A stretch of DNA of 64,000 nucleotides from Actinobacteria bacterium UBA4426 (GTDB lineage: Bacteria; Actinomycetota; Actinomycetes; S36-B12): the NCBI GenBank assembly GCA_002390705.1, contig DGQA01000005.1, forward strand, positions 162,791 to 226,790, written 5' to 3'. This document shows, one piece after another, positions 1 through 64,000 of the stretch (its first letter is position 1; every line of letters starts with the position of its first letter). The notes under the pieces are model-generated. The model made no database searches and was not told the DNA's origin. It saw nothing but the letters and a program-made list of their open reading frames with translations. The translations under genes and the position numbers were made by a program.

Positions 1-1
1 G

Positions 2-1120
2 ACCCGCTCAGATCTGATCGGTGCAATTGCTGGCCTGCTGCTTGCACTCGACGGTATTCATATTGTTCTGAGTCGGACCGGACTCTTGGACATGGTGCTC
101 AGTACCTGTGTCCTCGCCGGTTTCGGGGCACTTGTACTGGATCGCGATCGAACCCGAAGGCGTCTAGCTACTTTGGGGGAAAGTTCCCCCCGACCGTGGA
201 CGGAAATTGCCGTAGGTCTGGGGCCAAGGCTTGGCCTACGCCCTTGGCGACTTCTGTCGATTGCTCTTCTGTCACTGGCGGTGAGCGTTAAATGGTCAGC
301 ATTGTGGTTCATCGCTACTTTCATGCTCCTGTCGCTTCTTTGGGATGTGTCAACCCGCCGAACCATCGGAGTGAGTCGACCCTGGTTGGCAACACTTCAC
401 AGAAGTGCACCGATCGTTTTGGCTACCTCACTAGGGCTGCTCGCCGTTATCTACGTTTTGTCGTGGACTGGTTGGCTGCTCAGTTCAACCGGGTGGGGCC
501 GAAATTGGGCCAACGAGCAGGAACCATCGATAATTCCTAATGCACTGCGATCACTCATTGACTACCACCGGCAGGCGTGGAACTTTCATGTCGACCTAGA
601 TAGCGAACACAGTTACCAAAGCAACCCGCTTTCCTGGCCACTCATGATCCGCCCAACAAGTTTTCACTACGAAAGCATCAAAGACAACAGTCTGGGTTGT
701 GCAAGTGATCATTGCGCCCAAGAAGTGCTGGCACTGGGCAATCCGATTATTTGGTGGGCCGCCTTGCTTGCGATCCCCTATCAGCTGTGGAATTGGATTA
801 CCACTCGTGACTGGCGCAGCGGTGCCTTGCTTGCCGGCATAGCTGCAGGTTGGCTGCCGTGGATGCTTTACCTCGACCGCCCCATTTTTACTTTCTACAC
901 AGTAATTTACGTTCCTTTTGTCGTAATGGCAGTGGCTCTGACCATCATGAAACTGCTACAGAAAAAAACGCCCCAACAGCAACGAGTAGTGACGGCACTG
1001 GTCGGGTTATACCTACTCGCCGTTGTCGCAGCGGCCTGGTGGTTCTACCCAATTTGGGTAGGGGAAGTGATCCCCTATGACCAATGGAGGTTGCGCATGT
1101 GGATGCCCACCTGGATCTAG
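2..1120 (+). CDS. pmt: protein O-mannosyltransferase (PMT/GT39 family), C-terminal part; 5' end outside window
   Basis: The frame is open from nt 2 with no upstream stop. It is a multi-TM protein with SNPLSWPLMIRPTSFHYE and GNPIIWWAALLAIPY strings typical of actinobacterial Pmt C-terminal halves. Confidence 0.6.
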   Translation, partial: TRSDLIGAIAGLLLALDGIHIVLSRTGLLDMVLSTCVLAGFGALVLDRDRTRRRLATLGESSPRPWTEIAVGLGPRLGLRPWRLLSIALLSLAVSVKWSALWFIATFMLLSLLWDVSTRRTIGVSRPWLATLHRSAPIVLATSLGLLAVIYVLSWTGWLLSSTGWGRNWANEQEPSIIPNALRSLIDYHRQAWNFHVDLDSEHSYQSNPLSWPLMIRPTSFHYESIKDNSLGCASDHCAQEVLALGNPIIWWAALLAIPYQLWNWITTRDWRSGALLAGIAAGWLPWMLYLDRPIFTFYTVIYVPFVVMAVALTIMKLLQKKTPQQQRVVTALVGLYLLAVVAAAWWFYPIWVGEVIPYDQWRLRMWMPTWI

Positions 1121-1211
1121 TCGAGTAATGAGTCATCTATCAATCTGCAAATATCAATTGGATTGTCACCTCAGGGACACATCTATGGGCTAACCCCGCA
1201 ATAATGCACGA

Positions 1212-1913
1212 ATGGATAGACTCCCACTCTCAAAAATTCAGGCGATGTGCTTTGATGCTTTCGGCACTCTCATCGACATTTCTTCGATTGACACATTCCT
1301 TGAGCAGCGCTTCCCTGGGAACGGATCTAATCTCAGCTTGGCTTGGCGCACAAAACAAATTGATTACTCGCGCCTCCGTTCGTTAGGGAATCGCTACAAG
1401 CCTTTTGGCGAAATTACGCAGGACGCGCTCAGGGCCAGCCTTGCTTCACTTAACCTCGAAATCGAACCGGGATCTATCCGCGAGATCATGGATCAGTACA
1501 TGAAATCCAGGGTATATCCGGACACTCTTGCCCTACTTGAGGACCTGCCAACTCCGTGGGCAATTGTTACCAATGGGGATCGTGATTTTATTTCGCCCAT
1601 TTTACGAGGGGCCGGCATCGAAGTGAGTAACGAAGCCCTCATCACCTCTGACCAGGCACACGATTTCAAAGTGTCGCCGCGCTTATACGAACTGGCATTT
1701 TCGTGGGCACAAAACTATCAAGTGGAAGCCGAACGCGAAGTGTTATTTGTATCTGCAAATCAGTGGGATGCAATCGGAGCAACCTGGTTTGGGTTCACCA
1801 CTTGCTGGATAAACCGTAATTCGCACGCTCCAGAAGAACTTGATGTCGCACCCACATATGAAGTCACACATTTGGCGCAAGTGATGGAACTTGCAAAAGA
1901 GCTCATGTGCTGA
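1212..1913 (+). CDS. haloacid dehalogenase type II (HAD superfamily hydrolase)
   Basis: 233 aa. HAD motif I is present in CFDAFGTLIDI. Length and pattern fit the L-2-haloacid dehalogenase subfamily. Confidence 0.7.
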   Translation: MDRLPLSKIQAMCFDAFGTLIDISSIDTFLEQRFPGNGSNLSLAWRTKQIDYSRLRSLGNRYKPFGEITQDALRASLASLNLEIEPGSIREIMDQYMKSRVYPDTLALLEDLPTPWAIVTNGDRDFISPILRGAGIEVSNEALITSDQAHDFKVSPRLYELAFSWAQNYQVEAEREVLFVSANQWDAIGATWFGFTTCWINRNSHAPEELDVAPTYEVTHLAQVMELAKELMC

Positions 1914-2536
1914 CCGCCTTGTTTACCGGACTCAGCATCGGGCTTGGGTCCGGAGTAGCCCCTGGGCCTTTGACCGGGCTGGCGATATCAACAACGCTTC
2001 GCAGCGGGCTTCGGCCGGGACTTTACATCGCGATTGCCCCGCTCATTTCAGACTCAATAATAATTTTTCTGTCGCTTACCCTTGTGTCTCAATTGCCTGA
2101 AACCGCAATCACGGTGCTGGGGATTGTTGGAGCGATTGTTGTTGCAGCGTTCGGCGCTGAGGTACTTTTGTCAGCCCGAAGGATGCGAAACAACGAAGTT
2201 GATATGGCAATCAAGGAAACGTCAAAATTGCAGCGACTGCCACCTGCAGCACAAGGCGCATTGATAAACTTTCTTAATCCTGCTCCCTGGATCTTTTGGA
2301 TTACCGCTGGATCCACAATCTTGATTGGGTTTTGGCGCGAAAGCCCGAACCAAGCGATTCTCTTTCTCATAGCCTTCTACCTCACCTTGGTGGGAGCGAA
2401 AGTCGCCATTGTCTTGGCCTTGGCAGCAACTCGGCACCGAATGAATGTGCGAACCTATCGATCAATTCTTACCGCGTCTGGGATTCTGCTGCTCGCAACC
2501 GCGTTGATCCTGGTCTTCACGCATGTAACGGGCTAG
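1907..2536 (+). CDS. LysE/RhtB family amino-acid exporter
   Basis: 209 aa with about 6 TM segments and a LysE-type N-terminus (GLSIGLGSGVAPGPL). The ATG overlaps the upstream stop. Confidence 0.7.
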   Translation: MLTALFTGLSIGLGSGVAPGPLTGLAISTTLRSGLRPGLYIAIAPLISDSIIIFLSLTLVSQLPETAITVLGIVGAIVVAAFGAEVLLSARRMRNNEVDMAIKETSKLQRLPPAAQGALINFLNPAPWIFWITAGSTILIGFWRESPNQAILFLIAFYLTLVGAKVAIVLALAATRHRMNVRTYRSILTASGILLLATALILVFTHVTG

Positions 2537-2566
2537 TCATCCAGATTTATTTACTAGGCTTGCCTG

Positions 2567-3397
2567 GTGGACTACAGCAGCAAACTAGCGATTGGCACCG
2601 CCCAGTGGGGATTAAATTACGGTGTCACCAATAAAAGTGGGAGGCTTGGGGACGCAGTCATCTCCACCCTCTTGGACTCCATGCGTGCCAATGCAATCGT
2701 CCACCTTGATACAGCAGCAAGTTATGGAGACGCTCAATCTCGGATCGGCAATCTCGATACAACGGGGATTCACATCCAGACAAAATTGTCGGCCAAGAAT
2801 CGCACCTGCGAAGAGTTGCGGGCCCAACTGCACGACAGTCTCACTGAACTCAAGACAGAATCAGTCAACTCACTTTTGATTCATGACTGGTTCGCTTTGG
2901 ATCAAAATGAGATTGATTCAGTAAGCCAGTTTTTTGAACTATCGATGAATGAGGGCTTAACCCATCATGTTGGGATTTCCGCCTACAACCTTTCGGACCT
3001 AGATCGCGCGAGGGACAAACTCATAGTTTGGGACACTGCTCAAATCCCGATTAATGCTCTGGATCAAAGGTTTGTCAATGCGTATGAACTTTTCCCAGGA
3101 ATTGCATTCCAGGCACGGTCAATTTTCTTACAAGGACTCTTGCTCGCTTCGAATCCCGACCATGTCGATGTCATCAGGTTCCACAAATTTTCACAATCAT
3201 TAGGTGTGAATCCACTCACTCTCAGTCTGCAATTCATCAAAGAACAGTCATGGCTTAACTCCGTGATCATCGCGCCCACGAGTCTTGACGAATTTGATCA
3301 GATTCTTATTGCGGCAAACTCGCACCTACCTGATCTCGACTTTCACTCATGTGTTTCTTTCGATGCCGAATTACTGGATCCCCGAGCCTGGAATTAA
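2567..3397 (+). CDS. aldo/keto reductase
   Basis: 276 aa with an AKR-type N-terminus (LAIGTAQWGLNYG). GTG start. Confidence 0.75.
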   Translation: MDYSSKLAIGTAQWGLNYGVTNKSGRLGDAVISTLLDSMRANAIVHLDTAASYGDAQSRIGNLDTTGIHIQTKLSAKNRTCEELRAQLHDSLTELKTESVNSLLIHDWFALDQNEIDSVSQFFELSMNEGLTHHVGISAYNLSDLDRARDKLIVWDTAQIPINALDQRFVNAYELFPGIAFQARSIFLQGLLLASNPDHVDVIRFHKFSQSLGVNPLTLSLQFIKEQSWLNSVIIAPTSLDEFDQILIAANSHLPDLDFHSCVSFDAELLDPRAWN

Positions 3398-3927
3398 ATA
3401 CTTTTACACGCTCTCTTTAAGAACTTTATGGGATTAATTGCATCAGATTCCCTGCCACTCTTCCAATATTCAAAATGCAAGTGCACCTGACCGCGCGATC
3501 CTGAGTCTCCCATTTTCCCAATCACTTGGCCCTTCTTTACCCTTTGCCCATTTTTAATCAAGACCTTGTCCATGTGGCCGTAGTAAAACATTGAACCGCT
3601 TTTCCCACGCAATACTATTTGCAATGCCCCATTTGATTGACGCTTAGTGCGGTTGATCCGGCCTGCTTCTACTGCAAAGATCGGGGTGCCTCGCTTCCCA
3701 CCCAGATCCACACCCTTGTGAGAGCGGCTACCTCGGTCAACTCCCCATCCTGCTCCAAGCCAAAAATTCTTCGTGGGGCACGCTTTGCCCTTGCGGTTCT
3801 TTTTGGCTTCCTGAGCTCGGGCTTGCGTTGCTGCGGAGCCGTTAGTTGAGGCTGACGCAACTGAGGGTGCAGCGGGAAGAAGCCCAAGGATCAAAAAGGC
3901 ACAAACTATTGCAATGAATCTTGGCAC
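3394..3927 (-). CDS. secreted M23 family metallopeptidase (peptidoglycan endopeptidase)
   Basis: N-terminal signal peptide. M23 motifs HKGVDL and GDSGSRGQVHLHFE are present. Confidence 0.85.
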   Translation of the reverse strand: MPRFIAIVCAFLILGLLPAAPSVASASTNGSAATQARAQEAKKNRKGKACPTKNFWLGAGWGVDRGSRSHKGVDLGGKRGTPIFAVEAGRINRTKRQSNGALQIVLRGKSGSMFYYGHMDKVLIKNGQRVKKGQVIGKMGDSGSRGQVHLHFEYWKSGRESDAINPIKFLKRACKSI

Positions 3928-3987
3928 CTAGGTAGCCTAAGCATGGATGTGCATCTGTACAACTCAGACACCCGGTAATGTCCTACT

Positions 3988-5055
3988 GTGAGTAATTTTG
4001 CCATTGGCACCAGACTCGTGGGTCCTGACCAACCCACCTATTTCATCGCGGATGTTGCGGCGAACCATGACGGTTCCCTGGATCGCGCGAAATCGCTCAT
4101 GACTTTGGCTAAGGACGCCGGAGCGGACTGCGCCAAGTTCCAACATTTCCGGGCTGAACACATTGTGAGTGATTTCGGTTTCAAAGCCCTTGGCCAAGCG
4201 CAATCGCATCAAGCTACTTGGGATAAGTCAGTCTTTGAGGTGTACCAAGCGGCAAGCCTTCCTTGGGAATGGACCGCTCCCCTGGCGGCCCACGCAAAGG
4301 AAATCGACATCGAGTTCATGTCCGCCCCGTACGACTTTGAGGCGGTGGCGCATCTTGATCCTTTTGTCAACGCGTACAAGATTGGTTCCGGCGATATAAA
4401 TTGGTTGGAGGAATTGGAAGTTGTTGCGGGTTTAGGCAAGCCAATAATTGTTGCAACCGGTGCGGCAACCTTGGAAGATGTCCAACGGACCATGGAGATG
4501 CTTTTACCGACAGGACTTCCGCTTGTCCTTATGCAATGTAATACGAATTATGAAGGTAACTTAGAAAATATTCACCACGTTAATCTCCGCGTTCTTCAGC
4601 AATACGCCCAAGAATTCCCCACCGTTACTCTCGGACTTTCCGATCACACCCCCGGTCATCTCACAGTGCTGGGAGCCGTTGCCCTAGGCGCCCGGGTTGT
4701 TGAGAAGCATTTCACTGATGACTCAAGCTTGCCCGGACCCGATCATGGCTTCTCAATGGACCCGGTGACTTGGCGCGCCATGGTCGAGGACACACGCAAA
4801 CTCGAGGCTGCACTGGGTTCCGGCGTTAAAGGGATTGAAGACAATGAATTGCATACGGTTGTCCTTCAACGCAGGTGCGTGCGTGCACAGCGTGACCTTC
4901 CTCAGGGAACTACCATCACGCGATCAGATCTTGTTGTGCTTCGCCCCGCACCCCGCGAGGCAATTCCTGCACACGTTGTGACGCAAGTACCCGGCAAAGT
5001 GACTACACGAAACATCCTGGCGGGCGATATCATTACTTGGGAAGATCTCGGCTAA
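3988..5055 (+). CDS. N-acetylneuraminate (nonulosonic acid) synthase family protein, NeuB/SpsE-like
   Basis: FIADVAANHDGSLDRAKSLMTLAKDAGADCAKFQ, KIGSGD, LSDHT and EKHFT..GPDH motifs are present. A C-terminal SAF-like domain follows. Confidence 0.8.
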   Translation: MSNFAIGTRLVGPDQPTYFIADVAANHDGSLDRAKSLMTLAKDAGADCAKFQHFRAEHIVSDFGFKALGQAQSHQATWDKSVFEVYQAASLPWEWTAPLAAHAKEIDIEFMSAPYDFEAVAHLDPFVNAYKIGSGDINWLEELEVVAGLGKPIIVATGAATLEDVQRTMEMLLPTGLPLVLMQCNTNYEGNLENIHHVNLRVLQQYAQEFPTVTLGLSDHTPGHLTVLGAVALGARVVEKHFTDDSSLPGPDHGFSMDPVTWRAMVEDTRKLEAALGSGVKGIEDNELHTVVLQRRCVRAQRDLPQGTTITRSDLVVLRPAPREAIPAHVVTQVPGKVTTRNILAGDIITWEDLG

Positions 5056-5061
5056 ACGTCA

Positions 5062-5997
5062 ATGGGAAAAAAATGTGTATACCTCAGTGATAGCAACGGG
5101 ATTCATGACCAGCGTTGGCGCTCAGCACTCGCACTTATGGGTTGGGATGTCTCACTCGCCGTAACCGATTCCCACACCCCGGTCATTGCCGGCCCAATCA
5201 CCACAACACGTGTGAAATCCTTAGCCAATTGCTCTAATCCCATTATTGGCTTGTCGTGGGGATGGGATTTGCATGCGTCCGAGATCCGCCAATCTGCGGC
5301 GTGGCTGAGCAGGCTTTCCGGACTCATTGTTGACTCTGGTCCCACAATGGAAATTGCGATTTCCTTGGGGGCTAATCCAGATGCAATTGCCATGATCCCC
5401 TGGGGTATCGACCTCAATCAATTTATTCCGATCCCTCGAGGTGAAAAAATTGACCTGTCAATTCTGAGCCTACGAGCACATGAGCCGATTTATCGAGTTG
5501 ACACGATTTTGGGAGCGGTGAGTCACCTACAAGAGAAAGGAATTCCATGTTCTTTGACCGTGGGGAATGAGGGAACTCTGACCGATACGTTAAAGCGCCA
5601 AGTGGACGACCTTGGCCTTCATCATGTGGAATTCATAGGCCACATCCCAGAAAATGAACTACCCGCACTTTTTGGCAAACATGGATTCTACGTTTCTGCC
5701 GCCGAGACAGATGGCACTTCGGTCACATTATTACAGGCCATGGCGATGGAAGTACCTGTGGTCGTTTCCGATAGCCCTGGGAATGTCGCATGGTTAAAAA
5801 ACAATCCAGAGCCAACGGGAAGGCTATTTGTACTCGGTGATTCTTTCAATCTCGAAATCACGCTTCTTGAGGCAATGAATTTCCCCGAAGTCACTAAAAA
5901 TATGGCCCAACATGGCCGAACAGTAGTTGAGCGAGACGCTGATTGGAATCGTAATATTTGGCGTCTCGACCATTTACTGGCCTCACATCTGGTTTAG
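5062..5997 (+). CDS. glycosyltransferase, GT-B fold (family 4-like)
   Basis: C-terminal ETDGTSVTLLQAMAMEVPVVVSD motif. It sits 6 nt after the NeuB-like gene. Confidence 0.7.
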   Translation: MGKKCVYLSDSNGIHDQRWRSALALMGWDVSLAVTDSHTPVIAGPITTTRVKSLANCSNPIIGLSWGWDLHASEIRQSAAWLSRLSGLIVDSGPTMEIAISLGANPDAIAMIPWGIDLNQFIPIPRGEKIDLSILSLRAHEPIYRVDTILGAVSHLQEKGIPCSLTVGNEGTLTDTLKRQVDDLGLHHVEFIGHIPENELPALFGKHGFYVSAAETDGTSVTLLQAMAMEVPVVVSDSPGNVAWLKNNPEPTGRLFVLGDSFNLEITLLEAMNFPEVTKNMAQHGRTVVERDADWNRNIWRLDHLLASHLV

Positions 5998-6043
5998 GGA
6001 CTAGATCGTATGGATCTGGCACTTTCGTGAGTAGCCTAAAGCC

Positions 6044-7144
6044 ATGAGTGGCCCTAAAACAGTTGTCTTTGATTCACGCAACGTGTGGCGAACCAGTTTC
6101 ATAGTTCTCGCCGTAGTCGCGATTGCCCTGCTCCTAAAATTTCTCCTCGAAGACGGCGGCAGCGTAATTTTTATTGTCCTAATGGCTTGGTTTGCTTCTA
6201 TAGCAATAGAGCCTGCCGTCGGTCGTCTTGCGCGACACATGAAGCGTGGGTTGGCAACAGCCCTTGTAATGCTTTCAATCCTTATTTTCTTTATTGTCTT
6301 TGGCGCGACTTTTGGTAATCTGCTCTTCAACCAAATTGCGGACTTGCTGCGCAGCCTTCCCGGACTACTCGATAGCGCACTTGTTTGGTTTAACGAACGT
6401 ACTAATTCTAGTTATGAAATCAATGATCTTTGGGAACAATTCAACATCACTCCTTCAGACTCAGCTCAATATGCAGCCACCGTTTTACAGGGTGTTCTAG
6501 GTCTACTTGGCTCAGTTGCGCTCGGATTCTTTGGCCTATTCACATTTGGTCTTTTTACTTTTTATCTTTCCGCAGACGCCCTCAGGTTTCGTCGCTATAT
6601 CCGTTCGCTATTCACTCCAAAGTTTCAGCCTCTTGCCGAGCAAGTGTGGGGAATCACGGCTGATAAAACCGGGAACTATGTTGCAGCGCGCCTGCTTCTG
6701 GCGTTTATTAATGGTGGGACTAGCGCCATAGTTTTTTACGCCATCGGTATGCCATCTTGGCTGGCACTGGGCATTTGGACTGGACTCGTAGCCCAATTCG
6801 TTCCCACAATCGGCACCTATATTGCAATCGTTTTGCCCGTTCTTGTGGGCCTACTCAGCGGGAATCCTTGGATTGGGGTCATCGCACTAATTTGGGCAGT
6901 TCTTTATCAACAGGTGGAAAACCTCACGATTGAGCCAAAAATCAGCGCCCGTGCGGTCAATGTGCACCCGGCAGTGGCATTCGCATCGGTTATGCTTGGC
7001 GCTAGCCTGTTCGGAGTCGCTGGAGCCCTGATCGCCGTTCCGGTTGTCGCAATGGCCATTAGCCTGATCGAAGTCCGACAACTGCGACATGAAATACCCA
7101 ACGAAGAACCCGAAGTGGGGATCGAATCCGAACAAGAAATGTAA
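6044..7144 (+). CDS. AI-2E family transporter (PerM/UPF0118)
   Basis: About 8 TM segments. The conserved core LVAQFVPTIGTYIAIV...YQQVENLTIEPKI is present. Confidence 0.8.
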   Translation: MSGPKTVVFDSRNVWRTSFIVLAVVAIALLLKFLLEDGGSVIFIVLMAWFASIAIEPAVGRLARHMKRGLATALVMLSILIFFIVFGATFGNLLFNQIADLLRSLPGLLDSALVWFNERTNSSYEINDLWEQFNITPSDSAQYAATVLQGVLGLLGSVALGFFGLFTFGLFTFYLSADALRFRRYIRSLFTPKFQPLAEQVWGITADKTGNYVAARLLLAFINGGTSAIVFYAIGMPSWLALGIWTGLVAQFVPTIGTYIAIVLPVLVGLLSGNPWIGVIALIWAVLYQQVENLTIEPKISARAVNVHPAVAFASVMLGASLFGVAGALIAVPVVAMAISLIEVRQLRHEIPNEEPEVGIESEQEM

Positions 7145-7164
7145 TCCACCCGAAAGAAGGACTC

Positions 7165-7920
7165 ATGAACATCACCGATCACAGCTTGCGCCGCTGGAAT
7201 GTGATTGCTGGACTTGCTCACACAGTTCAGCTAGTAATCATTCTTATTTTGGCCAACGACTTCACTCTCCCTATAACCGCGACCTACCTTGAAGGCCCTC
7301 CTGGAACCACACCCAGTGACACGATCACCCTCTTTGATTCCCCAATCGCGTGGGGAGTCGCTTTATTCTTCGCACTCTCAGCTTTCTTCCACTTCTTGGT
7401 TGCAAGCCCTCTGTACTTCACAAAATATATTGCCGGATTGAACCTGCAACGCAACTACTTCCGATGGGTTGAGTACTCCATTAGTTCTTCGGTCATGATC
7501 GTGTTGATTGCGCAAATCACCGGTATCGCGGACGTTGCAGCCCTCATCGCCATCTTTGGTGTCAATTCATCGATGATTCTTTTCGGTTGGCTCCAAGAGA
7601 AGTACGAGCAGCCTGGGAGCGGCGGCTTACTGCCTTTTGTGTTCGGTTGTATTACTGGAATCGTGCCGTGGATTGTAGTAGCGGTTTATGTAATAGCCCC
7701 AGGATCAACATCTGGTGCGGAAACACCAATCTTTGTCTACGGAATAATTGTGTCGCTCTTCCTCTTCTTCAACTCATTTGCTTTAGTCCAATACCTTCAA
7801 TACAAGCAGGTAGGCAAATGGGCCGACTACCGTTACGGCGAGCGCGCCTACATTTTCCTTAGCTTGATCGCCAAAAGTATTCTGGCCTGGCAGATCTTCG
7901 CGGGGACATTAGCTTCATAG
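7165..7920 (+). CDS. heliorhodopsin (retinal-binding 7TM photoreceptor, inverted topology family)
   Basis: Seven hydrophobic segments. K237 lies in the last helix (SLIAKSILAWQ) and E103 in helix 3 (RWVEYSISSSVMIVLIAQ); His19 and His76 are also present. Long near-verbatim strings match heliorhodopsin 48C12 as I remember it: FGVNSSMILFGWLQEKY, YVIAPGSTS, FLFFNSFALVQYLQYK. Confidence 0.9.
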   Translation: MNITDHSLRRWNVIAGLAHTVQLVIILILANDFTLPITATYLEGPPGTTPSDTITLFDSPIAWGVALFFALSAFFHFLVASPLYFTKYIAGLNLQRNYFRWVEYSISSSVMIVLIAQITGIADVAALIAIFGVNSSMILFGWLQEKYEQPGSGGLLPFVFGCITGIVPWIVVAVYVIAPGSTSGAETPIFVYGIIVSLFLFFNSFALVQYLQYKQVGKWADYRYGERAYIFLSLIAKSILAWQIFAGTLAS

Positions 7921-7980
7921 CGTGAAGTCCAGACCTGCGAAATTGTTGTAGTTTCTCAGATCTGGGCACATCCAGGTCCG

Positions 7981-9060
7981 TTAACTCCTGCCGGTTTGCG
8001 CACGCGCAATCAACATGTTGACCACTGCTCCAAAGGTTGCGAATCGTGGATTGGTTGTCGCCCCGGATTGATATCTTGCCCAGATTTGTTGAATGATTAC
8101 TGCGAGCCGAAATAGTCCATAGATTTCATAAAATTGCCAATTCTGCTCCAGAGACTGCCGCACTTGGCCACCCATTAATTGTCCGTACCGCTCAACCACT
8201 TGTGCTCGCGTGAGCATCCCGTGCGCATCTGTTGGCTGCATCCGCACATTTCGATAGTCAGGATCGTCATCGGCTTGTACCCAATATGCCAAGGCTGCCC
8301 CCAAATCCATGCATGGATCGCCGATCGTTGACATCTCCCAATCGAGAATTCCGATCAATTCACCGGATGAGTTCAGGACTAGATTGTCAAAGCGCCAATC
8401 ACCGTGAATGAGTGTGTGGGGGACATCGGGTGGTTGGTTGAGCTCTAGCCAAGCCATTAGCTCTTCGGCATCGGGTACATCACGGGTTCGCGAATCACGA
8501 TAACGCTTCGACCACCCTGACACCTGTCGCGATACGTACCCCCCACCTCGATCCAGGTCGGCTAATCCCACCTCGGTGACATTCACCTGGTGAACCTGAA
8601 CTAGAGCGTCAACCATAGATTCACATAGCGCTCGAATGTCGGTATCGCTCCGCGCCAAATCCTCGGGAATAGAAGTGCTCAGAATATGGCCCGGAATGTA
8701 CTCCATAAGGTAGAACGGAGCCCCCAGCACTGTGCTGTTTTCACAGTACGCAATGACATTGGGGGCGGGGGCAAGAACGGGACCAAGTGCACTGAGTACT
8801 CGTGCTTCCCGACCCATGTCGTGGGCACTTGCTGCTTTCACGCCATGTGGCGGCTTACGTAAAACCAAGGAGAGACCCGTCGCATCGGTGACCAAGTAGG
8901 TCAGATTGCTCGCACCACCTTGAAACTGCAATAAGCCTAGGGGGCCGGTGAGTCCCAGCCCTTCCTCAGTTGCCCACTCCAGTAGTGCATCCAGGTCAAG
9001 CGTGTCTTCACTTCGGACTTCTGAGCCTCGATCCGGTATGGCCTTATCCACCAAGAGCAC
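7981..9060 (-). CDS. phosphotransferase family protein (APH/choline-kinase fold)
   Basis: Catalytic loop IHGDWRFDNLVL and metal-site ILDWEMSTIGDP are present. The start (GTG 9060, TTG 9054 or GTG 9051) overlaps the stop of the upstream ACAD. Confidence 0.75.
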   Translation of the reverse strand: MLLVDKAIPDRGSEVRSEDTLDLDALLEWATEEGLGLTGPLGLLQFQGGASNLTYLVTDATGLSLVLRKPPHGVKAASAHDMGREARVLSALGPVLAPAPNVIAYCENSTVLGAPFYLMEYIPGHILSTSIPEDLARSDTDIRALCESMVDALVQVHQVNVTEVGLADLDRGGGYVSRQVSGWSKRYRDSRTRDVPDAEELMAWLELNQPPDVPHTLIHGDWRFDNLVLNSSGELIGILDWEMSTIGDPCMDLGAALAYWVQADDDPDYRNVRMQPTDAHGMLTRAQVVERYGQLMGGQVRQSLEQNWQFYEIYGLFRLAVIIQQIWARYQSGATTNPRFATFGAVVNMLIARAQTGRS

Positions 9061-10276
9061 CGTTAGCCAGGTCTTGTCTCTTCACCTCAAGGCGAGCAAG
9101 ATCACGTAGATGCACTTCATCAGGGCCATCAGCGAACCGCAGCGCTCGGACCCCGGCATACATCCGTGGCAGCACCGTGTCGGGACCAATTCCCGCACCA
9201 CCAAATGTTTGCATTGCCCGGTCAATAACTTGAAGTGCAGCGCGAGGGGCCACCACTTTAATCGCAGCAATTTCAGTCCGGGCATTTTTTGCCCCAGATT
9301 TTTCAATTACCCACGCAGCTTTAAGCGTCAAAAGTCTTGCCTGATCAATTGCAATGCGTGACTCGGCGATCCACTCTTGAATTACACCCTGGTTAATCAG
9401 TGGCCCACCAAAAACTTCACGTTTTTCCGCACGTTCTACCATCATGGCCAAGGCTCGCTCAGCAATTCCGAGCGTACGCATGCAATGGTGAATCCGGCCA
9501 GGGCCGAGGCGCGCCTGGGCAATTGCGAAACCGCCCCCTTCTTCACCGAGTAAATTCGTTGCCGGAACTCGAACATTGTCGAAAGCAACTTCACCGTGCC
9601 CATGTTGATCGTGATAACCGAAGACACTGAGATCGCGCACAATTGTTACACCAGGGGATTTAACGGGGACCAAAACCATGGACTGCTGCTGGTGACGTGG
9701 GGCACCCGGGTCGGTTTTTCCCATAACGATCATTATTTGGCAACGCGGATCCATAATTCCCGATGACCACCACTTGCGACCGTTGATTACGTAGTCACTT
9801 CCATCCCGCTCAATTGACAGCTGGATGTTGGTCGCATCAGATGAACCCACGTCTGGCTCTGTCATAGCGAAAGAGGACCGAATTTTTCCTTGGGTTAACG
9901 GTTCCAACCAGGTGCGTTTTTGCTCCGGAGTACCGAACATTGAAAGGATCTCCATATTACCGGTATCCGGCGCAGCACAGTTCATGCTTTCCGGAGCAAT
10001 GTCAATCGACCAACCCATGCTTTCTGCCAGATAGGCGTAGTCGACGGCCCCCAACCCCTCTGACAGTTCAGGAAGGAAAAGATTCCACAGACCCAAGGCC
10101 TGCGCTTTAACCTTTAACTCCTCGACTACGGGTGGGACCGTGTGCAACTGCCCAGATGCGATGAGTTCGGCCCGCTGATTCCAATACATTTCTTCGCCCG
10201 GGAAGACCTCGTTGTGCATAAACGCATTTACTTGATCCAGGAGTTTGCTACCGCGTTCACTCAGTCCTAGATACAT
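9044..10276 (-). CDS. acyl-CoA dehydrogenase family protein, FadE2/ACAD10-11-like
   Basis: 410 aa with the ACAD domain pattern. The C-terminal LRFADGPDEVHLRDLAR has Asp where classic ACADs carry the YEG Glu. Confidence 0.85.
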   Translation of the reverse strand: MYLGLSERGSKLLDQVNAFMHNEVFPGEEMYWNQRAELIASGQLHTVPPVVEELKVKAQALGLWNLFLPELSEGLGAVDYAYLAESMGWSIDIAPESMNCAAPDTGNMEILSMFGTPEQKRTWLEPLTQGKIRSSFAMTEPDVGSSDATNIQLSIERDGSDYVINGRKWWSSGIMDPRCQIMIVMGKTDPGAPRHQQQSMVLVPVKSPGVTIVRDLSVFGYHDQHGHGEVAFDNVRVPATNLLGEEGGGFAIAQARLGPGRIHHCMRTLGIAERALAMMVERAEKREVFGGPLINQGVIQEWIAESRIAIDQARLLTLKAAWVIEKSGAKNARTEIAAIKVVAPRAALQVIDRAMQTFGGAGIGPDTVLPRMYAGVRALRFADGPDEVHLRDLARLEVKRQDLANGALGG

Positions 10277-10283
10277 AGGCTCA

Positions 10284-10544
10284 TCATGTCGTATTTAGCC
10301 GATCCTTAGCCACCAGAACGACATAATCTTGGGATCTCAGCGCCATGACGAGGGCAATAATCCAACCGATGATGGTCCAGCCAGCCAGTAGGTTAACCCA
10401 AAACACTCCCCAATGTTTGACATCACGAAATGTGGCAATTGCCCAAGGCAGCATGTAGAGGCTCGATGCGATGGCGACAATCAGAGCTACGATCTTGGTT
10501 ACTGTCCAGGATTTACCGGCTGGCTCAATCGAATAAGTATTCAT
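10284..10544 (-). CDS. small membrane protein, superinfection-immunity (Imm)-like family
   Basis: VNLLAGWTIIGWIIALVMAL motif and two TM segments. The start was moved to the ATG at 10544, which is preceded by AAGGAG. Confidence 0.55.
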   Translation of the reverse strand: MNTYSIEPAGKSWTVTKIVALIVAIASSLYMLPWAIATFRDVKHWGVFWVNLLAGWTIIGWIIALVMALRSQDYVVLVAKDRLNTT

Positions 10545-10594
10545 AGGCTCCTTTTCTCTGATCAAAATCTATCACCAACCATTAGAATTCAGGA

Positions 10595-11392
10595 ATGCCC
10601 GAGATAACAGAAACCCCGATCACTGTCCTAGAACGGGGGCATATTCTCCTCATTGGTCTTAATCGCCCGGATAAGTACAACGCTATGAATCTGGTTGCAA
10701 TTGAGCAACTAGCCCAGGCGTATCAGCGCCTCGAGGACACTCCCCATCTGCGCGTTGGGGTTGTTCATGCCCACGGCGACCATTTCAGCGCCGGACTAGA
10801 CCTTGCCGAAGTGGGGCCGGAAGTAGCCACACGTGGTCCCGGAGCTCTCTCAGGAACCACCAACATTGACCCCTATGGACTTTGGGCTCAGAAAGTGAGT
10901 AAACCAATTGTCATGGCCCTCCACGGAATTGCATTCACTTTGAGTATCGAACTCGCGCTCGCCAGCGACATTGTGATTGCCGCAGAAAACGTGCGTTTTC
11001 GGCAACTTGAAATTGCCCGTGGGATCATGGCATTTGGTGGAGCCACGATCCGGGCCACTGAACAATTAGGTTGGGGTAACGCCATGAAATTTTTGCTCAC
11101 AGGTGAAGAATTCGGAGCCGATGAAGCCTTACGAATCGGGCTGATTCAGGAAATTACCCCGGTGGGTCAGGACACAGAGCGCGCCATTGAATTAGCTGAA
11201 GTCATCGCCGCACAAGCACCCCTCGGTGTGTATGCCACGCTCGCAAATGCCAGAGTTTCACGTGAACAGGGCGAGGAAGCGGCAATAGAACACCTGCGCA
11301 AAACCCTTCCTGGAATTTTGGCCAGCAAGGATGCCGCTGAAGGGATCCAAAGTTTCCTAGAAAGGCGTGACGGAAATTTCAGCGGTGAGTGA
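10595..11392 (+). CDS. enoyl-CoA hydratase/crotonase family protein
   Basis: 265 aa. Crotonase pattern present (HFSAGLDL, MALHGIAFTLSIELALASD). Confidence 0.8.
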   Translation: MPEITETPITVLERGHILLIGLNRPDKYNAMNLVAIEQLAQAYQRLEDTPHLRVGVVHAHGDHFSAGLDLAEVGPEVATRGPGALSGTTNIDPYGLWAQKVSKPIVMALHGIAFTLSIELALASDIVIAAENVRFRQLEIARGIMAFGGATIRATEQLGWGNAMKFLLTGEEFGADEALRIGLIQEITPVGQDTERAIELAEVIAAQAPLGVYATLANARVSREQGEEAAIEHLRKTLPGILASKDAAEGIQSFLERRDGNFSGE

Positions 11393-11420
11393 CTTCACTA
11401 CACGAAGTCTCTCCCGGCTC

Positions 11421-12473
11421 CTACTTCGCGAAAGCCTCAATCGTCAATGTCTTTGCACTGACCCAAATGGGTGTTCCCACGCTGAGCTGTAAATCTGCCA
11501 ATGCCAAGTGAGTGATTGTGGCAATGACAGGCGGGGAAGCATCAATACTGACCCGGATTCGGTCGTGCATTGGCGTGAGTGCGCGAACACTTCCTTGCCA
11601 CACGTTCCGGGCGCTGCCTTCGGGCCTCAACAAGTGAAGGGTGACGGCTTCGGGCCTGAGAACGGCAAGGGCTTCTCCACGCAGATCCACCTGTGGCACG
11701 CTCAGTACGCCCCCGCCTTCCACTTGCAATACGCCCTGGTTCGCTACCCCACGAATCAGATTCACACCCATCAAAGTAGCTACATAATCAGTTTCGGGCC
11801 TCGCCGCCAGTTCACTGGGAGTTCCTTCCTGGGTAATGGACCCGTCTTCTAAAACAACAACCCGGTCGGCCAGCAACATCGCATCGAGTGGATCGTGCGT
11901 GACGAAAATTACGCATCCATCAAATCCGTCAATTTGCTTTTCCAGTTCGGTTCGCACGCTTTCCTTTGTTTGGGCATCGAGTGCTGCAAGTGGTTCATCA
12001 AGCAATAGAACACTGGGTTCGATAGCCAATGCTCGAGCCAAAGCCACCCGCTGGGCTTGACCACCCGAAATTTGATTTGGCTTTCGATGCCCCAATTCAG
12101 TGATCCCCAAAGACTCCAACTGCGATTGTGCTCGCACTTGGGAGACCTTCTTCGATGAGCCTAAAGACCGAGGGCCAAAAGCAATATTTTCCATCACACT
12201 GAGGTGGGGAAAAAGTGCGTAGTCTTGAAAAACCACACCCACGGATCGCCCTTGTGGCGCAACATGAACTGATGGAGTTTTGTTGACGACTTGGTTACCA
12301 AAGACAATTGCTCCCGAGTCAATACCTTGTAACCCGGCGAGAACACGAAGTAGCGTCGACTTACCGGATCCATTCGGTCCAAGAACGGCGGTAACAGTCC
12401 CTGCCGAAAAGATCGTGTCAATACTAAGTCTGAAGCTATTCCGGATAGCAGAAAAGTTTGCAGTGATTTTCAT
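11421..12473 (-). CDS. modC: molybdate ABC transporter ATP-binding protein
   Basis: Walker A GPNGSGKST, the signature ISGGQAQR, and a C-terminal TOBE-like tail. It is the last gene of the modABC arrangement. Confidence 0.8.
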   Translation of the reverse strand: MKITANFSAIRNSFRLSIDTIFSAGTVTAVLGPNGSGKSTLLRVLAGLQGIDSGAIVFGNQVVNKTPSVHVAPQGRSVGVVFQDYALFPHLSVMENIAFGPRSLGSSKKVSQVRAQSQLESLGITELGHRKPNQISGGQAQRVALARALAIEPSVLLLDEPLAALDAQTKESVRTELEKQIDGFDGCVIFVTHDPLDAMLLADRVVVLEDGSITQEGTPSELAARPETDYVATLMGVNLIRGVANQGVLQVEGGGVLSVPQVDLRGEALAVLRPEAVTLHLLRPEGSARNVWQGSVRALTPMHDRIRVSIDASPPVIATITHLALADLQLSVGTPIWVSAKTLTIEAFAK

Positions 12474-13261
12474 GAGGCCCTCGTCTGTAGATACTTACCT
12501 CGCAGGGCTACCAGTACACCAACGCTGACAACAAGTAGCACCATGGAGAGCGCGATGGCTACTGAGCGATCAGACTCAAGTGCGGTGTACACGGCCAGTG
12601 GCATAGTTTGAGTAACACCGGGAAAATTTCCCGCAAATGTAATTGTGGCGCCAAATTCACCCAGAGCCCGAGCCCAGCACAGAACGAGTCCGGCAATTGC
12701 GGCAGGCGCAACCATGGGCATGGTAATTCGCAAGAAAACTCGCCGCGAGCCGGCGCCCAATGTTGCTGCGGCATCCTCATAGCGTTGGTGTAACGAGCGG
12801 AAACCACCTTCCATCGTGATTACCAAAAAAGGCATCGCCACGAAAGTCGTCGCAATTACAACTCCCACAGTCGTAAATGGAAAGGTAATTCCAAGGGTGT
12901 CATAAAGGAACGCGCCAACCAGTCCACGACGGCCAAGCGCTTCCAGCAGTGCAACACCGGAGACAACGGGGGGCAACAACAGGGGAACAATCACCAAAGC
13001 CCGCAACAACCCAGTAAATGGCAGAATTTCGCGAGCCAACAACCAAGCCATCGGTATCCCGAAAAGTGCAGCAAATGCGGTCGCGACCAGTGAAGTTACG
13101 AGTGAAAGCCTCAATGCTTCCAGAGCCTCCGGAGATGAAATAATTTTAGGAAATGCTTCCCATGGAGTCTGGACAATCAACGCAATGAGTGGAATTACCA
13201 AGAACAGTAATGCGACTAAACCGGGCATCAAAAGAAACAGGGGTGCGCGTTGATTCCTCAC
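12470..13261 (-). CDS. modB: molybdate ABC transporter permease
   Basis: ModB-type string TITFAGNFPGVTQTMPLAVY. A 4-nt overlap with modC. Confidence 0.85.
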   Translation of the reverse strand: MRNQRAPLFLLMPGLVALLFLVIPLIALIVQTPWEAFPKIISSPEALEALRLSLVTSLVATAFAALFGIPMAWLLAREILPFTGLLRALVIVPLLLPPVVSGVALLEALGRRGLVGAFLYDTLGITFPFTTVGVVIATTFVAMPFLVITMEGGFRSLHQRYEDAAATLGAGSRRVFLRITMPMVAPAAIAGLVLCWARALGEFGATITFAGNFPGVTQTMPLAVYTALESDRSVAIALSMVLLVVSVGVLVALRGKYLQTRAS

Positions 13262-13266
13262 TTCAG

Positions 13267-14037
13267 CTACCAGGGCTTAGCGAAACCAAATGCACGCATG
13301 ATTCCTTGCGAGGTGGTGCTAAAGCGAACAAAATTAACGAATCTTTGCGCCAACTGTTGTTCTCTGGTGTCAGCGACCATAGAAATATGGTAGGTCGCTA
13401 CGACATTATCGCGAAATGGAATCTGCACGAACTCAACCCTGTTCTCGGCTGACTTGACGTCGGTGACATACACAATCCCAGCGTCAAGGTCACCGGAAAT
13501 AACTTTAGCCAGAACGGATCGGACATCTAGTTCACGCGTGACAGCAGTAACGTCGAGTGTATTTTTGGTGAATAGTTCCACTGCCGCGCTCCCACACGGG
13601 ACTGCTGTGTCACACACCCCAAGAAGCAATCCGTCCCGTTGTAAATCGGATATCTTTGAGATATTGGCTGGATTTCCTAAGGGCACAGCGATAGTCAAAA
13701 AATTCTTGGTAAAGCGAAGTGGTCGCGCAACCAATTCTGAATCAATGCCAATTTGAATTGTCGACTTCGACGCGGTGGCGATCACGTCAACCGGGGCACC
13801 AGCAATTACTTGATTCATGAGTGTCGAGCTACCCGCAAAGTTGAGCTTTATTTCGGTATCGGGGTACCGTTTCTCAAAAGCGTCGGCTATCACCGGGAAA
13901 ACATCAGTCAGTGACGCCGCCGCTGAAACCGTCAGAGTTCCACTTGGTTTTGGAGCCGCCCCAGATGCACTAGGGAAGAATGCACCTAACCCAACTACAA
14001 AAGCAATTGCCACAAATCCGTGCAACATTTTGGTCAT
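13267..14037 (-). CDS. modA: molybdate ABC transporter substrate-binding protein
   Basis: Signal peptide present. ModA pattern LTVSAAASLTDVF...NFAGSSTL...PVDVIATA. Confidence 0.85.
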   Translation of the reverse strand: MTKMLHGFVAIAFVVGLGAFFPSASGAAPKPSGTLTVSAAASLTDVFPVIADAFEKRYPDTEIKLNFAGSSTLMNQVIAGAPVDVIATASKSTIQIGIDSELVARPLRFTKNFLTIAVPLGNPANISKISDLQRDGLLLGVCDTAVPCGSAAVELFTKNTLDVTAVTRELDVRSVLAKVISGDLDAGIVYVTDVKSAENRVEFVQIPFRDNVVATYHISMVADTREQQLAQRFVNFVRFSTTSQGIMRAFGFAKPW

Positions 14038-14429
14038 GAATTCTGCTCCAACTCGATAACCACATTGGTTGATTTAACAACCCCCGTAGCGCGTACCCCC
14101 GGTGCCAATCCGAGTTCATCCGCGGACTCACGACTTAATAATGACGTGACCCGATGCGGGCCAGCTTGGATTTCAATCAACGCCATCACGCCATCTTTTT
14201 CAACCCGAGTAACGATTCCAGGGAACCTATTTCGAGCTGAGGCGTGCACGACTGTCTCTTCCAGTCTCGATGCGGCCGACATGTAGAGGGCGAGGCTTTC
14301 TGCGCTTACGGTTCTAGGGCCATTACCCCGCGTGCCTGAACTCAGTTTGCCAATTTCAATCCACCGACGGACCGTGTCGTCCGAGACCCCGAGCATAGAG
14401 GCGGCATCAGAGATCCGTATTTCAGCCAT
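14034..14429 (-). CDS. MerR/excisionase-type HTH + TOBE (molybdate-binding) regulator
   Basis: The N-terminal HTH is ISDAASMLGVSDDTVRRWIE and the C-terminal half is TOBE-like. The ATG at 14429 was preferred over the TTG at 14498. A 4-nt overlap with modA. Confidence 0.7.
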   Translation of the reverse strand: MAEIRISDAASMLGVSDDTVRRWIEIGKLSSGTRGNGPRTVSAESLALYMSAASRLEETVVHASARNRFPGIVTRVEKDGVMALIEIQAGPHRVTSLLSRESADELGLAPGVRATGVVKSTNVVIELEQNS

Positions 14430-14455
14430 AATGGAGTTAATGTAGCAGTATGTGA

Positions 14456-14465
14456 GCATTAATGC
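14456..14465. promoter_or_regulatory. 10-bp palindrome gcattaatgc upstream of the mod regulator/modABC operon (possible operator)
   Basis: Perfect palindrome read in the sequence, about 27 nt upstream of the ATG at 14429. Function is inferred only. Confidence 0.2.
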
Positions 14466-14535
14466 ACGTTTTTTCTCAGATTTTGCGGTTTTCTGCAACG
14501 TTTTCGCTGAAGGTAGCTGAGGTGAAAGTGATCAA

Positions 14536-14835
14536 ATGAATTACTGCGATCCGCAGGTCACTGTTGAGCAAACAAACCTTCGGCGCAGGCACTACAACTT
14601 CCCGCCTGCCACGACAAAGTCAATTTCGGTGGATCGGATCGAGTCAATTCAGGTGGGGTCGCTCACTTTTCGTACCGCAAATAGGCGTGCCTGCGGTTCC
14701 ACCACCGTAAAATCTTGGATGCCCCTTGACGATGCTCACCAAATAGCAACCAGGATCACTCGGGCTAATCCGAATGAATTCATTGCAGGCCTCAAAGCGC
14801 CTACCCCAAAAGCTAAGGTCTCACAGCGGAAATAA
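14536..14835 (+). CDS. hypothetical protein (weak call)
   Basis: 99-aa ORF with no recognisable motif. It is the only ORF in this gap. Confidence 0.25.
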   Translation: MNYCDPQVTVEQTNLRRRHYNFPPATTKSISVDRIESIQVGSLTFRTANRRACGSTTVKSWMPLDDAHQIATRITRANPNEFIAGLKAPTPKAKVSQRK

Positions 14836-14839
14836 GTAC

Positions 14840-14864
14840 GGCCCCCAGCGTAACGCCGGGGGCC
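14840..14864. terminator. GC-rich hairpin between convergent genes (probable cspA terminator)
   Basis: ggccccc (14840-14846) pairs with gggggcc (14858-14864), with an inner gcg/cgc pairing. The minus-strand continuation is U-rich (CGUACUUAUUU). Confidence 0.5.
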
Positions 14865-14882
14865 ACCTTAAGAAGTCTGTAA

Positions 14883-15086
14883 TTAGACGATGCGAACCTT
14901 GTCAGCCTGAGGTCCCTTAGGGCCCTGGGTGATGTCGAATTCGACAGCTTGATTTTCATCTAGTGAACGGTATCCACTTGAATCAATTGCTGAGTAGTGA
15001 ACGAACACGTCCGGTCCGCCATCAGCTTGCTCGATGAAACCGAAACCTTTTTCCGAGTTGAACCATTTTACTGTACCTGTTGCCAT
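14883..15086 (-). CDS. cspA: cold-shock protein (CspA family)
   Basis: The 67-aa sequence [34 protein letters not shown]... carries the RNP1/RNP2 motifs. The 152-aa ORF-track version is an upstream over-extension. Confidence 0.92.
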
Positions 15087-15400
15087 GTTGCTATTTCTCC
15101 CTAACGTAAAACACGAGGGGCAACGTGCCCTTCGTACAGTGGGCTTAACCGGTGAGAAAACCGATCTCCACCACTGGTGTAAATGTCCTCTCCCCCCTCG
15201 CGCGCTTGTGCACCGCCCCCCAACAAGGGTCCTCCTCCCCCCATACCGGCTCGGATTTGCCATACCGATGCGCATGTGAACCTTTTGTGCATGGGTACCT
15301 TTGATATCACTTGCCCACTCGCCGATATTCAGCGAGCACAAACTCCATTAACTGTCTTTTTGTCCGTTCAGAATCTCTGCGTCAATCAAGTTTTGCAGGT

Positions 15401-15435
15401 GTTGGTTCACAGTGGGTTGGTTCACAGTGGGTTGG
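15401..15435. repeat. 15-nt tandem direct repeat gttggttcacagtgg x2.3, followed by a small hairpin
   Basis: Copies at 15401-15415 and 15416-15430, with a partial copy at 15431-15435. The hairpin gttggc-ttgc-gccaac follows at 15431-15446. The repeat lies in the cspA/ACR3 divergent intergenic region. Confidence 0.8.
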
Positions 15436-15600
15436 CTTGCGCCAACCCCTTCGGTGCGGGCACCGCGACACTGCGCGCACTATCCGCTCGCACAGGACTT
15501 TTACTGATTGCGTTGTTCACAACCTGTTCATCATAAGTTTTTTCAATTTGACCACAACCACATTGACGCACATCTATCTCGCGTGTCAGAGTGCTTCTCG

Positions 15601-16680
15601 ATGAACATCAACTTGCATGAAAATAGGTCCGAGCAAGAAGCATTTGGCAAAATCACCACATTAGACCGCTATCTGCCATTGTGGATTGCAATCGCCATGG
15701 CGCTTGGCTTGATCCTCGGCCGTACGATCCCAGGTTTGCAAAACACCCTTGACTCCGTCAAAATTGATGGCACCAGCTTGTTAATCGCTATTGGGCTCTT
15801 CGCCATGATGTATCCAGTACTGGCCAGAGTCAAATACGAAGAAATGGGTCACCTCACCGGTGATCGCAAGATGCTATGGCTTTCACTCGTTCTTAATTGG
15901 GTAGTTGGTCCGCTATTCATGTTTGCACTGGCGTGGATTTTCCTTGCCGACCAGCCAGCGTTTCGAACCGGGTTGATTGTCATTGGTTTAGCCAGATGTA
16001 TCGCTATGGTGCTGATGTGGAATGACTTAGCCTGTGGGGACCGCGAGGCCGGAGCCCTGCTCGTAGCCATCAACTCAATTTTTCAAATTCTTGCCTATGC
16101 ACTTCTGGGTACGTTTTATCTAGCGATTCTCCCCGGCTGGCTTGGGCTAGACACCCAAGACATCGCCTTTTCCACGTGGGAGATTACCAAAGCTGTCCTG
16201 ATTTTCCTCGGGATTCCACTCGCCCTGGGAATCTTCACCCGACAGGTGGGAGTGGCCCGAAAGGGTCGCGACTGGTACGACAACAAGTTCGCACCACGAA
16301 TTGCACCGATCGCGCTTTGCGGGCTCCTATTCACCATTATTGTGCTCTTCGCGCTGCAAGGAGAAGCAATTACTTCAGACCCCTTGAGCGTCGTACTCAT
16401 TGCCATTCCGTTGATCATTTATTTCGCTATTATGTGGTTTACCGCAATGGGCGCTGCGCATGTAATCGGCTTGCCGTACGCGCGCTCTGCGACTGTGGCG
16501 TTCACGTCAGCAGGGAATAATTTTGAGCTCGCAATTGCAGTCAGTATAGGCGTGTGGGGAGTTAACTCTGGGCAAGCGTTGACCGGAGTTATTGGCCCAC
16601 TCATTGAAGTGCCAGCCCTAGTTGCACTTGTGTACGTCTCACTTTGGCTGCGCAACAAATGGACCTGGAGTAACAGATAA
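15601..16680 (+). CDS. acr3: arsenite efflux transporter, ACR3 family
   Basis: LDRYLPLWIAIAMALGLILGR and a roughly 10-TM ACR3 pattern. The ATG at 15601 was preferred over the ORF-track start at 15508. Confidence 0.88.
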   Translation: MNINLHENRSEQEAFGKITTLDRYLPLWIAIAMALGLILGRTIPGLQNTLDSVKIDGTSLLIAIGLFAMMYPVLARVKYEEMGHLTGDRKMLWLSLVLNWVVGPLFMFALAWIFLADQPAFRTGLIVIGLARCIAMVLMWNDLACGDREAGALLVAINSIFQILAYALLGTFYLAILPGWLGLDTQDIAFSTWEITKAVLIFLGIPLALGIFTRQVGVARKGRDWYDNKFAPRIAPIALCGLLFTIIVLFALQGEAITSDPLSVVLIAIPLIIYFAIMWFTAMGAAHVIGLPYARSATVAFTSAGNNFELAIAVSIGVWGVNSGQALTGVIGPLIEVPALVALVYVSLWLRNKWTWSNR

Positions 16681-17084
16681 TGACAAGCAAATCGACCGTA
16701 CTATTTGTGTGCGTTCATAATGCTGGGCGTTCGCAAATGGCCGCCGGATACCTCACACATCTCGCCGGTAACCGCATCGAAATCCTTTCGGCCGGATCAA
16801 CTCCAGCAGATTCAATCAACCCGATGGCAATCCAAGTCATGTGGGAAGAGGGTATTGATATCAGCGGTGAGCAACCCAAAATTCTGACAGACGATACAGT
16901 TCAGTCAGCAGATGTCGTGATCACAATGGGTTGCGGGGATACCTGCAAATATTATCCGGGTAAGCGATACGAGGATTGGGAGCTTGACGACCCAGCTGGT
17001 CAAGGCGTCGAGTCCGTTCGACCGATCCGAGACGCAATTCGAATCAAGGTTGAGAAACTGATTACTGAGCTTGTGGTCGATTAA
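16680..17084 (+). CDS. arsC: arsenate reductase, LMW-PTPase type
   Basis: VLFVCVHNAGRSQMAAGY P-loop. TAATG overlap with acr3. Confidence 0.85.
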   Translation: MTSKSTVLFVCVHNAGRSQMAAGYLTHLAGNRIEILSAGSTPADSINPMAIQVMWEEGIDISGEQPKILTDDTVQSADVVITMGCGDTCKYYPGKRYEDWELDDPAGQGVESVRPIRDAIRIKVEKLITELVVD

Positions 17085-17264
17085 GAACCTAAACACTATC
17101 TCGTCTGTAATCTCCTCAGAACCGAATGCAGTCTCCGGAAACCGCCGGTTCCCGTGCTTGTCACTTAGTTTTACCCGACTTCTTGAGGTTCAAATAACAC
17201 GCGGCCACTGGACGCGCCGTGACAATCAAGTCACACGAGCGCCTCTAGGATGCAGACATCCACT

Positions 17265-17978
17265 TCATTCGTCGCTTGCTAATTCTCTGTCCGCTCTGCC
17301 CGTTAAGTCGACCCGCACCTCCCACAATTCGTCCATGATGGATCGATCGCGTAAATTTCGCACTACTTCAACGGGTGTTCCTTGTGTCCCGCTCACAGTT
17401 CCACCAATCGTACGTTCAATCACTTTCACATGGACACTGCGCCAGATCATTAATTCTTCGTCCAGATCTACGAGCAATTCTGCCAAGGCATACAAAGCCT
17501 CATTCTCTTCAACGCTCAAATAAAGCTCTTCTAAAGTTAGATTTGCTCCAGCTAAAGCACCTCGCACGCTTTCGACCAGATTCTTGAGACTAATTCGCAA
17601 TTTTCGAAAGCCAGGCGAATCAAAACCTGAACCGTGACCCAATGCTGTTCGCACATGTTGATAGTCCCACGGTGTCATTTTCTCCAACATGGGTAATTGC
17701 GAAGTTGTGTAATGAATACAGTCCCTTGCTCGAACGAGGTACCGGCATGCAGCCTGAATCTTCTCCTGAGAAATCTTTATTAAGGCATGATCAATTTCAG
17801 CAACAGCTAACTTAAGCCAAAGTTCCGACGATTGATGAACAACGGTAAAAAGTAATTCGTCACGGTGCTTCCACGTATCAGGCTCGGGTTGCAAAGCCAG
17901 TAATTCGTCAGTGCGAATATAGACTTCATAATCGCTGCCGCCTTCTTCCGCAAACTTGGGCTCACGTAATTCGTTCAT
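17265..17978 (-). CDS. tryptophan 2,3-dioxygenase family protein
   Basis: YEVYIRTDELLALQ...DELLFTVVHQSSELWLKLA resembles the TDO core. The ATG at 17978 was preferred over the start at 18098. Confidence 0.6.
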   Translation of the reverse strand: MNELREPKFAEEGGSDYEVYIRTDELLALQPEPDTWKHRDELLFTVVHQSSELWLKLAVAEIDHALIKISQEKIQAACRYLVRARDCIHYTTSQLPMLEKMTPWDYQHVRTALGHGSGFDSPGFRKLRISLKNLVESVRGALAGANLTLEELYLSVEENEALYALAELLVDLDEELMIWRSVHVKVIERTIGGTVSGTQGTPVEVVRNLRDRSIMDELWEVRVDLTGRADRELASDE

Positions 17979-18223
17979 GGTCTTCGGGTTTCCCTTCACA
18001 CTTGTTTGGCGACAAAAGAATTGATTATTAAGAAATCCCCTGCCGCAAAGTTTGCGAGTCGGAGGACCCCAAAACCATTGAAATTCCGGATGCACCACGA
18101 GCCAACACCAGCCCAGTTACAACACCGTTAATCCCCAATTGTACTCATTCGTTGACACATCCCCCACTTGGATCGTCGGAAGCCTACTTGATGTACGCGC
18201 CATACGCGCCCTATTATCAACAC

Positions 18224-18568
18224 ATGAATTCGCGCAACTCAGACTCTGATCCCAGCCGGCCAATGGAGTTGTACAACCTGCGCGTCGTGGTTGAAACGAT
18301 AAATGGAAGATCTGTTTGCGGAATGGAGCCCGGAGACTGGTTCGAGGTTACAAACAGTGCGGAAGTACGCATTCCTGAGGGAAAACATTTCTGCATGTAC
18401 GCCATTGCATCTGTGTTGCCTTTATTGCCTGCCAAACAAAGGGTGATGCCGGAAAATGACTGGTTGGAAAGCGACAGTCTTGTTGCATGTCCCGATCCGG
18501 AAGAACAACTCATAATGCGCATTGTGCGCACCGAACGTGTTCAACTCAATGCTAATGACCTAACGTGA
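18224..18568 (+). CDS. small Cys-containing protein, TIGR04076-like (start uncertain: 18152, 18224 or 18263)
   Basis: CGMEPGDWFEV...PEGKHFCMYAIASVLPLL pattern recalled from the TIGR04076 family. GTGA overlap with the downstream LLM gene. Confidence 0.4.
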   Translation: MNSRNSDSDPSRPMELYNLRVVVETINGRSVCGMEPGDWFEVTNSAEVRIPEGKHFCMYAIASVLPLLPAKQRVMPENDWLESDSLVACPDPEEQLIMRIVRTERVQLNANDLT

Positions 18569-19566
18569 CCACAACGTCAATTGGAATTGGCCTTCAGGGA
18601 AACTTATCTCCTGCGCAATACAAAGACATTGCGTTCACCGCTGACGAACTCGGTATCGACTACATCACGATGTTCGGGGATCTTATGTTTCAGCCACCCA
18701 TCCCACCATTAGTCGAAATGGCTGGAGTCACCAAATCAGTAATTTTAGGGCCTGCCTGCCTTAACCCATTTGCCACAGCTCCCCATGAAATTGCTGGTCA
18801 AATTGCCTATCTGGATCTTGTCTCAAAGGGACGCAGTTATCTGGGTCTAGCCCGCGGGACCTGGTTAAGTGGAGTGGGTATCTCTCAAGAACGGGCTGTC
18901 CTGGTCCTGCGTGAAGCTCTCGAAGTAATCCGCCGACTACTCGCTGGCGATCACACAGGTTGGGAAGGCGAGATTTACCGATTAGCACCGGGTATCGGAT
19001 TTGAGTTCACGCCACAGCGCTCAAGTATTCCCACTCTGATTGGAACCTGGGGGAAGCAAACCGCGCACCTAGCCGGACAAGTCGCCGACGAAGTGAAAAT
19101 TGGTGGGACGGCAAATCCACTAATGATCCCGGTCATGAGGGCCTACCTCGACGAGGGTGCACGCAGCGTGGGAAGAGACCCAAGCGAAGTAGGGGTTGTA
19201 GTCGGAGCAGTTACGGTGGTCGACGAAGACCACGAGGCCGCACGCGCACTTGCACGTAAAGAGGTAGCCATGTATCTGGCGGTTGTTGCGGATCTCGATT
19301 CAACAATTTCCCTCGACCCTGATTTAGTTGACCAGGTGCGGGCAAGGGTTGACGCGGGAGACAGGGCGGGCGCGGGCGTCCTTATCCCCGACAACGTTCT
19401 TGATCTATTTGCATTTTCGGGCTCACCCGAGCATGTTGGGCAACAGGTGCAAAGCTTGATTGATGCTGGTGCAAGCCGCGTGGAATTGGGTACTCCGCAA
19501 GGAATCAACACCGAACGTGGAGTGCGACTAATTGGCGAGCGAGTGCTTCCGCTACTGCGTCGTTGA
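18565..19566 (+). CDS. LLM class (luciferase-like) flavin/F420-dependent oxidoreductase
   Basis: 333 aa with the luciferase-like monooxygenase pattern (methylene-H4MPT reductase-like). Confidence 0.8.
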   Translation: MTTTSIGIGLQGNLSPAQYKDIAFTADELGIDYITMFGDLMFQPPIPPLVEMAGVTKSVILGPACLNPFATAPHEIAGQIAYLDLVSKGRSYLGLARGTWLSGVGISQERAVLVLREALEVIRRLLAGDHTGWEGEIYRLAPGIGFEFTPQRSSIPTLIGTWGKQTAHLAGQVADEVKIGGTANPLMIPVMRAYLDEGARSVGRDPSEVGVVVGAVTVVDEDHEAARALARKEVAMYLAVVADLDSTISLDPDLVDQVRARVDAGDRAGAGVLIPDNVLDLFAFSGSPEHVGQQVQSLIDAGASRVELGTPQGINTERGVRLIGERVLPLLRR

Positions 19567-20544
19567 TCAACGTAAATGAGGCAACACTTGTCTGCCCAGA
19601 ATGTCGATTGCCTCCAGCGGACTGGGGCCAAGGGGAGGGCCAAAGGATAAATGTTTTGCTCCCATTGCAACTAGTCCTTTGCACCGCTGAACAATTTCTT
19701 CGGAGGTACCAACTATTCCCAGACTCAGCATGGCATCCGTTACACGCGTGACCGCGGAATCGAGCCCTTCGTCTTCAACGAGTTGGGTCACGTACGCGAG
19801 TTCAGCCGGGTCAACTCCAGCTTTTGCCACCAGAGCTGGTGCAAATGCGCCGCCGTAGTAGGCAATTTTTTCGGCCATGGCGCGTCGGGCAAGATCCAAA
19901 TCTGTTCCGACTGAAACCCAGAAACATGCCGGTAGATCAATGTTGTCCATTGACCGACCAGCATTATGTGCACCATCTTGTACGATTTTTAGTACGTCAG
20001 CGAAATTCTCGGGCGGATACAGAAGGGGTAAACCGCCATCAGCAATCTCGCCAATCATTCGGGTCATTTTTGGGCTCATCGCACCAAGATAAATAGGTGC
20101 ATCTGCTGGGAAACGCAAATAGCCTTCGCTCGCCCAGTCATCGGAGAAGTCACGTGGTTTCTTTCCCTCAAGCAGGGATTTAATTGCCAAAAGAGCCGAA
20201 CGAGTAGTACCCAGCGGCTTCTCACGAGAAATGCCCGCCCATGACAAAAATGAGTCCGCACCGGCACCCAGCCCGAGAGCAAATCTACCTCCCGAAGCTT
20301 CAGACGCAGTCGCGGCCAGCATGGCCAATTCAGACGGGTGAATTGAGTAGGGATTCATAATCCCAATTCCGAATTGAATTCGACTAGTGGCCGAGTTCAC
20401 CATTCCTGCAATATAAGGAGCTGACCTGAGAAAAAGGTCGTTAGAAAACCAAAACTGATCAAACCCAGCTTGCTCCGACGCACAAGCCAACCCGACGATT
20501 TCTTCGGGAGTGAGGTCGTTATTGACACGTATTGAAAACTTCAT
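19567..20544 (-). CDS. LLM class flavin/F420-dependent oxidoreductase
   Basis: 325 aa with an LLM pattern (FDQFWFSNDLF, GLGAGA). Confidence 0.8.
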   Translation of the reverse strand: MKFSIRVNNDLTPEEIVGLACASEQAGFDQFWFSNDLFLRSAPYIAGMVNSATSRIQFGIGIMNPYSIHPSELAMLAATASEASGGRFALGLGAGADSFLSWAGISREKPLGTTRSALLAIKSLLEGKKPRDFSDDWASEGYLRFPADAPIYLGAMSPKMTRMIGEIADGGLPLLYPPENFADVLKIVQDGAHNAGRSMDNIDLPACFWVSVGTDLDLARRAMAEKIAYYGGAFAPALVAKAGVDPAELAYVTQLVEDEGLDSAVTRVTDAMLSLGIVGTSEEIVQRCKGLVAMGAKHLSFGPPLGPSPLEAIDILGRQVLPHLR

Positions 20545-20942
20545 TTACTCACTTCCTCGACAACCAGTGCCTCAATTTCGATTTCTACAAGAAACTCGCT
20601 CCCTACTAACGAATGCACGAACAGCGTCGTGTTGGCCGGTGCCGCTTCTCCCAACAGCTCCGCATGCGCTCGCGAAGCCTCGGCAGGATCAGACCCGGGG
20701 GCTAAGAACATGCGAGTCCGCAATATTCCTTCAATGCTCCCACCCAAATCAATAACAGCATCAATCCCACGGCCGAGGCAGTTGAGGGTTTGAGCGTATG
20801 TGCTGTCAGCACTTTCCGGTGAGAGCGAGTCAAGATCTGCCGTAGTTCCACTCACTGCAATATGTTGTCCGATACGGCTGGCTCTTGAGTATCCCGCGAT
20901 ACTTTGCCAGGCACTGGCGTCACGGAACCTCTTACTAATCAC
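20541..20942 (-). CDS. RidA/YjgF family protein
   Basis: 133 aa with the Rid-family pattern (IAVSGTTA..., C-terminal VEIEIEA). A 4-nt overlap with the LLM gene. Confidence 0.7.
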   Translation of the reverse strand: MISKRFRDASAWQSIAGYSRASRIGQHIAVSGTTADLDSLSPESADSTYAQTLNCLGRGIDAVIDLGGSIEGILRTRMFLAPGSDPAEASRAHAELLGEAAPANTTLFVHSLVGSEFLVEIEIEALVVEEVSK

Positions 20943-21287
20943 TCCCCTAGTCTGCCAGATGCCGCACAGCCGTTAGGCGAACCATGGATTTTTTTCTCGT
21001 TAATTAGCGAGATCTATGCAGACTCATCAAGGCAATCACAGTTTTGCACAGTGGCTGGTGCGGCGGGTGGAAGGTGATGGATTTTCTTAACGAGATGCTC
21101 CCCAAAAGCGAACGTTCGCCTTTTTGTAAAGACCAGAATTCGCAAGGAAGAGGTAGGTCGCAGCGAGTTGTCCTCGCCCAGAACCCCAACAGTCGTGAAT
21201 TTGATCTGGATTTGGTATGGGCCATGGCATAACGTGGTTTGACGCACGGCTCGTGCCTTAGTGAGCGGCAGCATGAATGACGACTAG

Positions 21288-21563
21288 GTGCAGGTCCGAC
21301 AATCCCGCACTAGCCCAGTTGACTTGTCAGGGTGGACGTTGCGCGATGGGGCTAATCTTTTCGACAGATCCGGTAATGATCGCCTGCGAAGACAGTACCC
21401 CTGCACAGCATCATGTAAGAATTATCCCTCTTTCGCACTGATCGCTATGAACGCGATTTATCTCGGCCGAGGGAATGGAAAGAAACATTCATGCATCGAG
21501 AAGGCGCCGCGACACTTGTTTGCGATTACGAGGCCGTCAGTGCTGAACAGAGCTGGTAACTAG
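21288..21563 (+). pseudogene. possible remnant of a lamin-tail-domain (LTD) protein
   Basis: VQVRQSRTSPVDLSGWTLRD...IYLGRGNG...VLNRAGN loosely follows the LTD pattern (V.L.N.G...V.L.GW.L.D ... G.G ... WNN.GD). It is truncated at both ends, with an in-frame TAG immediately upstream. Confidence 0.3.
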
Positions 21564-21605
21564 GTGTGACTGTTGTCGCTCAACACGCATCCGGCGATAA
21601 ATATG

Positions 21606-21645
21606 ACACGTTTGGATCTGAGGATTTCCCCAGATCCAAACGTGT
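21606..21645 (-). terminator. 15-bp perfect hairpin downstream of the 21669-22046 gene
   Basis: acacgtttggatctg (21606-21620) pairs with cagatccaaacgtgt (21631-21645) around a 10-nt loop. The minus-strand continuation is CAUAUUUAU. Confidence 0.5.
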
Positions 21646-21668
21646 TCATTACAATGAGCAAGAATTTT

Positions 21669-22046
21669 TTACCAGTAAACGGAGTACAAAAGACTCGCCG
21701 TGACAGCAATTGAAATAATCAAGATCAGGCCCCGGTACATTTTCCAGGGAGCCTTCAGGAACTGTTTTGCGATTTCTGTTTCGCTATCGGCTCCCGAGAT
21801 ATCTTTAGTGCCTGCCTCCGCGTCCGCAATGGCTCCATCATTCCATAGCCAGAGCATGAGATTCAGAGCGACTGTGATGATTCCGAATGCTACTTTTGCA
21901 TCGTGCGAACCATCGTGGCCTAATACGTCACTCCCAATGACCACGAGTCCCAATAGCAGGAGATTCGCGAAAACAAAAATCACGAATCCGCCAAGGACAT
22001 CTCGGTCCCGAACTTTAGCCCAACCAACTGAGAATTCATTCGTCAT
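21669..22046 (-). CDS. hypothetical membrane protein (about 3 TM)
   Basis: 125-aa ORF with clear hydrophobic segments. No family recognised. Confidence 0.5.
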   Translation of the reverse strand: MTNEFSVGWAKVRDRDVLGGFVIFVFANLLLLGLVVIGSDVLGHDGSHDAKVAFGIITVALNLMLWLWNDGAIADAEAGTKDISGADSETEIAKQFLKAPWKMYRGLILIISIAVTASLLYSVYW

Positions 22047-22310
22047 ATTTCATCAACCCTTTCATGAGAATTCCTCCAATGAATTACTCATCCTTAATCT
22101 AGTGCCTCTGGGCTGTAAAGCTTGTATTCAGGGAATTTGTCACAAGATTACGCCGCATCAATCTCTCACCGAGTCTCAGGATATTCCATCTTCGAGACGC
22201 ATCAAGCTGACTCTTTTGATCAAGTGATTTGCCGCGCAATCTCGGCTTTCTTTAAGCGACACCTACAGCGTAAACGCGGTCAAGGGGTTGATTTCGTAAA
22301 TTTTCGAATA

Positions 22311-22637
22311 TTACGCGCCAGGTGCGCGGTAGCCCGGAACCTTGGCACGTGCTTCATCAAGCTGTTCCGCCGTCCATAACTGAGTTATAGAATTCACACG
22401 CGCCGCACCTGAGGAGTCCACCGCCATCCAAAGGGCAGCCAGATTGTCGCTATTTGGCACATCAACGGTGACAAAGAAGTGGTCTTCTCCTCCGGCCGCC
22501 CAATATGCGGATACCAGCGATCCACCCAGATGCTGAGTCAATCCGTCAATAATATTGCGCCTGGATACGGCCCCTTCCTCAGTAAGTCCCTTTACTCCCT
22601 CAGCCGAGTACGACCCGGTAATCATGAAAATAGTCAT
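22311..22637 (-). CDS. GYD domain-containing protein
   Basis: MTIFMITGSYSAEGVKGL... fits the GYD-family layout. The ATG at 22637 is preceded by GGAGG. Confidence 0.6.
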   Translation of the reverse strand: MTIFMITGSYSAEGVKGLTEEGAVSRRNIIDGLTQHLGGSLVSAYWAAGGEDHFFVTVDVPNSDNLAALWMAVDSSGAARVNSITQLWTAEQLDEARAKVPGYRAPGA

Positions 22638-23121
22638 CTTGTCCTCCATTCAATTGCATCCTGTGTCAGCAGCTTCCTTCGAAAAGCTAATTGCCTTTCC
22701 CTTTTTTTGGCACCAAAGGATATGTCGCCATAGAGCAAAACCTGCCTGCTCCCCGAACACGTCAAAGGCCTGCATGTATTCCCACGTATGGAACTTTCAC
22801 GAGGATGCTCTCACAAAATACAAGAGGTGTCTGGAAAAACGAATATTTCATCCCGTACTTTTTACAATCGTGCCTACACACTCAATAATGGGCTCACCTC
22901 GCAGCCATATTCGGCGTCATTACACATGTCGCCCTGCTAGTCATAATCTGTATTTGGAAAATTCGACGACCGGCTTCCCCTGAAAATTATGACGCTCTAT
23001 TCAGCGGTCGCGGTCGCATAAAAACTTTTAGGGAGCTTTGCGCACTGTGCCATCTAGGTGGGCTGCCGCGACTGCACCGCCTGCGCGTACGCTACAACTA
23101 CTGCGACACTAAGGAGTTTCC

Positions 23122-23682
23122 ATGGACGTTCGAACTACATCGACCACCCTCACGCAAACACACCGCGAGGCAGGGGCCTCGGTATCGCCACCGACCACAG
23201 TCGTGACGGCAACTGTTGTAGTGAACAATCCGCTCGCCGGGCAAGGTTTGGTTCAGGACTTGTCTTCATTGGAACAGCTTGGTAACGAAGCGGCAGCACT
23301 TCTCATCGACATGGCCACAGCTTCTCTGGCTTGTGTCGGCATCTCAGCTACGCAGGTCCGCGGTTACGGCAAGGGAGCGATCGTCGGAGTTGATGGGGAT
23401 CGCGAACACACAGCAGCGGTGCTTCACCCACGATTTGGAGCACCCGTGCGCGCGGCAATCGGCGGTGGTACCGACATCATTCCCGGAACGAAAAAAGTGG
23501 GGGGTCCCGGAGCGCACATCACCGTGCCGATTGGAAACAAAGACGATCGATGGGTCTTCGACGACATGGACTCGATTGATGTGTCACTGCCAGATGCACC
23601 ACGCCCCGATGAAATCATGATCTCGCTCGCACTCAGTATTGGCGGGCGGCCCCATGCAAGGGTGCAAAAGCCAACGTCCTGA
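23122..23682 (+). CDS. 'amino acid synthesis' family protein (DUF1185/AA_synth)
   Basis: YGKGAIVGVDGDREHTAAVLHPRFG...GGPGAHITVP...LPDAPRPDEIMISLALSIGGRPHARV matches the family pattern as I recall it. Confidence 0.65.
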   Translation: MDVRTTSTTLTQTHREAGASVSPPTTVVTATVVVNNPLAGQGLVQDLSSLEQLGNEAAALLIDMATASLACVGISATQVRGYGKGAIVGVDGDREHTAAVLHPRFGAPVRAAIGGGTDIIPGTKKVGGPGAHITVPIGNKDDRWVFDDMDSIDVSLPDAPRPDEIMISLALSIGGRPHARVQKPTS

Positions 23683-23728
23683 TACGCACGTACGAAAAGG
23701 AAATGACTCATGAGAATTGGAGCAATTA

Positions 23729-24040
23729 ATGTTTAAGGCAATGATCGTGCTGACCCGACGCGAAGACATGACCCACGCAGAGTTTGCTCAATGGTGGCTG
23801 CAAGGTCATGACTCGATGGCTGCCGCTCTCCCCAAAATTCGCAAAGTAGTTTTTAACGAAGTCGCTGATGGCTTTGACGAGGCGGGCGTCGACGGTGTTG
23901 CTGAACTCTGGTTTGACACTCGCGAAGACTTTGATGCGGCCTATGCGACTGAGATTGGTAAGGCCACCGCCCAAGATTCACTCGATCACGTGAGTAGTCG
24001 CGTTCGACTCATAGTGAGCGAAAACACAATTGTTGCTTAG
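23729..24040 (+). CDS. EthD family protein
   Basis: MFKAMIVLTRREDMTHAEFAQWW is an EthD-type N-terminus. The ATG at 23729 is preceded by GGAG. Confidence 0.6.
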   Translation: MFKAMIVLTRREDMTHAEFAQWWLQGHDSMAAALPKIRKVVFNEVADGFDEAGVDGVAELWFDTREDFDAAYATEIGKATAQDSLDHVSSRVRLIVSENTIVA

Positions 24041-24116
24041 AGGGAGAGTCCCCCCCGAACTACATGACATTGACCTGATTTTCCAGTAGCCTAAAACTTC
24101 CTAGGAGGTCTCACAT

Positions 24117-25358
24117 ATGCGTACATCACGACTTTTGGCGGCCAGTGCCGCTCTCGTCTTGACCATGACTGGGGTTTTTGCCCCGGCTAGTCATTCCGCC
24201 CCCATCTCTGGTCGGGATTGGGTTGCCACTCCTAATGGACTAGTCGGCGTGCAACAAATGGTGATTGTGCGGGCATCAGGCCAAGCCGGTGCGATGGCTG
24301 TCGTGACCTTCCAAAACACGTCCGCCGGCACCAATGCGGGCCAAGCCGCGGTCAACTCCCAAGGTTTTGCCTACCTTCCTTGGCAACCTGGCGCGCCCGG
24401 TGCATGGGATATTTCGGCCAAGGTTGGCGGATCAGCGGTCGGAACTGCTTCGATCGTGGTTGCAGCTATGCCCACTACGACGAGACTCCTCTCTGCAATT
24501 CAAGTTCGAGCGCTTCAGGCGGCCACTTTGGTTGCTCAGGTTCGCGCTGTCGGTGGCGAGATCACGCCCAGCGGAACAATTGCTGTCCGCAATCAATCCA
24601 ACGCGATCGTCGCCTCCGGGACCCTGTCGTCCACAACCACTCCGGGGCTCGCTTCCGCCAATATTGCCTGGACACCTAGTCCGGGTTCGGCAATTCTTAC
24701 CGCCACCTACACCCCAGACACTAATTCGTTCGGCACATCCACCTCGCCCATTGCAACCCCAACCGTAACCGGTGGTGTGGCGGTCTCCCTTCGACTTCCA
24801 CAGGTTTCTTATCTTGGCGTCACCGAAACAATCGAAGCGGTTATCCAGCCAACCTTTCAAAGCCCACTGGGGGGCAGCGTGGCTTTTAGTTTAGAAATCG
24901 ACGGATTTCCTTTCTTTCCGATGGGTGGCTCACGTGGGATCAGTAATGGTGTGGGATCGACCACCTGGACGCCCACCCAGATTGGTCCCCAAACTGTCAT
25001 TGTTCAATATGCATCAGCAAACTTCGCGATCAACGGCACCAATCGCCAAATTTTCAATGTCCAGCCTGCCCCAACTCCCGATAGAATCACAATTACGCCT
25101 GCAGGCGCGAGCGCCTGGGGGCCTGGCGTAGTGGGCACTCTTACTGCGGGAAATTCCGTAGCTCTGACTCCTGCTGCCCTATCGGGAAACCCTGTCCCTT
25201 TGAGTACCGATGGGCCATGCGTGATTAGTGCTGGGGTCGTGACCGTCTTGGGACCAGGCACGTGCGTTATCGCTGCAACGTCACTTGGTAATGGCGGGTC
25301 TTTAGCAGCTAGTTCTGCGAACTACTTGATTAACGTGCAAGCAGCAAAAAAGAAGTAG
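24117..25358 (+). CDS. secreted protein with bacterial Ig-like repeats
   Basis: Signal peptide MRTSRLLAASAALVLTMTGVFAPASHSA. Thr/Ser/Gly/Ala/Val-rich modules of roughly 90-100 aa with ATYTPD-type strands. AGGAGG lies upstream of the ATG. Confidence 0.6.
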   Translation: MRTSRLLAASAALVLTMTGVFAPASHSAPISGRDWVATPNGLVGVQQMVIVRASGQAGAMAVVTFQNTSAGTNAGQAAVNSQGFAYLPWQPGAPGAWDISAKVGGSAVGTASIVVAAMPTTTRLLSAIQVRALQAATLVAQVRAVGGEITPSGTIAVRNQSNAIVASGTLSSTTTPGLASANIAWTPSPGSAILTATYTPDTNSFGTSTSPIATPTVTGGVAVSLRLPQVSYLGVTETIEAVIQPTFQSPLGGSVAFSLEIDGFPFFPMGGSRGISNGVGSTTWTPTQIGPQTVIVQYASANFAINGTNRQIFNVQPAPTPDRITITPAGASAWGPGVVGTLTAGNSVALTPAALSGNPVPLSTDGPCVISAGVVTVLGPGTCVIAATSLGNGGSLAASSANYLINVQAAKKK

Positions 25359-25441
25359 CGCGCAAAAGTTCGCTGAGAATCCTGATCTGCAACCCCAAGC
25401 GTGTGTATTGAAGACCCGTTACATACCGAGTTCGATGTAGT

Positions 25442-25960
25442 TTATTCCCGAACCTCGCCACGTACCTCGCGGTAACCCACGGACACAACAGTTTCCACTG
25501 AATTTAAGTCACGACCGGTCATGCGCACTTTGTATGTGCCCGCGACGGCACGCTTTTTAATTCGTGACAAATAAAGGTAGTTGGTGCCGCCATAAGGCTC
25601 ATAGAATTCTGTCCGTTCACCAATGACCATCCGGGTCACTTTGCCCGAGGGATCAGTAACGGTCACTCGTGGCAGCGCCGATGAACGTAACCGGTTTGCC
25701 GGTGCTTCGTCAACAATCAGCAGCTGGACGGCAAGGGTGTCACCGTCATCGAGTTGGAACCGAAATCCGCGTCGGTCACCCCGTGACAGGTCCGCTCGTA
25801 CGGCAAAGGAAACTGTGCCATCGACCAATAAAGGCCCTCGCGCCGGAGTGCGGTCCCGTTCGTTCAGGTTGACACCTTGGTGGGCATTGACCGCAGGCGC
25901 CATCAACGCCCCAGCGACCAGCAAGGCTGCAAATACGGACACTCTTCCACGCTTGTTCAC
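25442..25960 (-). CDS. secreted hypothetical protein
   Basis: The signal peptide ends in AVNA followed by HQG. The remainder is beta-rich. No family recognised. Confidence 0.55.
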   Translation of the reverse strand: MNKRGRVSVFAALLVAGALMAPAVNAHQGVNLNERDRTPARGPLLVDGTVSFAVRADLSRGDRRGFRFQLDDGDTLAVQLLIVDEAPANRLRSSALPRVTVTDPSGKVTRMVIGERTEFYEPYGGTNYLYLSRIKKRAVAGTYKVRMTGRDLNSVETVVSVGYREVRGEVRE

Positions 25961-26204
25961 ACCTTAACCTTGCCATAGGTTGAGGACACGTGCCTGAGAA
26001 AGAATCTCCATCGCATGGGATTCTCGTGTCACAACTGCGCCTCGCTCTCACCGGATGTGAACCTAAGTTCCGTGGTATCCCTGCTCGTACATTTAGTCGA
26101 TGAAGGCGTACAACCCGTTACAGGGGATATCTATCCGGATACTTTTATCTTCGGAGACTTCCTCGACGGTAGCGAGGTCTCCCTGCCACGCCACGCAGCT
26201 CCCA

Positions 26205-26714
26205 CTATTTCAATAGCCTAAACACGTGTCTAAAGGTTCCATCCGCGTTCTTTCGCGTTATCACTTCACCGCTTGCTCCGATGTACTTACCGGTTCCACC
26301 AATAATTGCGATTTTTGACGGTCTTTGGACTGGCAATTCCCTGTCCGTGGATTCGTATTCCCCGGTTCCATTAGCGATGATCTGTCCACCCTTAAGCATG
26401 AAGGAGATATTACGAAACCGGATTTCAGAGCCGGTTGCGCCAATCTCAAGATCAGTCAAGAATCCAGCAACGTTGCCCGCAGATTTGCCTGCCTTTGTCG
26501 TCAGCGGTGCGCTAAAAATGACTATAGATTCGATGTCCTGCCCCACCATCGTGGTCAGCACATCGATCTTGGGGACTCCTTGATTAAGAACCAAGGTGGT
26601 GTACTTCTTTGTTACCGGAGCCGCGACTGGTTGTTGAGCGATCGCCGGCCCACTCGCCACCGCGGAAACTAAGGCAAGCGTCACAAAGCCTGTTGCAAGT
26701 TTTCTAAATTTCAT
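26205..26714 (-). CDS. secreted protein, dirigent/allene-oxide-cyclase-barrel-like (tentative)
   Basis: Signal peptide present. IIGGTGKYIGASGEV resembles the dirigent-like GGTGxFxxAxG motif. Confidence 0.45.
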   Translation of the reverse strand: MKFRKLATGFVTLALVSAVASGPAIAQQPVAAPVTKKYTTLVLNQGVPKIDVLTTMVGQDIESIVIFSAPLTTKAGKSAGNVAGFLTDLEIGATGSEIRFRNISFMLKGGQIIANGTGEYESTDRELPVQRPSKIAIIGGTGKYIGASGEVITRKNADGTFRHVFRLLK

Positions 26715-26868
26715 TTTTTCTCCTTATTAAGGTCGGACGCGAAGCACAGTCGGGATCAGTCCGCCACACTACCGGGAGTGCCCTCCGATTGAGGGGGTGG
26801 GAGCATACTCGTGCCTTCAAAATTGAGCTGCTCGCGACCTTCACCGCATTCGCTCCTAATTCGCTCAT

Positions 26869-27219
26869 CTATGCAGGAATCGTGTCGGAGTCGGGTTCTA
26901 GGTATGAGAGTAGGGCTGCGGCGAAAAGCACGACTGCCAAGCCGACAAGGACAAAGGCCTTGGGGTCAACGAACAGCCCCAACAGGGAGTCCGAGACCAA
27001 AACAAATACCGCCAGCCACACATTAATGCTGGAGCCTCGGTTCGTGGTGATCGAGATCAAAGCATGTGCACTGCCCAATGCGAAGGCCACAATTACCACC
27101 AGCACAACATGACCAGAAAAATTTCCAAGGACAGATGCGATAAGAACTGATCCCCAAAAAATAGTACCGATCCAGGCAAGCGCGTGGACAATTAATGAAG
27201 TGATGCGGCTTTTAGTCAT
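26869..27219 (-). CDS. hypothetical membrane protein (about 4 TM)
   Basis: 116-aa hydrophobic ORF. No family recognised. Confidence 0.45.
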   Translation of the reverse strand: MTKSRITSLIVHALAWIGTIFWGSVLIASVLGNFSGHVVLVVIVAFALGSAHALISITTNRGSSINVWLAVFVLVSDSLLGLFVDPKAFVLVGLAVVLFAAALLSYLEPDSDTIPA

Positions 27220-27604
27220 GCAGTCACACTATCTTCCCAGCGGTCGCGAGCCAGCTAAAAATTCACCATCAAAATCAGGTCGCCGTGCCACAGGATCATT
27301 CTCGCATTCACAAATGATTCCTGAAATCACGAGCGACGACACCTCTCGGAGCAATGTTTTACGTGATCCCAATCACGGGCCCACTTCTTACGCCATTCGA
27401 ATGGCAACCCGCAGATAACACATATTTTGGGTGAAAATCCGTTTTTTTTCTGTGCTTTACGAACCACAAGAAAAGAATACCCCTCCCCTTGTGATTGCAC
27501 TGTCCCCGCACTTCGGGTTCCTTAATTGGCTTCCCTCCAGCGCTAAATGGGCCAACATCCGTGTTCGCGTGGTGCACTGGCTGTCCAGGGGCCACACTTC
27601 TCCC

Positions 27605-28624
27605 ATGGCGGTTGCGCACACTCATCTCCGACGACTACCGGGACTCTCGCTGAACCCTCGGCTCATTATTCTCAACATGGGACCAATCTTTGTGTGGTGC
27701 ACAGTAGTTGCGAGCCTGTTGACTCAGGTAACAGCATCTTCAATAAATATCGGACCCCTTCCCGCTCTCCTCGCTCTCGTCGCTTTGGCTATTGGCATCC
27801 CGCACGGTGCTGCGGACAACCTGACCATGGTGCACTCACTGAACTGGCAGGGATGGGTTCGTCTTGCCGTGACCTATCTATCGATTGCCGGTGCTGCCGC
27901 GTTTTTAATAATCGCGGTACCGACAATTGGTTTTATTCTCGTTCTCGCCATGACCGTGTGGCATTTCGGCACGGGCGATGTTGAAGCAACTCAGGAACTC
28001 CAAGGCCGAGCACCCATTGCAGGTAAGTTTCGAGTCCTCTACGCACTAGCTCTGGGGAGTGCCCCCGTGCTACTTCCGCTTACTTCTCCGGCTGCATTGA
28101 GCACCGTCGTTTCACTTGAGCCGCGACTAGCGGCGATTTACTCCAGCCAGGTTACAACCATCACTCGAGCCATAGTTCTGACGTTAATTGTCGGCACAGT
28201 GGTGGCGCTGATTGATCGGGGTGATCTTCGTGGGGCTTTCGAGCTTTTCACGTTGGCGATCCTGGGACTTGTCCTGTCGCCTCTGATTGCATTTGCCATC
28301 TACTTTAGTGTTTGGCATGCCGCGCGACACACCGCTCGATTGGCTTTAGTAACTTCCGGGACCGTCTCAATTCGTTCGCTCGCCCGCGTGACGAAAGTGG
28401 GTATGCCATCCCTCGTCGGCTTCATTGTAATACTCACTGGAGTCACAGTATTTTTTGGGTCGGAGGCGTTCACAGGAACTGTTTTATGGATCGCACTCGC
28501 TCTTGTGTGGGGCCTGACCGTGCCGCACATGTGGTTCGTGACGCGTTTTGATAACCGAATTCGAGCTGAGCGAAGTCACGTAACTCAGGTGGATTCTTTC
28601 ACTCCTGTGACAACAATTAAATAG
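27605..28624 (+). CDS. blh: Brp/Blh family beta-carotene 15,15'-dioxygenase (retinal-forming)
   Basis: The four His motifs of Blh are present in order: GIPHGAADN, VWHFGTGD, SVWHAARH, LTVPHMW. The protein is multi-TM. Candidate starts are 27605 or 27677; the ORF-track start at 27431 looks over-extended. Confidence 0.8.
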   Translation: MAVAHTHLRRLPGLSLNPRLIILNMGPIFVWCTVVASLLTQVTASSINIGPLPALLALVALAIGIPHGAADNLTMVHSLNWQGWVRLAVTYLSIAGAAAFLIIAVPTIGFILVLAMTVWHFGTGDVEATQELQGRAPIAGKFRVLYALALGSAPVLLPLTSPAALSTVVSLEPRLAAIYSSQVTTITRAIVLTLIVGTVVALIDRGDLRGAFELFTLAILGLVLSPLIAFAIYFSVWHAARHTARLALVTSGTVSIRSLARVTKVGMPSLVGFIVILTGVTVFFGSEAFTGTVLWIALALVWGLTVPHMWFVTRFDNRIRAERSHVTQVDSFTPVTTIK

Positions 28625-28697
28625 TCGCTCCTCATGACCACAGGGAGCCCCGCACAGCAAAGTGGCGCGATCTTGTTTCACCCGTAACAATAGAGGC

Positions 28698-30218
28698 ATG
28701 ACCACTGTGGGCGTAGACCCAGATCGCCGTCCAATTTTTTTAGTCACCGGAGCAACGGGCTATGTTGGGGGTCGCCTCGTCAGAGAGTTAGTCGAACGTG
28801 GCGTACGAGTTCGTGCACTCGCCCGACACCCCGAGCGGCTCCGCGATTTCCCGTGGGCGGATCAGATCGAAATTGCAGCTGGGGATGCCGGTGATCCTGA
28901 ATCTCTGAGCCAGGCAATGCAGGGGGTAAGCGTTGCCTACTACTTACTCCACTCGCTCCAAGAAGGCCACAACCTCGAACGTGAGGAACGCCGCATCGCC
29001 GAAAATTTTGCTCAATGCGCTGCAAAGGCCGATTTGTCACGGATCGTGTACTTGGGTGGACTCGCGCCCGACGTGCCCGCAAAAAAAATGTCCCCTCACA
29101 TGCGATCCCGGGTTGAGGTCGGGCAAATCCTGCACGACTCTGGCGTACCAACGATCGAGTTTCGCGCCGCGGTCATTATTGGATCTGGTTCGGCTTCCTT
29201 CGAAATGCTGCGCTACCTCACCGAGCGACTCCCGGCCATGATTACCCCGAGATGGGTCCGAACTAAAACACAGCCGATTGCAGTGCGAGATGTCCTGCGT
29301 TATCTGGTCTTGGCCGCCGACCTACCACCGGAAGTGAGTAGGACTTTTGACATCGGAGGGCCTGACGTTTTGGCTTACCAGTCCATGATGCAACGCTATG
29401 CCAAAGTCGCCGGACTGCCCCGCCGATTAATTTTGCCCATCAACTTGTTGTCACCTCAGCTGTCAAGCCATTGGGTGGGGATGGTGACGCCCGTACCACG
29501 TGCCATCGCCAGGCCGCTCGTTCAGTCCTTGACACATCCTTCAGTATGTCTGGAGTCGGATATCAAGAAATTTATTCCTGACCCACCGGATGGACTCTTC
29601 CCTTTCGACCAAGCCGTCGCCCTAGCGCTAACCCGTATTCGAGACGCCGAAGTGGCCACCCGGTGGTCAAGCGCGAGCACACCGGGCGCTCCCAGCGAGC
29701 CGCTGCCCAGTGATCCGCATTGGGCCGGCGGAACACTTTATGAAGATGTTCGGGTCCTTGACTCAAGCGCGACACCAGAAGAATTGTGGGTGGCAGTTGA
29801 TTGTATCGGCGGACATAACGGTTGGTATTCAGCAAAGTTATTGTGGGAAGTGCGCGGCTTCATTGACCGGGCCGTGGGTGGGGTCGGATTAAGACGCGGC
29901 CGCCGAGACCCGAACTCTTTGAAGGTGGGTGACACCGTTGATTTTTGGCGCGTTGAAGAGCGGGAAACTCCCGCCTTGCTTCGGCTACGGGCGGAAATGA
30001 AGATGCCTGGAAGAGCCTGGCTGGAATTTGTCGTGAGTGCTGGCGAAAATGGTGGGTCTCGACTCACCCAGCGAGCTGTTTACTGGCCCAAGGGTCTGAG
30101 CGGTCACGCATACTGGTGGTCGGTTGCACCATTTCATGCCTTCGTGTTTCCACCCATGGCCAAACATATTGTCGAGCGAGCGGAATCTGCGCCTGCGCCA
30201 GCCTCAATCACTGAGTAA
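28698..30218 (+). CDS. NAD(P)-binding SDR-type oxidoreductase fused to a DUF2867-like C-terminal domain
   Basis: Rossmann motif FLVTGATGYVGGRLVREL. The long C-terminal domain fits the DUF2867 architecture as recalled. ATG at 28698. Confidence 0.7.
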   Translation: MTTVGVDPDRRPIFLVTGATGYVGGRLVRELVERGVRVRALARHPERLRDFPWADQIEIAAGDAGDPESLSQAMQGVSVAYYLLHSLQEGHNLEREERRIAENFAQCAAKADLSRIVYLGGLAPDVPAKKMSPHMRSRVEVGQILHDSGVPTIEFRAAVIIGSGSASFEMLRYLTERLPAMITPRWVRTKTQPIAVRDVLRYLVLAADLPPEVSRTFDIGGPDVLAYQSMMQRYAKVAGLPRRLILPINLLSPQLSSHWVGMVTPVPRAIARPLVQSLTHPSVCLESDIKKFIPDPPDGLFPFDQAVALALTRIRDAEVATRWSSASTPGAPSEPLPSDPHWAGGTLYEDVRVLDSSATPEELWVAVDCIGGHNGWYSAKLLWEVRGFIDRAVGGVGLRRGRRDPNSLKVGDTVDFWRVEERETPALLRLRAEMKMPGRAWLEFVVSAGENGGSRLTQRAVYWPKGLSGHAYWWSVAPFHAFVFPPMAKHIVERAESAPAPASITE

Positions 30219-30425
30219 ACACGGTGCGGTGTGAAAATTCGTAACACACCCGACTTCTATGGGTCTCCAACGGCGACCGCACCCAGAATCCTTGGCAAGG
30301 GCGCCATGAAGGGCGACTGGGAATCCGTGCTCCCAACAAAAAACTAGGACTCTCCGGACCCAATGAAATTTAGTCTTGCCTACTTGTCGCATGCGAAACT
30401 TGGAAATCCCTAAACTAGGGGGATC

Positions 30426-31439
30426 GTGTCTACAGAACCTGTCCCCACAAAATTACCTTCTAATCAATTTGACCACTTTTATAAAGGTGGATATCGAATT
30501 GGAAAGCTGCGCAATGGTCCGGGTGGACCCATGCGACCCGAGGAATGGATTGGGTCAACCACAACTAGATTTGGGGAGGACTCAACCGGGCTATCCAAGT
30601 TGGCAGATGGAACTTTGTTAAAAGATGCCATTGACGTCAATCCGGTCCCCTGGTTGGGGCAGAAGCATCTTGACAAGTTTGGGACGTCTACGGAGATCTT
30701 GGTCAAGTTACTAGATCCTGATCAACGGCTACCTGTTCACTACCATCCAGATCAAAAATTTTCTGCTGAAAAATTGCACGTTAATCACGGCAAGACCGAG
30801 GCATGGATAATTCTTGAAGCTCCCCCAAAGGCCAGGGTGGGATTGGGATTTAACCGCCAGATGGAGAAATCTGAAGTCGCCGCACTCGTGGCAGCACATG
30901 ACTCCGAGGGACTGCTTGATTCCTTGGTCTTCACGGAGGTAACTGCAGGTGACGCGGTGTTTGTGCCTGCCGGAATTCCCCACGCCATTGAATCCGGGAT
31001 ATTTGTTCTTGAACTTCAAGAACCAACGGACCTTTCAATTCTCTTGGAGTGGGATGGCTTCGCGGTTGACGGTGATAAAGATGGTCACCTCAACCTCGGG
31101 TTTGACAGTGCTCTTGATGCGTTACGGCTCTCACCGCTCAGCGAAAAGGAAAGCTCGCTAGTCATTAGTAAGTTTGACACGGCGGCCGATTCAACACATT
31201 CAATTTTCCAGTCGATCGCGGACCCATTTTTTCGGGCTGACTATCTCACCGGAAACGGCGAAGAAACACCTGCAGGATTTGGGATTTTCATGTGCTTGTC
31301 AGGCACAGGAAAACTTAATTTTCATAACTACGATCAACTATCGGTGGCTATCGGTGATGCCGTCGTGATACCCCACTCTGCCGGCAGTTTTCAGATCAAT
31401 GGCTGCGCTGGAATTTTGTGCCGCCCTCCCGAGGCCTGA
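30426..31439 (+). CDS. class I mannose-6-phosphate isomerase-like protein
   Basis: LPVHYHPD and HGKTEAWIILEA zinc-site motifs. Cupin fold length. GTG start. Confidence 0.7.
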   Translation: MSTEPVPTKLPSNQFDHFYKGGYRIGKLRNGPGGPMRPEEWIGSTTTRFGEDSTGLSKLADGTLLKDAIDVNPVPWLGQKHLDKFGTSTEILVKLLDPDQRLPVHYHPDQKFSAEKLHVNHGKTEAWIILEAPPKARVGLGFNRQMEKSEVAALVAAHDSEGLLDSLVFTEVTAGDAVFVPAGIPHAIESGIFVLELQEPTDLSILLEWDGFAVDGDKDGHLNLGFDSALDALRLSPLSEKESSLVISKFDTAADSTHSIFQSIADPFFRADYLTGNGEETPAGFGIFMCLSGTGKLNFHNYDQLSVAIGDAVVIPHSAGSFQINGCAGILCRPPEA

Positions 31440-31466
31440 CCCCGGTCTCAACAACAAATACTCGCG

Positions 31467-31926
31467 TCACCTGTAACCGAATGCCTCAGCTTCCGTCAGC
31501 GTGTCATCGAAGCGTTCGACTCCAACTGAAGTGGAGTGCGATTGAAAATTTTGCGCATCTGTCGCTACGCCAAGCCTAATGCAGTCCTGAACGCCCCAGT
31601 ATTCGTATAATTCATACCCGAATACGGAGGCAAACGCGTCCCCTGCACCAGTGGTTCCTGGGATCTGTGCCTCGGGTACTTTCACCGATCCTTGTCGCCA
31701 GGTTTTACCGGTCGAGTAAACCGCAACCGCGCACAAGTCGTGCACGTCCAGATCGTTCGAGGGCCTTTAGAGCACAGCAGATGGTCATCGGGTGCACGCC
31801 GAGCCGCTTGGCCGCGTCCTCAATACCCACACGATTCTCCTCGCGCAGCGTCCACGACGGTCGTTCCTGACGCTCTTCGGCGGAAAGAGATCCTTCGATA
31901 ATCATGGGTCTCCTGTTGGCCACCAT
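31467..31926 (-). pseudogene. remnant: DeoR-type regulator N-terminus joined by deletion to a PfkB sugar-kinase C-terminus (fruR-fruK-like)
   Basis: 31926-31705 encodes SAEERQER...VGIEDAAKRLGVHPMTICCALKALERSGRARLVRGCG, a DeoR HTH with RR changed to CC. 31745-31467, in another frame, encodes only the last ~90 aa of a PfkB kinase (PGTTGAGDAFASVF). Confidence 0.5.
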
Positions 31927-31958
31927 TGTTATACCTTGTTAATCTCTCATCTTATTAC

Positions 31959-34019
31959 ATGGCCACTAAATCGGGAGTTATTGTGAAGTCGTCCACCATC
32001 GCCGACCTACTCGGCAGATCGAACCGACTCGGCTCCGATCCGCGCAACACCAACTACGCTGGTGGTAACACCTCAGCCTGCGGTGAGGTCGTCGACCCCG
32101 TCACGGGTAAACCGATTGAGGTCATGTGGGTTAAAGGCTCCGGCGGCGACCTTGGAACACTCACCGAAGCCGGACTTTCCGTCCTGCGCCTTGATCGAAT
32201 GCGAGGACTAGTTGACGTATTCCGAGGCGAGGAGCACGACGACGAAATGGTCGCGGCCTTTAGCTACTGCCTGCATGGCACTGGTGGGGCCACCCCATCT
32301 ATCGACACGGCAATGCACGGACTGATCGGTCTCGCCCATGTGGATCACCTCCACCCCGACTCTGGTATCGCTCTTGCCACTGCCGCTGATGGCCCCGAAC
32401 TCACTCGACGGTGTTTCGGTGAGACCGTCGTCTGGGTGCCTTGGCGCCGACCGGGCTTTGCGCTCGCACTAGATATTGCCGAAATTCAACGCAGCAACCC
32501 GCAGGCGATCGGCTGCGTTTTGGGCGGACATGGCATCACTGCTTGGGGCAGCACATCCAAGGAGTGCGAGGCAAACTCTGAGCGCATCATCGGCACCGCT
32601 GAGCGATTTATCAACGAAAATGGCCGCCCCGACCCTTTTGGTGCTGTGCTACCAGGATACGAGCCCCTGCCCGAGGAGGAGCGCTACGCACTTGCAGCCC
32701 AACTAGCACCCGTCATCCGCGGTATGGCTTCGCGCGATCGACGTATGGTCGGACACTTGACGGACAGCAATGTCGTTCTTGACTTCCTGTCACGCGAACG
32801 TCACCGTGAACTTGCCGCTCTGGGTACTTCGTGTCCTGATCATTTCCTGCGCACGAAGGTGCGACCTATGGTGCTCGATCTCCCACCATCATCACCCGTA
32901 GCGGAGATTGAAGCTCGACTGCACGAACTGCACGAGGAGTATCGGACTGAGTATGCGGCCTACTACACGCGGTGGGCTACACCGCAGAGCCCGCCCATGC
33001 GCGGTGCAGATCCTGCCATCGTTCTTGTCCCTGGAGTCGGCATGTTTTCCTTCGGCGCAAACAAACAAACTGCCCGAGTCGCGGGAGAGTTCTACCTCAA
33101 CGCCATCAACGTGATGCACGGTGCTGAAGCGCTTTCCACCTACGATCCCATCTCCGAACAGGAGAAGTTCCGCATCGAGTACTGGGCTTTGGAGGAGGCA
33201 AAACTACAACGGATGCCCGCACCCAAGCGACATGCTGGTCGCGTTGCACTTGTCACCGGTGGGGGCAGCGGGATTGGAAAAGCGACCGCCGAAACACTTG
33301 TCCGCGATGGAGCAGTTGTTATCATCGCCGATCGCGATATAGAGGCCGCGCTCGCCGTCGCTGAGCAACTCGGTGGTCCTGACGTTGCGGTTGCGGTGGA
33401 GACCGATGTGACAGATGAAGTCGCAGTGCACTCCATGGTCGCCGCTGCTGCTTTGGCATTTGGTGGCGTTGATCTGGTCGTGAACAACGCAGGCCTTTCC
33501 ATTAGTCAGCCTCTGCTCGAGACCACGCTCCATGACGGGGACCTGCAACACGATGTTATGGCTCGAGGATCATTCCTCGTCTCACGCGAGTGTGGGCGAG
33601 TGATGATCGCCCAGAAAATGGGTGGTGACATTATCTACATCTCAAGTAAGAACGCTGTCCTTGCAGGCCCGACAAACATCGCCTACAGCGCAGAAAAAGC
33701 GAATCAGCCGCATCAGGTGCGACTGCTCGCTGTCGAGTTAGGCGAGTACGGCGTCCGCGTCAACGGCGTTGCCCCAGACGGCGTTGTTCAAGGGTCCGCA
33801 ATATTCGCAGGAGAATGGGGAGCAGATCGGGCGGCAGGCTACGGAGTGGAAGAAAAAGACCTCGGCGTTTTCGATGCACGACGCACTTTATTGAAGCGTG
33901 AAGTCTTGCCAGCAGATGTTGCTGCCGTCGTGAGCACGCTCGCCTCAGATGAGTTCTCGCGCACCACAGGCCTGATCGTACCCGTGGACTCCGGGGTGGC
34001 CGCAGCATTCCAACGCTAG
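31959..34019 (+). CDS. rhaEW: bifunctional rhamnulose-1-phosphate aldolase / short-chain (lactaldehyde) dehydrogenase
   Basis: N-terminal SNRLGSDPRNTNYAGGNTSA, a class II aldolase domain, and a C-terminal SDR (VALVTGGGSGIGKA, IAYSAEKANQPH). About 686 aa from the ATG at 31959. Confidence 0.85.
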   Translation: MATKSGVIVKSSTIADLLGRSNRLGSDPRNTNYAGGNTSACGEVVDPVTGKPIEVMWVKGSGGDLGTLTEAGLSVLRLDRMRGLVDVFRGEEHDDEMVAAFSYCLHGTGGATPSIDTAMHGLIGLAHVDHLHPDSGIALATAADGPELTRRCFGETVVWVPWRRPGFALALDIAEIQRSNPQAIGCVLGGHGITAWGSTSKECEANSERIIGTAERFINENGRPDPFGAVLPGYEPLPEEERYALAAQLAPVIRGMASRDRRMVGHLTDSNVVLDFLSRERHRELAALGTSCPDHFLRTKVRPMVLDLPPSSPVAEIEARLHELHEEYRTEYAAYYTRWATPQSPPMRGADPAIVLVPGVGMFSFGANKQTARVAGEFYLNAINVMHGAEALSTYDPISEQEKFRIEYWALEEAKLQRMPAPKRHAGRVALVTGGGSGIGKATAETLVRDGAVVIIADRDIEAALAVAEQLGGPDVAVAVETDVTDEVAVHSMVAAAALAFGGVDLVVNNAGLSISQPLLETTLHDGDLQHDVMARGSFLVSRECGRVMIAQKMGGDIIYISSKNAVLAGPTNIAYSAEKANQPHQVRLLAVELGEYGVRVNGVAPDGVVQGSAIFAGEWGADRAAGYGVEEKDLGVFDARRTLLKREVLPADVAAVVSTLASDEFSRTTGLIVPVDSGVAAAFQR

Positions 34020-34044
34020 GAGGGCCCAGATCCACCCAGTAGGG

Positions 34045-34200
34045 GCGCAGTCGAACCATTGAACCGTCGAGTTGATCAATGCTGGTGACGCCCATGAGTT
34101 GCAGTGTGGTCTTGATCTCTTTAGACAGGATGTCTAAGACTCGCTGCACCCCATACTGACCGCCCGCCATGATCAACGACGGTAGTTGTGGAGCAAGAAT
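34045..34200 (-). pseudogene. remnant of the C-terminus of an FMN-dependent alpha-hydroxy-acid dehydrogenase (LldD/glycolate-oxidase-like)
   Basis: LIMAGGQYGVQRVLDILSKEIKTTLQLMGVTSIDQLDGSMV matches only the last ~50 aa of the family. No upstream body exists, because the adjacent gene's stop sits at 34201-34203. Confidence 0.4.
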
Positions 34201-34911
34201 TCAGCGGCTGGCCACGTACACGGAGTTGGCTGATTCCCCGCCGGTGAGTGGATTGGGGAAACTCACAACATGCGTCGATGCTTCAGTAAAGGCGCCGGAC
34301 AAGACCCCAAGAAACTCCTGATCCGGCGGGTCGTCCGACCAGAGCGCGAATACACCGTTCGGCTTCAAGTGACGCCGCATGGACTGCAGACCCTCCCTTA
34401 AATAGAACGACGAGTGGCTTTGGTGCAGCACGTGTCGCGGGGTGTGATCTATGTCCAACAGGATAGCGTCGTACTGATCTGGTCGGCCCGCACCGAAACC
34501 CACCGGTCCATCAATAAGTGCGAAGAAGTCACCCTCGAGCAGGTGGGTTCGCGAATCAGTTGCGAGCCCTGCCGTATCGGGCAAGAGCTCGCGCTGATGC
34601 CAGTTGATCACCGGAGCAATCGCCTCAACGACGGTCAGGCTCTGGACTCGAGGATCGGCCAATGCAGCGACAGCGGTGTATCCCAATCCCAGACCACCCA
34701 CCAGCACTTCAATGCGATCGCCAGTTACTTGTGCAAGTCCAATTCGGGCAAGCTCGATCTCAGCAACGGTGAACAGGCTGGACATGAGGAACTCCTCCCC
34801 CAGCTTCACCTCATAGACGTTGACTCCCAGCGTCGGGTCTACTCGGCGTCGGAGGGAGATCTCTCCTCGAGGCGTGTCCTGCCAGTCGATCTCTTCAAAG
34901 CGCACAGCCAT
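34201..34911 (-). CDS. spermidine-synthase-like SAM-dependent methyl/aminopropyl-transferase family protein
   Basis: VLVGGLGLGYTAVAAL and DAILLDIDHTP motifs. The ATG at 34911 was preferred over the start at 34956. Confidence 0.6.
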   Translation of the reverse strand: MAVRFEEIDWQDTPRGEISLRRRVDPTLGVNVYEVKLGEEFLMSSLFTVAEIELARIGLAQVTGDRIEVLVGGLGLGYTAVAALADPRVQSLTVVEAIAPVINWHQRELLPDTAGLATDSRTHLLEGDFFALIDGPVGFGAGRPDQYDAILLDIDHTPRHVLHQSHSSFYLREGLQSMRRHLKPNGVFALWSDDPPDQEFLGVLSGAFTEASTHVVSFPNPLTGGESANSVYVASR

Positions 34912-35093
34912 CGCAATTCCTTGTCTCTCATGATCAACCCGCGGGTTAGCGCGCAAGTAACGAGCCGAGTTTCCTTAATATAGCGTGATCAAAAACACGT
35001 GAGCGTTCACTCACCGACGTCGAGTCAAGTATCTATCTCGTTTCGCTCGCACCTGATTACGACACCAAGTAATCGACCGCCTACGGTCAGGGT

Positions 35094-35906
35094 ATGCGAT
35101 TACTTCAGAGTTTCGTTAGGGCTGCACATCCGCTGCCCACAATCGCCGTTTCGCTGGTCATCACCGCATTTGCGTGGAGTCTTGGTTGGACCGGCTGGCT
35201 ACTGGTCACCGTATTCGCAGCGATTCTCATTGGCCAGTTATCGGTTGGTTGGAGCAACGACGCCTTCGACGCATCTTTAGATGCCCGCGTGGGGCGCGCG
35301 AGTAAACCTACGGTGGCGCTAACCGTGTCAGCCGGCGCACTATGGATCGCCGCAGTTTCCGCACTGATCATTGCAATCCTGCTCAGTTGGGCGGTCGCGG
35401 GTTGGTTGGGTGGTTCATTCCACGTATTCGCGATCCTGATGGCTTGGCTCTATAACATTCGCCTCTCCCGCACCGTGTGGTCCTGGCTCCCGTACGCATT
35501 GGCTTTCGGCGCAATGCCAGCCTTCCTTTCTTTTGGATTGAATGATGAACCCCCGACCGTTTGGGCTGTAGCCGTATTCGCAATCATCGGAGTGAGCGCC
35601 CACCTGGCAAACGCATTGCCAGATGCCGACTCTGATGCTGGAGCAGGGGTGGGTGGAATCGTGGTTCGTTTAGGGAACCGTAGATCCGTGCTTTTGTGTT
35701 GGCTCCTACTCGCACTTGGCAGCGGGGTCTTGGTTGTCGTCAGCTTCTTCGCGAGTACATGGCTGCCTCTTCTCATTGCCGGTGCATTCGTCTCAGCTGT
35801 GATCCTAGGCTCGCGTGGGAACCACCGAGCCGGAATGTTTCATGCACTGATCGCAATGGTGGGCGTTGACGTTGCCGCATTGGTATTTGTCACCGCAATC
35901 GGCTAG
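35094..35906 (+). CDS. UbiA family aromatic prenyltransferase
   Basis: About 8 TM segments. Asp-rich motifs WSNDAFDASLD and ANALPDADSD are present. Confidence 0.75.
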   Translation: MRLLQSFVRAAHPLPTIAVSLVITAFAWSLGWTGWLLVTVFAAILIGQLSVGWSNDAFDASLDARVGRASKPTVALTVSAGALWIAAVSALIIAILLSWAVAGWLGGSFHVFAILMAWLYNIRLSRTVWSWLPYALAFGAMPAFLSFGLNDEPPTVWAVAVFAIIGVSAHLANALPDADSDAGAGVGGIVVRLGNRRSVLLCWLLLALGSGVLVVVSFFASTWLPLLIAGAFVSAVILGSRGNHRAGMFHALIAMVGVDVAALVFVTAIG

Positions 35907-36922
35907 GCGGCTAAGGAGTCCACTATCCGGTTGAAGACTCGTGGCATTGCCCGCGCCGCGGGAACGATCATGGGGCGCAGTCCACGACGAGAGGACGCCC
36001 ACAGTAATCCGCCGGTCATTAAACGGTAGGACCTTGTCACTTTCTGCCACTCGTGCTCATAGCGCTCTGGTTCGTCAGTGAGAACAGCGTTCACTGCTGC
36101 TTCGGCTTCGGCAAAACCCAACCGCAAACCTTCACCGGTCAGTGCATCGATGTAACCGGACGCATCACCGACCAACAGTGCCCGATCGGCCGAACGCGCG
36201 CTCACCCGCTGAAGCAGTGGGCCGGCTCCGCGCAGATCACTCACTCTCGGTACGGAGTCGAGTCGCGCAGCGAGCTCGGGAACTCGTGCAATCGAATCAT
36301 CAAGGTTAAGGACAGATCGACCAAGAACGGCAACGCCAACCGTATCGGCACTGATCGGTGTGACATAGATTTCAGAATCTTCCAGCCAGTACACCTCAAC
36401 TAAATCGCTCCACGGCCTGACACCAAAGTGTTGGCGAATACCGAAACGTTGCGCACCCGATGTAACTTCTCCGAGCCCAAGGAGCCTTCGCACATTGGAG
36501 TGCAATCCGTCAGCACCGACGAGGTAACGGGCCCGAATCCCTCCCGCTTCTATCCAGCCATTCCCTTGACAGATCGCACTCACTCGACCGGTGACTATTT
36601 CGACTCCAAGCTCCAGTGCTCGCTCTTGTAACGCGGCGTGTAGGGCAAGGCGCCGCACTCCTCGACCTGGCCCCGAACGGAACCGTGCCTGGGCAACCCT
36701 TCCTTTGGAGATGTAACGGATTCCATGAAAGTCTTGACCGATCGGATCGACGCCAACTGCGCGTAGCCGCGACAGCGCATCGGGCATTAAACCCTCCCCG
36801 CACGCTTTATCGATCGGTCCAGGGCGCTGTTCAACCACAGCAACTTCAAGCCCACTGAGGCGCGCGCGGACAGCAGTCATCAGGCCGACCGGTCCACCTC
36901 CTGCAACAACTAGGTCAATCAT
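35903..36922 (-). CDS. FAD-dependent oxidoreductase (geranylgeranyl-reductase / aromatic hydroxylase-like)
   Basis: N-terminal dinucleotide fold MIDLVVAGGGPVGLMTA, with DKACGEGL and GDASGYIDALTGEG motifs. Confidence 0.75.
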   Translation of the reverse strand: MIDLVVAGGGPVGLMTAVRARLSGLEVAVVEQRPGPIDKACGEGLMPDALSRLRAVGVDPIGQDFHGIRYISKGRVAQARFRSGPGRGVRRLALHAALQERALELGVEIVTGRVSAICQGNGWIEAGGIRARYLVGADGLHSNVRRLLGLGEVTSGAQRFGIRQHFGVRPWSDLVEVYWLEDSEIYVTPISADTVGVAVLGRSVLNLDDSIARVPELAARLDSVPRVSDLRGAGPLLQRVSARSADRALLVGDASGYIDALTGEGLRLGFAEAEAAVNAVLTDEPERYEHEWQKVTRSYRLMTGGLLWASSRRGLRPMIVPAARAMPRVFNRIVDSLAA

Positions 36923-37440
36923 TTGGGAAGTGTCCCAAGTGCCGCGTTTTCAACCCGAATTCGCACGGCCAGCAGTGGCAGATTTAATGCGGTAAACACG
37001 ATCGCGGTGACCCATGCGAAGCCGACCATGGGCAACGCGATTCCCTCGATCACAACGGCGACGTAGTTTGGGTGGCTTAACCAACGGTAGGGGCCTCCCA
37101 CAGCACGTGGAAGTCCCGGAACAATCACGACGAGCGTGTTCCACCGCCGACCCAGAGTTGTAATGCACCACCATCGAAGTGCTTGCGAACCCAGAACCAA
37201 TGCACACATGGTCCACGCGAAAGCAGGATTGATGGGTTTTTGCCACACCCACACTTCAACAAGTGCACCAACAAGCAAAAAGACATGCAGGGCCACCATG
37301 TATGGGTAATGGGACCTGCCAAATTCAATACCTCCATGTTCCGCGCTCCAACGAAGGTTTCGTTTTGATACGACAAGTTCGATGACTCGCTCCACTGCCA
37401 CGAGTGCAATCAGGATCGTGAAAAGGATCATTGCTGTCAT
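36919..37440 (-). CDS. isoprenylcysteine carboxyl methyltransferase (ICMT)-family membrane methyltransferase
   Basis: 173 aa with 4-5 TM segments and RWLSHPNYVAVVIEGIALP. A 4-nt overlap with the FAD oxidoreductase gene. Confidence 0.75.
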   Translation of the reverse strand: MTAMILFTILIALVAVERVIELVVSKRNLRWSAEHGGIEFGRSHYPYMVALHVFLLVGALVEVWVWQKPINPAFAWTMCALVLGSQALRWWCITTLGRRWNTLVVIVPGLPRAVGGPYRWLSHPNYVAVVIEGIALPMVGFAWVTAIVFTALNLPLLAVRIRVENAALGTLPK

Positions 37441-37474
37441 CGGGTCACCATTACTGTCATCGAGTCACCATTGC
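37431..37474. repeat. 20-nt tandem duplication (x2.2) spanning the PKS stop / methyltransferase start junction
   Basis: ttgctgtcatcgggtcacca (37431-37450) and ttactgtcatcgagtcacca (37451-37470), then ttgc. There are two mismatches between copies. Each copy carries a cat (ATG) and a tca (TGA). Confidence 0.85.
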
Positions 37475-38631
37475 AGTAAAACTAATTCAGCGCAGAAACC
37501 TGGGCCCATAGCAGTCAGCATTCCGGGGGTTTCTGGTTCGGGGACCAACCCACCCGAGCCATAAAGAGTGTCGCACAAAACATGCAGAACCGAAGCAGAG
37601 GACAGGTTTCCGATCGCTGCAAGTGAGCGCCAAGTAACGTCGAGCTGACCGTCGTGCAGGTCAAGCGCCGACTCCATTGCTTCCAGCACTCGAGGTCCAC
37701 CCGGGTGACACACCCAATGCTTGATATCGGCGATCTTCAGGTCGTGGTCACCGAGAAAGTCGCTGACGTCGTCTCCGAGGTATTGATTAATAATGTCGGC
37801 TACACCGGCCGAAAGCACAATGCGAAAACCACTCCCGCCAATGTCCCAGCCCATGGTTCGCTCCGTGTCGGGGTACAACCGACTGCGAGAAGCCACAACT
37901 CTGGGTCCGGTAATCCCCATGCGGGCCGCCCGGTGTGCCCCAACCATGACAACGGCTGCGGAACCGTCACCGAACAAGCCACTTGCCACGATATTGGACA
38001 TTGACACGTCATCGCGTTGCACAGTCAGTGAACACAACTCAACTGACAATAAAACTGCTACGTCATCAGGATGACCCATGAGGTAGTCGTGCAGCCGTGC
38101 AATGCCAGCAGCGCCTGCCACGCAGCCAAGACCAAATATCGGGACCCGCTTTACATCTTCACGCAGCCCGAGTCTTGGAATAAGTCTTGCTTCAAGGGAT
38201 GGCGCAGCAATGCCCGTAACCGATGTGGACATGATCATGTCCACGTCAGTTGCCTCCAAGTTCGCGACGGCCAGTGCTCCTGCAATAGCGGAAGCACCCA
38301 GATCAAGTCCAACCCGGATGAACTGGTCGTTAGCTGCACCGAAGCCTGCGAGGGTGGCGTAATCCTTTAATGGGATCGCTAGGTTTCGATTCTTGACCCC
38401 GGTAGCGATATGAATACGTTCGACGATTTGTTGATGTGCCCCTTCGGGAGACACCACGGCGGTGAACGCCTCGATGATCTCTTCCTGCGAATACCCGTAG
38501 GGTCCGACCACGGCGTGGGCACCGGCAATAAAGCTCATACGATCATGGTATGTGCCAATCGCCCATTGCGAAAGCCGCGCACAGTGCGGCGACACACCCT
38601 CATCAACAGGGTGGTGGTGCATAAGGGTCAA
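37465..38631 (-). CDS. type III polyketide synthase (chalcone-synthase superfamily)
   Basis: The Cys-His-Asn triad contexts are present: FGLGCVAGAAG, WVCHPGGPRVL, IGNLSSASVL. The TTG at 38631 has AAGGG upstream; an alternative ATG lies at 38538. Confidence 0.9.
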   Translation of the reverse strand: MTLMHHHPVDEGVSPHCARLSQWAIGTYHDRMSFIAGAHAVVGPYGYSQEEIIEAFTAVVSPEGAHQQIVERIHIATGVKNRNLAIPLKDYATLAGFGAANDQFIRVGLDLGASAIAGALAVANLEATDVDMIMSTSVTGIAAPSLEARLIPRLGLREDVKRVPIFGLGCVAGAAGIARLHDYLMGHPDDVAVLLSVELCSLTVQRDDVSMSNIVASGLFGDGSAAVVMVGAHRAARMGITGPRVVASRSRLYPDTERTMGWDIGGSGFRIVLSAGVADIINQYLGDDVSDFLGDHDLKIADIKHWVCHPGGPRVLEAMESALDLHDGQLDVTWRSLAAIGNLSSASVLHVLCDTLYGSGGLVPEPETPGMLTAMGPGFCAELVLLQW

Positions 38632-39031
38632 CGTCGCCCTTACTTCTGCAATTTAGTCAATTTTGCCTCGGCCATGGCGTGGGATCTGATCACTCATCAC
38701 CCGCGTTCGTCGGCACTCGAACACTCGCTGCTGGGAACACGAGAGCAGGCGGTCGTTAGGCCCGGGTCGTGGTGCCCCTGGTGCAATCTCGACACTTCGA
38801 CGTACCGCTCTTTCAAGTTTTTCTGGCACGAATCAAGATCGTGTTTTTACAATAGGGACAAGCGGCGTGATCACTCAACAGATCCTAAAAAATGTAACTC
38901 AGACGCAGGGCAGTTGCAGGGAGAACCTTTAAAGCGTGCCTCAGATTTGCCACGAAACGACGGAATACTCACGGTCATTTTTATGCTGATGAAACGCGCT
39001 GACCAACCCCGACGTATAGACTCACAAACAG

Positions 39032-40213
39032 ATGCAACTTCGAATTTTCACCCCGCCATGGCCACTTCTTTTGGGAGCCTCATCTTTGCTTTTTTTGATG
39101 ATGGTGGCGAGTTATGCCCCTACGCCACTGTACCCGCTATACCAAGAACAATGGGGTTTGAGTGATAGTCAGATCGGGTTGGCGTTTTCGGTTTACGCTG
39201 CAAGTGTTGTCATGGCGTTGCTATTTCTTGGCGGAATGTCCGACCGGTATGGACGGCGCAATACTTTGCTGATTGCAACGTTGACACTGGGTGCGGCGTT
39301 GATAATCCTTGCATGTGCGACGACTTTTCCATTACTGTTACTAGGCAGGTTCGTTCAGGGAGTCAGCGCTGCCTTAGCCACCGGAGCTGCAGCCGCAACG
39401 CTCATGGAGTCGCATCCGGGTGGTTTGGCGCGTGGCGCGTTAGTCAATACGTTTTCGGTTGCGATAGGCGCGGCGGTAGGACCCGTCATGGCAGGCTCTT
39501 TCGCTGCCGGCAGCTCATATCCGTTGGTGGTTCCCTATCTCATTATTGGAGCATTTATCCCGGTACCGTTACTGCTCCTGATTCGTGCCACAGACTCCGC
39601 GCCCAAGCAGCGAGCCGCCCGTCTTTTGCAAGCGATTCGAGTACCACGCCACATTTGGGCTGCGTTCTCAGTTGCCTCTGCCGCACTTATTGGAACAAAC
39701 TTGTGCATAGCGATTTACGGATCTTTCGGGTCAAATATCGCCGCATCGGTTGGATGGACCACGGAAGTGTTGAGTGGATTACTCGTCTCACTAGTGCTTG
39801 TCATGTTTGCCGTTGTTCAGCCGTTTAGCCGAAATGTTCCACCCAAAATTTCAATGTTTGCAGGAATCGTGCTGAGCGTTATCGGATGGGCAATGACCAG
39901 TGTGGCTGCCATGACGGCCATCTCACCGCTCATGCTGGTGGGCGCCATAACAACAGGCGGGGGCGCAGGGTTGTGCCTCATGGGCGCAGCGGCATTGGTT
40001 GGGATGATTTCCCCCCTTGGGCGCAGCGCTGAAATCTATTCTGCATTCCTGCTAATCGCATACATCACAATTGTGGTGGCCGCACTCATCGCCGGGCCAC
40101 TCATTGGCTTGATATCCATAAGCGCTGTGCTGATCTTTGCCAGTGTGGTCTGTGTGTTGCTCACAATTTACGTGGTCTACGGCTCTCGCAGATGGCTAAT
40201 GCTGGCCCACTAG
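39032..40213 (+). CDS. MFS transporter
   Basis: About 12 TM segments. MFS motif A GGMSDRYGRRNTLL is present. Confidence 0.75.
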   Translation: MQLRIFTPPWPLLLGASSLLFLMMVASYAPTPLYPLYQEQWGLSDSQIGLAFSVYAASVVMALLFLGGMSDRYGRRNTLLIATLTLGAALIILACATTFPLLLLGRFVQGVSAALATGAAAATLMESHPGGLARGALVNTFSVAIGAAVGPVMAGSFAAGSSYPLVVPYLIIGAFIPVPLLLLIRATDSAPKQRAARLLQAIRVPRHIWAAFSVASAALIGTNLCIAIYGSFGSNIAASVGWTTEVLSGLLVSLVLVMFAVVQPFSRNVPPKISMFAGIVLSVIGWAMTSVAAMTAISPLMLVGAITTGGGAGLCLMGAAALVGMISPLGRSAEIYSAFLLIAYITIVVAALIAGPLIGLISISAVLIFASVVCVLLTIYVVYGSRRWLMLAH

Positions 40214-40552
40214 GCGCGTATCTTTGATGTCCGCGTGGGACACCTGCGAACCCGTCAGTTTTGTGCAGGCCACATTCGTGCTTTTTGAATTCGCTTTTTT
40301 AGGCTGATTTTCACGCATTTAGTTTTTACTTGATTACGCAACTATTGAAAGTTTTCGCCGGGGGCAGCATCGCTTGAGCGAATCAGCGGTGTGTGGAGCC
40401 GCCCAATATGGGGGCATGTGTGGCATTTTACTGGATTGATGTGTATTATTATCAAGGATAGAAACACGGTGGTCGGGCAATAACTGTGTGCAGTTGTGAC
40501 CCATACTGGCCTAAGCGTCGGAAGCAACCGAACAAATGCGAAAGGTTAACTA

Positions 40553-41437
40553 ATGGTCCCGTATAGATCACTTTTGTTTGTGCCTGGACACAAACCTGCT
40601 TGGATTGACAAGGCCGCTGCAGTCCACCCAGATGCAATCGTCCTTGACCTGGAAGACTCCGTGCCAGAAGACCTCAAAGTGCGAGCCCGGGAGACTGTCG
40701 CCGAATCAATCAGCCGAGCCTCAGCTGAGCACCCTGATATCGAATTTCTAGTTCGAGTAAACGGTCTTTCTACGGGAAATACCGGTGCCGATCTAGAAAC
40801 TTGCCTCATTCCAGGATTAAAGGGTCTCTTTGTCCCAAAGATTGAAACCGCAATGGACCTAGCCAAAGTGGATGCCCTCGTTGACCACTTTGAGCGACGC
40901 AATGAAGTGGCAGGAATTGAATATGTCGTTCCCATTGAAACCGTACCTGCTATTTGGAATGTCCGCGAAATCGCGCACGGCTCATCTCGAGTTGGAGCCG
41001 TCATTGGGCCTACGGCTGAGCACGCTGATATTGCTCGCGAAGTAGGTTTCGAGTGGACGCCTGGTGGCCTGGAAACGCTGTACCTACGAAGTCGAGTATT
41101 GCTGGCGATCAGGGAGGCGGGCGTACATGCCCTCACGGGCCTTTGGGAAAAAGTTGACGACCTTGTTGGCCTTGACGAATTCGCCCGATCTGGGAGGTCA
41201 TTGGGGTATCGAGGCATGGTGGTCATTCACCCGTCCCATGTTCCCGTGGTGAACACGGCTTTTACCCCCTCAGACACCGAAGTGGGCTTTTACCAAGGAC
41301 AAGTATCCGCATATGAAAAAGCAGTGGCGGCTGGTGACGGTGCACTGCGTTACCAGGGGCTTCATATTGACAAGGCGCACTACGACAAGGCTGTTCAATG
41401 GCTTGAGCGCGCCCACCAATTACGAAACAGGAAGTAG
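40553..41437 (+). CDS. HpcH/HpaI aldolase / CitE-like acyl-CoA lyase
   Basis: RSLLFVPGHKPAWIDKA...DAIVLDLEDSV is a CitE-type N-terminus. 294 aa. Confidence 0.8.
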   Translation: MVPYRSLLFVPGHKPAWIDKAAAVHPDAIVLDLEDSVPEDLKVRARETVAESISRASAEHPDIEFLVRVNGLSTGNTGADLETCLIPGLKGLFVPKIETAMDLAKVDALVDHFERRNEVAGIEYVVPIETVPAIWNVREIAHGSSRVGAVIGPTAEHADIAREVGFEWTPGGLETLYLRSRVLLAIREAGVHALTGLWEKVDDLVGLDEFARSGRSLGYRGMVVIHPSHVPVVNTAFTPSDTEVGFYQGQVSAYEKAVAAGDGALRYQGLHIDKAHYDKAVQWLERAHQLRNRK

Positions 41438-41443
41438 GTAAAA

Positions 41444-41917
41444 ATGAGGGGCTTGTATTTTGAGGAATTTGAGGAAGGCAAAATATATAAGCATGCGTTA
41501 ACTCGCACGGTCACAGAAATGGACAATGTGATGTTCACCTCGCTTACTATGAATGTTCAGCCTCTACATTTAGATGAAGAGTTTTCCAAGACAACAATTC
41601 ACGGCCGCCGGGTAGTGAATAGCCTTTTCACCGTGGCACTCATTGGCGCCTTTCATGTTCCTGAATTGACCATGGGAACAACTCTGGGAAATTTAGGTTA
41701 CGACAAGATCGAATTCCCACACCCCGTGTTTCACGGCGATACGCTACGCGGAGAGACCACTATTTTAAAAAAAAGAGCCTCGTCCAGTAGAGATGACTCC
41801 GGCATAGTGTGGTTTGAGCACCGTGGCTACAACCAAGATCAAGTTCTCATTTGTCGCTGCGAGAGAGTCGGGTTGATGCTCGTGAAGCCAAAAGATGGGC
41901 CAGCATTCGGAGAATAA
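41444..41917 (+). CDS. MaoC family (R)-specific enoyl-CoA hydratase/dehydratase
   Basis: 157-aa hot-dog fold pattern (NVQPLHLDEEF...HGDTLRGETTI). It sits 6 nt after the lyase gene. Confidence 0.8.
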   Translation: MRGLYFEEFEEGKIYKHALTRTVTEMDNVMFTSLTMNVQPLHLDEEFSKTTIHGRRVVNSLFTVALIGAFHVPELTMGTTLGNLGYDKIEFPHPVFHGDTLRGETTILKKRASSSRDDSGIVWFEHRGYNQDQVLICRCERVGLMLVKPKDGPAFGE

Positions 41918-41936
41918 GAACTCACCTAGTCCACAT

Positions 41937-43136
41937 TTACACGCGTTCGAACACCGCGGCCAAAGCCTGCCCTCCACCAATGCACATGGTGACAAGGCCT
42001 CGTTCCAGATCTCGACTTTGAAGGTCATGCAGCATTTTGATCGTTAAAATCGTTCCCGTTGCTCCCACCGGATGACCTAAGGCAATAGCTCCACCATTGG
42101 GATTAGTGCGCTCTGGGTCCAACCCAGAATCACGAACAACAGCAATGACTTGAGCGGCAAAGGCTTCATTTAATTCAACAACATCTAAATCCTTAACCGA
42201 CATACCTAACCGATCCAGCAATATTCTGATGGCGCCTACCGGGGCATAACCCATCATTGCAGGGTCGCAACCGTGACTCGCCCAGCCAACCAAACGGCCC
42301 AGTGGAATCATCCCACGTTCTCGTGCATCAACTTCACGCATTAACACCGTGGCCGCTCCTGCATCATTGATGCCGGAAGAGTTACCCGCGGTAACTGTGC
42401 CTTCTGCAGAAAATGAAGGACGCAGTCGAGAAAGACCCTCAAAAGTAGTATTTGGGCGAGGATGCTCGTCGGCACCAACGCTTTCGGCCTGACCCTTCGC
42501 TTTTTCCACTTCCACCGAGATAATTTCAGATGTGAATGCGCCGCGTGAGATGGCGTCTGCTGCTCGCTGTTGACTTCGTGCAGCCCACTGATCCTGTTCG
42601 GCACGATTTACGTTATATGCCCGGGCAACATTTTCAGCTGTATGTCCCATGAGGTAGTCGCCCCACGGATCTGTCACTAACGAAAGTGTCCCATCAACCA
42701 ACACTCGATTCCCTAATTTAGCCCCTGATCTCGCCTGTGGTTCGAGAAAAGGCTGCCCGCTCATATTCTCATTTCCACCGGCAACCACTACGTTTGACTG
42801 TCCGAGCTGGAGTTGCATCGCACCTGACAAGATCGCTTGAAGGCCACTTCCGCACAGGCGATTTACGTTGTACGCTGCGGCTGACAGTGGTATTCCAGCA
42901 TCGATAAGCACCCGGCGTGCGTTGTACGCCTCGGGGCCGACTTGCCCAATACAACCCATGATCACTTCATCAACGTCCTCGGGGTCGACTCCCGCTCTCC
43001 AAATTGCCGCCTGCACAGCAAGGCTTCCTAGGCGGTAGGTGGGTGTCGAAGATAAACCACCCATATACCCACCGATTGGCGTCCGGGCGCCCGAGACCAC
43101 GACAATTGAATCTGACAAGACGTCCCGATTGTTCAT
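41937..43136 (-). CDS. acetyl-CoA C-acyltransferase (thiolase)
   Basis: NRLCGSGLQA active-site Cys, GHPVGATG and CIGGGQA motifs. The ATG at 43136 was preferred over the TTG at 43169. Confidence 0.88.
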   Translation of the reverse strand: MNNRDVLSDSIVVVSGARTPIGGYMGGLSSTPTYRLGSLAVQAAIWRAGVDPEDVDEVIMGCIGQVGPEAYNARRVLIDAGIPLSAAAYNVNRLCGSGLQAILSGAMQLQLGQSNVVVAGGNENMSGQPFLEPQARSGAKLGNRVLVDGTLSLVTDPWGDYLMGHTAENVARAYNVNRAEQDQWAARSQQRAADAISRGAFTSEIISVEVEKAKGQAESVGADEHPRPNTTFEGLSRLRPSFSAEGTVTAGNSSGINDAGAATVLMREVDARERGMIPLGRLVGWASHGCDPAMMGYAPVGAIRILLDRLGMSVKDLDVVELNEAFAAQVIAVVRDSGLDPERTNPNGGAIALGHPVGATGTILTIKMLHDLQSRDLERGLVTMCIGGGQALAAVFERV

Positions 43137-43179
43137 CTGTGTGCTTTCCCTGGCCACTGTGTGTCGCAAGTTTCTCGAG

Positions 43180-43971
43180 TCACTTCTCGAGCCCTAGTAT
43201 TCGGGCAAGATTTCCGCCAAGTATTTTCTTTTCGTCATCTTTGGGCAGTCCTAGCGCCCGAATTCCGGCGATTTCTGCGCCCGGGTCTGCCATGGGCCAG
43301 TCTGAACCAAAAACCACTTGGTCCGCGCCGTGGCGCTTTATGATGCCGCGGATCCGGTCAGGATCCAGAATAGCCATTGTCGGTGGCCACGATGTCTCAA
43401 GAATTACACGTGAACCGACAACGATCTTTTCAGCCAGCTCTAGTTGGTGATAGGCCCCGTAATGACACGCCATCAGAGTGAGATTGGGTACCGACTGGGC
43501 GAGTGCAAGCACTTTTTCAGGACTACCCCTGTCTGTGGCAGCCGCATCGCTACCTTCCCCTGCATGAGTTATTACGACAATGCCATCTTGAGCTATCGCG
43601 TGACAGATTTCAATCACACGCGGATCGGCTAGGTCCAGGTTCTGAAAGTTTGGGTGCAATTTCACGCCGACGATTTCATTCTCTCGAAGTGAACGTATGT
43701 TATCCGCCACTGTTCGATCTGGATGTATTGTTCCAAACGGCACCAGCCTGGAGCGATCAAGGCTCCCAATGAACTCGTTCGTCTTCTCGAGATTCTTGGC
43801 TGCTGTGGCTACCCCGAGGCAACACCCATAGTCGATTCCGGCTTCGTCCATCTTTGCCAGGAGAGAACCAACTGTTCCATCTCCCATAGGTTCAAGGCCG
43901 GCTATCTTTGCGCTCAGGACTTTCGGTGCGATTTCGTCAGGCCACACATGGCAGTGGCTGTCAATTATCAA
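43180..43971 (-). CDS. amidohydrolase family protein (amidohydrolase_2 / TIM-barrel metal hydrolase)
   Basis: IIDSHCHVWPDE N-terminus and ITHAGEG motif. A 4-nt overlap with the upstream ACAD. Confidence 0.75.
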   Translation of the reverse strand: MIIDSHCHVWPDEIAPKVLSAKIAGLEPMGDGTVGSLLAKMDEAGIDYGCCLGVATAAKNLEKTNEFIGSLDRSRLVPFGTIHPDRTVADNIRSLRENEIVGVKLHPNFQNLDLADPRVIEICHAIAQDGIVVITHAGEGSDAAATDRGSPEKVLALAQSVPNLTLMACHYGAYHQLELAEKIVVGSRVILETSWPPTMAILDPDRIRGIIKRHGADQVVFGSDWPMADPGAEIAGIRALGLPKDDEKKILGGNLARILGLEK

Positions 43972-45122
43972 CCGGTTACTCGCTTGACGAGTTGTTTCGC
44001 CAAGGAATCGTAAATAACTTCTGTTGCACCTTCATATATGCGCAGCGGTCTGGCTTCCCGATACAAACGCTCTATTTTTGATCCGCGAACAATGCCAAAA
44101 CGACCCATTATTTGAACGGCGCGGTCGACGACCCGGCCGGACATCTCTGTTGCTCCGGCTTTTGCCAAAGAGGAAAGGTAAAGGTTGGCGCGCGCATCTC
44201 TCGCCGAGGCGGCGGCGGCTCGGTACGTTAACGCTCGAGCCATTTCAATCTCAGCCCACGAGTTAGCCAACTGTGCAGGAATTCCACCCAGTCGTGCCAG
44301 AGGAACGCCAAATTGTTCACGACCGGCAGCATGCTTGGTTGCTTCATCTAATGCCGCTTGCGCGATACCAATGGCGGCTCCAGCTACCGAAACGCGAAAT
44401 GTAGACAATGTCGCAAGAACAAGGTTAAAACCCTTGCCGGGCTCCCCAATCCGATGACTGCTGGGGACCATTACATCTTTCATGATTACGTCTCCCAGAA
44501 CGTGAGGCGCAATGATTTGGTGTGGGTGGCTGACTGAAAGCCCTGGGGTACTCGCTGGAATCAGGACTAACGAATAGGCGATCTCACCACCCACAGTCTC
44601 CTTTCCCAACATCGTGTAAAAGTCTGCATCACCCGCATTCGTTATAAAAGACTTGTGCCCATTGATGCGAAGGAGATCTCCTTCGACCTCAATTGTGGTC
44701 GTGATAGCTCGCAGATCAGAGCCCACATCAGGTTCGGTGAGGCCCAAAGCTGCGATGGATTCCAGTCGCCCAACTGCCGGCAACCATGCTTCTTGCAATG
44801 CGGGGCTACCGGCTTGAGCTAGCGCATAAGAGCCGATCCCTTGCATACAAAACATCGAGTCCACGTGCGCTGATTCGTAGGCCAACTGCTCTCTGACAAC
44901 AGTGACTGCAAGAGAGTCAACTTCTTCGAACCTTCCCCCAAATTTTTTTGGGACAGTCAGGCTGCACAGCCCACTTTCTGCCAAGATCTGCCGGACATTG
45001 GGATCAAAATGATCGGCTTCGTCTGCGTGATGCGCATACGGCGCGACCTGTTGAGCAACCTTTTTCGCCTCCTCAATAATTGCCAAGTAACTTTCGGGGA
45101 GTTCAAAGAGTTGTTCAGTCAC
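43968..45122 (-). CDS. acyl-CoA dehydrogenase
   Basis: 384-aa ACAD pattern with the canonical C-terminal RIYEGATEV. Confidence 0.88.
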   Translation of the reverse strand: MTEQLFELPESYLAIIEEAKKVAQQVAPYAHHADEADHFDPNVRQILAESGLCSLTVPKKFGGRFEEVDSLAVTVVREQLAYESAHVDSMFCMQGIGSYALAQAGSPALQEAWLPAVGRLESIAALGLTEPDVGSDLRAITTTIEVEGDLLRINGHKSFITNAGDADFYTMLGKETVGGEIAYSLVLIPASTPGLSVSHPHQIIAPHVLGDVIMKDVMVPSSHRIGEPGKGFNLVLATLSTFRVSVAGAAIGIAQAALDEATKHAAGREQFGVPLARLGGIPAQLANSWAEIEMARALTYRAAAASARDARANLYLSSLAKAGATEMSGRVVDRAVQIMGRFGIVRGSKIERLYREARPLRIYEGATEVIYDSLAKQLVKRVTG

Positions 45123-45140
45123 CGCGAGACTCCTGTATCA

Positions 45141-46310
45141 CTATGAGGATCGTTGATTAATTGTTTTGCCGTAAATTTCGGATGCGATGCGGATTCGTTG
45201 CATTGCAGGTGTGCCGCCGGCAATGGCCCACCCGTGCGAATCGCGATGTAGTCTTTCAATCCCGTATTCTTCCGTATAGCCATTGCCACCATGAAGTTGC
45301 ATCGCCATGTCCGTGACCCTCTTTGCCATCTCGTTGGAATAGACCTTGGCTAAAGAAACTTCATAGGTATCAGGTAATCCATTTCCCGCGGTCAGTGCAG
45401 CTCTCTTGATCAAAAGTCTCGCTGCTTCGACATCTATTGCCATGTCGGCCACGCTTTGTTGAACATTTTGGAACTCGTAAATTGGTCGACCAAACTGTTC
45501 CCGCTCCTGCGTGTAGGCAATTGTTTTTTCCAAAGCAGCCTGTCCTAGGGCCAGACTCATTGTTGCATTTCCCATTCGTTCAATTGAGAATACGCCAAAT
45601 AATTTCTTGAACCCGCCTGCCGAGATCACGAGGTTTTCTTTTGGCACCCGCGCATCTTCGAAGATGAGATCCGCCGAAGCGATGCCACGGAAACCCATCA
45701 GCTTTTCCGGGGCCCCGAAACTCAGTCCCGGGGTGTCCGCCGAGACAAGAATGGCGCCAATCGCTTTGGAACCCGGTGAATCGTTTAACCGACAATAAAG
45801 AAGATAGTTTCCCGCATGGCCACCCCCGGAGATCCAGCGTTTCGTGCCATTAATTACGTATTCATCCCCGTCAAGTCGAGCGGAAGTGCGCATGTCGGTC
45901 GCTCCGGAACCCGCGTCTGGCTCTGAGATGCCAATTCCCACACTTGTCTGACCTGACACAACTTTAGGTATAATCGCTTCACACTGGGCGGGCGTGCCGT
46001 AAAACTGGAGGACCCGCACCGGTCCAACGTTTGCCTCAAAGACCTCAAAAGCCGCTGGGCGGCACACTTTAGCCAATTCTTCAATGACAATCAGCGCATC
46101 CATCAGTGGGGCATCAGAACCCCCATACTCCTCGGGCAGGCAGATACCCAGAAAACCCAGTTCAGCCAGTCGCTTTATCTCCGCATCCGGAAATAAGGTT
46201 CTTGTGGCATCCCACTCGTCGGCTAGTGGGGCATACACATCGTTGGCCACTTCCCGGGCAACAGCTCGAAGCGCCGTTTGCTCAGGAGTTAGTGATGCAC
46301 TTTCACTCAC
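45141..46310 (-). CDS. acyl-CoA dehydrogenase (isovaleryl-CoA-DH-like base placement)
   Basis: 389 aa. The C-terminal WAIAGGTPAMQ has no Glu there, and a Glu sits in FSIERMGNATMSLALGQAA. Confidence 0.88.
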   Translation of the reverse strand: MSESASLTPEQTALRAVAREVANDVYAPLADEWDATRTLFPDAEIKRLAELGFLGICLPEEYGGSDAPLMDALIVIEELAKVCRPAAFEVFEANVGPVRVLQFYGTPAQCEAIIPKVVSGQTSVGIGISEPDAGSGATDMRTSARLDGDEYVINGTKRWISGGGHAGNYLLYCRLNDSPGSKAIGAILVSADTPGLSFGAPEKLMGFRGIASADLIFEDARVPKENLVISAGGFKKLFGVFSIERMGNATMSLALGQAALEKTIAYTQEREQFGRPIYEFQNVQQSVADMAIDVEAARLLIKRAALTAGNGLPDTYEVSLAKVYSNEMAKRVTDMAMQLHGGNGYTEEYGIERLHRDSHGWAIAGGTPAMQRIRIASEIYGKTINQRSS

Positions 46311-46408
46311 GTTATCTCCTTAATAAATAATCTATGATCACCATAGCAAGGAATTATCAAGGCTGCCACTAGGGTTAGGTTATTGATCGAAATACTTTGA
46401 GGAGCGAC

Positions 46409-47161
46409 GTGGAAAAGCTGTTTGATTTACGTGGCAAAGTGGCTCTCGTCACGGGGGGCAGTCGAGGACTCGGTAGGGTCATGGCCGAAGGATTTGCCCA
46501 TCATGGGGCAGATGTGGTGATTGCCAGTCGCAAATTAGAAGCGTGCGAAGAAGTGGCCTCCAGCATTCGCCAGTCCACTGGACGCCGCGCTATAGGGGTT
46601 GGAGCGCACGTAGGGCGATGGCCTGAACTTGACCAATTAGTTGAGACTTGCTACCAGGAATTCGGGTCAATCGATATTTTAGTGAACAACGCGGGCATGT
46701 CGCCTATATACGACACGGTTGATTCGGTAACCGAGGAACTTTTTGACAAGGTGCTCGACGTCAATCTCAAGGGGCCGTTTCGATTAGCCGCTCTCGTTGG
46801 GACACGGATGGCGGCCCTCAATGGAGGCAGTATTATCAATATTTCCAGCGTCGGAGCGATCCATCCGCGCCCCTCAACTTTGCCATACGCCGCAGCAAAG
46901 GCCGGCCTCAACGCCATTACCGTCGGCCTTGCCCATGCCTTTGGCCCGACAGTTCGGGTAAATGCAATCATGGCGGGTACCTTTATGACTGATGTGAGCT
47001 CTGCTTGGGACCCCGACATGTTTGCACAGCGAGCACGTGGTTTCGCATTGGAACGTGGGGGACAACCTGACGAAATCTTAGGATCGGCCCTTTACTTGGC
47101 TAGCGAGGCGTCAAGTTACACAACCGGATCACTTTTGACGGTCGACGGCGGCCAGCCATAG
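46409..47161 (+). CDS. SDR family oxidoreductase (FabG-like)
   Basis: VALVTGGSRGLG and YAAAKAG motifs. The GTG at 46409 is preceded by GAGGAG; the ORF-track TTG is at 46397. Confidence 0.85.
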   Translation: MEKLFDLRGKVALVTGGSRGLGRVMAEGFAHHGADVVIASRKLEACEEVASSIRQSTGRRAIGVGAHVGRWPELDQLVETCYQEFGSIDILVNNAGMSPIYDTVDSVTEELFDKVLDVNLKGPFRLAALVGTRMAALNGGSIINISSVGAIHPRPSTLPYAAAKAGLNAITVGLAHAFGPTVRVNAIMAGTFMTDVSSAWDPDMFAQRARGFALERGGQPDEILGSALYLASEASSYTTGSLLTVDGGQP

Positions 47162-47169
47162 GCAAAAAA

Positions 47170-48378
47170 CTATCTGCTGATCACACCGCTCTGCGCCAAG
47201 AACTGTATTCGGTCCTCGTCAAATCCAAGGAAATCCCGTAACACTTCTTTAGTGTGCTGGCCAATTTCCGGAACTCCGTCGTACTCGGGACCCGAATACG
47301 AGGACACATGCAAGATCGGGCCGGGCATTTTGACCTTGCCAAGGAGGTCACTCCCGGTCAAATCAACCAGAGTTCGCTCGGAAAAGTGGGGGTCTTCGGT
47401 GACGTCACGGGCATCGTTTACTCCCGCCGCGACGACGTTGTGGCTTTCCAAAATTGCAAGAATCTCCTTGCGAGGCTGGGTCTGAACCCACTCTGACACA
47501 ATTTTTTGCATGTCCTCGTTATGTTCCATACGGGCAGCATTGGTGGCGTATCGCGGGTCCTTAATAATGTCCGGACGGTCCATTGCCTCAAAAAGTCGCA
47601 CCGCAATTGTCTGAGATGACGCGGCAATCGAAAGCCACTTCCCGTCCTTCGCTTGAAAAATTCCTCGCGGAGAGGCAGAGCCGGTCCCATTTCCCACTCT
47701 TTCTTGGATCGCTCCGTTACCCGTCCACTGCAAGATGATGTCGCCAATTATAAACATTAGGGGTTCATACAGCGCGACATCCACGACATCTCCGACCCCT
47801 GTGCGGCCGCGATTAAACAGAGCCATGGCGGTTCCGAATGCGGCCGAAATCCCGGCTATGGAATCAGCAAATCCAAACGGGGGCGAGGTGGGTGGCGTCG
47901 AGGGCCACCCATTGATGTAGGCGTACCCGCTGGAAGTTTCCGCCACCGTTCCAAAGCCGGGACGTTCACTATACGGACCGGTCTGGCCGAATCCCGAGAC
48001 TCTCGTCATGACTACCCCAGGATTTAGTGAACTCAAAATGTCGTAACCCAGCCCCCAAGCCTCCATGCGCCCGGGTCGAAACGATTCGAGAACGACATCC
48101 ACGTGTGGTACAAGGTCATGCACAATTTCTCTCCCGTCTTCGGATCTCAGATCAATACCGAGCGAGCGTTTGCCTGAATTCAACCGAGAAAACCCGAGCG
48201 ACAAGCCATTTTTAAAGGGGGACCATTGACGCGCAAAATCGCCTGCCACGGGGTCTTCCACTTTAATAACCGTTGCACCGAAGTCCCGCATCATCCGCCC
48301 ACATGTCGGCGCCGCGTACATGGAACTTAGCTCAAGAACAGTAACTCCATGGAGTGGACCTTTGGCATCATTTTCCAT
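47170..48378 (-). CDS. CaiB/BaiF family (class III) CoA-transferase
   Basis: VTVLELSSMYAAPTCGRMMRDFGATVIKVE. The ATG at 48378 forms a TGATG overlap with the ALDH stop. Confidence 0.85.
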   Translation of the reverse strand: MENDAKGPLHGVTVLELSSMYAAPTCGRMMRDFGATVIKVEDPVAGDFARQWSPFKNGLSLGFSRLNSGKRSLGIDLRSEDGREIVHDLVPHVDVVLESFRPGRMEAWGLGYDILSSLNPGVVMTRVSGFGQTGPYSERPGFGTVAETSSGYAYINGWPSTPPTSPPFGFADSIAGISAAFGTAMALFNRGRTGVGDVVDVALYEPLMFIIGDIILQWTGNGAIQERVGNGTGSASPRGIFQAKDGKWLSIAASSQTIAVRLFEAMDRPDIIKDPRYATNAARMEHNEDMQKIVSEWVQTQPRKEILAILESHNVVAAGVNDARDVTEDPHFSERTLVDLTGSDLLGKVKMPGPILHVSSYSGPEYDGVPEIGQHTKEVLRDFLGFDEDRIQFLAQSGVISR

Positions 48379-49856
48379 CAGGTTCTCCACTGTAGGTGTT
48401 GGGGTTCAAGGTATTCTGAGATCCCCCACTCACCAATCTCTCGGCCGATTCCTGATCGCTTGAAGCCGCCGAATGGCGCATCAGGTCGCATGTTGCCGCC
48501 ACCGTTAATCCAGACGGTGCCTGACCGAATCCGCGTAGCCATCTCGCGAGCGTGATCCACATTGGGCGCATAGATATTAGCGGCAAGGCCGTAGTTGGTG
48601 GAGTTTGCAATCATGATTGCTTCTTCGTCATTTTTGAAGGGAAGAATGACGGCAACGGGACCAAATATTTCTTCCTGACACGCCGTTGCCGTGTACGGCA
48701 GGTCACCGAGGAGCACTGGATTCACAAAATAGCCTTTTTCAGGAAGCGGAGTGTCCACCCCAAAGAGCACTCGACCACCTTCGGCGGGGGCGCCGTCAAT
48801 AAAGGACCGCACTCGTGCCCGGTGATCAGGGCGAATCATGGGCCCGATGTTTGTGGTGGGATCCCATGGGTCACCCACCTTCATCTGGTCAAAGGCTTTG
48901 GCGCCCGCGGCTAAAAACCTATCCATGAGGCTTTCGTGAACCATGATTCGAGCAAGAGCAGCGCACCCTTGCCCTCCGTTGCGCGACCATCGCAAATGCA
49001 TTTCCACGGCGAATGATTCGACATCGGATCCTTCAAGAACAATGTTCGGTGATTTACCACCTAGTTCCAACGTCACGTCCCTAATTCCCAAGGCCGCCTG
49101 TTGCATGATTTTCTCGCCAACCATGTCCGAGCCGGTAAAGGAAACCTTGTCTACTCCGTTGTTCGTTGTAAGTCGCATGCCCACTTCCGGACCACCGATG
49201 ACAACGTTGAAGACACCATCAGGGATGCCCGCTTCTTTGGCGAGTTCCCCTAGGAACAACGTAGTAAGTGGGGTACGCGAAGACGGCAGGAGTACCACAG
49301 TGCACCCAGCTGCCATGGCGGCACCAAACTTGAAAATCGCCAAATTAAGCGGATAGTTGTATCCAGTAATACACGCGACAACTCCCACAGGCAAATAATT
49401 GACGTGGCTGTGAGTGGGTACAGGATCGTTCCACGGCCCAAGATCAATTGTTCGATCCTTGAGCGCCGCCTCTGCCTGCCAACGCAGATGTACAAGTCCC
49501 AATTTTACCTGCATAAATTCGGCAAGCGCCACGGGTGTTCCGACTTCGTTTACAATTGAGGCGAGCAATTCAGGGATATGCGCCTCTAAGACATCGCAGA
49601 AGCGATGTAGGACACGTGACCGCTCCTCGCGAGAGGATCGCGACCAAGGGTCAAAGGCCCGTTGAGCAGCTTCAACTGCCTGATCTACCTGATCAACGGA
49701 TGCTCCACGGACATTAGTGAGCACCTCTTCGGTGGAGGGATTCACGACCTCAATTGACTCGCCCTCCCCGGCAACAAACGCCCCACCAATCAGGAGATCA
49801 CGTGCAGTCGGTATCCATTCTCGTCCCGGAGTACTCGCGCTGTGTTGCGTATTCAT
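48378..49856 (-). CDS. aldehyde dehydrogenase (NAD(P)+)
   Basis: FTGS, LELGGKSPNIV, GQGCAA (catalytic Cys) and EEIFGPV motifs. The ATG at 49856 was preferred over the start at 49937. Confidence 0.88.
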   Translation of the reverse strand: MNTQHSASTPGREWIPTARDLLIGGAFVAGEGESIEVVNPSTEEVLTNVRGASVDQVDQAVEAAQRAFDPWSRSSREERSRVLHRFCDVLEAHIPELLASIVNEVGTPVALAEFMQVKLGLVHLRWQAEAALKDRTIDLGPWNDPVPTHSHVNYLPVGVVACITGYNYPLNLAIFKFGAAMAAGCTVVLLPSSRTPLTTLFLGELAKEAGIPDGVFNVVIGGPEVGMRLTTNNGVDKVSFTGSDMVGEKIMQQAALGIRDVTLELGGKSPNIVLEGSDVESFAVEMHLRWSRNGGQGCAALARIMVHESLMDRFLAAGAKAFDQMKVGDPWDPTTNIGPMIRPDHRARVRSFIDGAPAEGGRVLFGVDTPLPEKGYFVNPVLLGDLPYTATACQEEIFGPVAVILPFKNDEEAIMIANSTNYGLAANIYAPNVDHAREMATRIRSGTVWINGGGNMRPDAPFGGFKRSGIGREIGEWGISEYLEPQHLQWRT

Positions 49857-49899
49857 GACTAACACCTTTCCCTGTAGTGAACTGTCTCTGAATTTTGGT

Positions 49900-51066
49900 T
49901 TAGTAACTTCTCGGCAGACCCAACGAATGCTCAGCAATATAGTTGAGGACCATTTCCTGGCTAATCGGCGCGATTCGATTCAAGCGAGACTCACGGAAAT
50001 ATCGCTCGGCATTGTATTCCTTGGCATACCCATACCCACCGAGGACATTGATTGCCATGTCGGCCGCATTGAAGCCCGCTTCTGAAGCTAAGTATTTGGC
50101 TTCGTTGGCTTCCTTGCCGCAGGGAATATCCTGATCCACCATCCAGGCGGTTTTCTGACAAATGGCTTCAGCCGCATCTATTCTGATTTGTGCTAAGGCG
50201 ATTTGATGGGAGATTGCTTGGTTCTGCCCGATCGGGCGACCAAAAACCACTCGGTCGTTCGCATACTGTGTTGCTAGGCGAATTGATGCTTTACCAATTC
50301 CCAGTGCCGCATTTGCTGCAACAACCCGCTCGGCGTTGAGTCCCACCATAATAGCGCGGAATCCCCTACCGACCTCCCCGATTACGTCTTCGTCGGAGAC
50401 AAACAAGTCGTCAATAAACAGCTCATTCGTGTCGATTGCATTGCGACCCATTTTCTTGATCGGGCGAATTTCAATGCTCTTACGATCCATAGGGGCAAAA
50501 AACATTGTGAGGCCATCTGTCCTTTTTGATACCTCATTGAGGGGTTGTGTGCGAGCGAGGATAAACATGCGCTCAGCTTCTTGGGCTTTGGTAATCCACG
50601 TCTTCTTCCCGCTCAGGAGAAATCCGCCTTCAACCTTTCGAGCGAACGTTGTCATGTTCAAGGTATCGGTTCCCGCATCCGGCTCAGTTACCGCAAATGA
50701 GACGTGTAACTCACCTGTCACTACCCTAGGAAAGTATTTTTCCTTCATCGCTTGGGTTCCGTAGCGGACCATAGACTCGAAACCGAACATGCCAATATGG
50801 ACCGCACTGCAGCCGTTCATTCCCGCACCAGAAGCCGCAATTTCCTGCTCAACAATGCACACCTCTTGAACGCCGGCGCCCCCTCCCCCAAATTCTTCGG
50901 GGATGGTCAACCCCAGCCAGCCGGCATCTGCAACGGCCTTATAGAACTCCCACGGAAATTCCTTGTTTTCGTCATGCTCCTGCCAGTATGTGTCGTCGAA
51001 CTTGGAACACATCTGACGAACAGATTGCCTAATCTCTTCATACTCCGCTAACTCTGTGAAGTCCAC
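49900..51066 (-). CDS. acyl-CoA dehydrogenase
   Basis: 388-aa ACAD pattern. The C-terminus is RLNRIAPISQEMVLNYIAEHSLGLPRSY. Confidence 0.85.
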   Translation of the reverse strand: MDFTELAEYEEIRQSVRQMCSKFDDTYWQEHDENKEFPWEFYKAVADAGWLGLTIPEEFGGGGAGVQEVCIVEQEIAASGAGMNGCSAVHIGMFGFESMVRYGTQAMKEKYFPRVVTGELHVSFAVTEPDAGTDTLNMTTFARKVEGGFLLSGKKTWITKAQEAERMFILARTQPLNEVSKRTDGLTMFFAPMDRKSIEIRPIKKMGRNAIDTNELFIDDLFVSDEDVIGEVGRGFRAIMVGLNAERVVAANAALGIGKASIRLATQYANDRVVFGRPIGQNQAISHQIALAQIRIDAAEAICQKTAWMVDQDIPCGKEANEAKYLASEAGFNAADMAINVLGGYGYAKEYNAERYFRESRLNRIAPISQEMVLNYIAEHSLGLPRSY

Positions 51067-51105
51067 TTGCTTCTCCTTGATCCCTACTCGGGTTGTTGAC
51101 TCGAA

Positions 51106-52740
51106 TTACACCGTGGTTCTGTCATGCGTATTTGGTGTTATTCCTTCCTCGCGCAATACTGATTTTTGAATTTTCTCTGAAGGTGTCCGTGGTAACGCGT
51201 CCACAAATCGCATGAATCGCGGTATTGCGAACTCTGGTATTCGACCCTTGCAGAAGCCCCAGATTTCCTTGGGATCCACATCCCCATTCGTGACGACTAC
51301 CGCCATGACTTCATCCTCACCAGCTTCAGATTCTGCAGCAACTGCAATGACTGCACATTCAGTTACCGTGGCATGAGACAAAACAGCCTGCTCAACCTCG
51401 TAAGAACTAATATTTTCACCCCTTCGGCGCAGAGCGTCCTTGTAGCGATCAACAAAGTAGTACCAACCATCGGTATCGCGCTTCAGCGCATCACCCGTAT
51501 GGAACCAAAGATTCCGCCAAGCCTCCGCGGTGCGATCGTCCATGCCGTAATAACCGAGGCTACATGTCCAGGGAAATTTTGGACGGATCACAAGTTCACC
51601 AATTTCACCCACAGGTACTTCTTCATCTGTGTCCGGGTTTACCAGCCTAATCTCAAAAAAATCTCTCGCGAGGAGCCCCGCGGCGCCTGGTGGTCGATCT
51701 TCACCATATGGTGAAAGAATAGGGGCAGACGTTTCGGTAAGTCCGAACACTTCCACGAACGCCTCTACGTCATAGCGGTCCTTAAACTCTGACAAGATGC
51801 TACTGGCAGTCGGCGCAGCAAACACACAACGCAAGGGGTTATCCGAATCCGTTGCTCGCGAATCCTGTTTCCAGATGAAGTCCATCATCACACCAATCAA
51901 ATTCGTGACCGTCACACCTTCTTCGCGAATCTGGTCAACCCAACGACTCGCACTAAACTTGGAGCGAATCACAAGTTTTGCCCCGGCTACAAGGGCGGGG
52001 TAGGCCGCCATAAATTGTGCATTTCCGTGAAAAAGTGGCGTCACCGTCATGTAGGTGTCTTTGTGAGTCAATCGAGTGAGAGAAACAACTTCGTCAGCAA
52101 AAAAATACATCTGGGCATGAGGCATAGCGACCCCCTTCGACGGCCCAGTCGTGCCCGAAGTGAAAAATATGGACGCTAAGTCCTGTGCGGCTGGGATGGG
52201 AAACGACTCGGGAGCCACATCAAGTAGATTTTGCCATTCACTTGCGCTCCATCCTGTCTCCTGCAATTGCTGGATAGATTCCTGCGCCTGCCCTTTGTCA
52301 ATCACCCAAAAGTGCTCAATACTGGGGAACTCAGTTCTCAGTTGTACAAAACGGTGAGCGAGATGGTCGTCAATCACGGCGAATTTAGGGTTCGTGACAT
52401 GTACTTGATGCCGGAGAAACTCACCTTCATACGCGGTATTGATCGGGACTTGAACCAGTCCTGATATCGCGGTTCCCAGCCACGTGCGGACAAAAGCAGA
52501 AGAATTGGCTGCCATGATCAGCACCCGATCCCCTGAGAGCGCCCCGCGTTCGTAGATACCTGCCGCTATGGATTGCGCTTCCCTGCGGATTTCGCCGTAT
52601 GTCACCCGCAGACCTTCTTCAGGGGCGATAAGAAACACTTCGTCGGGAGTCTGTTTTGAACGACTCTCCAAAACGTGGGCTAGTGTCCAGTCCGTTCGAT
52701 CTGGGAAGGTGGGGACTAGATCTGTATATGTGCGCGTCAT
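51106..52740 (-). CDS. AMP-dependent acyl-CoA synthetase/ligase
   Basis: FFTSGTTGPSKGV, TGD and RYKDALRRRGENIS motifs. Confidence 0.85.
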   Translation of the reverse strand: MTRTYTDLVPTFPDRTDWTLAHVLESRSKQTPDEVFLIAPEEGLRVTYGEIRREAQSIAAGIYERGALSGDRVLIMAANSSAFVRTWLGTAISGLVQVPINTAYEGEFLRHQVHVTNPKFAVIDDHLAHRFVQLRTEFPSIEHFWVIDKGQAQESIQQLQETGWSASEWQNLLDVAPESFPIPAAQDLASIFFTSGTTGPSKGVAMPHAQMYFFADEVVSLTRLTHKDTYMTVTPLFHGNAQFMAAYPALVAGAKLVIRSKFSASRWVDQIREEGVTVTNLIGVMMDFIWKQDSRATDSDNPLRCVFAAPTASSILSEFKDRYDVEAFVEVFGLTETSAPILSPYGEDRPPGAAGLLARDFFEIRLVNPDTDEEVPVGEIGELVIRPKFPWTCSLGYYGMDDRTAEAWRNLWFHTGDALKRDTDGWYYFVDRYKDALRRRGENISSYEVEQAVLSHATVTECAVIAVAAESEAGEDEVMAVVVTNGDVDPKEIWGFCKGRIPEFAIPRFMRFVDALPRTPSEKIQKSVLREEGITPNTHDRTTV

Positions 52741-52781
52741 TTGGACCCGACTTCATATAAATTCACTTACTGCGACCCCAC

Positions 52782-53801
52782 TTAGATTTTGTTGCGCGGA
52801 GGGATGGCTGTGATAGTTGGCACAATCTCGCGCCCGATGCGCCGGATCGCCGCAACGGTTTCATCCACATTCATTGTTGGCCATTGAGGGCGAACAAGTA
52901 GAGGGTCTACCGGAAGTTCGGTAACCAATTTGACCAACTGTTCCGTCACTTGGTCCGGGGTTCCCACGACAGCATGGTCCTCCACTGCCTTCGCGAATTC
53001 ATTCTTAAGGTCAGCGTTGGCCATGACGTCAAGACCCTTTTCTAGATAAGTGAGGTAGCGCCCTTGGGCAACGCGAGCAAATTCCAATAGAGCCTCGTCC
53101 TTGGTGTCAGCAACCATAATGTTGCGCCGCAAAGGTTGAGCTGTGAAGGGTTTCCCTCGTTCGGCGAAACCTTCTGCAACAACGGTAAACCGCTCACGTA
53201 CCTCTGGGACGGGGGTTTCTGGTGGACATGCGTAACCATCACCATATTTACCTGCGCGGATTGCGCCTGGTAGCGAATGGGCTCCCACCCAAATGGGCAG
53301 ATGTTCCTGTACTGGTTTTAGATGAGGACGAACATTTTCCAGCGTGAAGTACTTTCCATGATAGGTAACCTCGTCTTGGGTCCAGAGCATACGCAGGAGC
53401 TCAAGGATTTCATTCATTCTTCCCGCTCGTTCTTTGAACGGGATTCCCAAATAGCCAAACTCCTCAGCGCGGTAGCCCAAGCCTAATCCGGCAACTAAAC
53501 GTCCCTCTGTCACAACGTCTAGGGTTGCTAATTCTTCAGCCAGCATTACGGGATGATAGAGAGGGGCAATCATTATTTGAGTCGCAAGTCGAACGTCTGA
53601 ATTTACCTCGGCCGCTAATCGTGCCAGCAGCGGCACGGGCTGCAGCCAACGAAGATCGCCATAGAGAAAGTGCTGGCCGATAACGATGTAGGTGAACCCA
53701 CTGTCCTGTGCCTCGTGGGTAATTCTGACTACATCCCGAAATTGTTGGGCGGGTGAGACTGAGGCTGGAACATCACTAAGAAGCAATCCCATGGCGACCA
53801 T
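52782..53801 (-). CDS. LLM class flavin-dependent oxidoreductase
   Basis: 339 aa with a luciferase-like pattern (GLGLGYRAEEF). Confidence 0.75.
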   Translation of the reverse strand: MVAMGLLLSDVPASVSPAQQFRDVVRITHEAQDSGFTYIVIGQHFLYGDLRWLQPVPLLARLAAEVNSDVRLATQIMIAPLYHPVMLAEELATLDVVTEGRLVAGLGLGYRAEEFGYLGIPFKERAGRMNEILELLRMLWTQDEVTYHGKYFTLENVRPHLKPVQEHLPIWVGAHSLPGAIRAGKYGDGYACPPETPVPEVRERFTVVAEGFAERGKPFTAQPLRRNIMVADTKDEALLEFARVAQGRYLTYLEKGLDVMANADLKNEFAKAVEDHAVVGTPDQVTEQLVKLVTELPVDPLLVRPQWPTMNVDETVAAIRRIGREIVPTITAIPPRNKI

Positions 53802-54065
53802 TATTAATTCCTTCCGTGCATTTGAGAATTGAGATTTAGATAAATCATCTTGTTACGAGTGGACCCTTTATCGGACTCATTACGGCTAGCTAATGCCAAT
53901 TCTCGGGATCCACTGGCGTGCAGTGGAGTTGAAGTGACTTTTGCCTGCTGGCTTACCTCCTTGACCCACAAACAGCAAATTCATAACAATGATGATCCTA
54001 GAATACAAAGTCTACTGTGTCTTGCGATAACTGCCCCAATCTGCGTTGGCTCTTGTCGGTAGCGA

Positions 54066-54566
54066 CTACTTGACTCGGGCAAATGGGGAAAACCGTGAAA
54101 TTTCACGAGATGTCTCGGGCAAGTCGATTGAGCCTTCAATGAAGAGTCGTTTTTGTTGAATCCGGAGATCCCCATCAATTACAACCAATGTATCGTCGTA
54201 GCGCCCAACCAGCATGTGTGTCGTATTCGAGCGCATGAAGACGGCTTGGAAATAGGCGCGCGATTGAATATTGCCAGCAGCGTCTTCGCTCGCGATTACA
54301 TTTGAAATGTAGTGCTTGGCTGCGCTCCAATCGGCAGCCCAATTATTTTGATAAACCTGAAGAAAAGCGTCTAGGCCCTCATGTTCAGTACCGTTTATTG
54401 AGATGCCAATTTTGGGTCCGAGGAGTGACTGCAGTAAATGAAAATCGCCATTGTCAATTGCCCATGCGTACACGGCATACAAATGAGAAGCACGAACCAC
54501 TAGGGAAACATCGCACGTGCGCCACTCGGATTCATCGATAACCGGCGGCGAAATATGGTCACTCAT
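54066..54566 (-). CDS. NTF2/SnoaL-like fold protein
   Basis: 166 aa. The pattern is SnoaL-like or ring-hydroxylating-dioxygenase beta-subunit-like. Tentative. Confidence 0.5.
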   Translation of the reverse strand: MSDHISPPVIDESEWRTCDVSLVVRASHLYAVYAWAIDNGDFHLLQSLLGPKIGISINGTEHEGLDAFLQVYQNNWAADWSAAKHYISNVIASEDAAGNIQSRAYFQAVFMRSNTTHMLVGRYDDTLVVIDGDLRIQQKRLFIEGSIDLPETSREISRFSPFARVK

Positions 54567-54569
54567 TTT

Positions 54570-55094
54570 TCATTCGTTCTTCTCCGCAGCTATCTTGGCT
54601 GGTCCGCCACGCCCATCACCCGGCATGCGGCGTGAATCATGACTGGACGAAATCCCCGCTGGGATTACCTGCAAGATTCGACGCTTCGGCGTGTCAAGTA
54701 GCCTCACGAAAGCCATCGGGTCAGCCGGCTGTAATCGCGCCCCAATTGTGTGCAACATGTTTTCAAATGTTTCTGAACCTGGCTCGTGAATCACCGCGAC
54801 CCCCCGCACGGCAATCATTTGCCGCGCAGGTGTCTGTGTGCCAGCGTTACTCACGACAACCGTCACTCGAGGATCTTCGGCAAGGCATGCAACTTGGGGT
54901 CGATTCACAATTGAAGCGATCCAGAGGCATTCCTCGTGGTACACAAAGCTCATCACTACCCCAGATGGCCACCCACCTGATCGATTAAAGATAAAGGTGC
55001 ATTCTGACTGTTGAGCGAATAAGACCTCTCGATCTTTTGCCAACAAGGTCACGCCGGAAAGGTCGTCGACGTCATCGATCCCAAGTTTACCCAT
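54570..55094 (-). CDS. pyridoxamine 5'-phosphate oxidase family (split-barrel flavin/F420-binding) protein
   Basis: 174 aa with a PPOX-like pattern (GWPSGVVMSF...DPRVTVVV...VRGVA). Tentative. Confidence 0.5.
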   Translation of the reverse strand: MGKLGIDDVDDLSGVTLLAKDREVLFAQQSECTFIFNRSGGWPSGVVMSFVYHEECLWIASIVNRPQVACLAEDPRVTVVVSNAGTQTPARQMIAVRGVAVIHEPGSETFENMLHTIGARLQPADPMAFVRLLDTPKRRILQVIPAGISSSHDSRRMPGDGRGGPAKIAAEKNE

Positions 55095-55209
55095 TATGTA
55101 TTCCTCTCCCTGCTTTTAATCTATGATATTGGTAGGTATAGATTCACACATGTTAAACCGCAAAATTACACCAAAATTATTCGTTCAAGTACCCACAACA
55201 GGAGAAACA

Positions 55210-56391
55210 GTGACGGAATCCGCCGTAATAGTCTCAGCCGCCCGTAGCCCCATGGGTAAAGGAAAACCTGGTGGAGTCCTCTCTGAGGTCCATGCGGTTG
55301 ATCTGCTGTCTTCGGTGATTGCTGGAGTTATTGAAAAAACTGGTATTGATCCCGGCTCCGTCGATGACGTCCTGATTGGCTGCGTGTCGCAGGTAGGTGA
55401 ACAATCCGGAACTCCTGGGCGACAAGCGTGGCTCGCCGCCGGCTTCCCAGAACATGTACCGAGTGTGACCATTGAACGTAAGTGCGGCAGTGGCCAACAA
55501 GCACTAGATTTTGCCGTCCAAGGAGTTATGGCTGGGGCATACGAAGTAGCTATCGCTGGGGGCCTGGAGTCCATGAGTCGGATTCCCATGGGAAGCAACC
55601 GACTTGATATGGATCCGCAAGGTCCCACGGTTCGGGGGCGCTATCCCAACTTGAGCTCCCAGGGAGTCGCTGCAGAGCTAGTCGCTCACAAATGGAATAT
55701 TTCTCGCAAAGCACTTGATGAGTATTCTGCTCAATCACAACAGCGGGCGGGAAGTGCTGCTGATAAAGGCCTATTCGATGCCGAAATTATACCGATCACG
55801 ACAGTTCACGGTTCGGCAAAAAGTGACGAGTCGATCCGACGCGGAACAACGGAGAATAAACTCGCCACACTTGAGCCTGCTTTTTCTACGGAACAGAGTC
55901 GACAACGCTGGCCTGAGATTCAGTGGAAAGTGACCGCAGGGAATTCTTCTCAAATCACTGATGGAGCTGCGGCCCTTCTCGTGATGTCTGAAAAAAGCGC
56001 TGCAAAATATGGATTGCGCCCTCGTGCGCGCATCGTCGCAACCGCAGTAGTCGGCGATGACCCAATCCTCATGCTCACGGGACCAATTCCTGCCACCCGA
56101 CGCGTACTTGCCAAATCCGGTTTGACAATCGAGCAGATGGACGCCATCGAAGTCAATGAAGCTTTTGCCTCGGTTCCGCTGGCTTGGCTATCTGAATTTC
56201 CCGTTGATGTGGCTAAACTCAACCCACTGGGTGGAGCAATCGCGTTAGGGCACCCCCTAGGAGCATCCGGAGCACGAATTGCCACCACTTTGCTGCACCA
56301 TCTTGAGGAAACAGGTGGCAGGTACGGATTGCAAACCATGTGCGAAGCAGGTGGGATGGCCAACGCCATGATAATTGAGCGCCTCGATTAA
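55210..56391 (+). CDS. thiolase (acetyl-CoA acetyl/acyltransferase)
   Basis: ERKCGSGQQA, GHPLGASGA and CEAGGMAN motifs. The GTG at 55210 is preceded by AGGAG. Confidence 0.85.
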   Translation: MTESAVIVSAARSPMGKGKPGGVLSEVHAVDLLSSVIAGVIEKTGIDPGSVDDVLIGCVSQVGEQSGTPGRQAWLAAGFPEHVPSVTIERKCGSGQQALDFAVQGVMAGAYEVAIAGGLESMSRIPMGSNRLDMDPQGPTVRGRYPNLSSQGVAAELVAHKWNISRKALDEYSAQSQQRAGSAADKGLFDAEIIPITTVHGSAKSDESIRRGTTENKLATLEPAFSTEQSRQRWPEIQWKVTAGNSSQITDGAAALLVMSEKSAAKYGLRPRARIVATAVVGDDPILMLTGPIPATRRVLAKSGLTIEQMDAIEVNEAFASVPLAWLSEFPVDVAKLNPLGGAIALGHPLGASGARIATTLLHHLEETGGRYGLQTMCEAGGMANAMIIERLD

Positions 56392-56406
56392 GCGATAGGA
56401 CGAAGA

Positions 56407-57171
56407 ATGGATATCACAGGCACATCAGCTCTAGTTACCGGCGGCGCCTCAGGTCTGGGGCTCGCGACGGTTCGAGCGCTCGTAGACCGAGGAGTCAATG
56501 TTGTGATGCTTGACCTTGACGGGTCCAGCGGTGCTGAGAAATGTGAAGAATTGGGGCCGTTAGCTCATTTTTCTCAAGGGGACGTGACAGATCCAATATC
56601 TGTGGGAGCGGCTCTGGACAACGCCCAAGCGCTAGGACCAATCAGGGCGCTGGTGCATTGCGCCGGTAAAGGGGGCACTGTTCGGGTCGTTGAGCGAGAC
56701 GGAAGTCCTGGATCTCTCGAGACTTACGAATCTCTGGTGCGATTAAATTTGGTCGGAACCTTTAACGTTCTTAGTCTCAGCGCTGCACGAATGGCGGAAC
56801 AAGAGCCCGTGGGAGAAGAGCGGGGCGTTTGCATTTTGACCGCTTCGGTGGCCGCTTGGGAAGGTCAGATCGGACAGATTCCTTACGCTTCTGCGAAAGC
56901 AGGAGTCGTGGGAATGACGATCGTTGCAGCGCGAGATTTGGCCCGGCGACTCATTCGCGTTTGCACTATCGCACCCGGAGTCTTCGACACCCCTATTCTC
57001 GCTCGCTACTCTGACGAGATTCGTTCCGGACTTGCCGCCCAGATCCCTCACCCCTCACGCCTGGGACATCCAGATGAGTACGCGTCCCTGGCACTCCACA
57101 TTTTAGATAATCCCATGTTGAACGGTGAAACCATCCGCCTCGACGGCGCGATCAGGATGGGTGCAAAGTGA
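56407..57171 (+). CDS. SDR family 3-hydroxyacyl-CoA dehydrogenase (type II HADH-like)
   Basis: SALVTGGASGLGLA and YASAKAGVVGMT motifs. Confidence 0.8.
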   Translation: MDITGTSALVTGGASGLGLATVRALVDRGVNVVMLDLDGSSGAEKCEELGPLAHFSQGDVTDPISVGAALDNAQALGPIRALVHCAGKGGTVRVVERDGSPGSLETYESLVRLNLVGTFNVLSLSAARMAEQEPVGEERGVCILTASVAAWEGQIGQIPYASAKAGVVGMTIVAARDLARRLIRVCTIAPGVFDTPILARYSDEIRSGLAAQIPHPSRLGHPDEYASLALHILDNPMLNGETIRLDGAIRMGAK

Positions 57172-57941
57172 CCAACAGAGGTGAGACTGTGTTAACGGAA
57201 TCAGTCGACGGGATTCTGATCATCACCATTAACCGCCCACAGGCGAGAAACTCCATCAACACAGCCACGGCGGAGGCCATCGGCCTCGCTTTAGACGAAC
57301 TTGACAATAACGCCGAACTCACCGCAGGCATTATCACTGGTGCTGGGGGCTTCTTTTGTGCAGGAATGGATTTAAAAGCTTTTTTAGCCGGCGAGAAGCC
57401 CTCTATCCCGGTCCGTGGTTTTGCGGGCATAGTCGAAAAGCCCAGTGAGAAACCGCTGATAGCTGCCGTTGAAGGGTACGCGTTGGCCGGAGGCTTCGAA
57501 ATAGCGCTTGCTTGCGACGTCATCGTCGCTTCTCGAGAGGCCAAGTTCGGCCTTCCGGAAGTCACCCGCGGCTTGGTTGCTGCCGGGGGAGGCCTGATGC
57601 GCCTCCCCCAACGAGTGCCCTACCACTTAGCAATGGAGTGGGCATTAACCGGTGGCCTGATTGACGCCGAAGAGGCGTACCGCGCCTCGCTAGTTACACA
57701 CTTGACCAACCCAGGAGCTGCGCTCGACAAGGCACTAGAAATTGCTACGCGCATTGTGGCTAATGGACCGATGGCGGTGCGAGCAACTAAAAAAATTATT
57801 GTGCAATCCCAAGATTGGACCTTAGAAGAGAGTTTCCAGCGCCAGCGAGAGATAAGCGAACCTGTACGGGAATCTGACGATGCTAAGGAGGGTGCACAAG
57901 CTTTTACACAGAAGCGCGTTCCTGTGTGGCAAGGAAAATGA
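57168..57941 (+). CDS. enoyl-CoA hydratase
   Basis: Crotonase pattern (FFCAGMDLK, EGYALAGGFEIALACD). GTGA overlap with the SDR gene. Confidence 0.85.
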   Translation: MTNRGETVLTESVDGILIITINRPQARNSINTATAEAIGLALDELDNNAELTAGIITGAGGFFCAGMDLKAFLAGEKPSIPVRGFAGIVEKPSEKPLIAAVEGYALAGGFEIALACDVIVASREAKFGLPEVTRGLVAAGGGLMRLPQRVPYHLAMEWALTGGLIDAEEAYRASLVTHLTNPGAALDKALEIATRIVANGPMAVRATKKIIVQSQDWTLEESFQRQREISEPVRESDDAKEGAQAFTQKRVPVWQGK

Positions 57942-57955
57942 TGGCTCTGGCTACA

Positions 57956-58732
57956 TCACTGTGGGTCCGGGAAAGACGGCTTGCGCTTATCCAAAAAAGC
58001 GTTTGCCCCTTCAACCATGTCCGGGCTGCCGACGGCTTGAATGAGCATCCCTAGTCCCGAGCTAAAAGAGTCACGCGCGGCGTTCCACCACAAATTGGAA
58101 CTTACCTTCGTGATTTCCAAATAGCGGGCGCTCAATTGTGAAAGTTCTTGCACCCATTCATCTACTGTGTCGTCAAGTGCATCGTCGTCTACGACAGCAT
58201 TAACTAGGCCCATGTCCAATGCTTGTTGGGCACTGTAGCGACGACAGAGCATGGACAATTCTTTTGCTTTTTTCTCGCCGATTTGAATACCCATGACGTT
58301 GGTCGCACCAGTAACAGGTGCGCTTCCCACCCTAGGTCCCGTTTGCCCGAAGGTCGCCGACTTTGACGCAATGGCTAAATCGCATGCCACTATCAGTTCG
58401 TTTCCACCGCCAGCGGCAGCACCATTAACCGCTGCAATAACCGGGCGAGGGCATCGTCGGATGGCGTCAAATAGTCGCAGGGATCCCTCGTACATGTAAC
58501 GCATTTCGCGTTCGGTCGGATGTGCGAGAGAGGTGAGGGACCCTCCCGCGCAAAAACTACCAGACGATCCCGTGATGACGACAGCGCGTGAGGCCGTAGC
58601 TCCGTCAATTGCGTTTACAATTTCCAATGCCATTTCTGGGTCAAATGCATTCCGACGCTCAGGACGATTTAATCGTATCCAAGTGGCAGATTTTCGTTCT
58701 GTGACGATAACATCCATCTGAAGCTCCTTCAC
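57956..58732 (-). CDS. enoyl-CoA hydratase/isomerase family protein
   Basis: Crotonase pattern (SFCAGGSL, NGAAAGGGNELIVACD). Confidence 0.8.
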   Translation of the reverse strand: MKELQMDVIVTERKSATWIRLNRPERRNAFDPEMALEIVNAIDGATASRAVVITGSSGSFCAGGSLTSLAHPTEREMRYMYEGSLRLFDAIRRCPRPVIAAVNGAAAGGGNELIVACDLAIASKSATFGQTGPRVGSAPVTGATNVMGIQIGEKKAKELSMLCRRYSAQQALDMGLVNAVVDDDALDDTVDEWVQELSQLSARYLEITKVSSNLWWNAARDSFSSGLGMLIQAVGSPDMVEGANAFLDKRKPSFPDPQ

Positions 58733-59015
58733 GATTTGCAGTGGTTACATTTGGTCATCGGGTATGTGCCTTCCTCGCGCAAGTGATCTCGCACAGATGC
58801 CGCCTGAACATACTCACACACAGCAGCGTGATTAAATCTCCGCTACGCTTATCAATTCCCAGAGGCTACCGCAGTCGAGTCTCAGGTAGGTACGAGGTTC
58901 CACAGAGAATGATTTTTGCCCATCCGCACCCCGCGCGCCGAACCCCGACGGCGAAATGGTGCAGATTGCAACAACACAAAGTAGCAATATCAACCATCAA
59001 AAATGGTAGTATTCA

Positions 59016-59025
59016 TTGCTAGCAA
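59016..59025. promoter_or_regulatory. 10-bp palindrome ttgctagcaa in the divergent promoter region (candidate FadR/GntR operator)
   Basis: Perfect palindrome read in the sequence, about 45 nt upstream of the regulator start. The operator role is inference. Confidence 0.25.
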
Positions 59026-59069
59026 TTAGCTATTAGAGAGTTTGACCGAGTTTTCGAGAAAGAGTTGAT

Positions 59070-59840
59070 GTGACAGCATTTGAGGAGCGATGGGCGTCTT
59101 TACCGTCCGCTGCCCCCCGAGCACCCAAAGCAGCCATGCTCATAGCGCAAACCATCGTGAGAGAGATCACCGCAACACACATGAAGGTGGGGGACCGCCT
59201 ACCCCCAGAGAAATCAATGTTAGAGCGATATCAGACTGGCAGAGGAACTCTCCGCGAGGCGCTCCGTTTTCTTGAATTTCAAGGTGTCCTTACTCTCAAG
59301 CCTGGTCCCGGCGGTGGGCCGATATTACTCAAGCCCGATGCGGGAAATCTGTCAAGCACGCTGGTTCTTCTCATGCAAATGAATCAAGCCCCGTTCAAGG
59401 AAATCGTTCAAGTGCGCTCTGCTATTGAACCAATGATCAGCATGCTGGCCGCAGAGGTTATGACCGATACTCAATTAGGTTATCTAGAAGATTCAATTAT
59501 TCAGATGCGAGACAATATCGAAAGTCAAGAAGTGTTTCTCGAGGCGAACAAGCAATTTCATGACATTATTGCGTGGTCCTCGGGCAACGTCCTCTTCGGT
59601 TACTTAGTTGATTCTTTGCTTGGCATAATGGACGGCACCATCGTCGGTATCGACTACCCACCGCACAGGCGCGAGGCTATCGCCAATGCCCATCAGGAAA
59701 TCTTTGAAGCGTTTGCGGCAAAGGATGCGGATGCGGCTCGGTCACGCATGCAGTCGCACATGAGTGCATACGAAGATTACGTGACAAAGAAATTTCCGAA
59801 TGTGTTAAGTGAAGTGGTTCCTTGGCGCACTTTCGGATAA
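59070..59840 (+). CDS. GntR family transcriptional regulator, FadR subfamily (FCD domain)
   Basis: wHTH LPPEKSMLERYQTGRGTLREALRFLEFQGVL plus a helical C-terminal FCD-like domain. GTG start. Confidence 0.8.
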   Translation: MTAFEERWASLPSAAPRAPKAAMLIAQTIVREITATHMKVGDRLPPEKSMLERYQTGRGTLREALRFLEFQGVLTLKPGPGGGPILLKPDAGNLSSTLVLLMQMNQAPFKEIVQVRSAIEPMISMLAAEVMTDTQLGYLEDSIIQMRDNIESQEVFLEANKQFHDIIAWSSGNVLFGYLVDSLLGIMDGTIVGIDYPPHRREAIANAHQEIFEAFAAKDADAARSRMQSHMSAYEDYVTKKFPNVLSEVVPWRTFG

Positions 59841-59843
59841 TGT

Positions 59844-61124
59844 TTAATTTTGCTGATTCAGTTTCCTATCTTCTGTACCGGTGACATTAGTTGGCGAGAG
59901 TTTTCGGCCCGGTCTAAACACAGGAACAATTGCTAAAGTTGCGATCCCAACGAGTAGTACGACCAAGTAGCCGGCCGTAAACCCATTAGTCACGTCGAAG
60001 AGTAACCCCAAAATCAACGGACCTGACGCACCGAAGGTGTATGCCACGAGCATCGTCATAGCTCCAAGTCGAGCGGCCTCGCGTTGAGATGTCGTGTAAT
60101 CAACCATCAGGACTAGCCCTAGGGCAAATCCACCGCCCAGTCCAACGCCAAAGAGCACAAGCGAAACCACCGCTAATTGCTGTGGCGCAACGACCAATCC
60201 GGCGATCCCGAGACACTCAGCACCAATAGAAATCCCCAACATTGGCCTCCGATCTGCCGTGAAGTCAGTGATCACCGGCAAGGTAAGCATGGCGCCAAGG
60301 TGCGCGATTTGGAAGATAATGAACAAAGAAGCGGCTTTTTCGGGGGTTTCACCAATTTCCACATAAAGTGGAATGATCCAAGCAAGGCCACTGAATCCCA
60401 CAATACTTACTCCCGTGTAAAAAAGGACTACCCACCAAGCCGTCCGGGATTTCCACGGTAAGTTTTCTAGGCTCGCCGGCTCGACTTCGTTATTTGCATT
60501 TTGTAACTCCCTAAGAAGGCGCGTTCTCATGACTGCCCAGGCAACTGCGGTAAGAGCCGCAAACGCCCCCCACACGGCCAGCGCCGGTCTCCAACCGCCG
60601 AGCAGGTCACTCGACGGCACCGCGAGACCCGCGGCGAGCGCGACTCCAATAGCCAAACTGGCGGAGTAGATCCCTGTTGTTGTCCCCCTAATTTTCGGTG
60701 CGTGATGCCGAATAAGTCCAGGAACCAAAGCTGAACCAGCCCCCATCGCAGCACCGGTTACCACAATAGACGTAACCATAAGAGCCGTACTCGTGGCTGC
60801 CAGACGCATTAACCCACCCAGCGCCAGAGTGGCCAAAATAAACACGGTTGTGAGTTCAGCCCCCCTTCGAGCGGCCACACGTTGCCCGATGGGTGCGCAG
60901 ATACCCATACAAATAACTGCGATCGAAGTGAGAAGCCCCTCCATCGTTGCGTTAAGATTTAGGTCTGCTGATATTTCGTTCAACAACGGTGGGATGGCGC
61001 CAAGTGTTGCTCGCAGATTGAGGCCGATGACGGCCATCATTAACACTATTACCCAAGTCGGTGGGGGCGGCCTATCCCGCGGTAGTGGCGCTGTTGCGTG
61101 CTGACGTTTTTCCAACATCAACAC
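59844..61124 (-). CDS. MFS transporter (CynX/NimT-like)
   Basis: About 12 TM segments. N-terminal GLNLRATLGAIPPLLNEI resembles the CynX group. Confidence 0.7.
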   Translation of the reverse strand: MLMLEKRQHATAPLPRDRPPPPTWVIVLMMAVIGLNLRATLGAIPPLLNEISADLNLNATMEGLLTSIAVICMGICAPIGQRVAARRGAELTTVFILATLALGGLMRLAATSTALMVTSIVVTGAAMGAGSALVPGLIRHHAPKIRGTTTGIYSASLAIGVALAAGLAVPSSDLLGGWRPALAVWGAFAALTAVAWAVMRTRLLRELQNANNEVEPASLENLPWKSRTAWWVVLFYTGVSIVGFSGLAWIIPLYVEIGETPEKAASLFIIFQIAHLGAMLTLPVITDFTADRRPMLGISIGAECLGIAGLVVAPQQLAVVSLVLFGVGLGGGFALGLVLMVDYTTSQREAARLGAMTMLVAYTFGASGPLILGLLFDVTNGFTAGYLVVLLVGIATLAIVPVFRPGRKLSPTNVTGTEDRKLNQQN

Positions 61125-61130
61125 CTGATT

Positions 61131-61853
61131 CTAATCGTCAGTGAGTGCCGCATCCCCCAGAAAAGCACGGACGAGCTCGGGATTCTTACGAGCACCTTCG
61201 GCGGAACCTTGGTAGACAACCTCACCACGCGAGACCACTACTACATCGTTAGCAATCTCCAGCCCAGCTTCGGCATTCTGTTCAACCATCAGTACTGCTT
61301 TTCCTGAATCGGCGATGCCTCGGGCACTCTCTAGAACGCTGTCCACGATGGCTGGGGCCAAACCCATTGAAGGCTCGTCCATCAGAATTGTCTCCGCTTG
61401 TGACATCAGTGCCCGACCAAATGCCAGCATCTGTTGCTCACCACCACTCAACAACCCTGAAACACCCGATCTGCGTTCGTGTAAAATCGGAAACATTTCG
61501 TAGACTTCCGCCATTGTCCGATCGTTGTCTTGTCGAGAGGCCGTGTAACCACCAAGACGGAGATTGTCCTCAACTGTGAGTGGAGCAAAGACGCGGCGTC
61601 CCTCTGGAACCATTGCGACTCCCAGTCGCACAATCCGGCTGGGAGACAGCCCCAATATGTTTTGCCCGTTTAACGTGACTGATCCGCTCACCGCGCGCTG
61701 CAGGCCACAAATTGTGCGCAGTGTTGTCGTTTTTCCCGCGCCATTCGCTCCCAGAACGAGAGTAATTTGCCCTGGGGTCGCTGTCAGCCGCATGTCGCTC
61801 ACAGCCTGAACTGGTCCATAGCGCACCACGAGATCTGTAACTTCAAGCATCAT
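61131..61853 (-). CDS. livF: branched-chain amino acid-type ABC transporter ATP-binding protein (LivF-like)
   Basis: GANGAGKTT and LSGGEQQML motifs. Starts at 61862, 61853 and 61850 are all possible; all three overlap or abut the livG 3' end. Confidence 0.8.
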   Translation of the reverse strand: MMLEVTDLVVRYGPVQAVSDMRLTATPGQITLVLGANGAGKTTTLRTICGLQRAVSGSVTLNGQNILGLSPSRIVRLGVAMVPEGRRVFAPLTVEDNLRLGGYTASRQDNDRTMAEVYEMFPILHERRSGVSGLLSGGEQQMLAFGRALMSQAETILMDEPSMGLAPAIVDSVLESARGIADSGKAVLMVEQNAEAGLEIANDVVVVSRGEVVYQGSAEGARKNPELVRAFLGDAALTDD

Positions 61854-62616
61854 GCCTCCCATGCTTACCCAGATACGCTTCTTGAACGGCGGCGTCTCGC
61901 ACGACAACTGGTGGCGTGCCCTCTGCAATAAGTGAGCCAAAGTTCATTGCGTACAAATAATCGCACGTCTCTACCATCATGCCCACATCATGCTCAACAA
62001 TTAATTGCGTCAAGCCTTCCGACCGCAAACTCCGCATTAAAGCGCTGATATCAGTGCGTTCTTTTCGGCTCATTCCGGCGGTCGGCTCGTCGAGAAAAAG
62101 AAGCCGCGGCTGCACAGCGATAGCGCGCGCGATCTCTACCCGCCTCTGCATTCCGTAGGAAAGTTCATCAGGTCTTGCTTTTTCTAGACCTTCAAGTCCC
62201 GTGCGAGCGATGGCTTCCTTGACTAGCCCTTCCACCTTGTCACCCTGCCGCTTAAAAACAACATCCGTGGACAAAATGATGTTGTCCCAGACGGTTCGTT
62301 CGGGTAAAAGACGCACGGTTTGGAATGTGCGCGAGATTCCCAACGTAATGACGCGATCGGATTTGACTTGAGAGTAATTCTGGCCTTGGCACCAGACTGA
62401 CCCACGCGTGAGTTGGACCATGCGTGTCAGTGCCCCAAGCAAGGTTGTCTTCCCGGATCCATTTGGACCCAGGATCCCGGAAATATTTCCTGGACGCAGA
62501 CCCAGCGAGACCCCATCCACAGCTTTAATGCCACCATAATGAACGGCCACGCCCCGGGCTTCCGCCACGGGCTCGTAGTCGTACGTCGGCGCCTTAGTTG
62601 CTTCACTTGTTTCCAC
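61843..62616 (-). CDS. livG: branched-chain amino acid-type ABC transporter ATP-binding protein (LivG-like)
   Basis: GPNGSGKTT and LSYGMQRRVEIARA motifs, with a LivG-type C-terminus. Confidence 0.8.
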   Translation of the reverse strand: METSEATKAPTYDYEPVAEARGVAVHYGGIKAVDGVSLGLRPGNISGILGPNGSGKTTLLGALTRMVQLTRGSVWCQGQNYSQVKSDRVITLGISRTFQTVRLLPERTVWDNIILSTDVVFKRQGDKVEGLVKEAIARTGLEGLEKARPDELSYGMQRRVEIARAIAVQPRLLFLDEPTAGMSRKERTDISALMRSLRSEGLTQLIVEHDVGMMVETCDYLYAMNFGSLIAEGTPPVVVRDAAVQEAYLGKHGRHDA

Positions 62617-62618
62617 GG

Positions 62619-63551
62619 CTAACCGTCCTTTCCTGACCGAGACTGAGTGAGCTCTGCATCTGACTCTCCTGCAGCGGCCTCAAGGAGTGCGACTTTGGGC
62701 CTTTCACGAGCGACTGAGCGTCGGTGGCGCCAGTCGTTGAATACTCCTACCACTCCCCCGGGAACCAGTACTGCCGCAAAAACCACCAAGGTTCCGTAAA
62801 CCACTTCCTCCCACTCACCTACGAATACAAGAATCTCGGGCAGCCAGACAAAGAACAACGAACCGGCTAGCGCCCCGATCCACGACGCTTGTCCGCCAAT
62901 GATGATGATCGTCAAAGCAAGAACAACGAGGGTGAAGTTGACGCTTTCCGGGTTAATCGCCGTTTTGAGGTTCACCGCCAGCGCACCGGCAAGTCCCCCG
63001 ATAAGTCCACTTATGGGGAAGGAAAGTCGTCGATACGCAGTTACATTGATCCCCATGGCTGACGCTAATTGCGAGTCTTCCCGGGTAGCATCGATCCGTC
63101 GGGAAAGTTTGCCTCTTTCGGTGAAAGACACCAAGAAAATAATGACAACGGCGATTCCGGCGGTGTGCCAGATGGTGATGTCACCAATTACTCCGAATAA
63201 TCCAACGGCCCCACCAGTAACTGAGCCACCATTGACCGCAATCGCGGACAAAAGAAGTGAGAAAGACACTGTCGCCATGGCTAAGTACAAGCCATTAAGG
63301 CGAGAAATTATGAGTCCAAGCAGTGTTGCTACAACTGCTGCAGCCATACTGGCCACAACCACCGAGGTCCATGTGGACACGTCATATTGGGTCATCAAGA
63401 TGGCAGTCCCATAACCGCCGATCGCGTAATAGCCGATGGAAGCAAACGAAATCACTCCAAGGCGCAGCGGTATTTGGATACTGATCGCTAACAGGAAGAC
63501 AGTTAATGTGCTGCCGATCAAGAACTCGTTTTGGTCTATCCAACCCATCAT
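62619..63551 (-). CDS. livM: branched-chain amino acid-type ABC transporter permease (LivM-like)
   Basis: 310-aa multi-TM protein. Position and pattern fit LivM. Confidence 0.75.
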   Translation of the reverse strand: MMGWIDQNEFLIGSTLTVFLLAISIQIPLRLGVISFASIGYYAIGGYGTAILMTQYDVSTWTSVVVASMAAAVVATLLGLIISRLNGLYLAMATVSFSLLLSAIAVNGGSVTGGAVGLFGVIGDITIWHTAGIAVVIIFLVSFTERGKLSRRIDATREDSQLASAMGINVTAYRRLSFPISGLIGGLAGALAVNLKTAINPESVNFTLVVLALTIIIIGGQASWIGALAGSLFFVWLPEILVFVGEWEEVVYGTLVVFAAVLVPGGVVGVFNDWRHRRSVARERPKVALLEAAAGESDAELTQSRSGKDG

Positions 63552-64000
63552 GTTCGGCGCACCTCCTTTTTACCTAAGATGCCTTGAGGTCGTATGAGGA
63601 GAATGAGGAACAATAAACCGAACGAAACCGCCGTTACCCACGAACCATTCGTATAGAGAAGGACGGCAAACTCAGCGAAGGCCAGGATGAACGAGCCTAA
63701 GATAACGCCGAAAATGCTCCCCACGCCACCGAGAATGATTATCGCGAAAGCCTTCAGGAGCAGCGTGTCGCCTGACTCGGAAGTGATGGAGTTAAAGTAG
63801 TAAGTAAGAAGTGCCCCTGCCAGCCCCGCAAGCGCGCCTGAATAAAGCATTGTGGCAAGGGCCAGCTTTGGGCGGTCGATTCCCATCATGGCCGAGACTT
63901 CGGGATCGACTCCTAGGGCTCGAAGTGCGAGCCCCTTCTTCGAGTTTCGGATCCATAGAGCAGTGCCTACCCCGAGGCCCAGACCCACGATCAGGATAAT
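63548..64000 (-). CDS. livH: branched-chain amino acid-type ABC transporter permease (LivH-like), C-terminal part; 5' end outside window
   Basis: The frame stays open to nt 64000. Pattern LLKAFAIIILGGVGSIFG. A 4-nt overlap with livM. Confidence 0.75.
   Translation of the reverse strand: MILIVGLGLGVGTALWIRNSKKGLALRALGVDPEVSAMMGIDRPKLALATMLYSGALAGLAGALLTYYFNSITSESGDTLLLKAFAIIILGGVGSIFGVILGSFILAFAEFAVLLYTNGSWVTAVSFGLLFLILLIRPQGILGKKEVRRT

Follow-up and report, generated by a model that had tools for sequence, protein, structure and literature searches.

The founding heliorhodopsin, 48C12, was recovered on an actinobacterial fosmid from Lake Kinneret, where a glutamine synthetase gene lies at some distance from its own. 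Further described members of the family are TaHeR, from Thermoplasmatales archaea (PDB 6is6, 7u55), and AbHeR, a glutamine synthetase regulator from the freshwater Actinobacteria bacterium IMCC26103, whose gene shares an operon with those of NAD+ synthetase and glutamine synthetase. Three partners have been reported to be regulated in a light-dependent way, namely glutamine synthetase (PMC9529153), photolyase (PMC9769723) and an ABC transporter (PMC11109279), so that the initial annotation of the DNA analysed here, which called the role of the family unsettled, is partly outdated. Binding of the partner through basic residues of the cytoplasmic loops has been described for AbHeR with glutamine synthetase (PMC9529153) and for OcHeR with an ABC transporter (PMC11109279). 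Viral heliorhodopsins, for their part, transport protons, the hallmark being Glu191 together with Trp195 in helix 6 of V2HeR3 (PMC9448325). The same annotation's remark that no ion pumping has been detected consequently fails for the family as a whole and holds for the 48C12 subfamily.

Here we describe a member of this family encoded on a 64-kb stretch of actinobacterial DNA, referred to below, at its whole length, as the window. The gene and the codons of its principal residues are as follows.

7165..7920, plus strand: heliorhodopsin (HeR) coding sequence, 251 amino acids plus stop, with an ATG start; identified by PF18761, NF038020, alignment to 48C12 and Foldseek.
7219..7221, plus strand: codon of His19, equivalent to H23 of 48C12.
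7390-7392, plus strand: codon of His76, the partner of His19, equivalent to H80 of 48C12.
7471..7473, plus strand: GAG codon of Glu103 in TM3, predicted single Schiff-base counterion, within FRWVEYSISS and equivalent to E107 of 48C12.
7861-7863, plus strand: AGC codon of Ser233, the partner of Lys237 in the SxxxK motif, equivalent to S237 of 48C12.
7873..7875, plus strand: AAA codon of Lys237 in TM7, predicted retinal Schiff-base lysine, within FLSLIAKSILAWQIF and equivalent to K241 of 48C12.

The ORF encodes a genuine heliorhodopsin. Its product matched PF18761, the Pfam heliorhodopsin model, with 328.1 bits against a cutoff of 26.7 (E=3.7e-98), covering all of the model (1-242 of 242), and NF038020, the NCBIfam equivalog model 'heliorhodopsin HeR', with 340.2 bits against a cutoff of 100. 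PF18761 was the only family returned by a Pfam search at E<=1, the bacteriorhodopsin family PF01036 not being among the results. When the protein was searched against PDB chain sequences, the top matches were structures of 48C12 (6su3/6su4, 6uh3 and 9ljj; E ~4e-104), followed by TaHeR (E=9e-54); the Pfam and PDB matches lie far outside chance expectation. Residues 7-249 aligned with residues 11-253 of 48C12 without a gap and with a constant offset of four, 164 of the 243 positions (67.5%) being identical; identity to the archaeal TaHeR, which shares the family and the fold, was about 41%. These profile searches, together with the alignment and the structure comparison given below, bear out the proposal of the initial annotation that this is a heliorhodopsin close to 48C12, and its ORF call, 251 residues on the plus strand, was correct down to the ATG start. 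We found no evidence contrary to the family assignment; the functional part of our interpretation is transferred entirely from relatives and is worded accordingly.

The residues on which heliorhodopsin photochemistry depends in these relatives are retained. Aligned with 48C12 and with the Thermoplasmatales protein, Lys237 falls on the retinal lysine and Glu103 on the counterion, as anticipated from the reading of the sequence that had placed Lys237 mid-helix with a serine four residues upstream, and Glu103 in the third hydrophobic segment. His19 and His76, also noted then, correspond to H23 and H80. The SxxxK motif of TM7 reads S233-L-I-A-K237, with Ser in place of the type-1 Asp at the position four residues before the lysine. 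Conservation with 48C12 extends to the residues checked around the chromophore and the cytoplasmic cavity (48C12 numbering: H23, S76, H80, N101, W105, E107, Y108, S111, S112, M115, N138, E149, P172, W173, F206, Q213, E230, S237, K241 and W246). Across 62 aligned homologues, 79 columns were invariant, those of H19, E103, S233 and K237 included, and H76 was at least 90% conserved. All of the motif strings that the initial annotation had given as matching 48C12 were confirmed by residue-by-residue alignment to 6su3, 6uh3 and 9ljj. The counterion, the His pair, the SxxxK motif and the retinal lysine are thus the same in the two proteins; the N-terminus is four residues shorter here.

Identity to 48C12 is unevenly distributed along the chain. 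The helices that line the retinal pocket, TM3, TM4, TM6 and TM7, are 79-92% identical, and the substitutions are concentrated in the first two helices and in the three loops of the cytoplasmic side. These loops, in which 13 of 32 residues (~41%) are shared, have diverged most.

An AlphaFold2 model built on the alignment of 62 homologues (mean pLDDT 79.8, pTM 0.78) contained seven transmembrane helices, at residues 5-29, 61-80, 98-118, 124-147, 156-177, 189-214 and 222-249, which coincide with the seven hydrophobic segments recognised in the initial annotation. The Pro/Gly/Thr-rich loop between the first two segments was likewise recovered (LPITATYLEGPPGTTPSDTITLF, residues 35-57), and in the model extracellular loop 1 forms a β-hairpin with strands 34-39 and 54-60. 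Comparison with Foldseek gave a TM-score of 0.93 to the crystal structures of 48C12 (6su3/6su4; rmsd 1.4-1.8 Å) and of 0.88 to TaHeR (6is6). The best type-1 rhodopsins reached 0.59-0.69 at about 12% sequence identity. Type-1 rhodopsins, such as actinorhodopsin (PDB 9hfk), are likewise seven-helix proteins whose retinal lysine lies in helix 7, but carry DxxxK where this protein has SxxxK, and their charge distribution is opposite, pointing to an inverted topology here. Of the 11 Lys/Arg residues, ten are placed at the N-terminus, or within or next to the loops that join helices 2-3, 4-5 and 6-7 (K87, R96, R100, K146, K214, K218, R223 and R227 are among these basic residues of the N-terminal face), and the eleventh is Lys237 itself; the opposite face has no Lys or Arg and five Asp/Glu. 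By the positive-inside rule, this asymmetry fits a cytoplasmic N-terminus, so that the predicted topology would be the inverted one of the family.

Residues that mark subfamilies place the protein with 48C12. Subfamily 1 is marked at I142, A168, P172, L202 and Q213 of 48C12 (PMC9529153), and four of these five markers are identical here (I138, P168, L198 and Q209), the exception being Thr164 at the position of A168. The positions of the viral proton-transport hallmark, E191 and W195 of V2HeR3, are occupied by Leu198 and Phe202, as in 48C12 and TaHeR, neither of which transports ions; because of these two residues, no ion transport is expected. The product could nonetheless be imagined as a light-gated proton channel or pump like that of the coccolithovirus, V2HeR3 being a member of the same protein family and Glu226 (E230 of 48C12) occupying the position of its E215. 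Against this, the hallmark Glu/Trp pair is replaced, the position of V2HeR3 E205 holds Gln212, and in 48C12, the closest relative, the extracellular half is hydrophobic and no transport is seen. We regard a proton-conducting function as highly improbable, and this candidate was dropped on the hallmark residues.

What the protein may do instead can be outlined by analogy with 48C12, TaHeR, AbHeR, TfHeR and OcHeR, from which the mechanism proposed here is transferred. All-trans retinal would be bound at Lys237. Green light near 550 nm would be absorbed and would isomerise the retinal to 13-cis, giving rise to a long-lived intermediate of about a second, presumably with no movement of ions across the membrane. 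During this long-lived state the positively charged cytoplasmic loops may alter their interaction with at least one partner protein, in which case the heliorhodopsin would be a light sensor or regulator and not an energy converter. We lean towards such a non-transporting photosensor acting through partner binding, by analogy with the relatives named above.

All non-overlapping ORFs of at least 120 aa across the 64 kb of the window were scanned. One of them encodes a retinal-forming enzyme.

27431..28624 (maximal ORF), plus strand: Brp/Blh-family β-carotene 15,15'-dioxygenase, retinal-forming; PF15461, E=2.2e-33.

This Blh gene, about 20 kb downstream of the HeR gene, matched TIGR03753 with 135.6 bits against a cutoff of 95.25, over residues 114-370 of the ORF; the PF15461 match likewise exceeds its curated cutoff. 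Since the TIGR03753 match begins only at residue 114, and since the 5' extension overlaps an oppositely oriented DUF2256 gene, the true start is probably Met83, at 27677. The scanned ORFs included no crt gene for β-carotene synthesis, and no gene for a type-1 rhodopsin, a glutamine synthetase or a photolyase. Retinal for Lys237 may come from the Blh dioxygenase, if the cell makes β-carotene.

A second chromophore has to be considered at this point. According to a 2025 preprint, heliorhodopsins are light harvesters with a carotenoid antenna, held at a lateral fenestration whose motif comprises aromatic residues at 162/206, small residues at 166/210, Gly169 and Asn207 (10.1101/2025.11.27.691015). 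Applied to the present protein, an exogenous xanthophyll at the fenestration would pass energy on to the retinal. The present protein has the complete motif, with the same residues as 48C12 (here F158, F202, C162, A206, G165 and N203), and each of the six positions was either invariant or conserved to at least 90% in the 62-sequence alignment. For heliorhodopsins, however, the proposal was derived by comparing structures and by docking, and not from energy-transfer measurements (10.1101/2025.11.27.691015). It leaves unspecified what the harvested energy would be used for, and it is compatible with a sensor role. We think it rather unlikely that light harvesting with two chromophores accounts for this protein; the intact motif does mean that sensing may not be the whole story.

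The cytoplasmic loops are the surfaces by which AbHeR and OcHeR bind their partners, and their divergence from 48C12 would be expected if partners differ between lineages. One possibility is that the protein regulates, in response to light, a soluble enzyme whose gene lies elsewhere in the genome; the candidates are glutamine synthetase, the target of AbHeR, and photolyase, that of TfHeR. AbHeR, compared here by its description, belongs to subfamily 1 like 48C12 and resembles the present protein in coming from a freshwater actinobacterium and in the basic character of its cytoplasmic loops; its binding to the enzyme requires basic residues of these loops, and such residues are present here (K87 to R227, as listed above). 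The same loops, however, are only ~41% identical to those of 48C12, for which the authors of the AbHeR study themselves doubt binding to the nearby glutamine synthetase (PMC9529153). Moreover, the ORFs scanned across the 64-kb window included neither of the two AbHeR operon partners, NAD+ synthetase and glutamine synthetase, nor a photolyase. A distantly encoded soluble enzyme of either kind is an improbable target in our estimation.

The neighbourhood of the HeR gene provides a different kind of candidate. The experimentally shown partners, glutamine synthetase, photolyase and a heterodimeric ABC exporter, have no gene adjoining HeR, and the features that do surround it are these.

6044..7144, plus strand: AI-2E (PerM/TqsA-like) family transporter, 366 aa, directly upstream of HeR; PF01594, 188 bits.
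7152..7161, plus strand: purine-rich stretch resembling a Shine-Dalgarno sequence, GAAAGAAGGA, within the 20 nt that separate the AI-2E stop codon (7142-7144) from the HeR ATG (7165).
7927..7967, strand unassigned: stem-loop, a possible bidirectional terminator without a T-run, in the 60 nt that separate HeR from the convergent APH-kinase gene.

Downstream, genes for an APH-family kinase and an acyl-CoA dehydrogenase are convergent with HeR. The predicted RNA fold of 7912-7992 had a free energy of -25.5 kcal/mol (z = -2.85 against shuffled sequences), and the stem-loop it contains was not called by a consensus terminator scan. Within 5900-8200, a consensus scan found no promoter- or terminator-like site between the AI-2E and HeR genes, nor a promoter upstream of HeR, matches being no more frequent than in shuffled sequences; a scan of this kind carries no information on promoters of actinobacteria. 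Searching the entire 64-kb window for Rfam families and tRNA genes yielded no matches.

Looking for a neighbour conserved throughout, we took 80 related loci from species-representative genomes and clustered their ORFs by all-against-all BLAST. The AI-2E-HeR pair was kept in 11 of the 80, all within a close lineage in which HeR identity ranged from 78 to 98%. In eight of these 11 paired loci the end of the AI-2E frame and the beginning of the HeR frame have 4 nt in common, at the stop and start codons, an overlap that suggests translational coupling. The flanks of the pair vary within the lineage: upstream, genes for NeuB and a glycosyltransferase (GT1) are present or absent, and downstream there are insertions of a gene pair for an SbtA-like transporter and a P-II-like protein, or of other ORFs. 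In the other 69 loci, where HeR identity was 75% or less, no AI-2E gene was found within 6 kb. The two genes are probably co-transcribed, in this lineage only.

Apart from the lineage-restricted AI-2E gene, no family was adjacent to HeR in more than six of the 80 loci. Neighbours that did recur had no common theme (spermidine-synthase-like protein, Zn-ADH, GNAT, peptidase S51, DUF554, NfeD and pterin dehydratase), and another recurrent one was an ORF with weak, partial matches to UbiA and Abhydrolase_2. The neighbours of related heliorhodopsins being so heterogeneous, gene context across the family identifies no partner.

At this locus the only candidate partner that the gene order offers is the AI-2E transporter, and that it actually is the partner seems doubtful. 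The heliorhodopsin would here be a light-regulating subunit of the upstream transporter, changes in its cytoplasmic loops or at the membrane surface raising or lowering transport activity. The two genes lie on the same strand, separated by 20 nt that hold a Shine-Dalgarno-like sequence, with no promoter or terminator found between them, and the pair is held in all 11 loci of the lineage while the flanking genes change. There is also a precedent for a membrane transporter modulated by the heliorhodopsin with which it is co-transcribed (PMC11109279): OcHeR and the ABC multidrug exporter OmrDE, compared here by description, resemble the present pair in the apparent co-transcription with a membrane transporter gene. 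The AI-2E family transporter here, however, belongs to the secondary carriers and is not an ABC exporter; 48C12, too, differs in its neighbourhood, with glutamine synthetase at a distance in place of AI-2E immediately upstream. The adjacency is, moreover, restricted to a single lineage of closely related and otherwise syntenic genomes, and may therefore be mere inherited gene order. The ten frequent heliorhodopsin neighbours tabulated by Kim et al. do not include AI-2E transporters, and no paper in the literature collection searched names heliorhodopsin together with AI-2E. Taking both sides together, we consider a regulatory subunit of this transporter quite unlikely, and the more specific arrangement of a translationally coupled operon in which the rhodopsin gates or tunes a secondary transporter by light decidedly so.

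The photosensor reading that we prefer is compatible with three of the alternatives set out above. The AI-2E transporter and a soluble enzyme would each specify its output, and light harvesting would add a second chromophore.

The protein is neither rare nor unrecognised. At least 7,449 homologues at E<=1e-20 were found among 8,000 candidates scored from a collection of 5.8 billion proteins, the nearest being 99%, 88% and 87% identical, and the identical 251-residue protein occurred in 116 sample blocks of an assembly collection, brackish and coastal metagenomes included. Several relatives carry the NCBI name 'heliorhodopsin HeR', and many carry the JGI name 'hypothetical protein'. The description of the ORF as hidden therefore has to be given up, since it is neither hidden nor new, and the expectation that routine annotation would call it a hypothetical membrane protein applies to older pipelines such as that of JGI and not to NF038020 or to the names given by NCBI. 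It is a common, ordinary and well-sampled member of the clade of the founding protein, and its biology is known biology.

The MAGs that contain the closest genomic loci bear the title Candidatus Nanopelagicales or Actinomycetota, and the host is accordingly taken to be a Nanopelagicales-like actinobacterium, a monoderm, a placement based on these titles and not on a phylogeny. All cultured Nanopelagicales isolates in one study encode both actinorhodopsin and heliorhodopsin (PMC12817590), so heliorhodopsin appears to be universal among the cultured isolates of the order.

Taken as a whole, the evidence leads us to hold with good confidence that the ORF encodes a subfamily-1, 48C12-type heliorhodopsin of a Nanopelagicales-like planktonic actinobacterium, serving as a non-transporting light sensor; this overall grade is a compromise between the identity, which is nearly certain, and the mechanism, towards which we lean. 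The lineage is one of abundant planktonic actinobacteria equipped with the standard heliorhodopsin of their order and with a retinal-forming Blh. The role of heliorhodopsin in these very abundant organisms is still only partly understood, and the present gene adds little beyond its correct annotation, the AI-2E operon being a possible exception. That probable, lineage-specific AI-2E-HeR operon is the only, and mildly, new element, and it offers a cheap candidate pair for an interaction test. If the association were true, AI-2E transporters would be a partner class unreported for heliorhodopsins, and a poorly understood transporter family would gain a light-controlled member.

The window encodes a retinal-making enzyme, a Brp/Blh-family dioxygenase (Blh). 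Its gene is separated from that of heliorhodopsin by about 20 kb and is flanked by a small divergent ORF.

Blh and its neighbour
27431..28624, + strand, likely start 27677: Brp/Blh-family β-carotene 15,15'-dioxygenase
27327..27500, - strand: DUF2256 zinc-ribbon-like ORF, 57 aa (PF10013, 70.5 bits)

In its maximal form the Blh ORF has a 5' extension that runs into the DUF2256 ORF, which suggests that the long Blh call is over-extended. Neither carotenoid (crt) genes nor a type-1 rhodopsin gene were seen within the window.

Comparison with close relatives showed additional DNA between heliorhodopsin and the APH kinase gene, which converges on it from downstream, in five loci.

Insertions between heliorhodopsin and APH kinase (coordinates of each locus)
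L003, 4040-4339: P-II-like ORF only
L004, 3147-4566: P-II-like small protein and SbtA-like (Sbt_1) bicarbonate-type transporter
L006, 6753-8110: P-II-like small protein and SbtA-like (Sbt_1) bicarbonate-type transporter
L005, 6750-8110: SbtA-like gene and a small ORF other than P-II-like
L010, 6312-7103: SbtA-like gene and a small ORF other than P-II-like

The insertion is missing from the window and from the related locus L001, and the downstream side of the heliorhodopsin gene is therefore variable. Synteny is kept in close relatives across a molybdate-type transporter region, where genes for a binding protein, a permease and a TOBE-domain ATPase are accompanied by a regulator gene. A small ORF between acyl-CoA dehydrogenase and enoyl-CoA hydratase genes is also called in four other assemblies.

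Transporter region and small ORF
11421..14498, - strand: molybdate-type ABC transporter and ModE-like MerR/TOBE regulator
10284..10544, - strand: superinfection-immunity-domain ORF, 86 aa (PF14373, 52.5 bits)

Two metabolic gene groups were observed elsewhere. The first, a compact cluster at 35094..38631, resembles loci for alkylresorcinol/alkylpyrone-type phenolic lipids or prenylated quinones.

Compact cluster, and regulator gene that follows the second group
37465..38631, - strand: type III polyketide synthase
36919..37440, - strand: ICMT-family methyltransferase
35903..36922, - strand: FAD monooxygenase
35094..35906, + strand: UbiA prenyltransferase
59070..59840: GntR/FCD regulator

The second is a long series of β-oxidation-type genes (41937..58732), followed by the GntR/FCD regulator. 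It contains two thiolases, three acyl-CoA dehydrogenases, three enoyl-CoA hydratases, a family III CoA-transferase, an aldehyde dehydrogenase, an acyl-CoA ligase, SDRs and a luciferase-like monooxygenase, and resembles a gene island for the breakdown of a lipid-like or steroid-like substrate. Across the whole window (1..64000) there were no tRNA genes and no Rfam matches at the gathering threshold.

Finally, actinobacterial-type heliorhodopsins, 68-73% identical, were found on several lake MAG contigs with implausible taxon titles: 'Bifidobacterium breve' (L013, L019, L021, L022, L035 and L039), 'Gammaproteobacteria' (L030) and 'Rubrivirga'/'Rubricoccaceae' (L038 and L074). Diderm lineages are among the taxa so named. 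These titles most likely reflect taxonomy or binning errors, rather than breaches of the restriction of heliorhodopsins to monoderm hosts.
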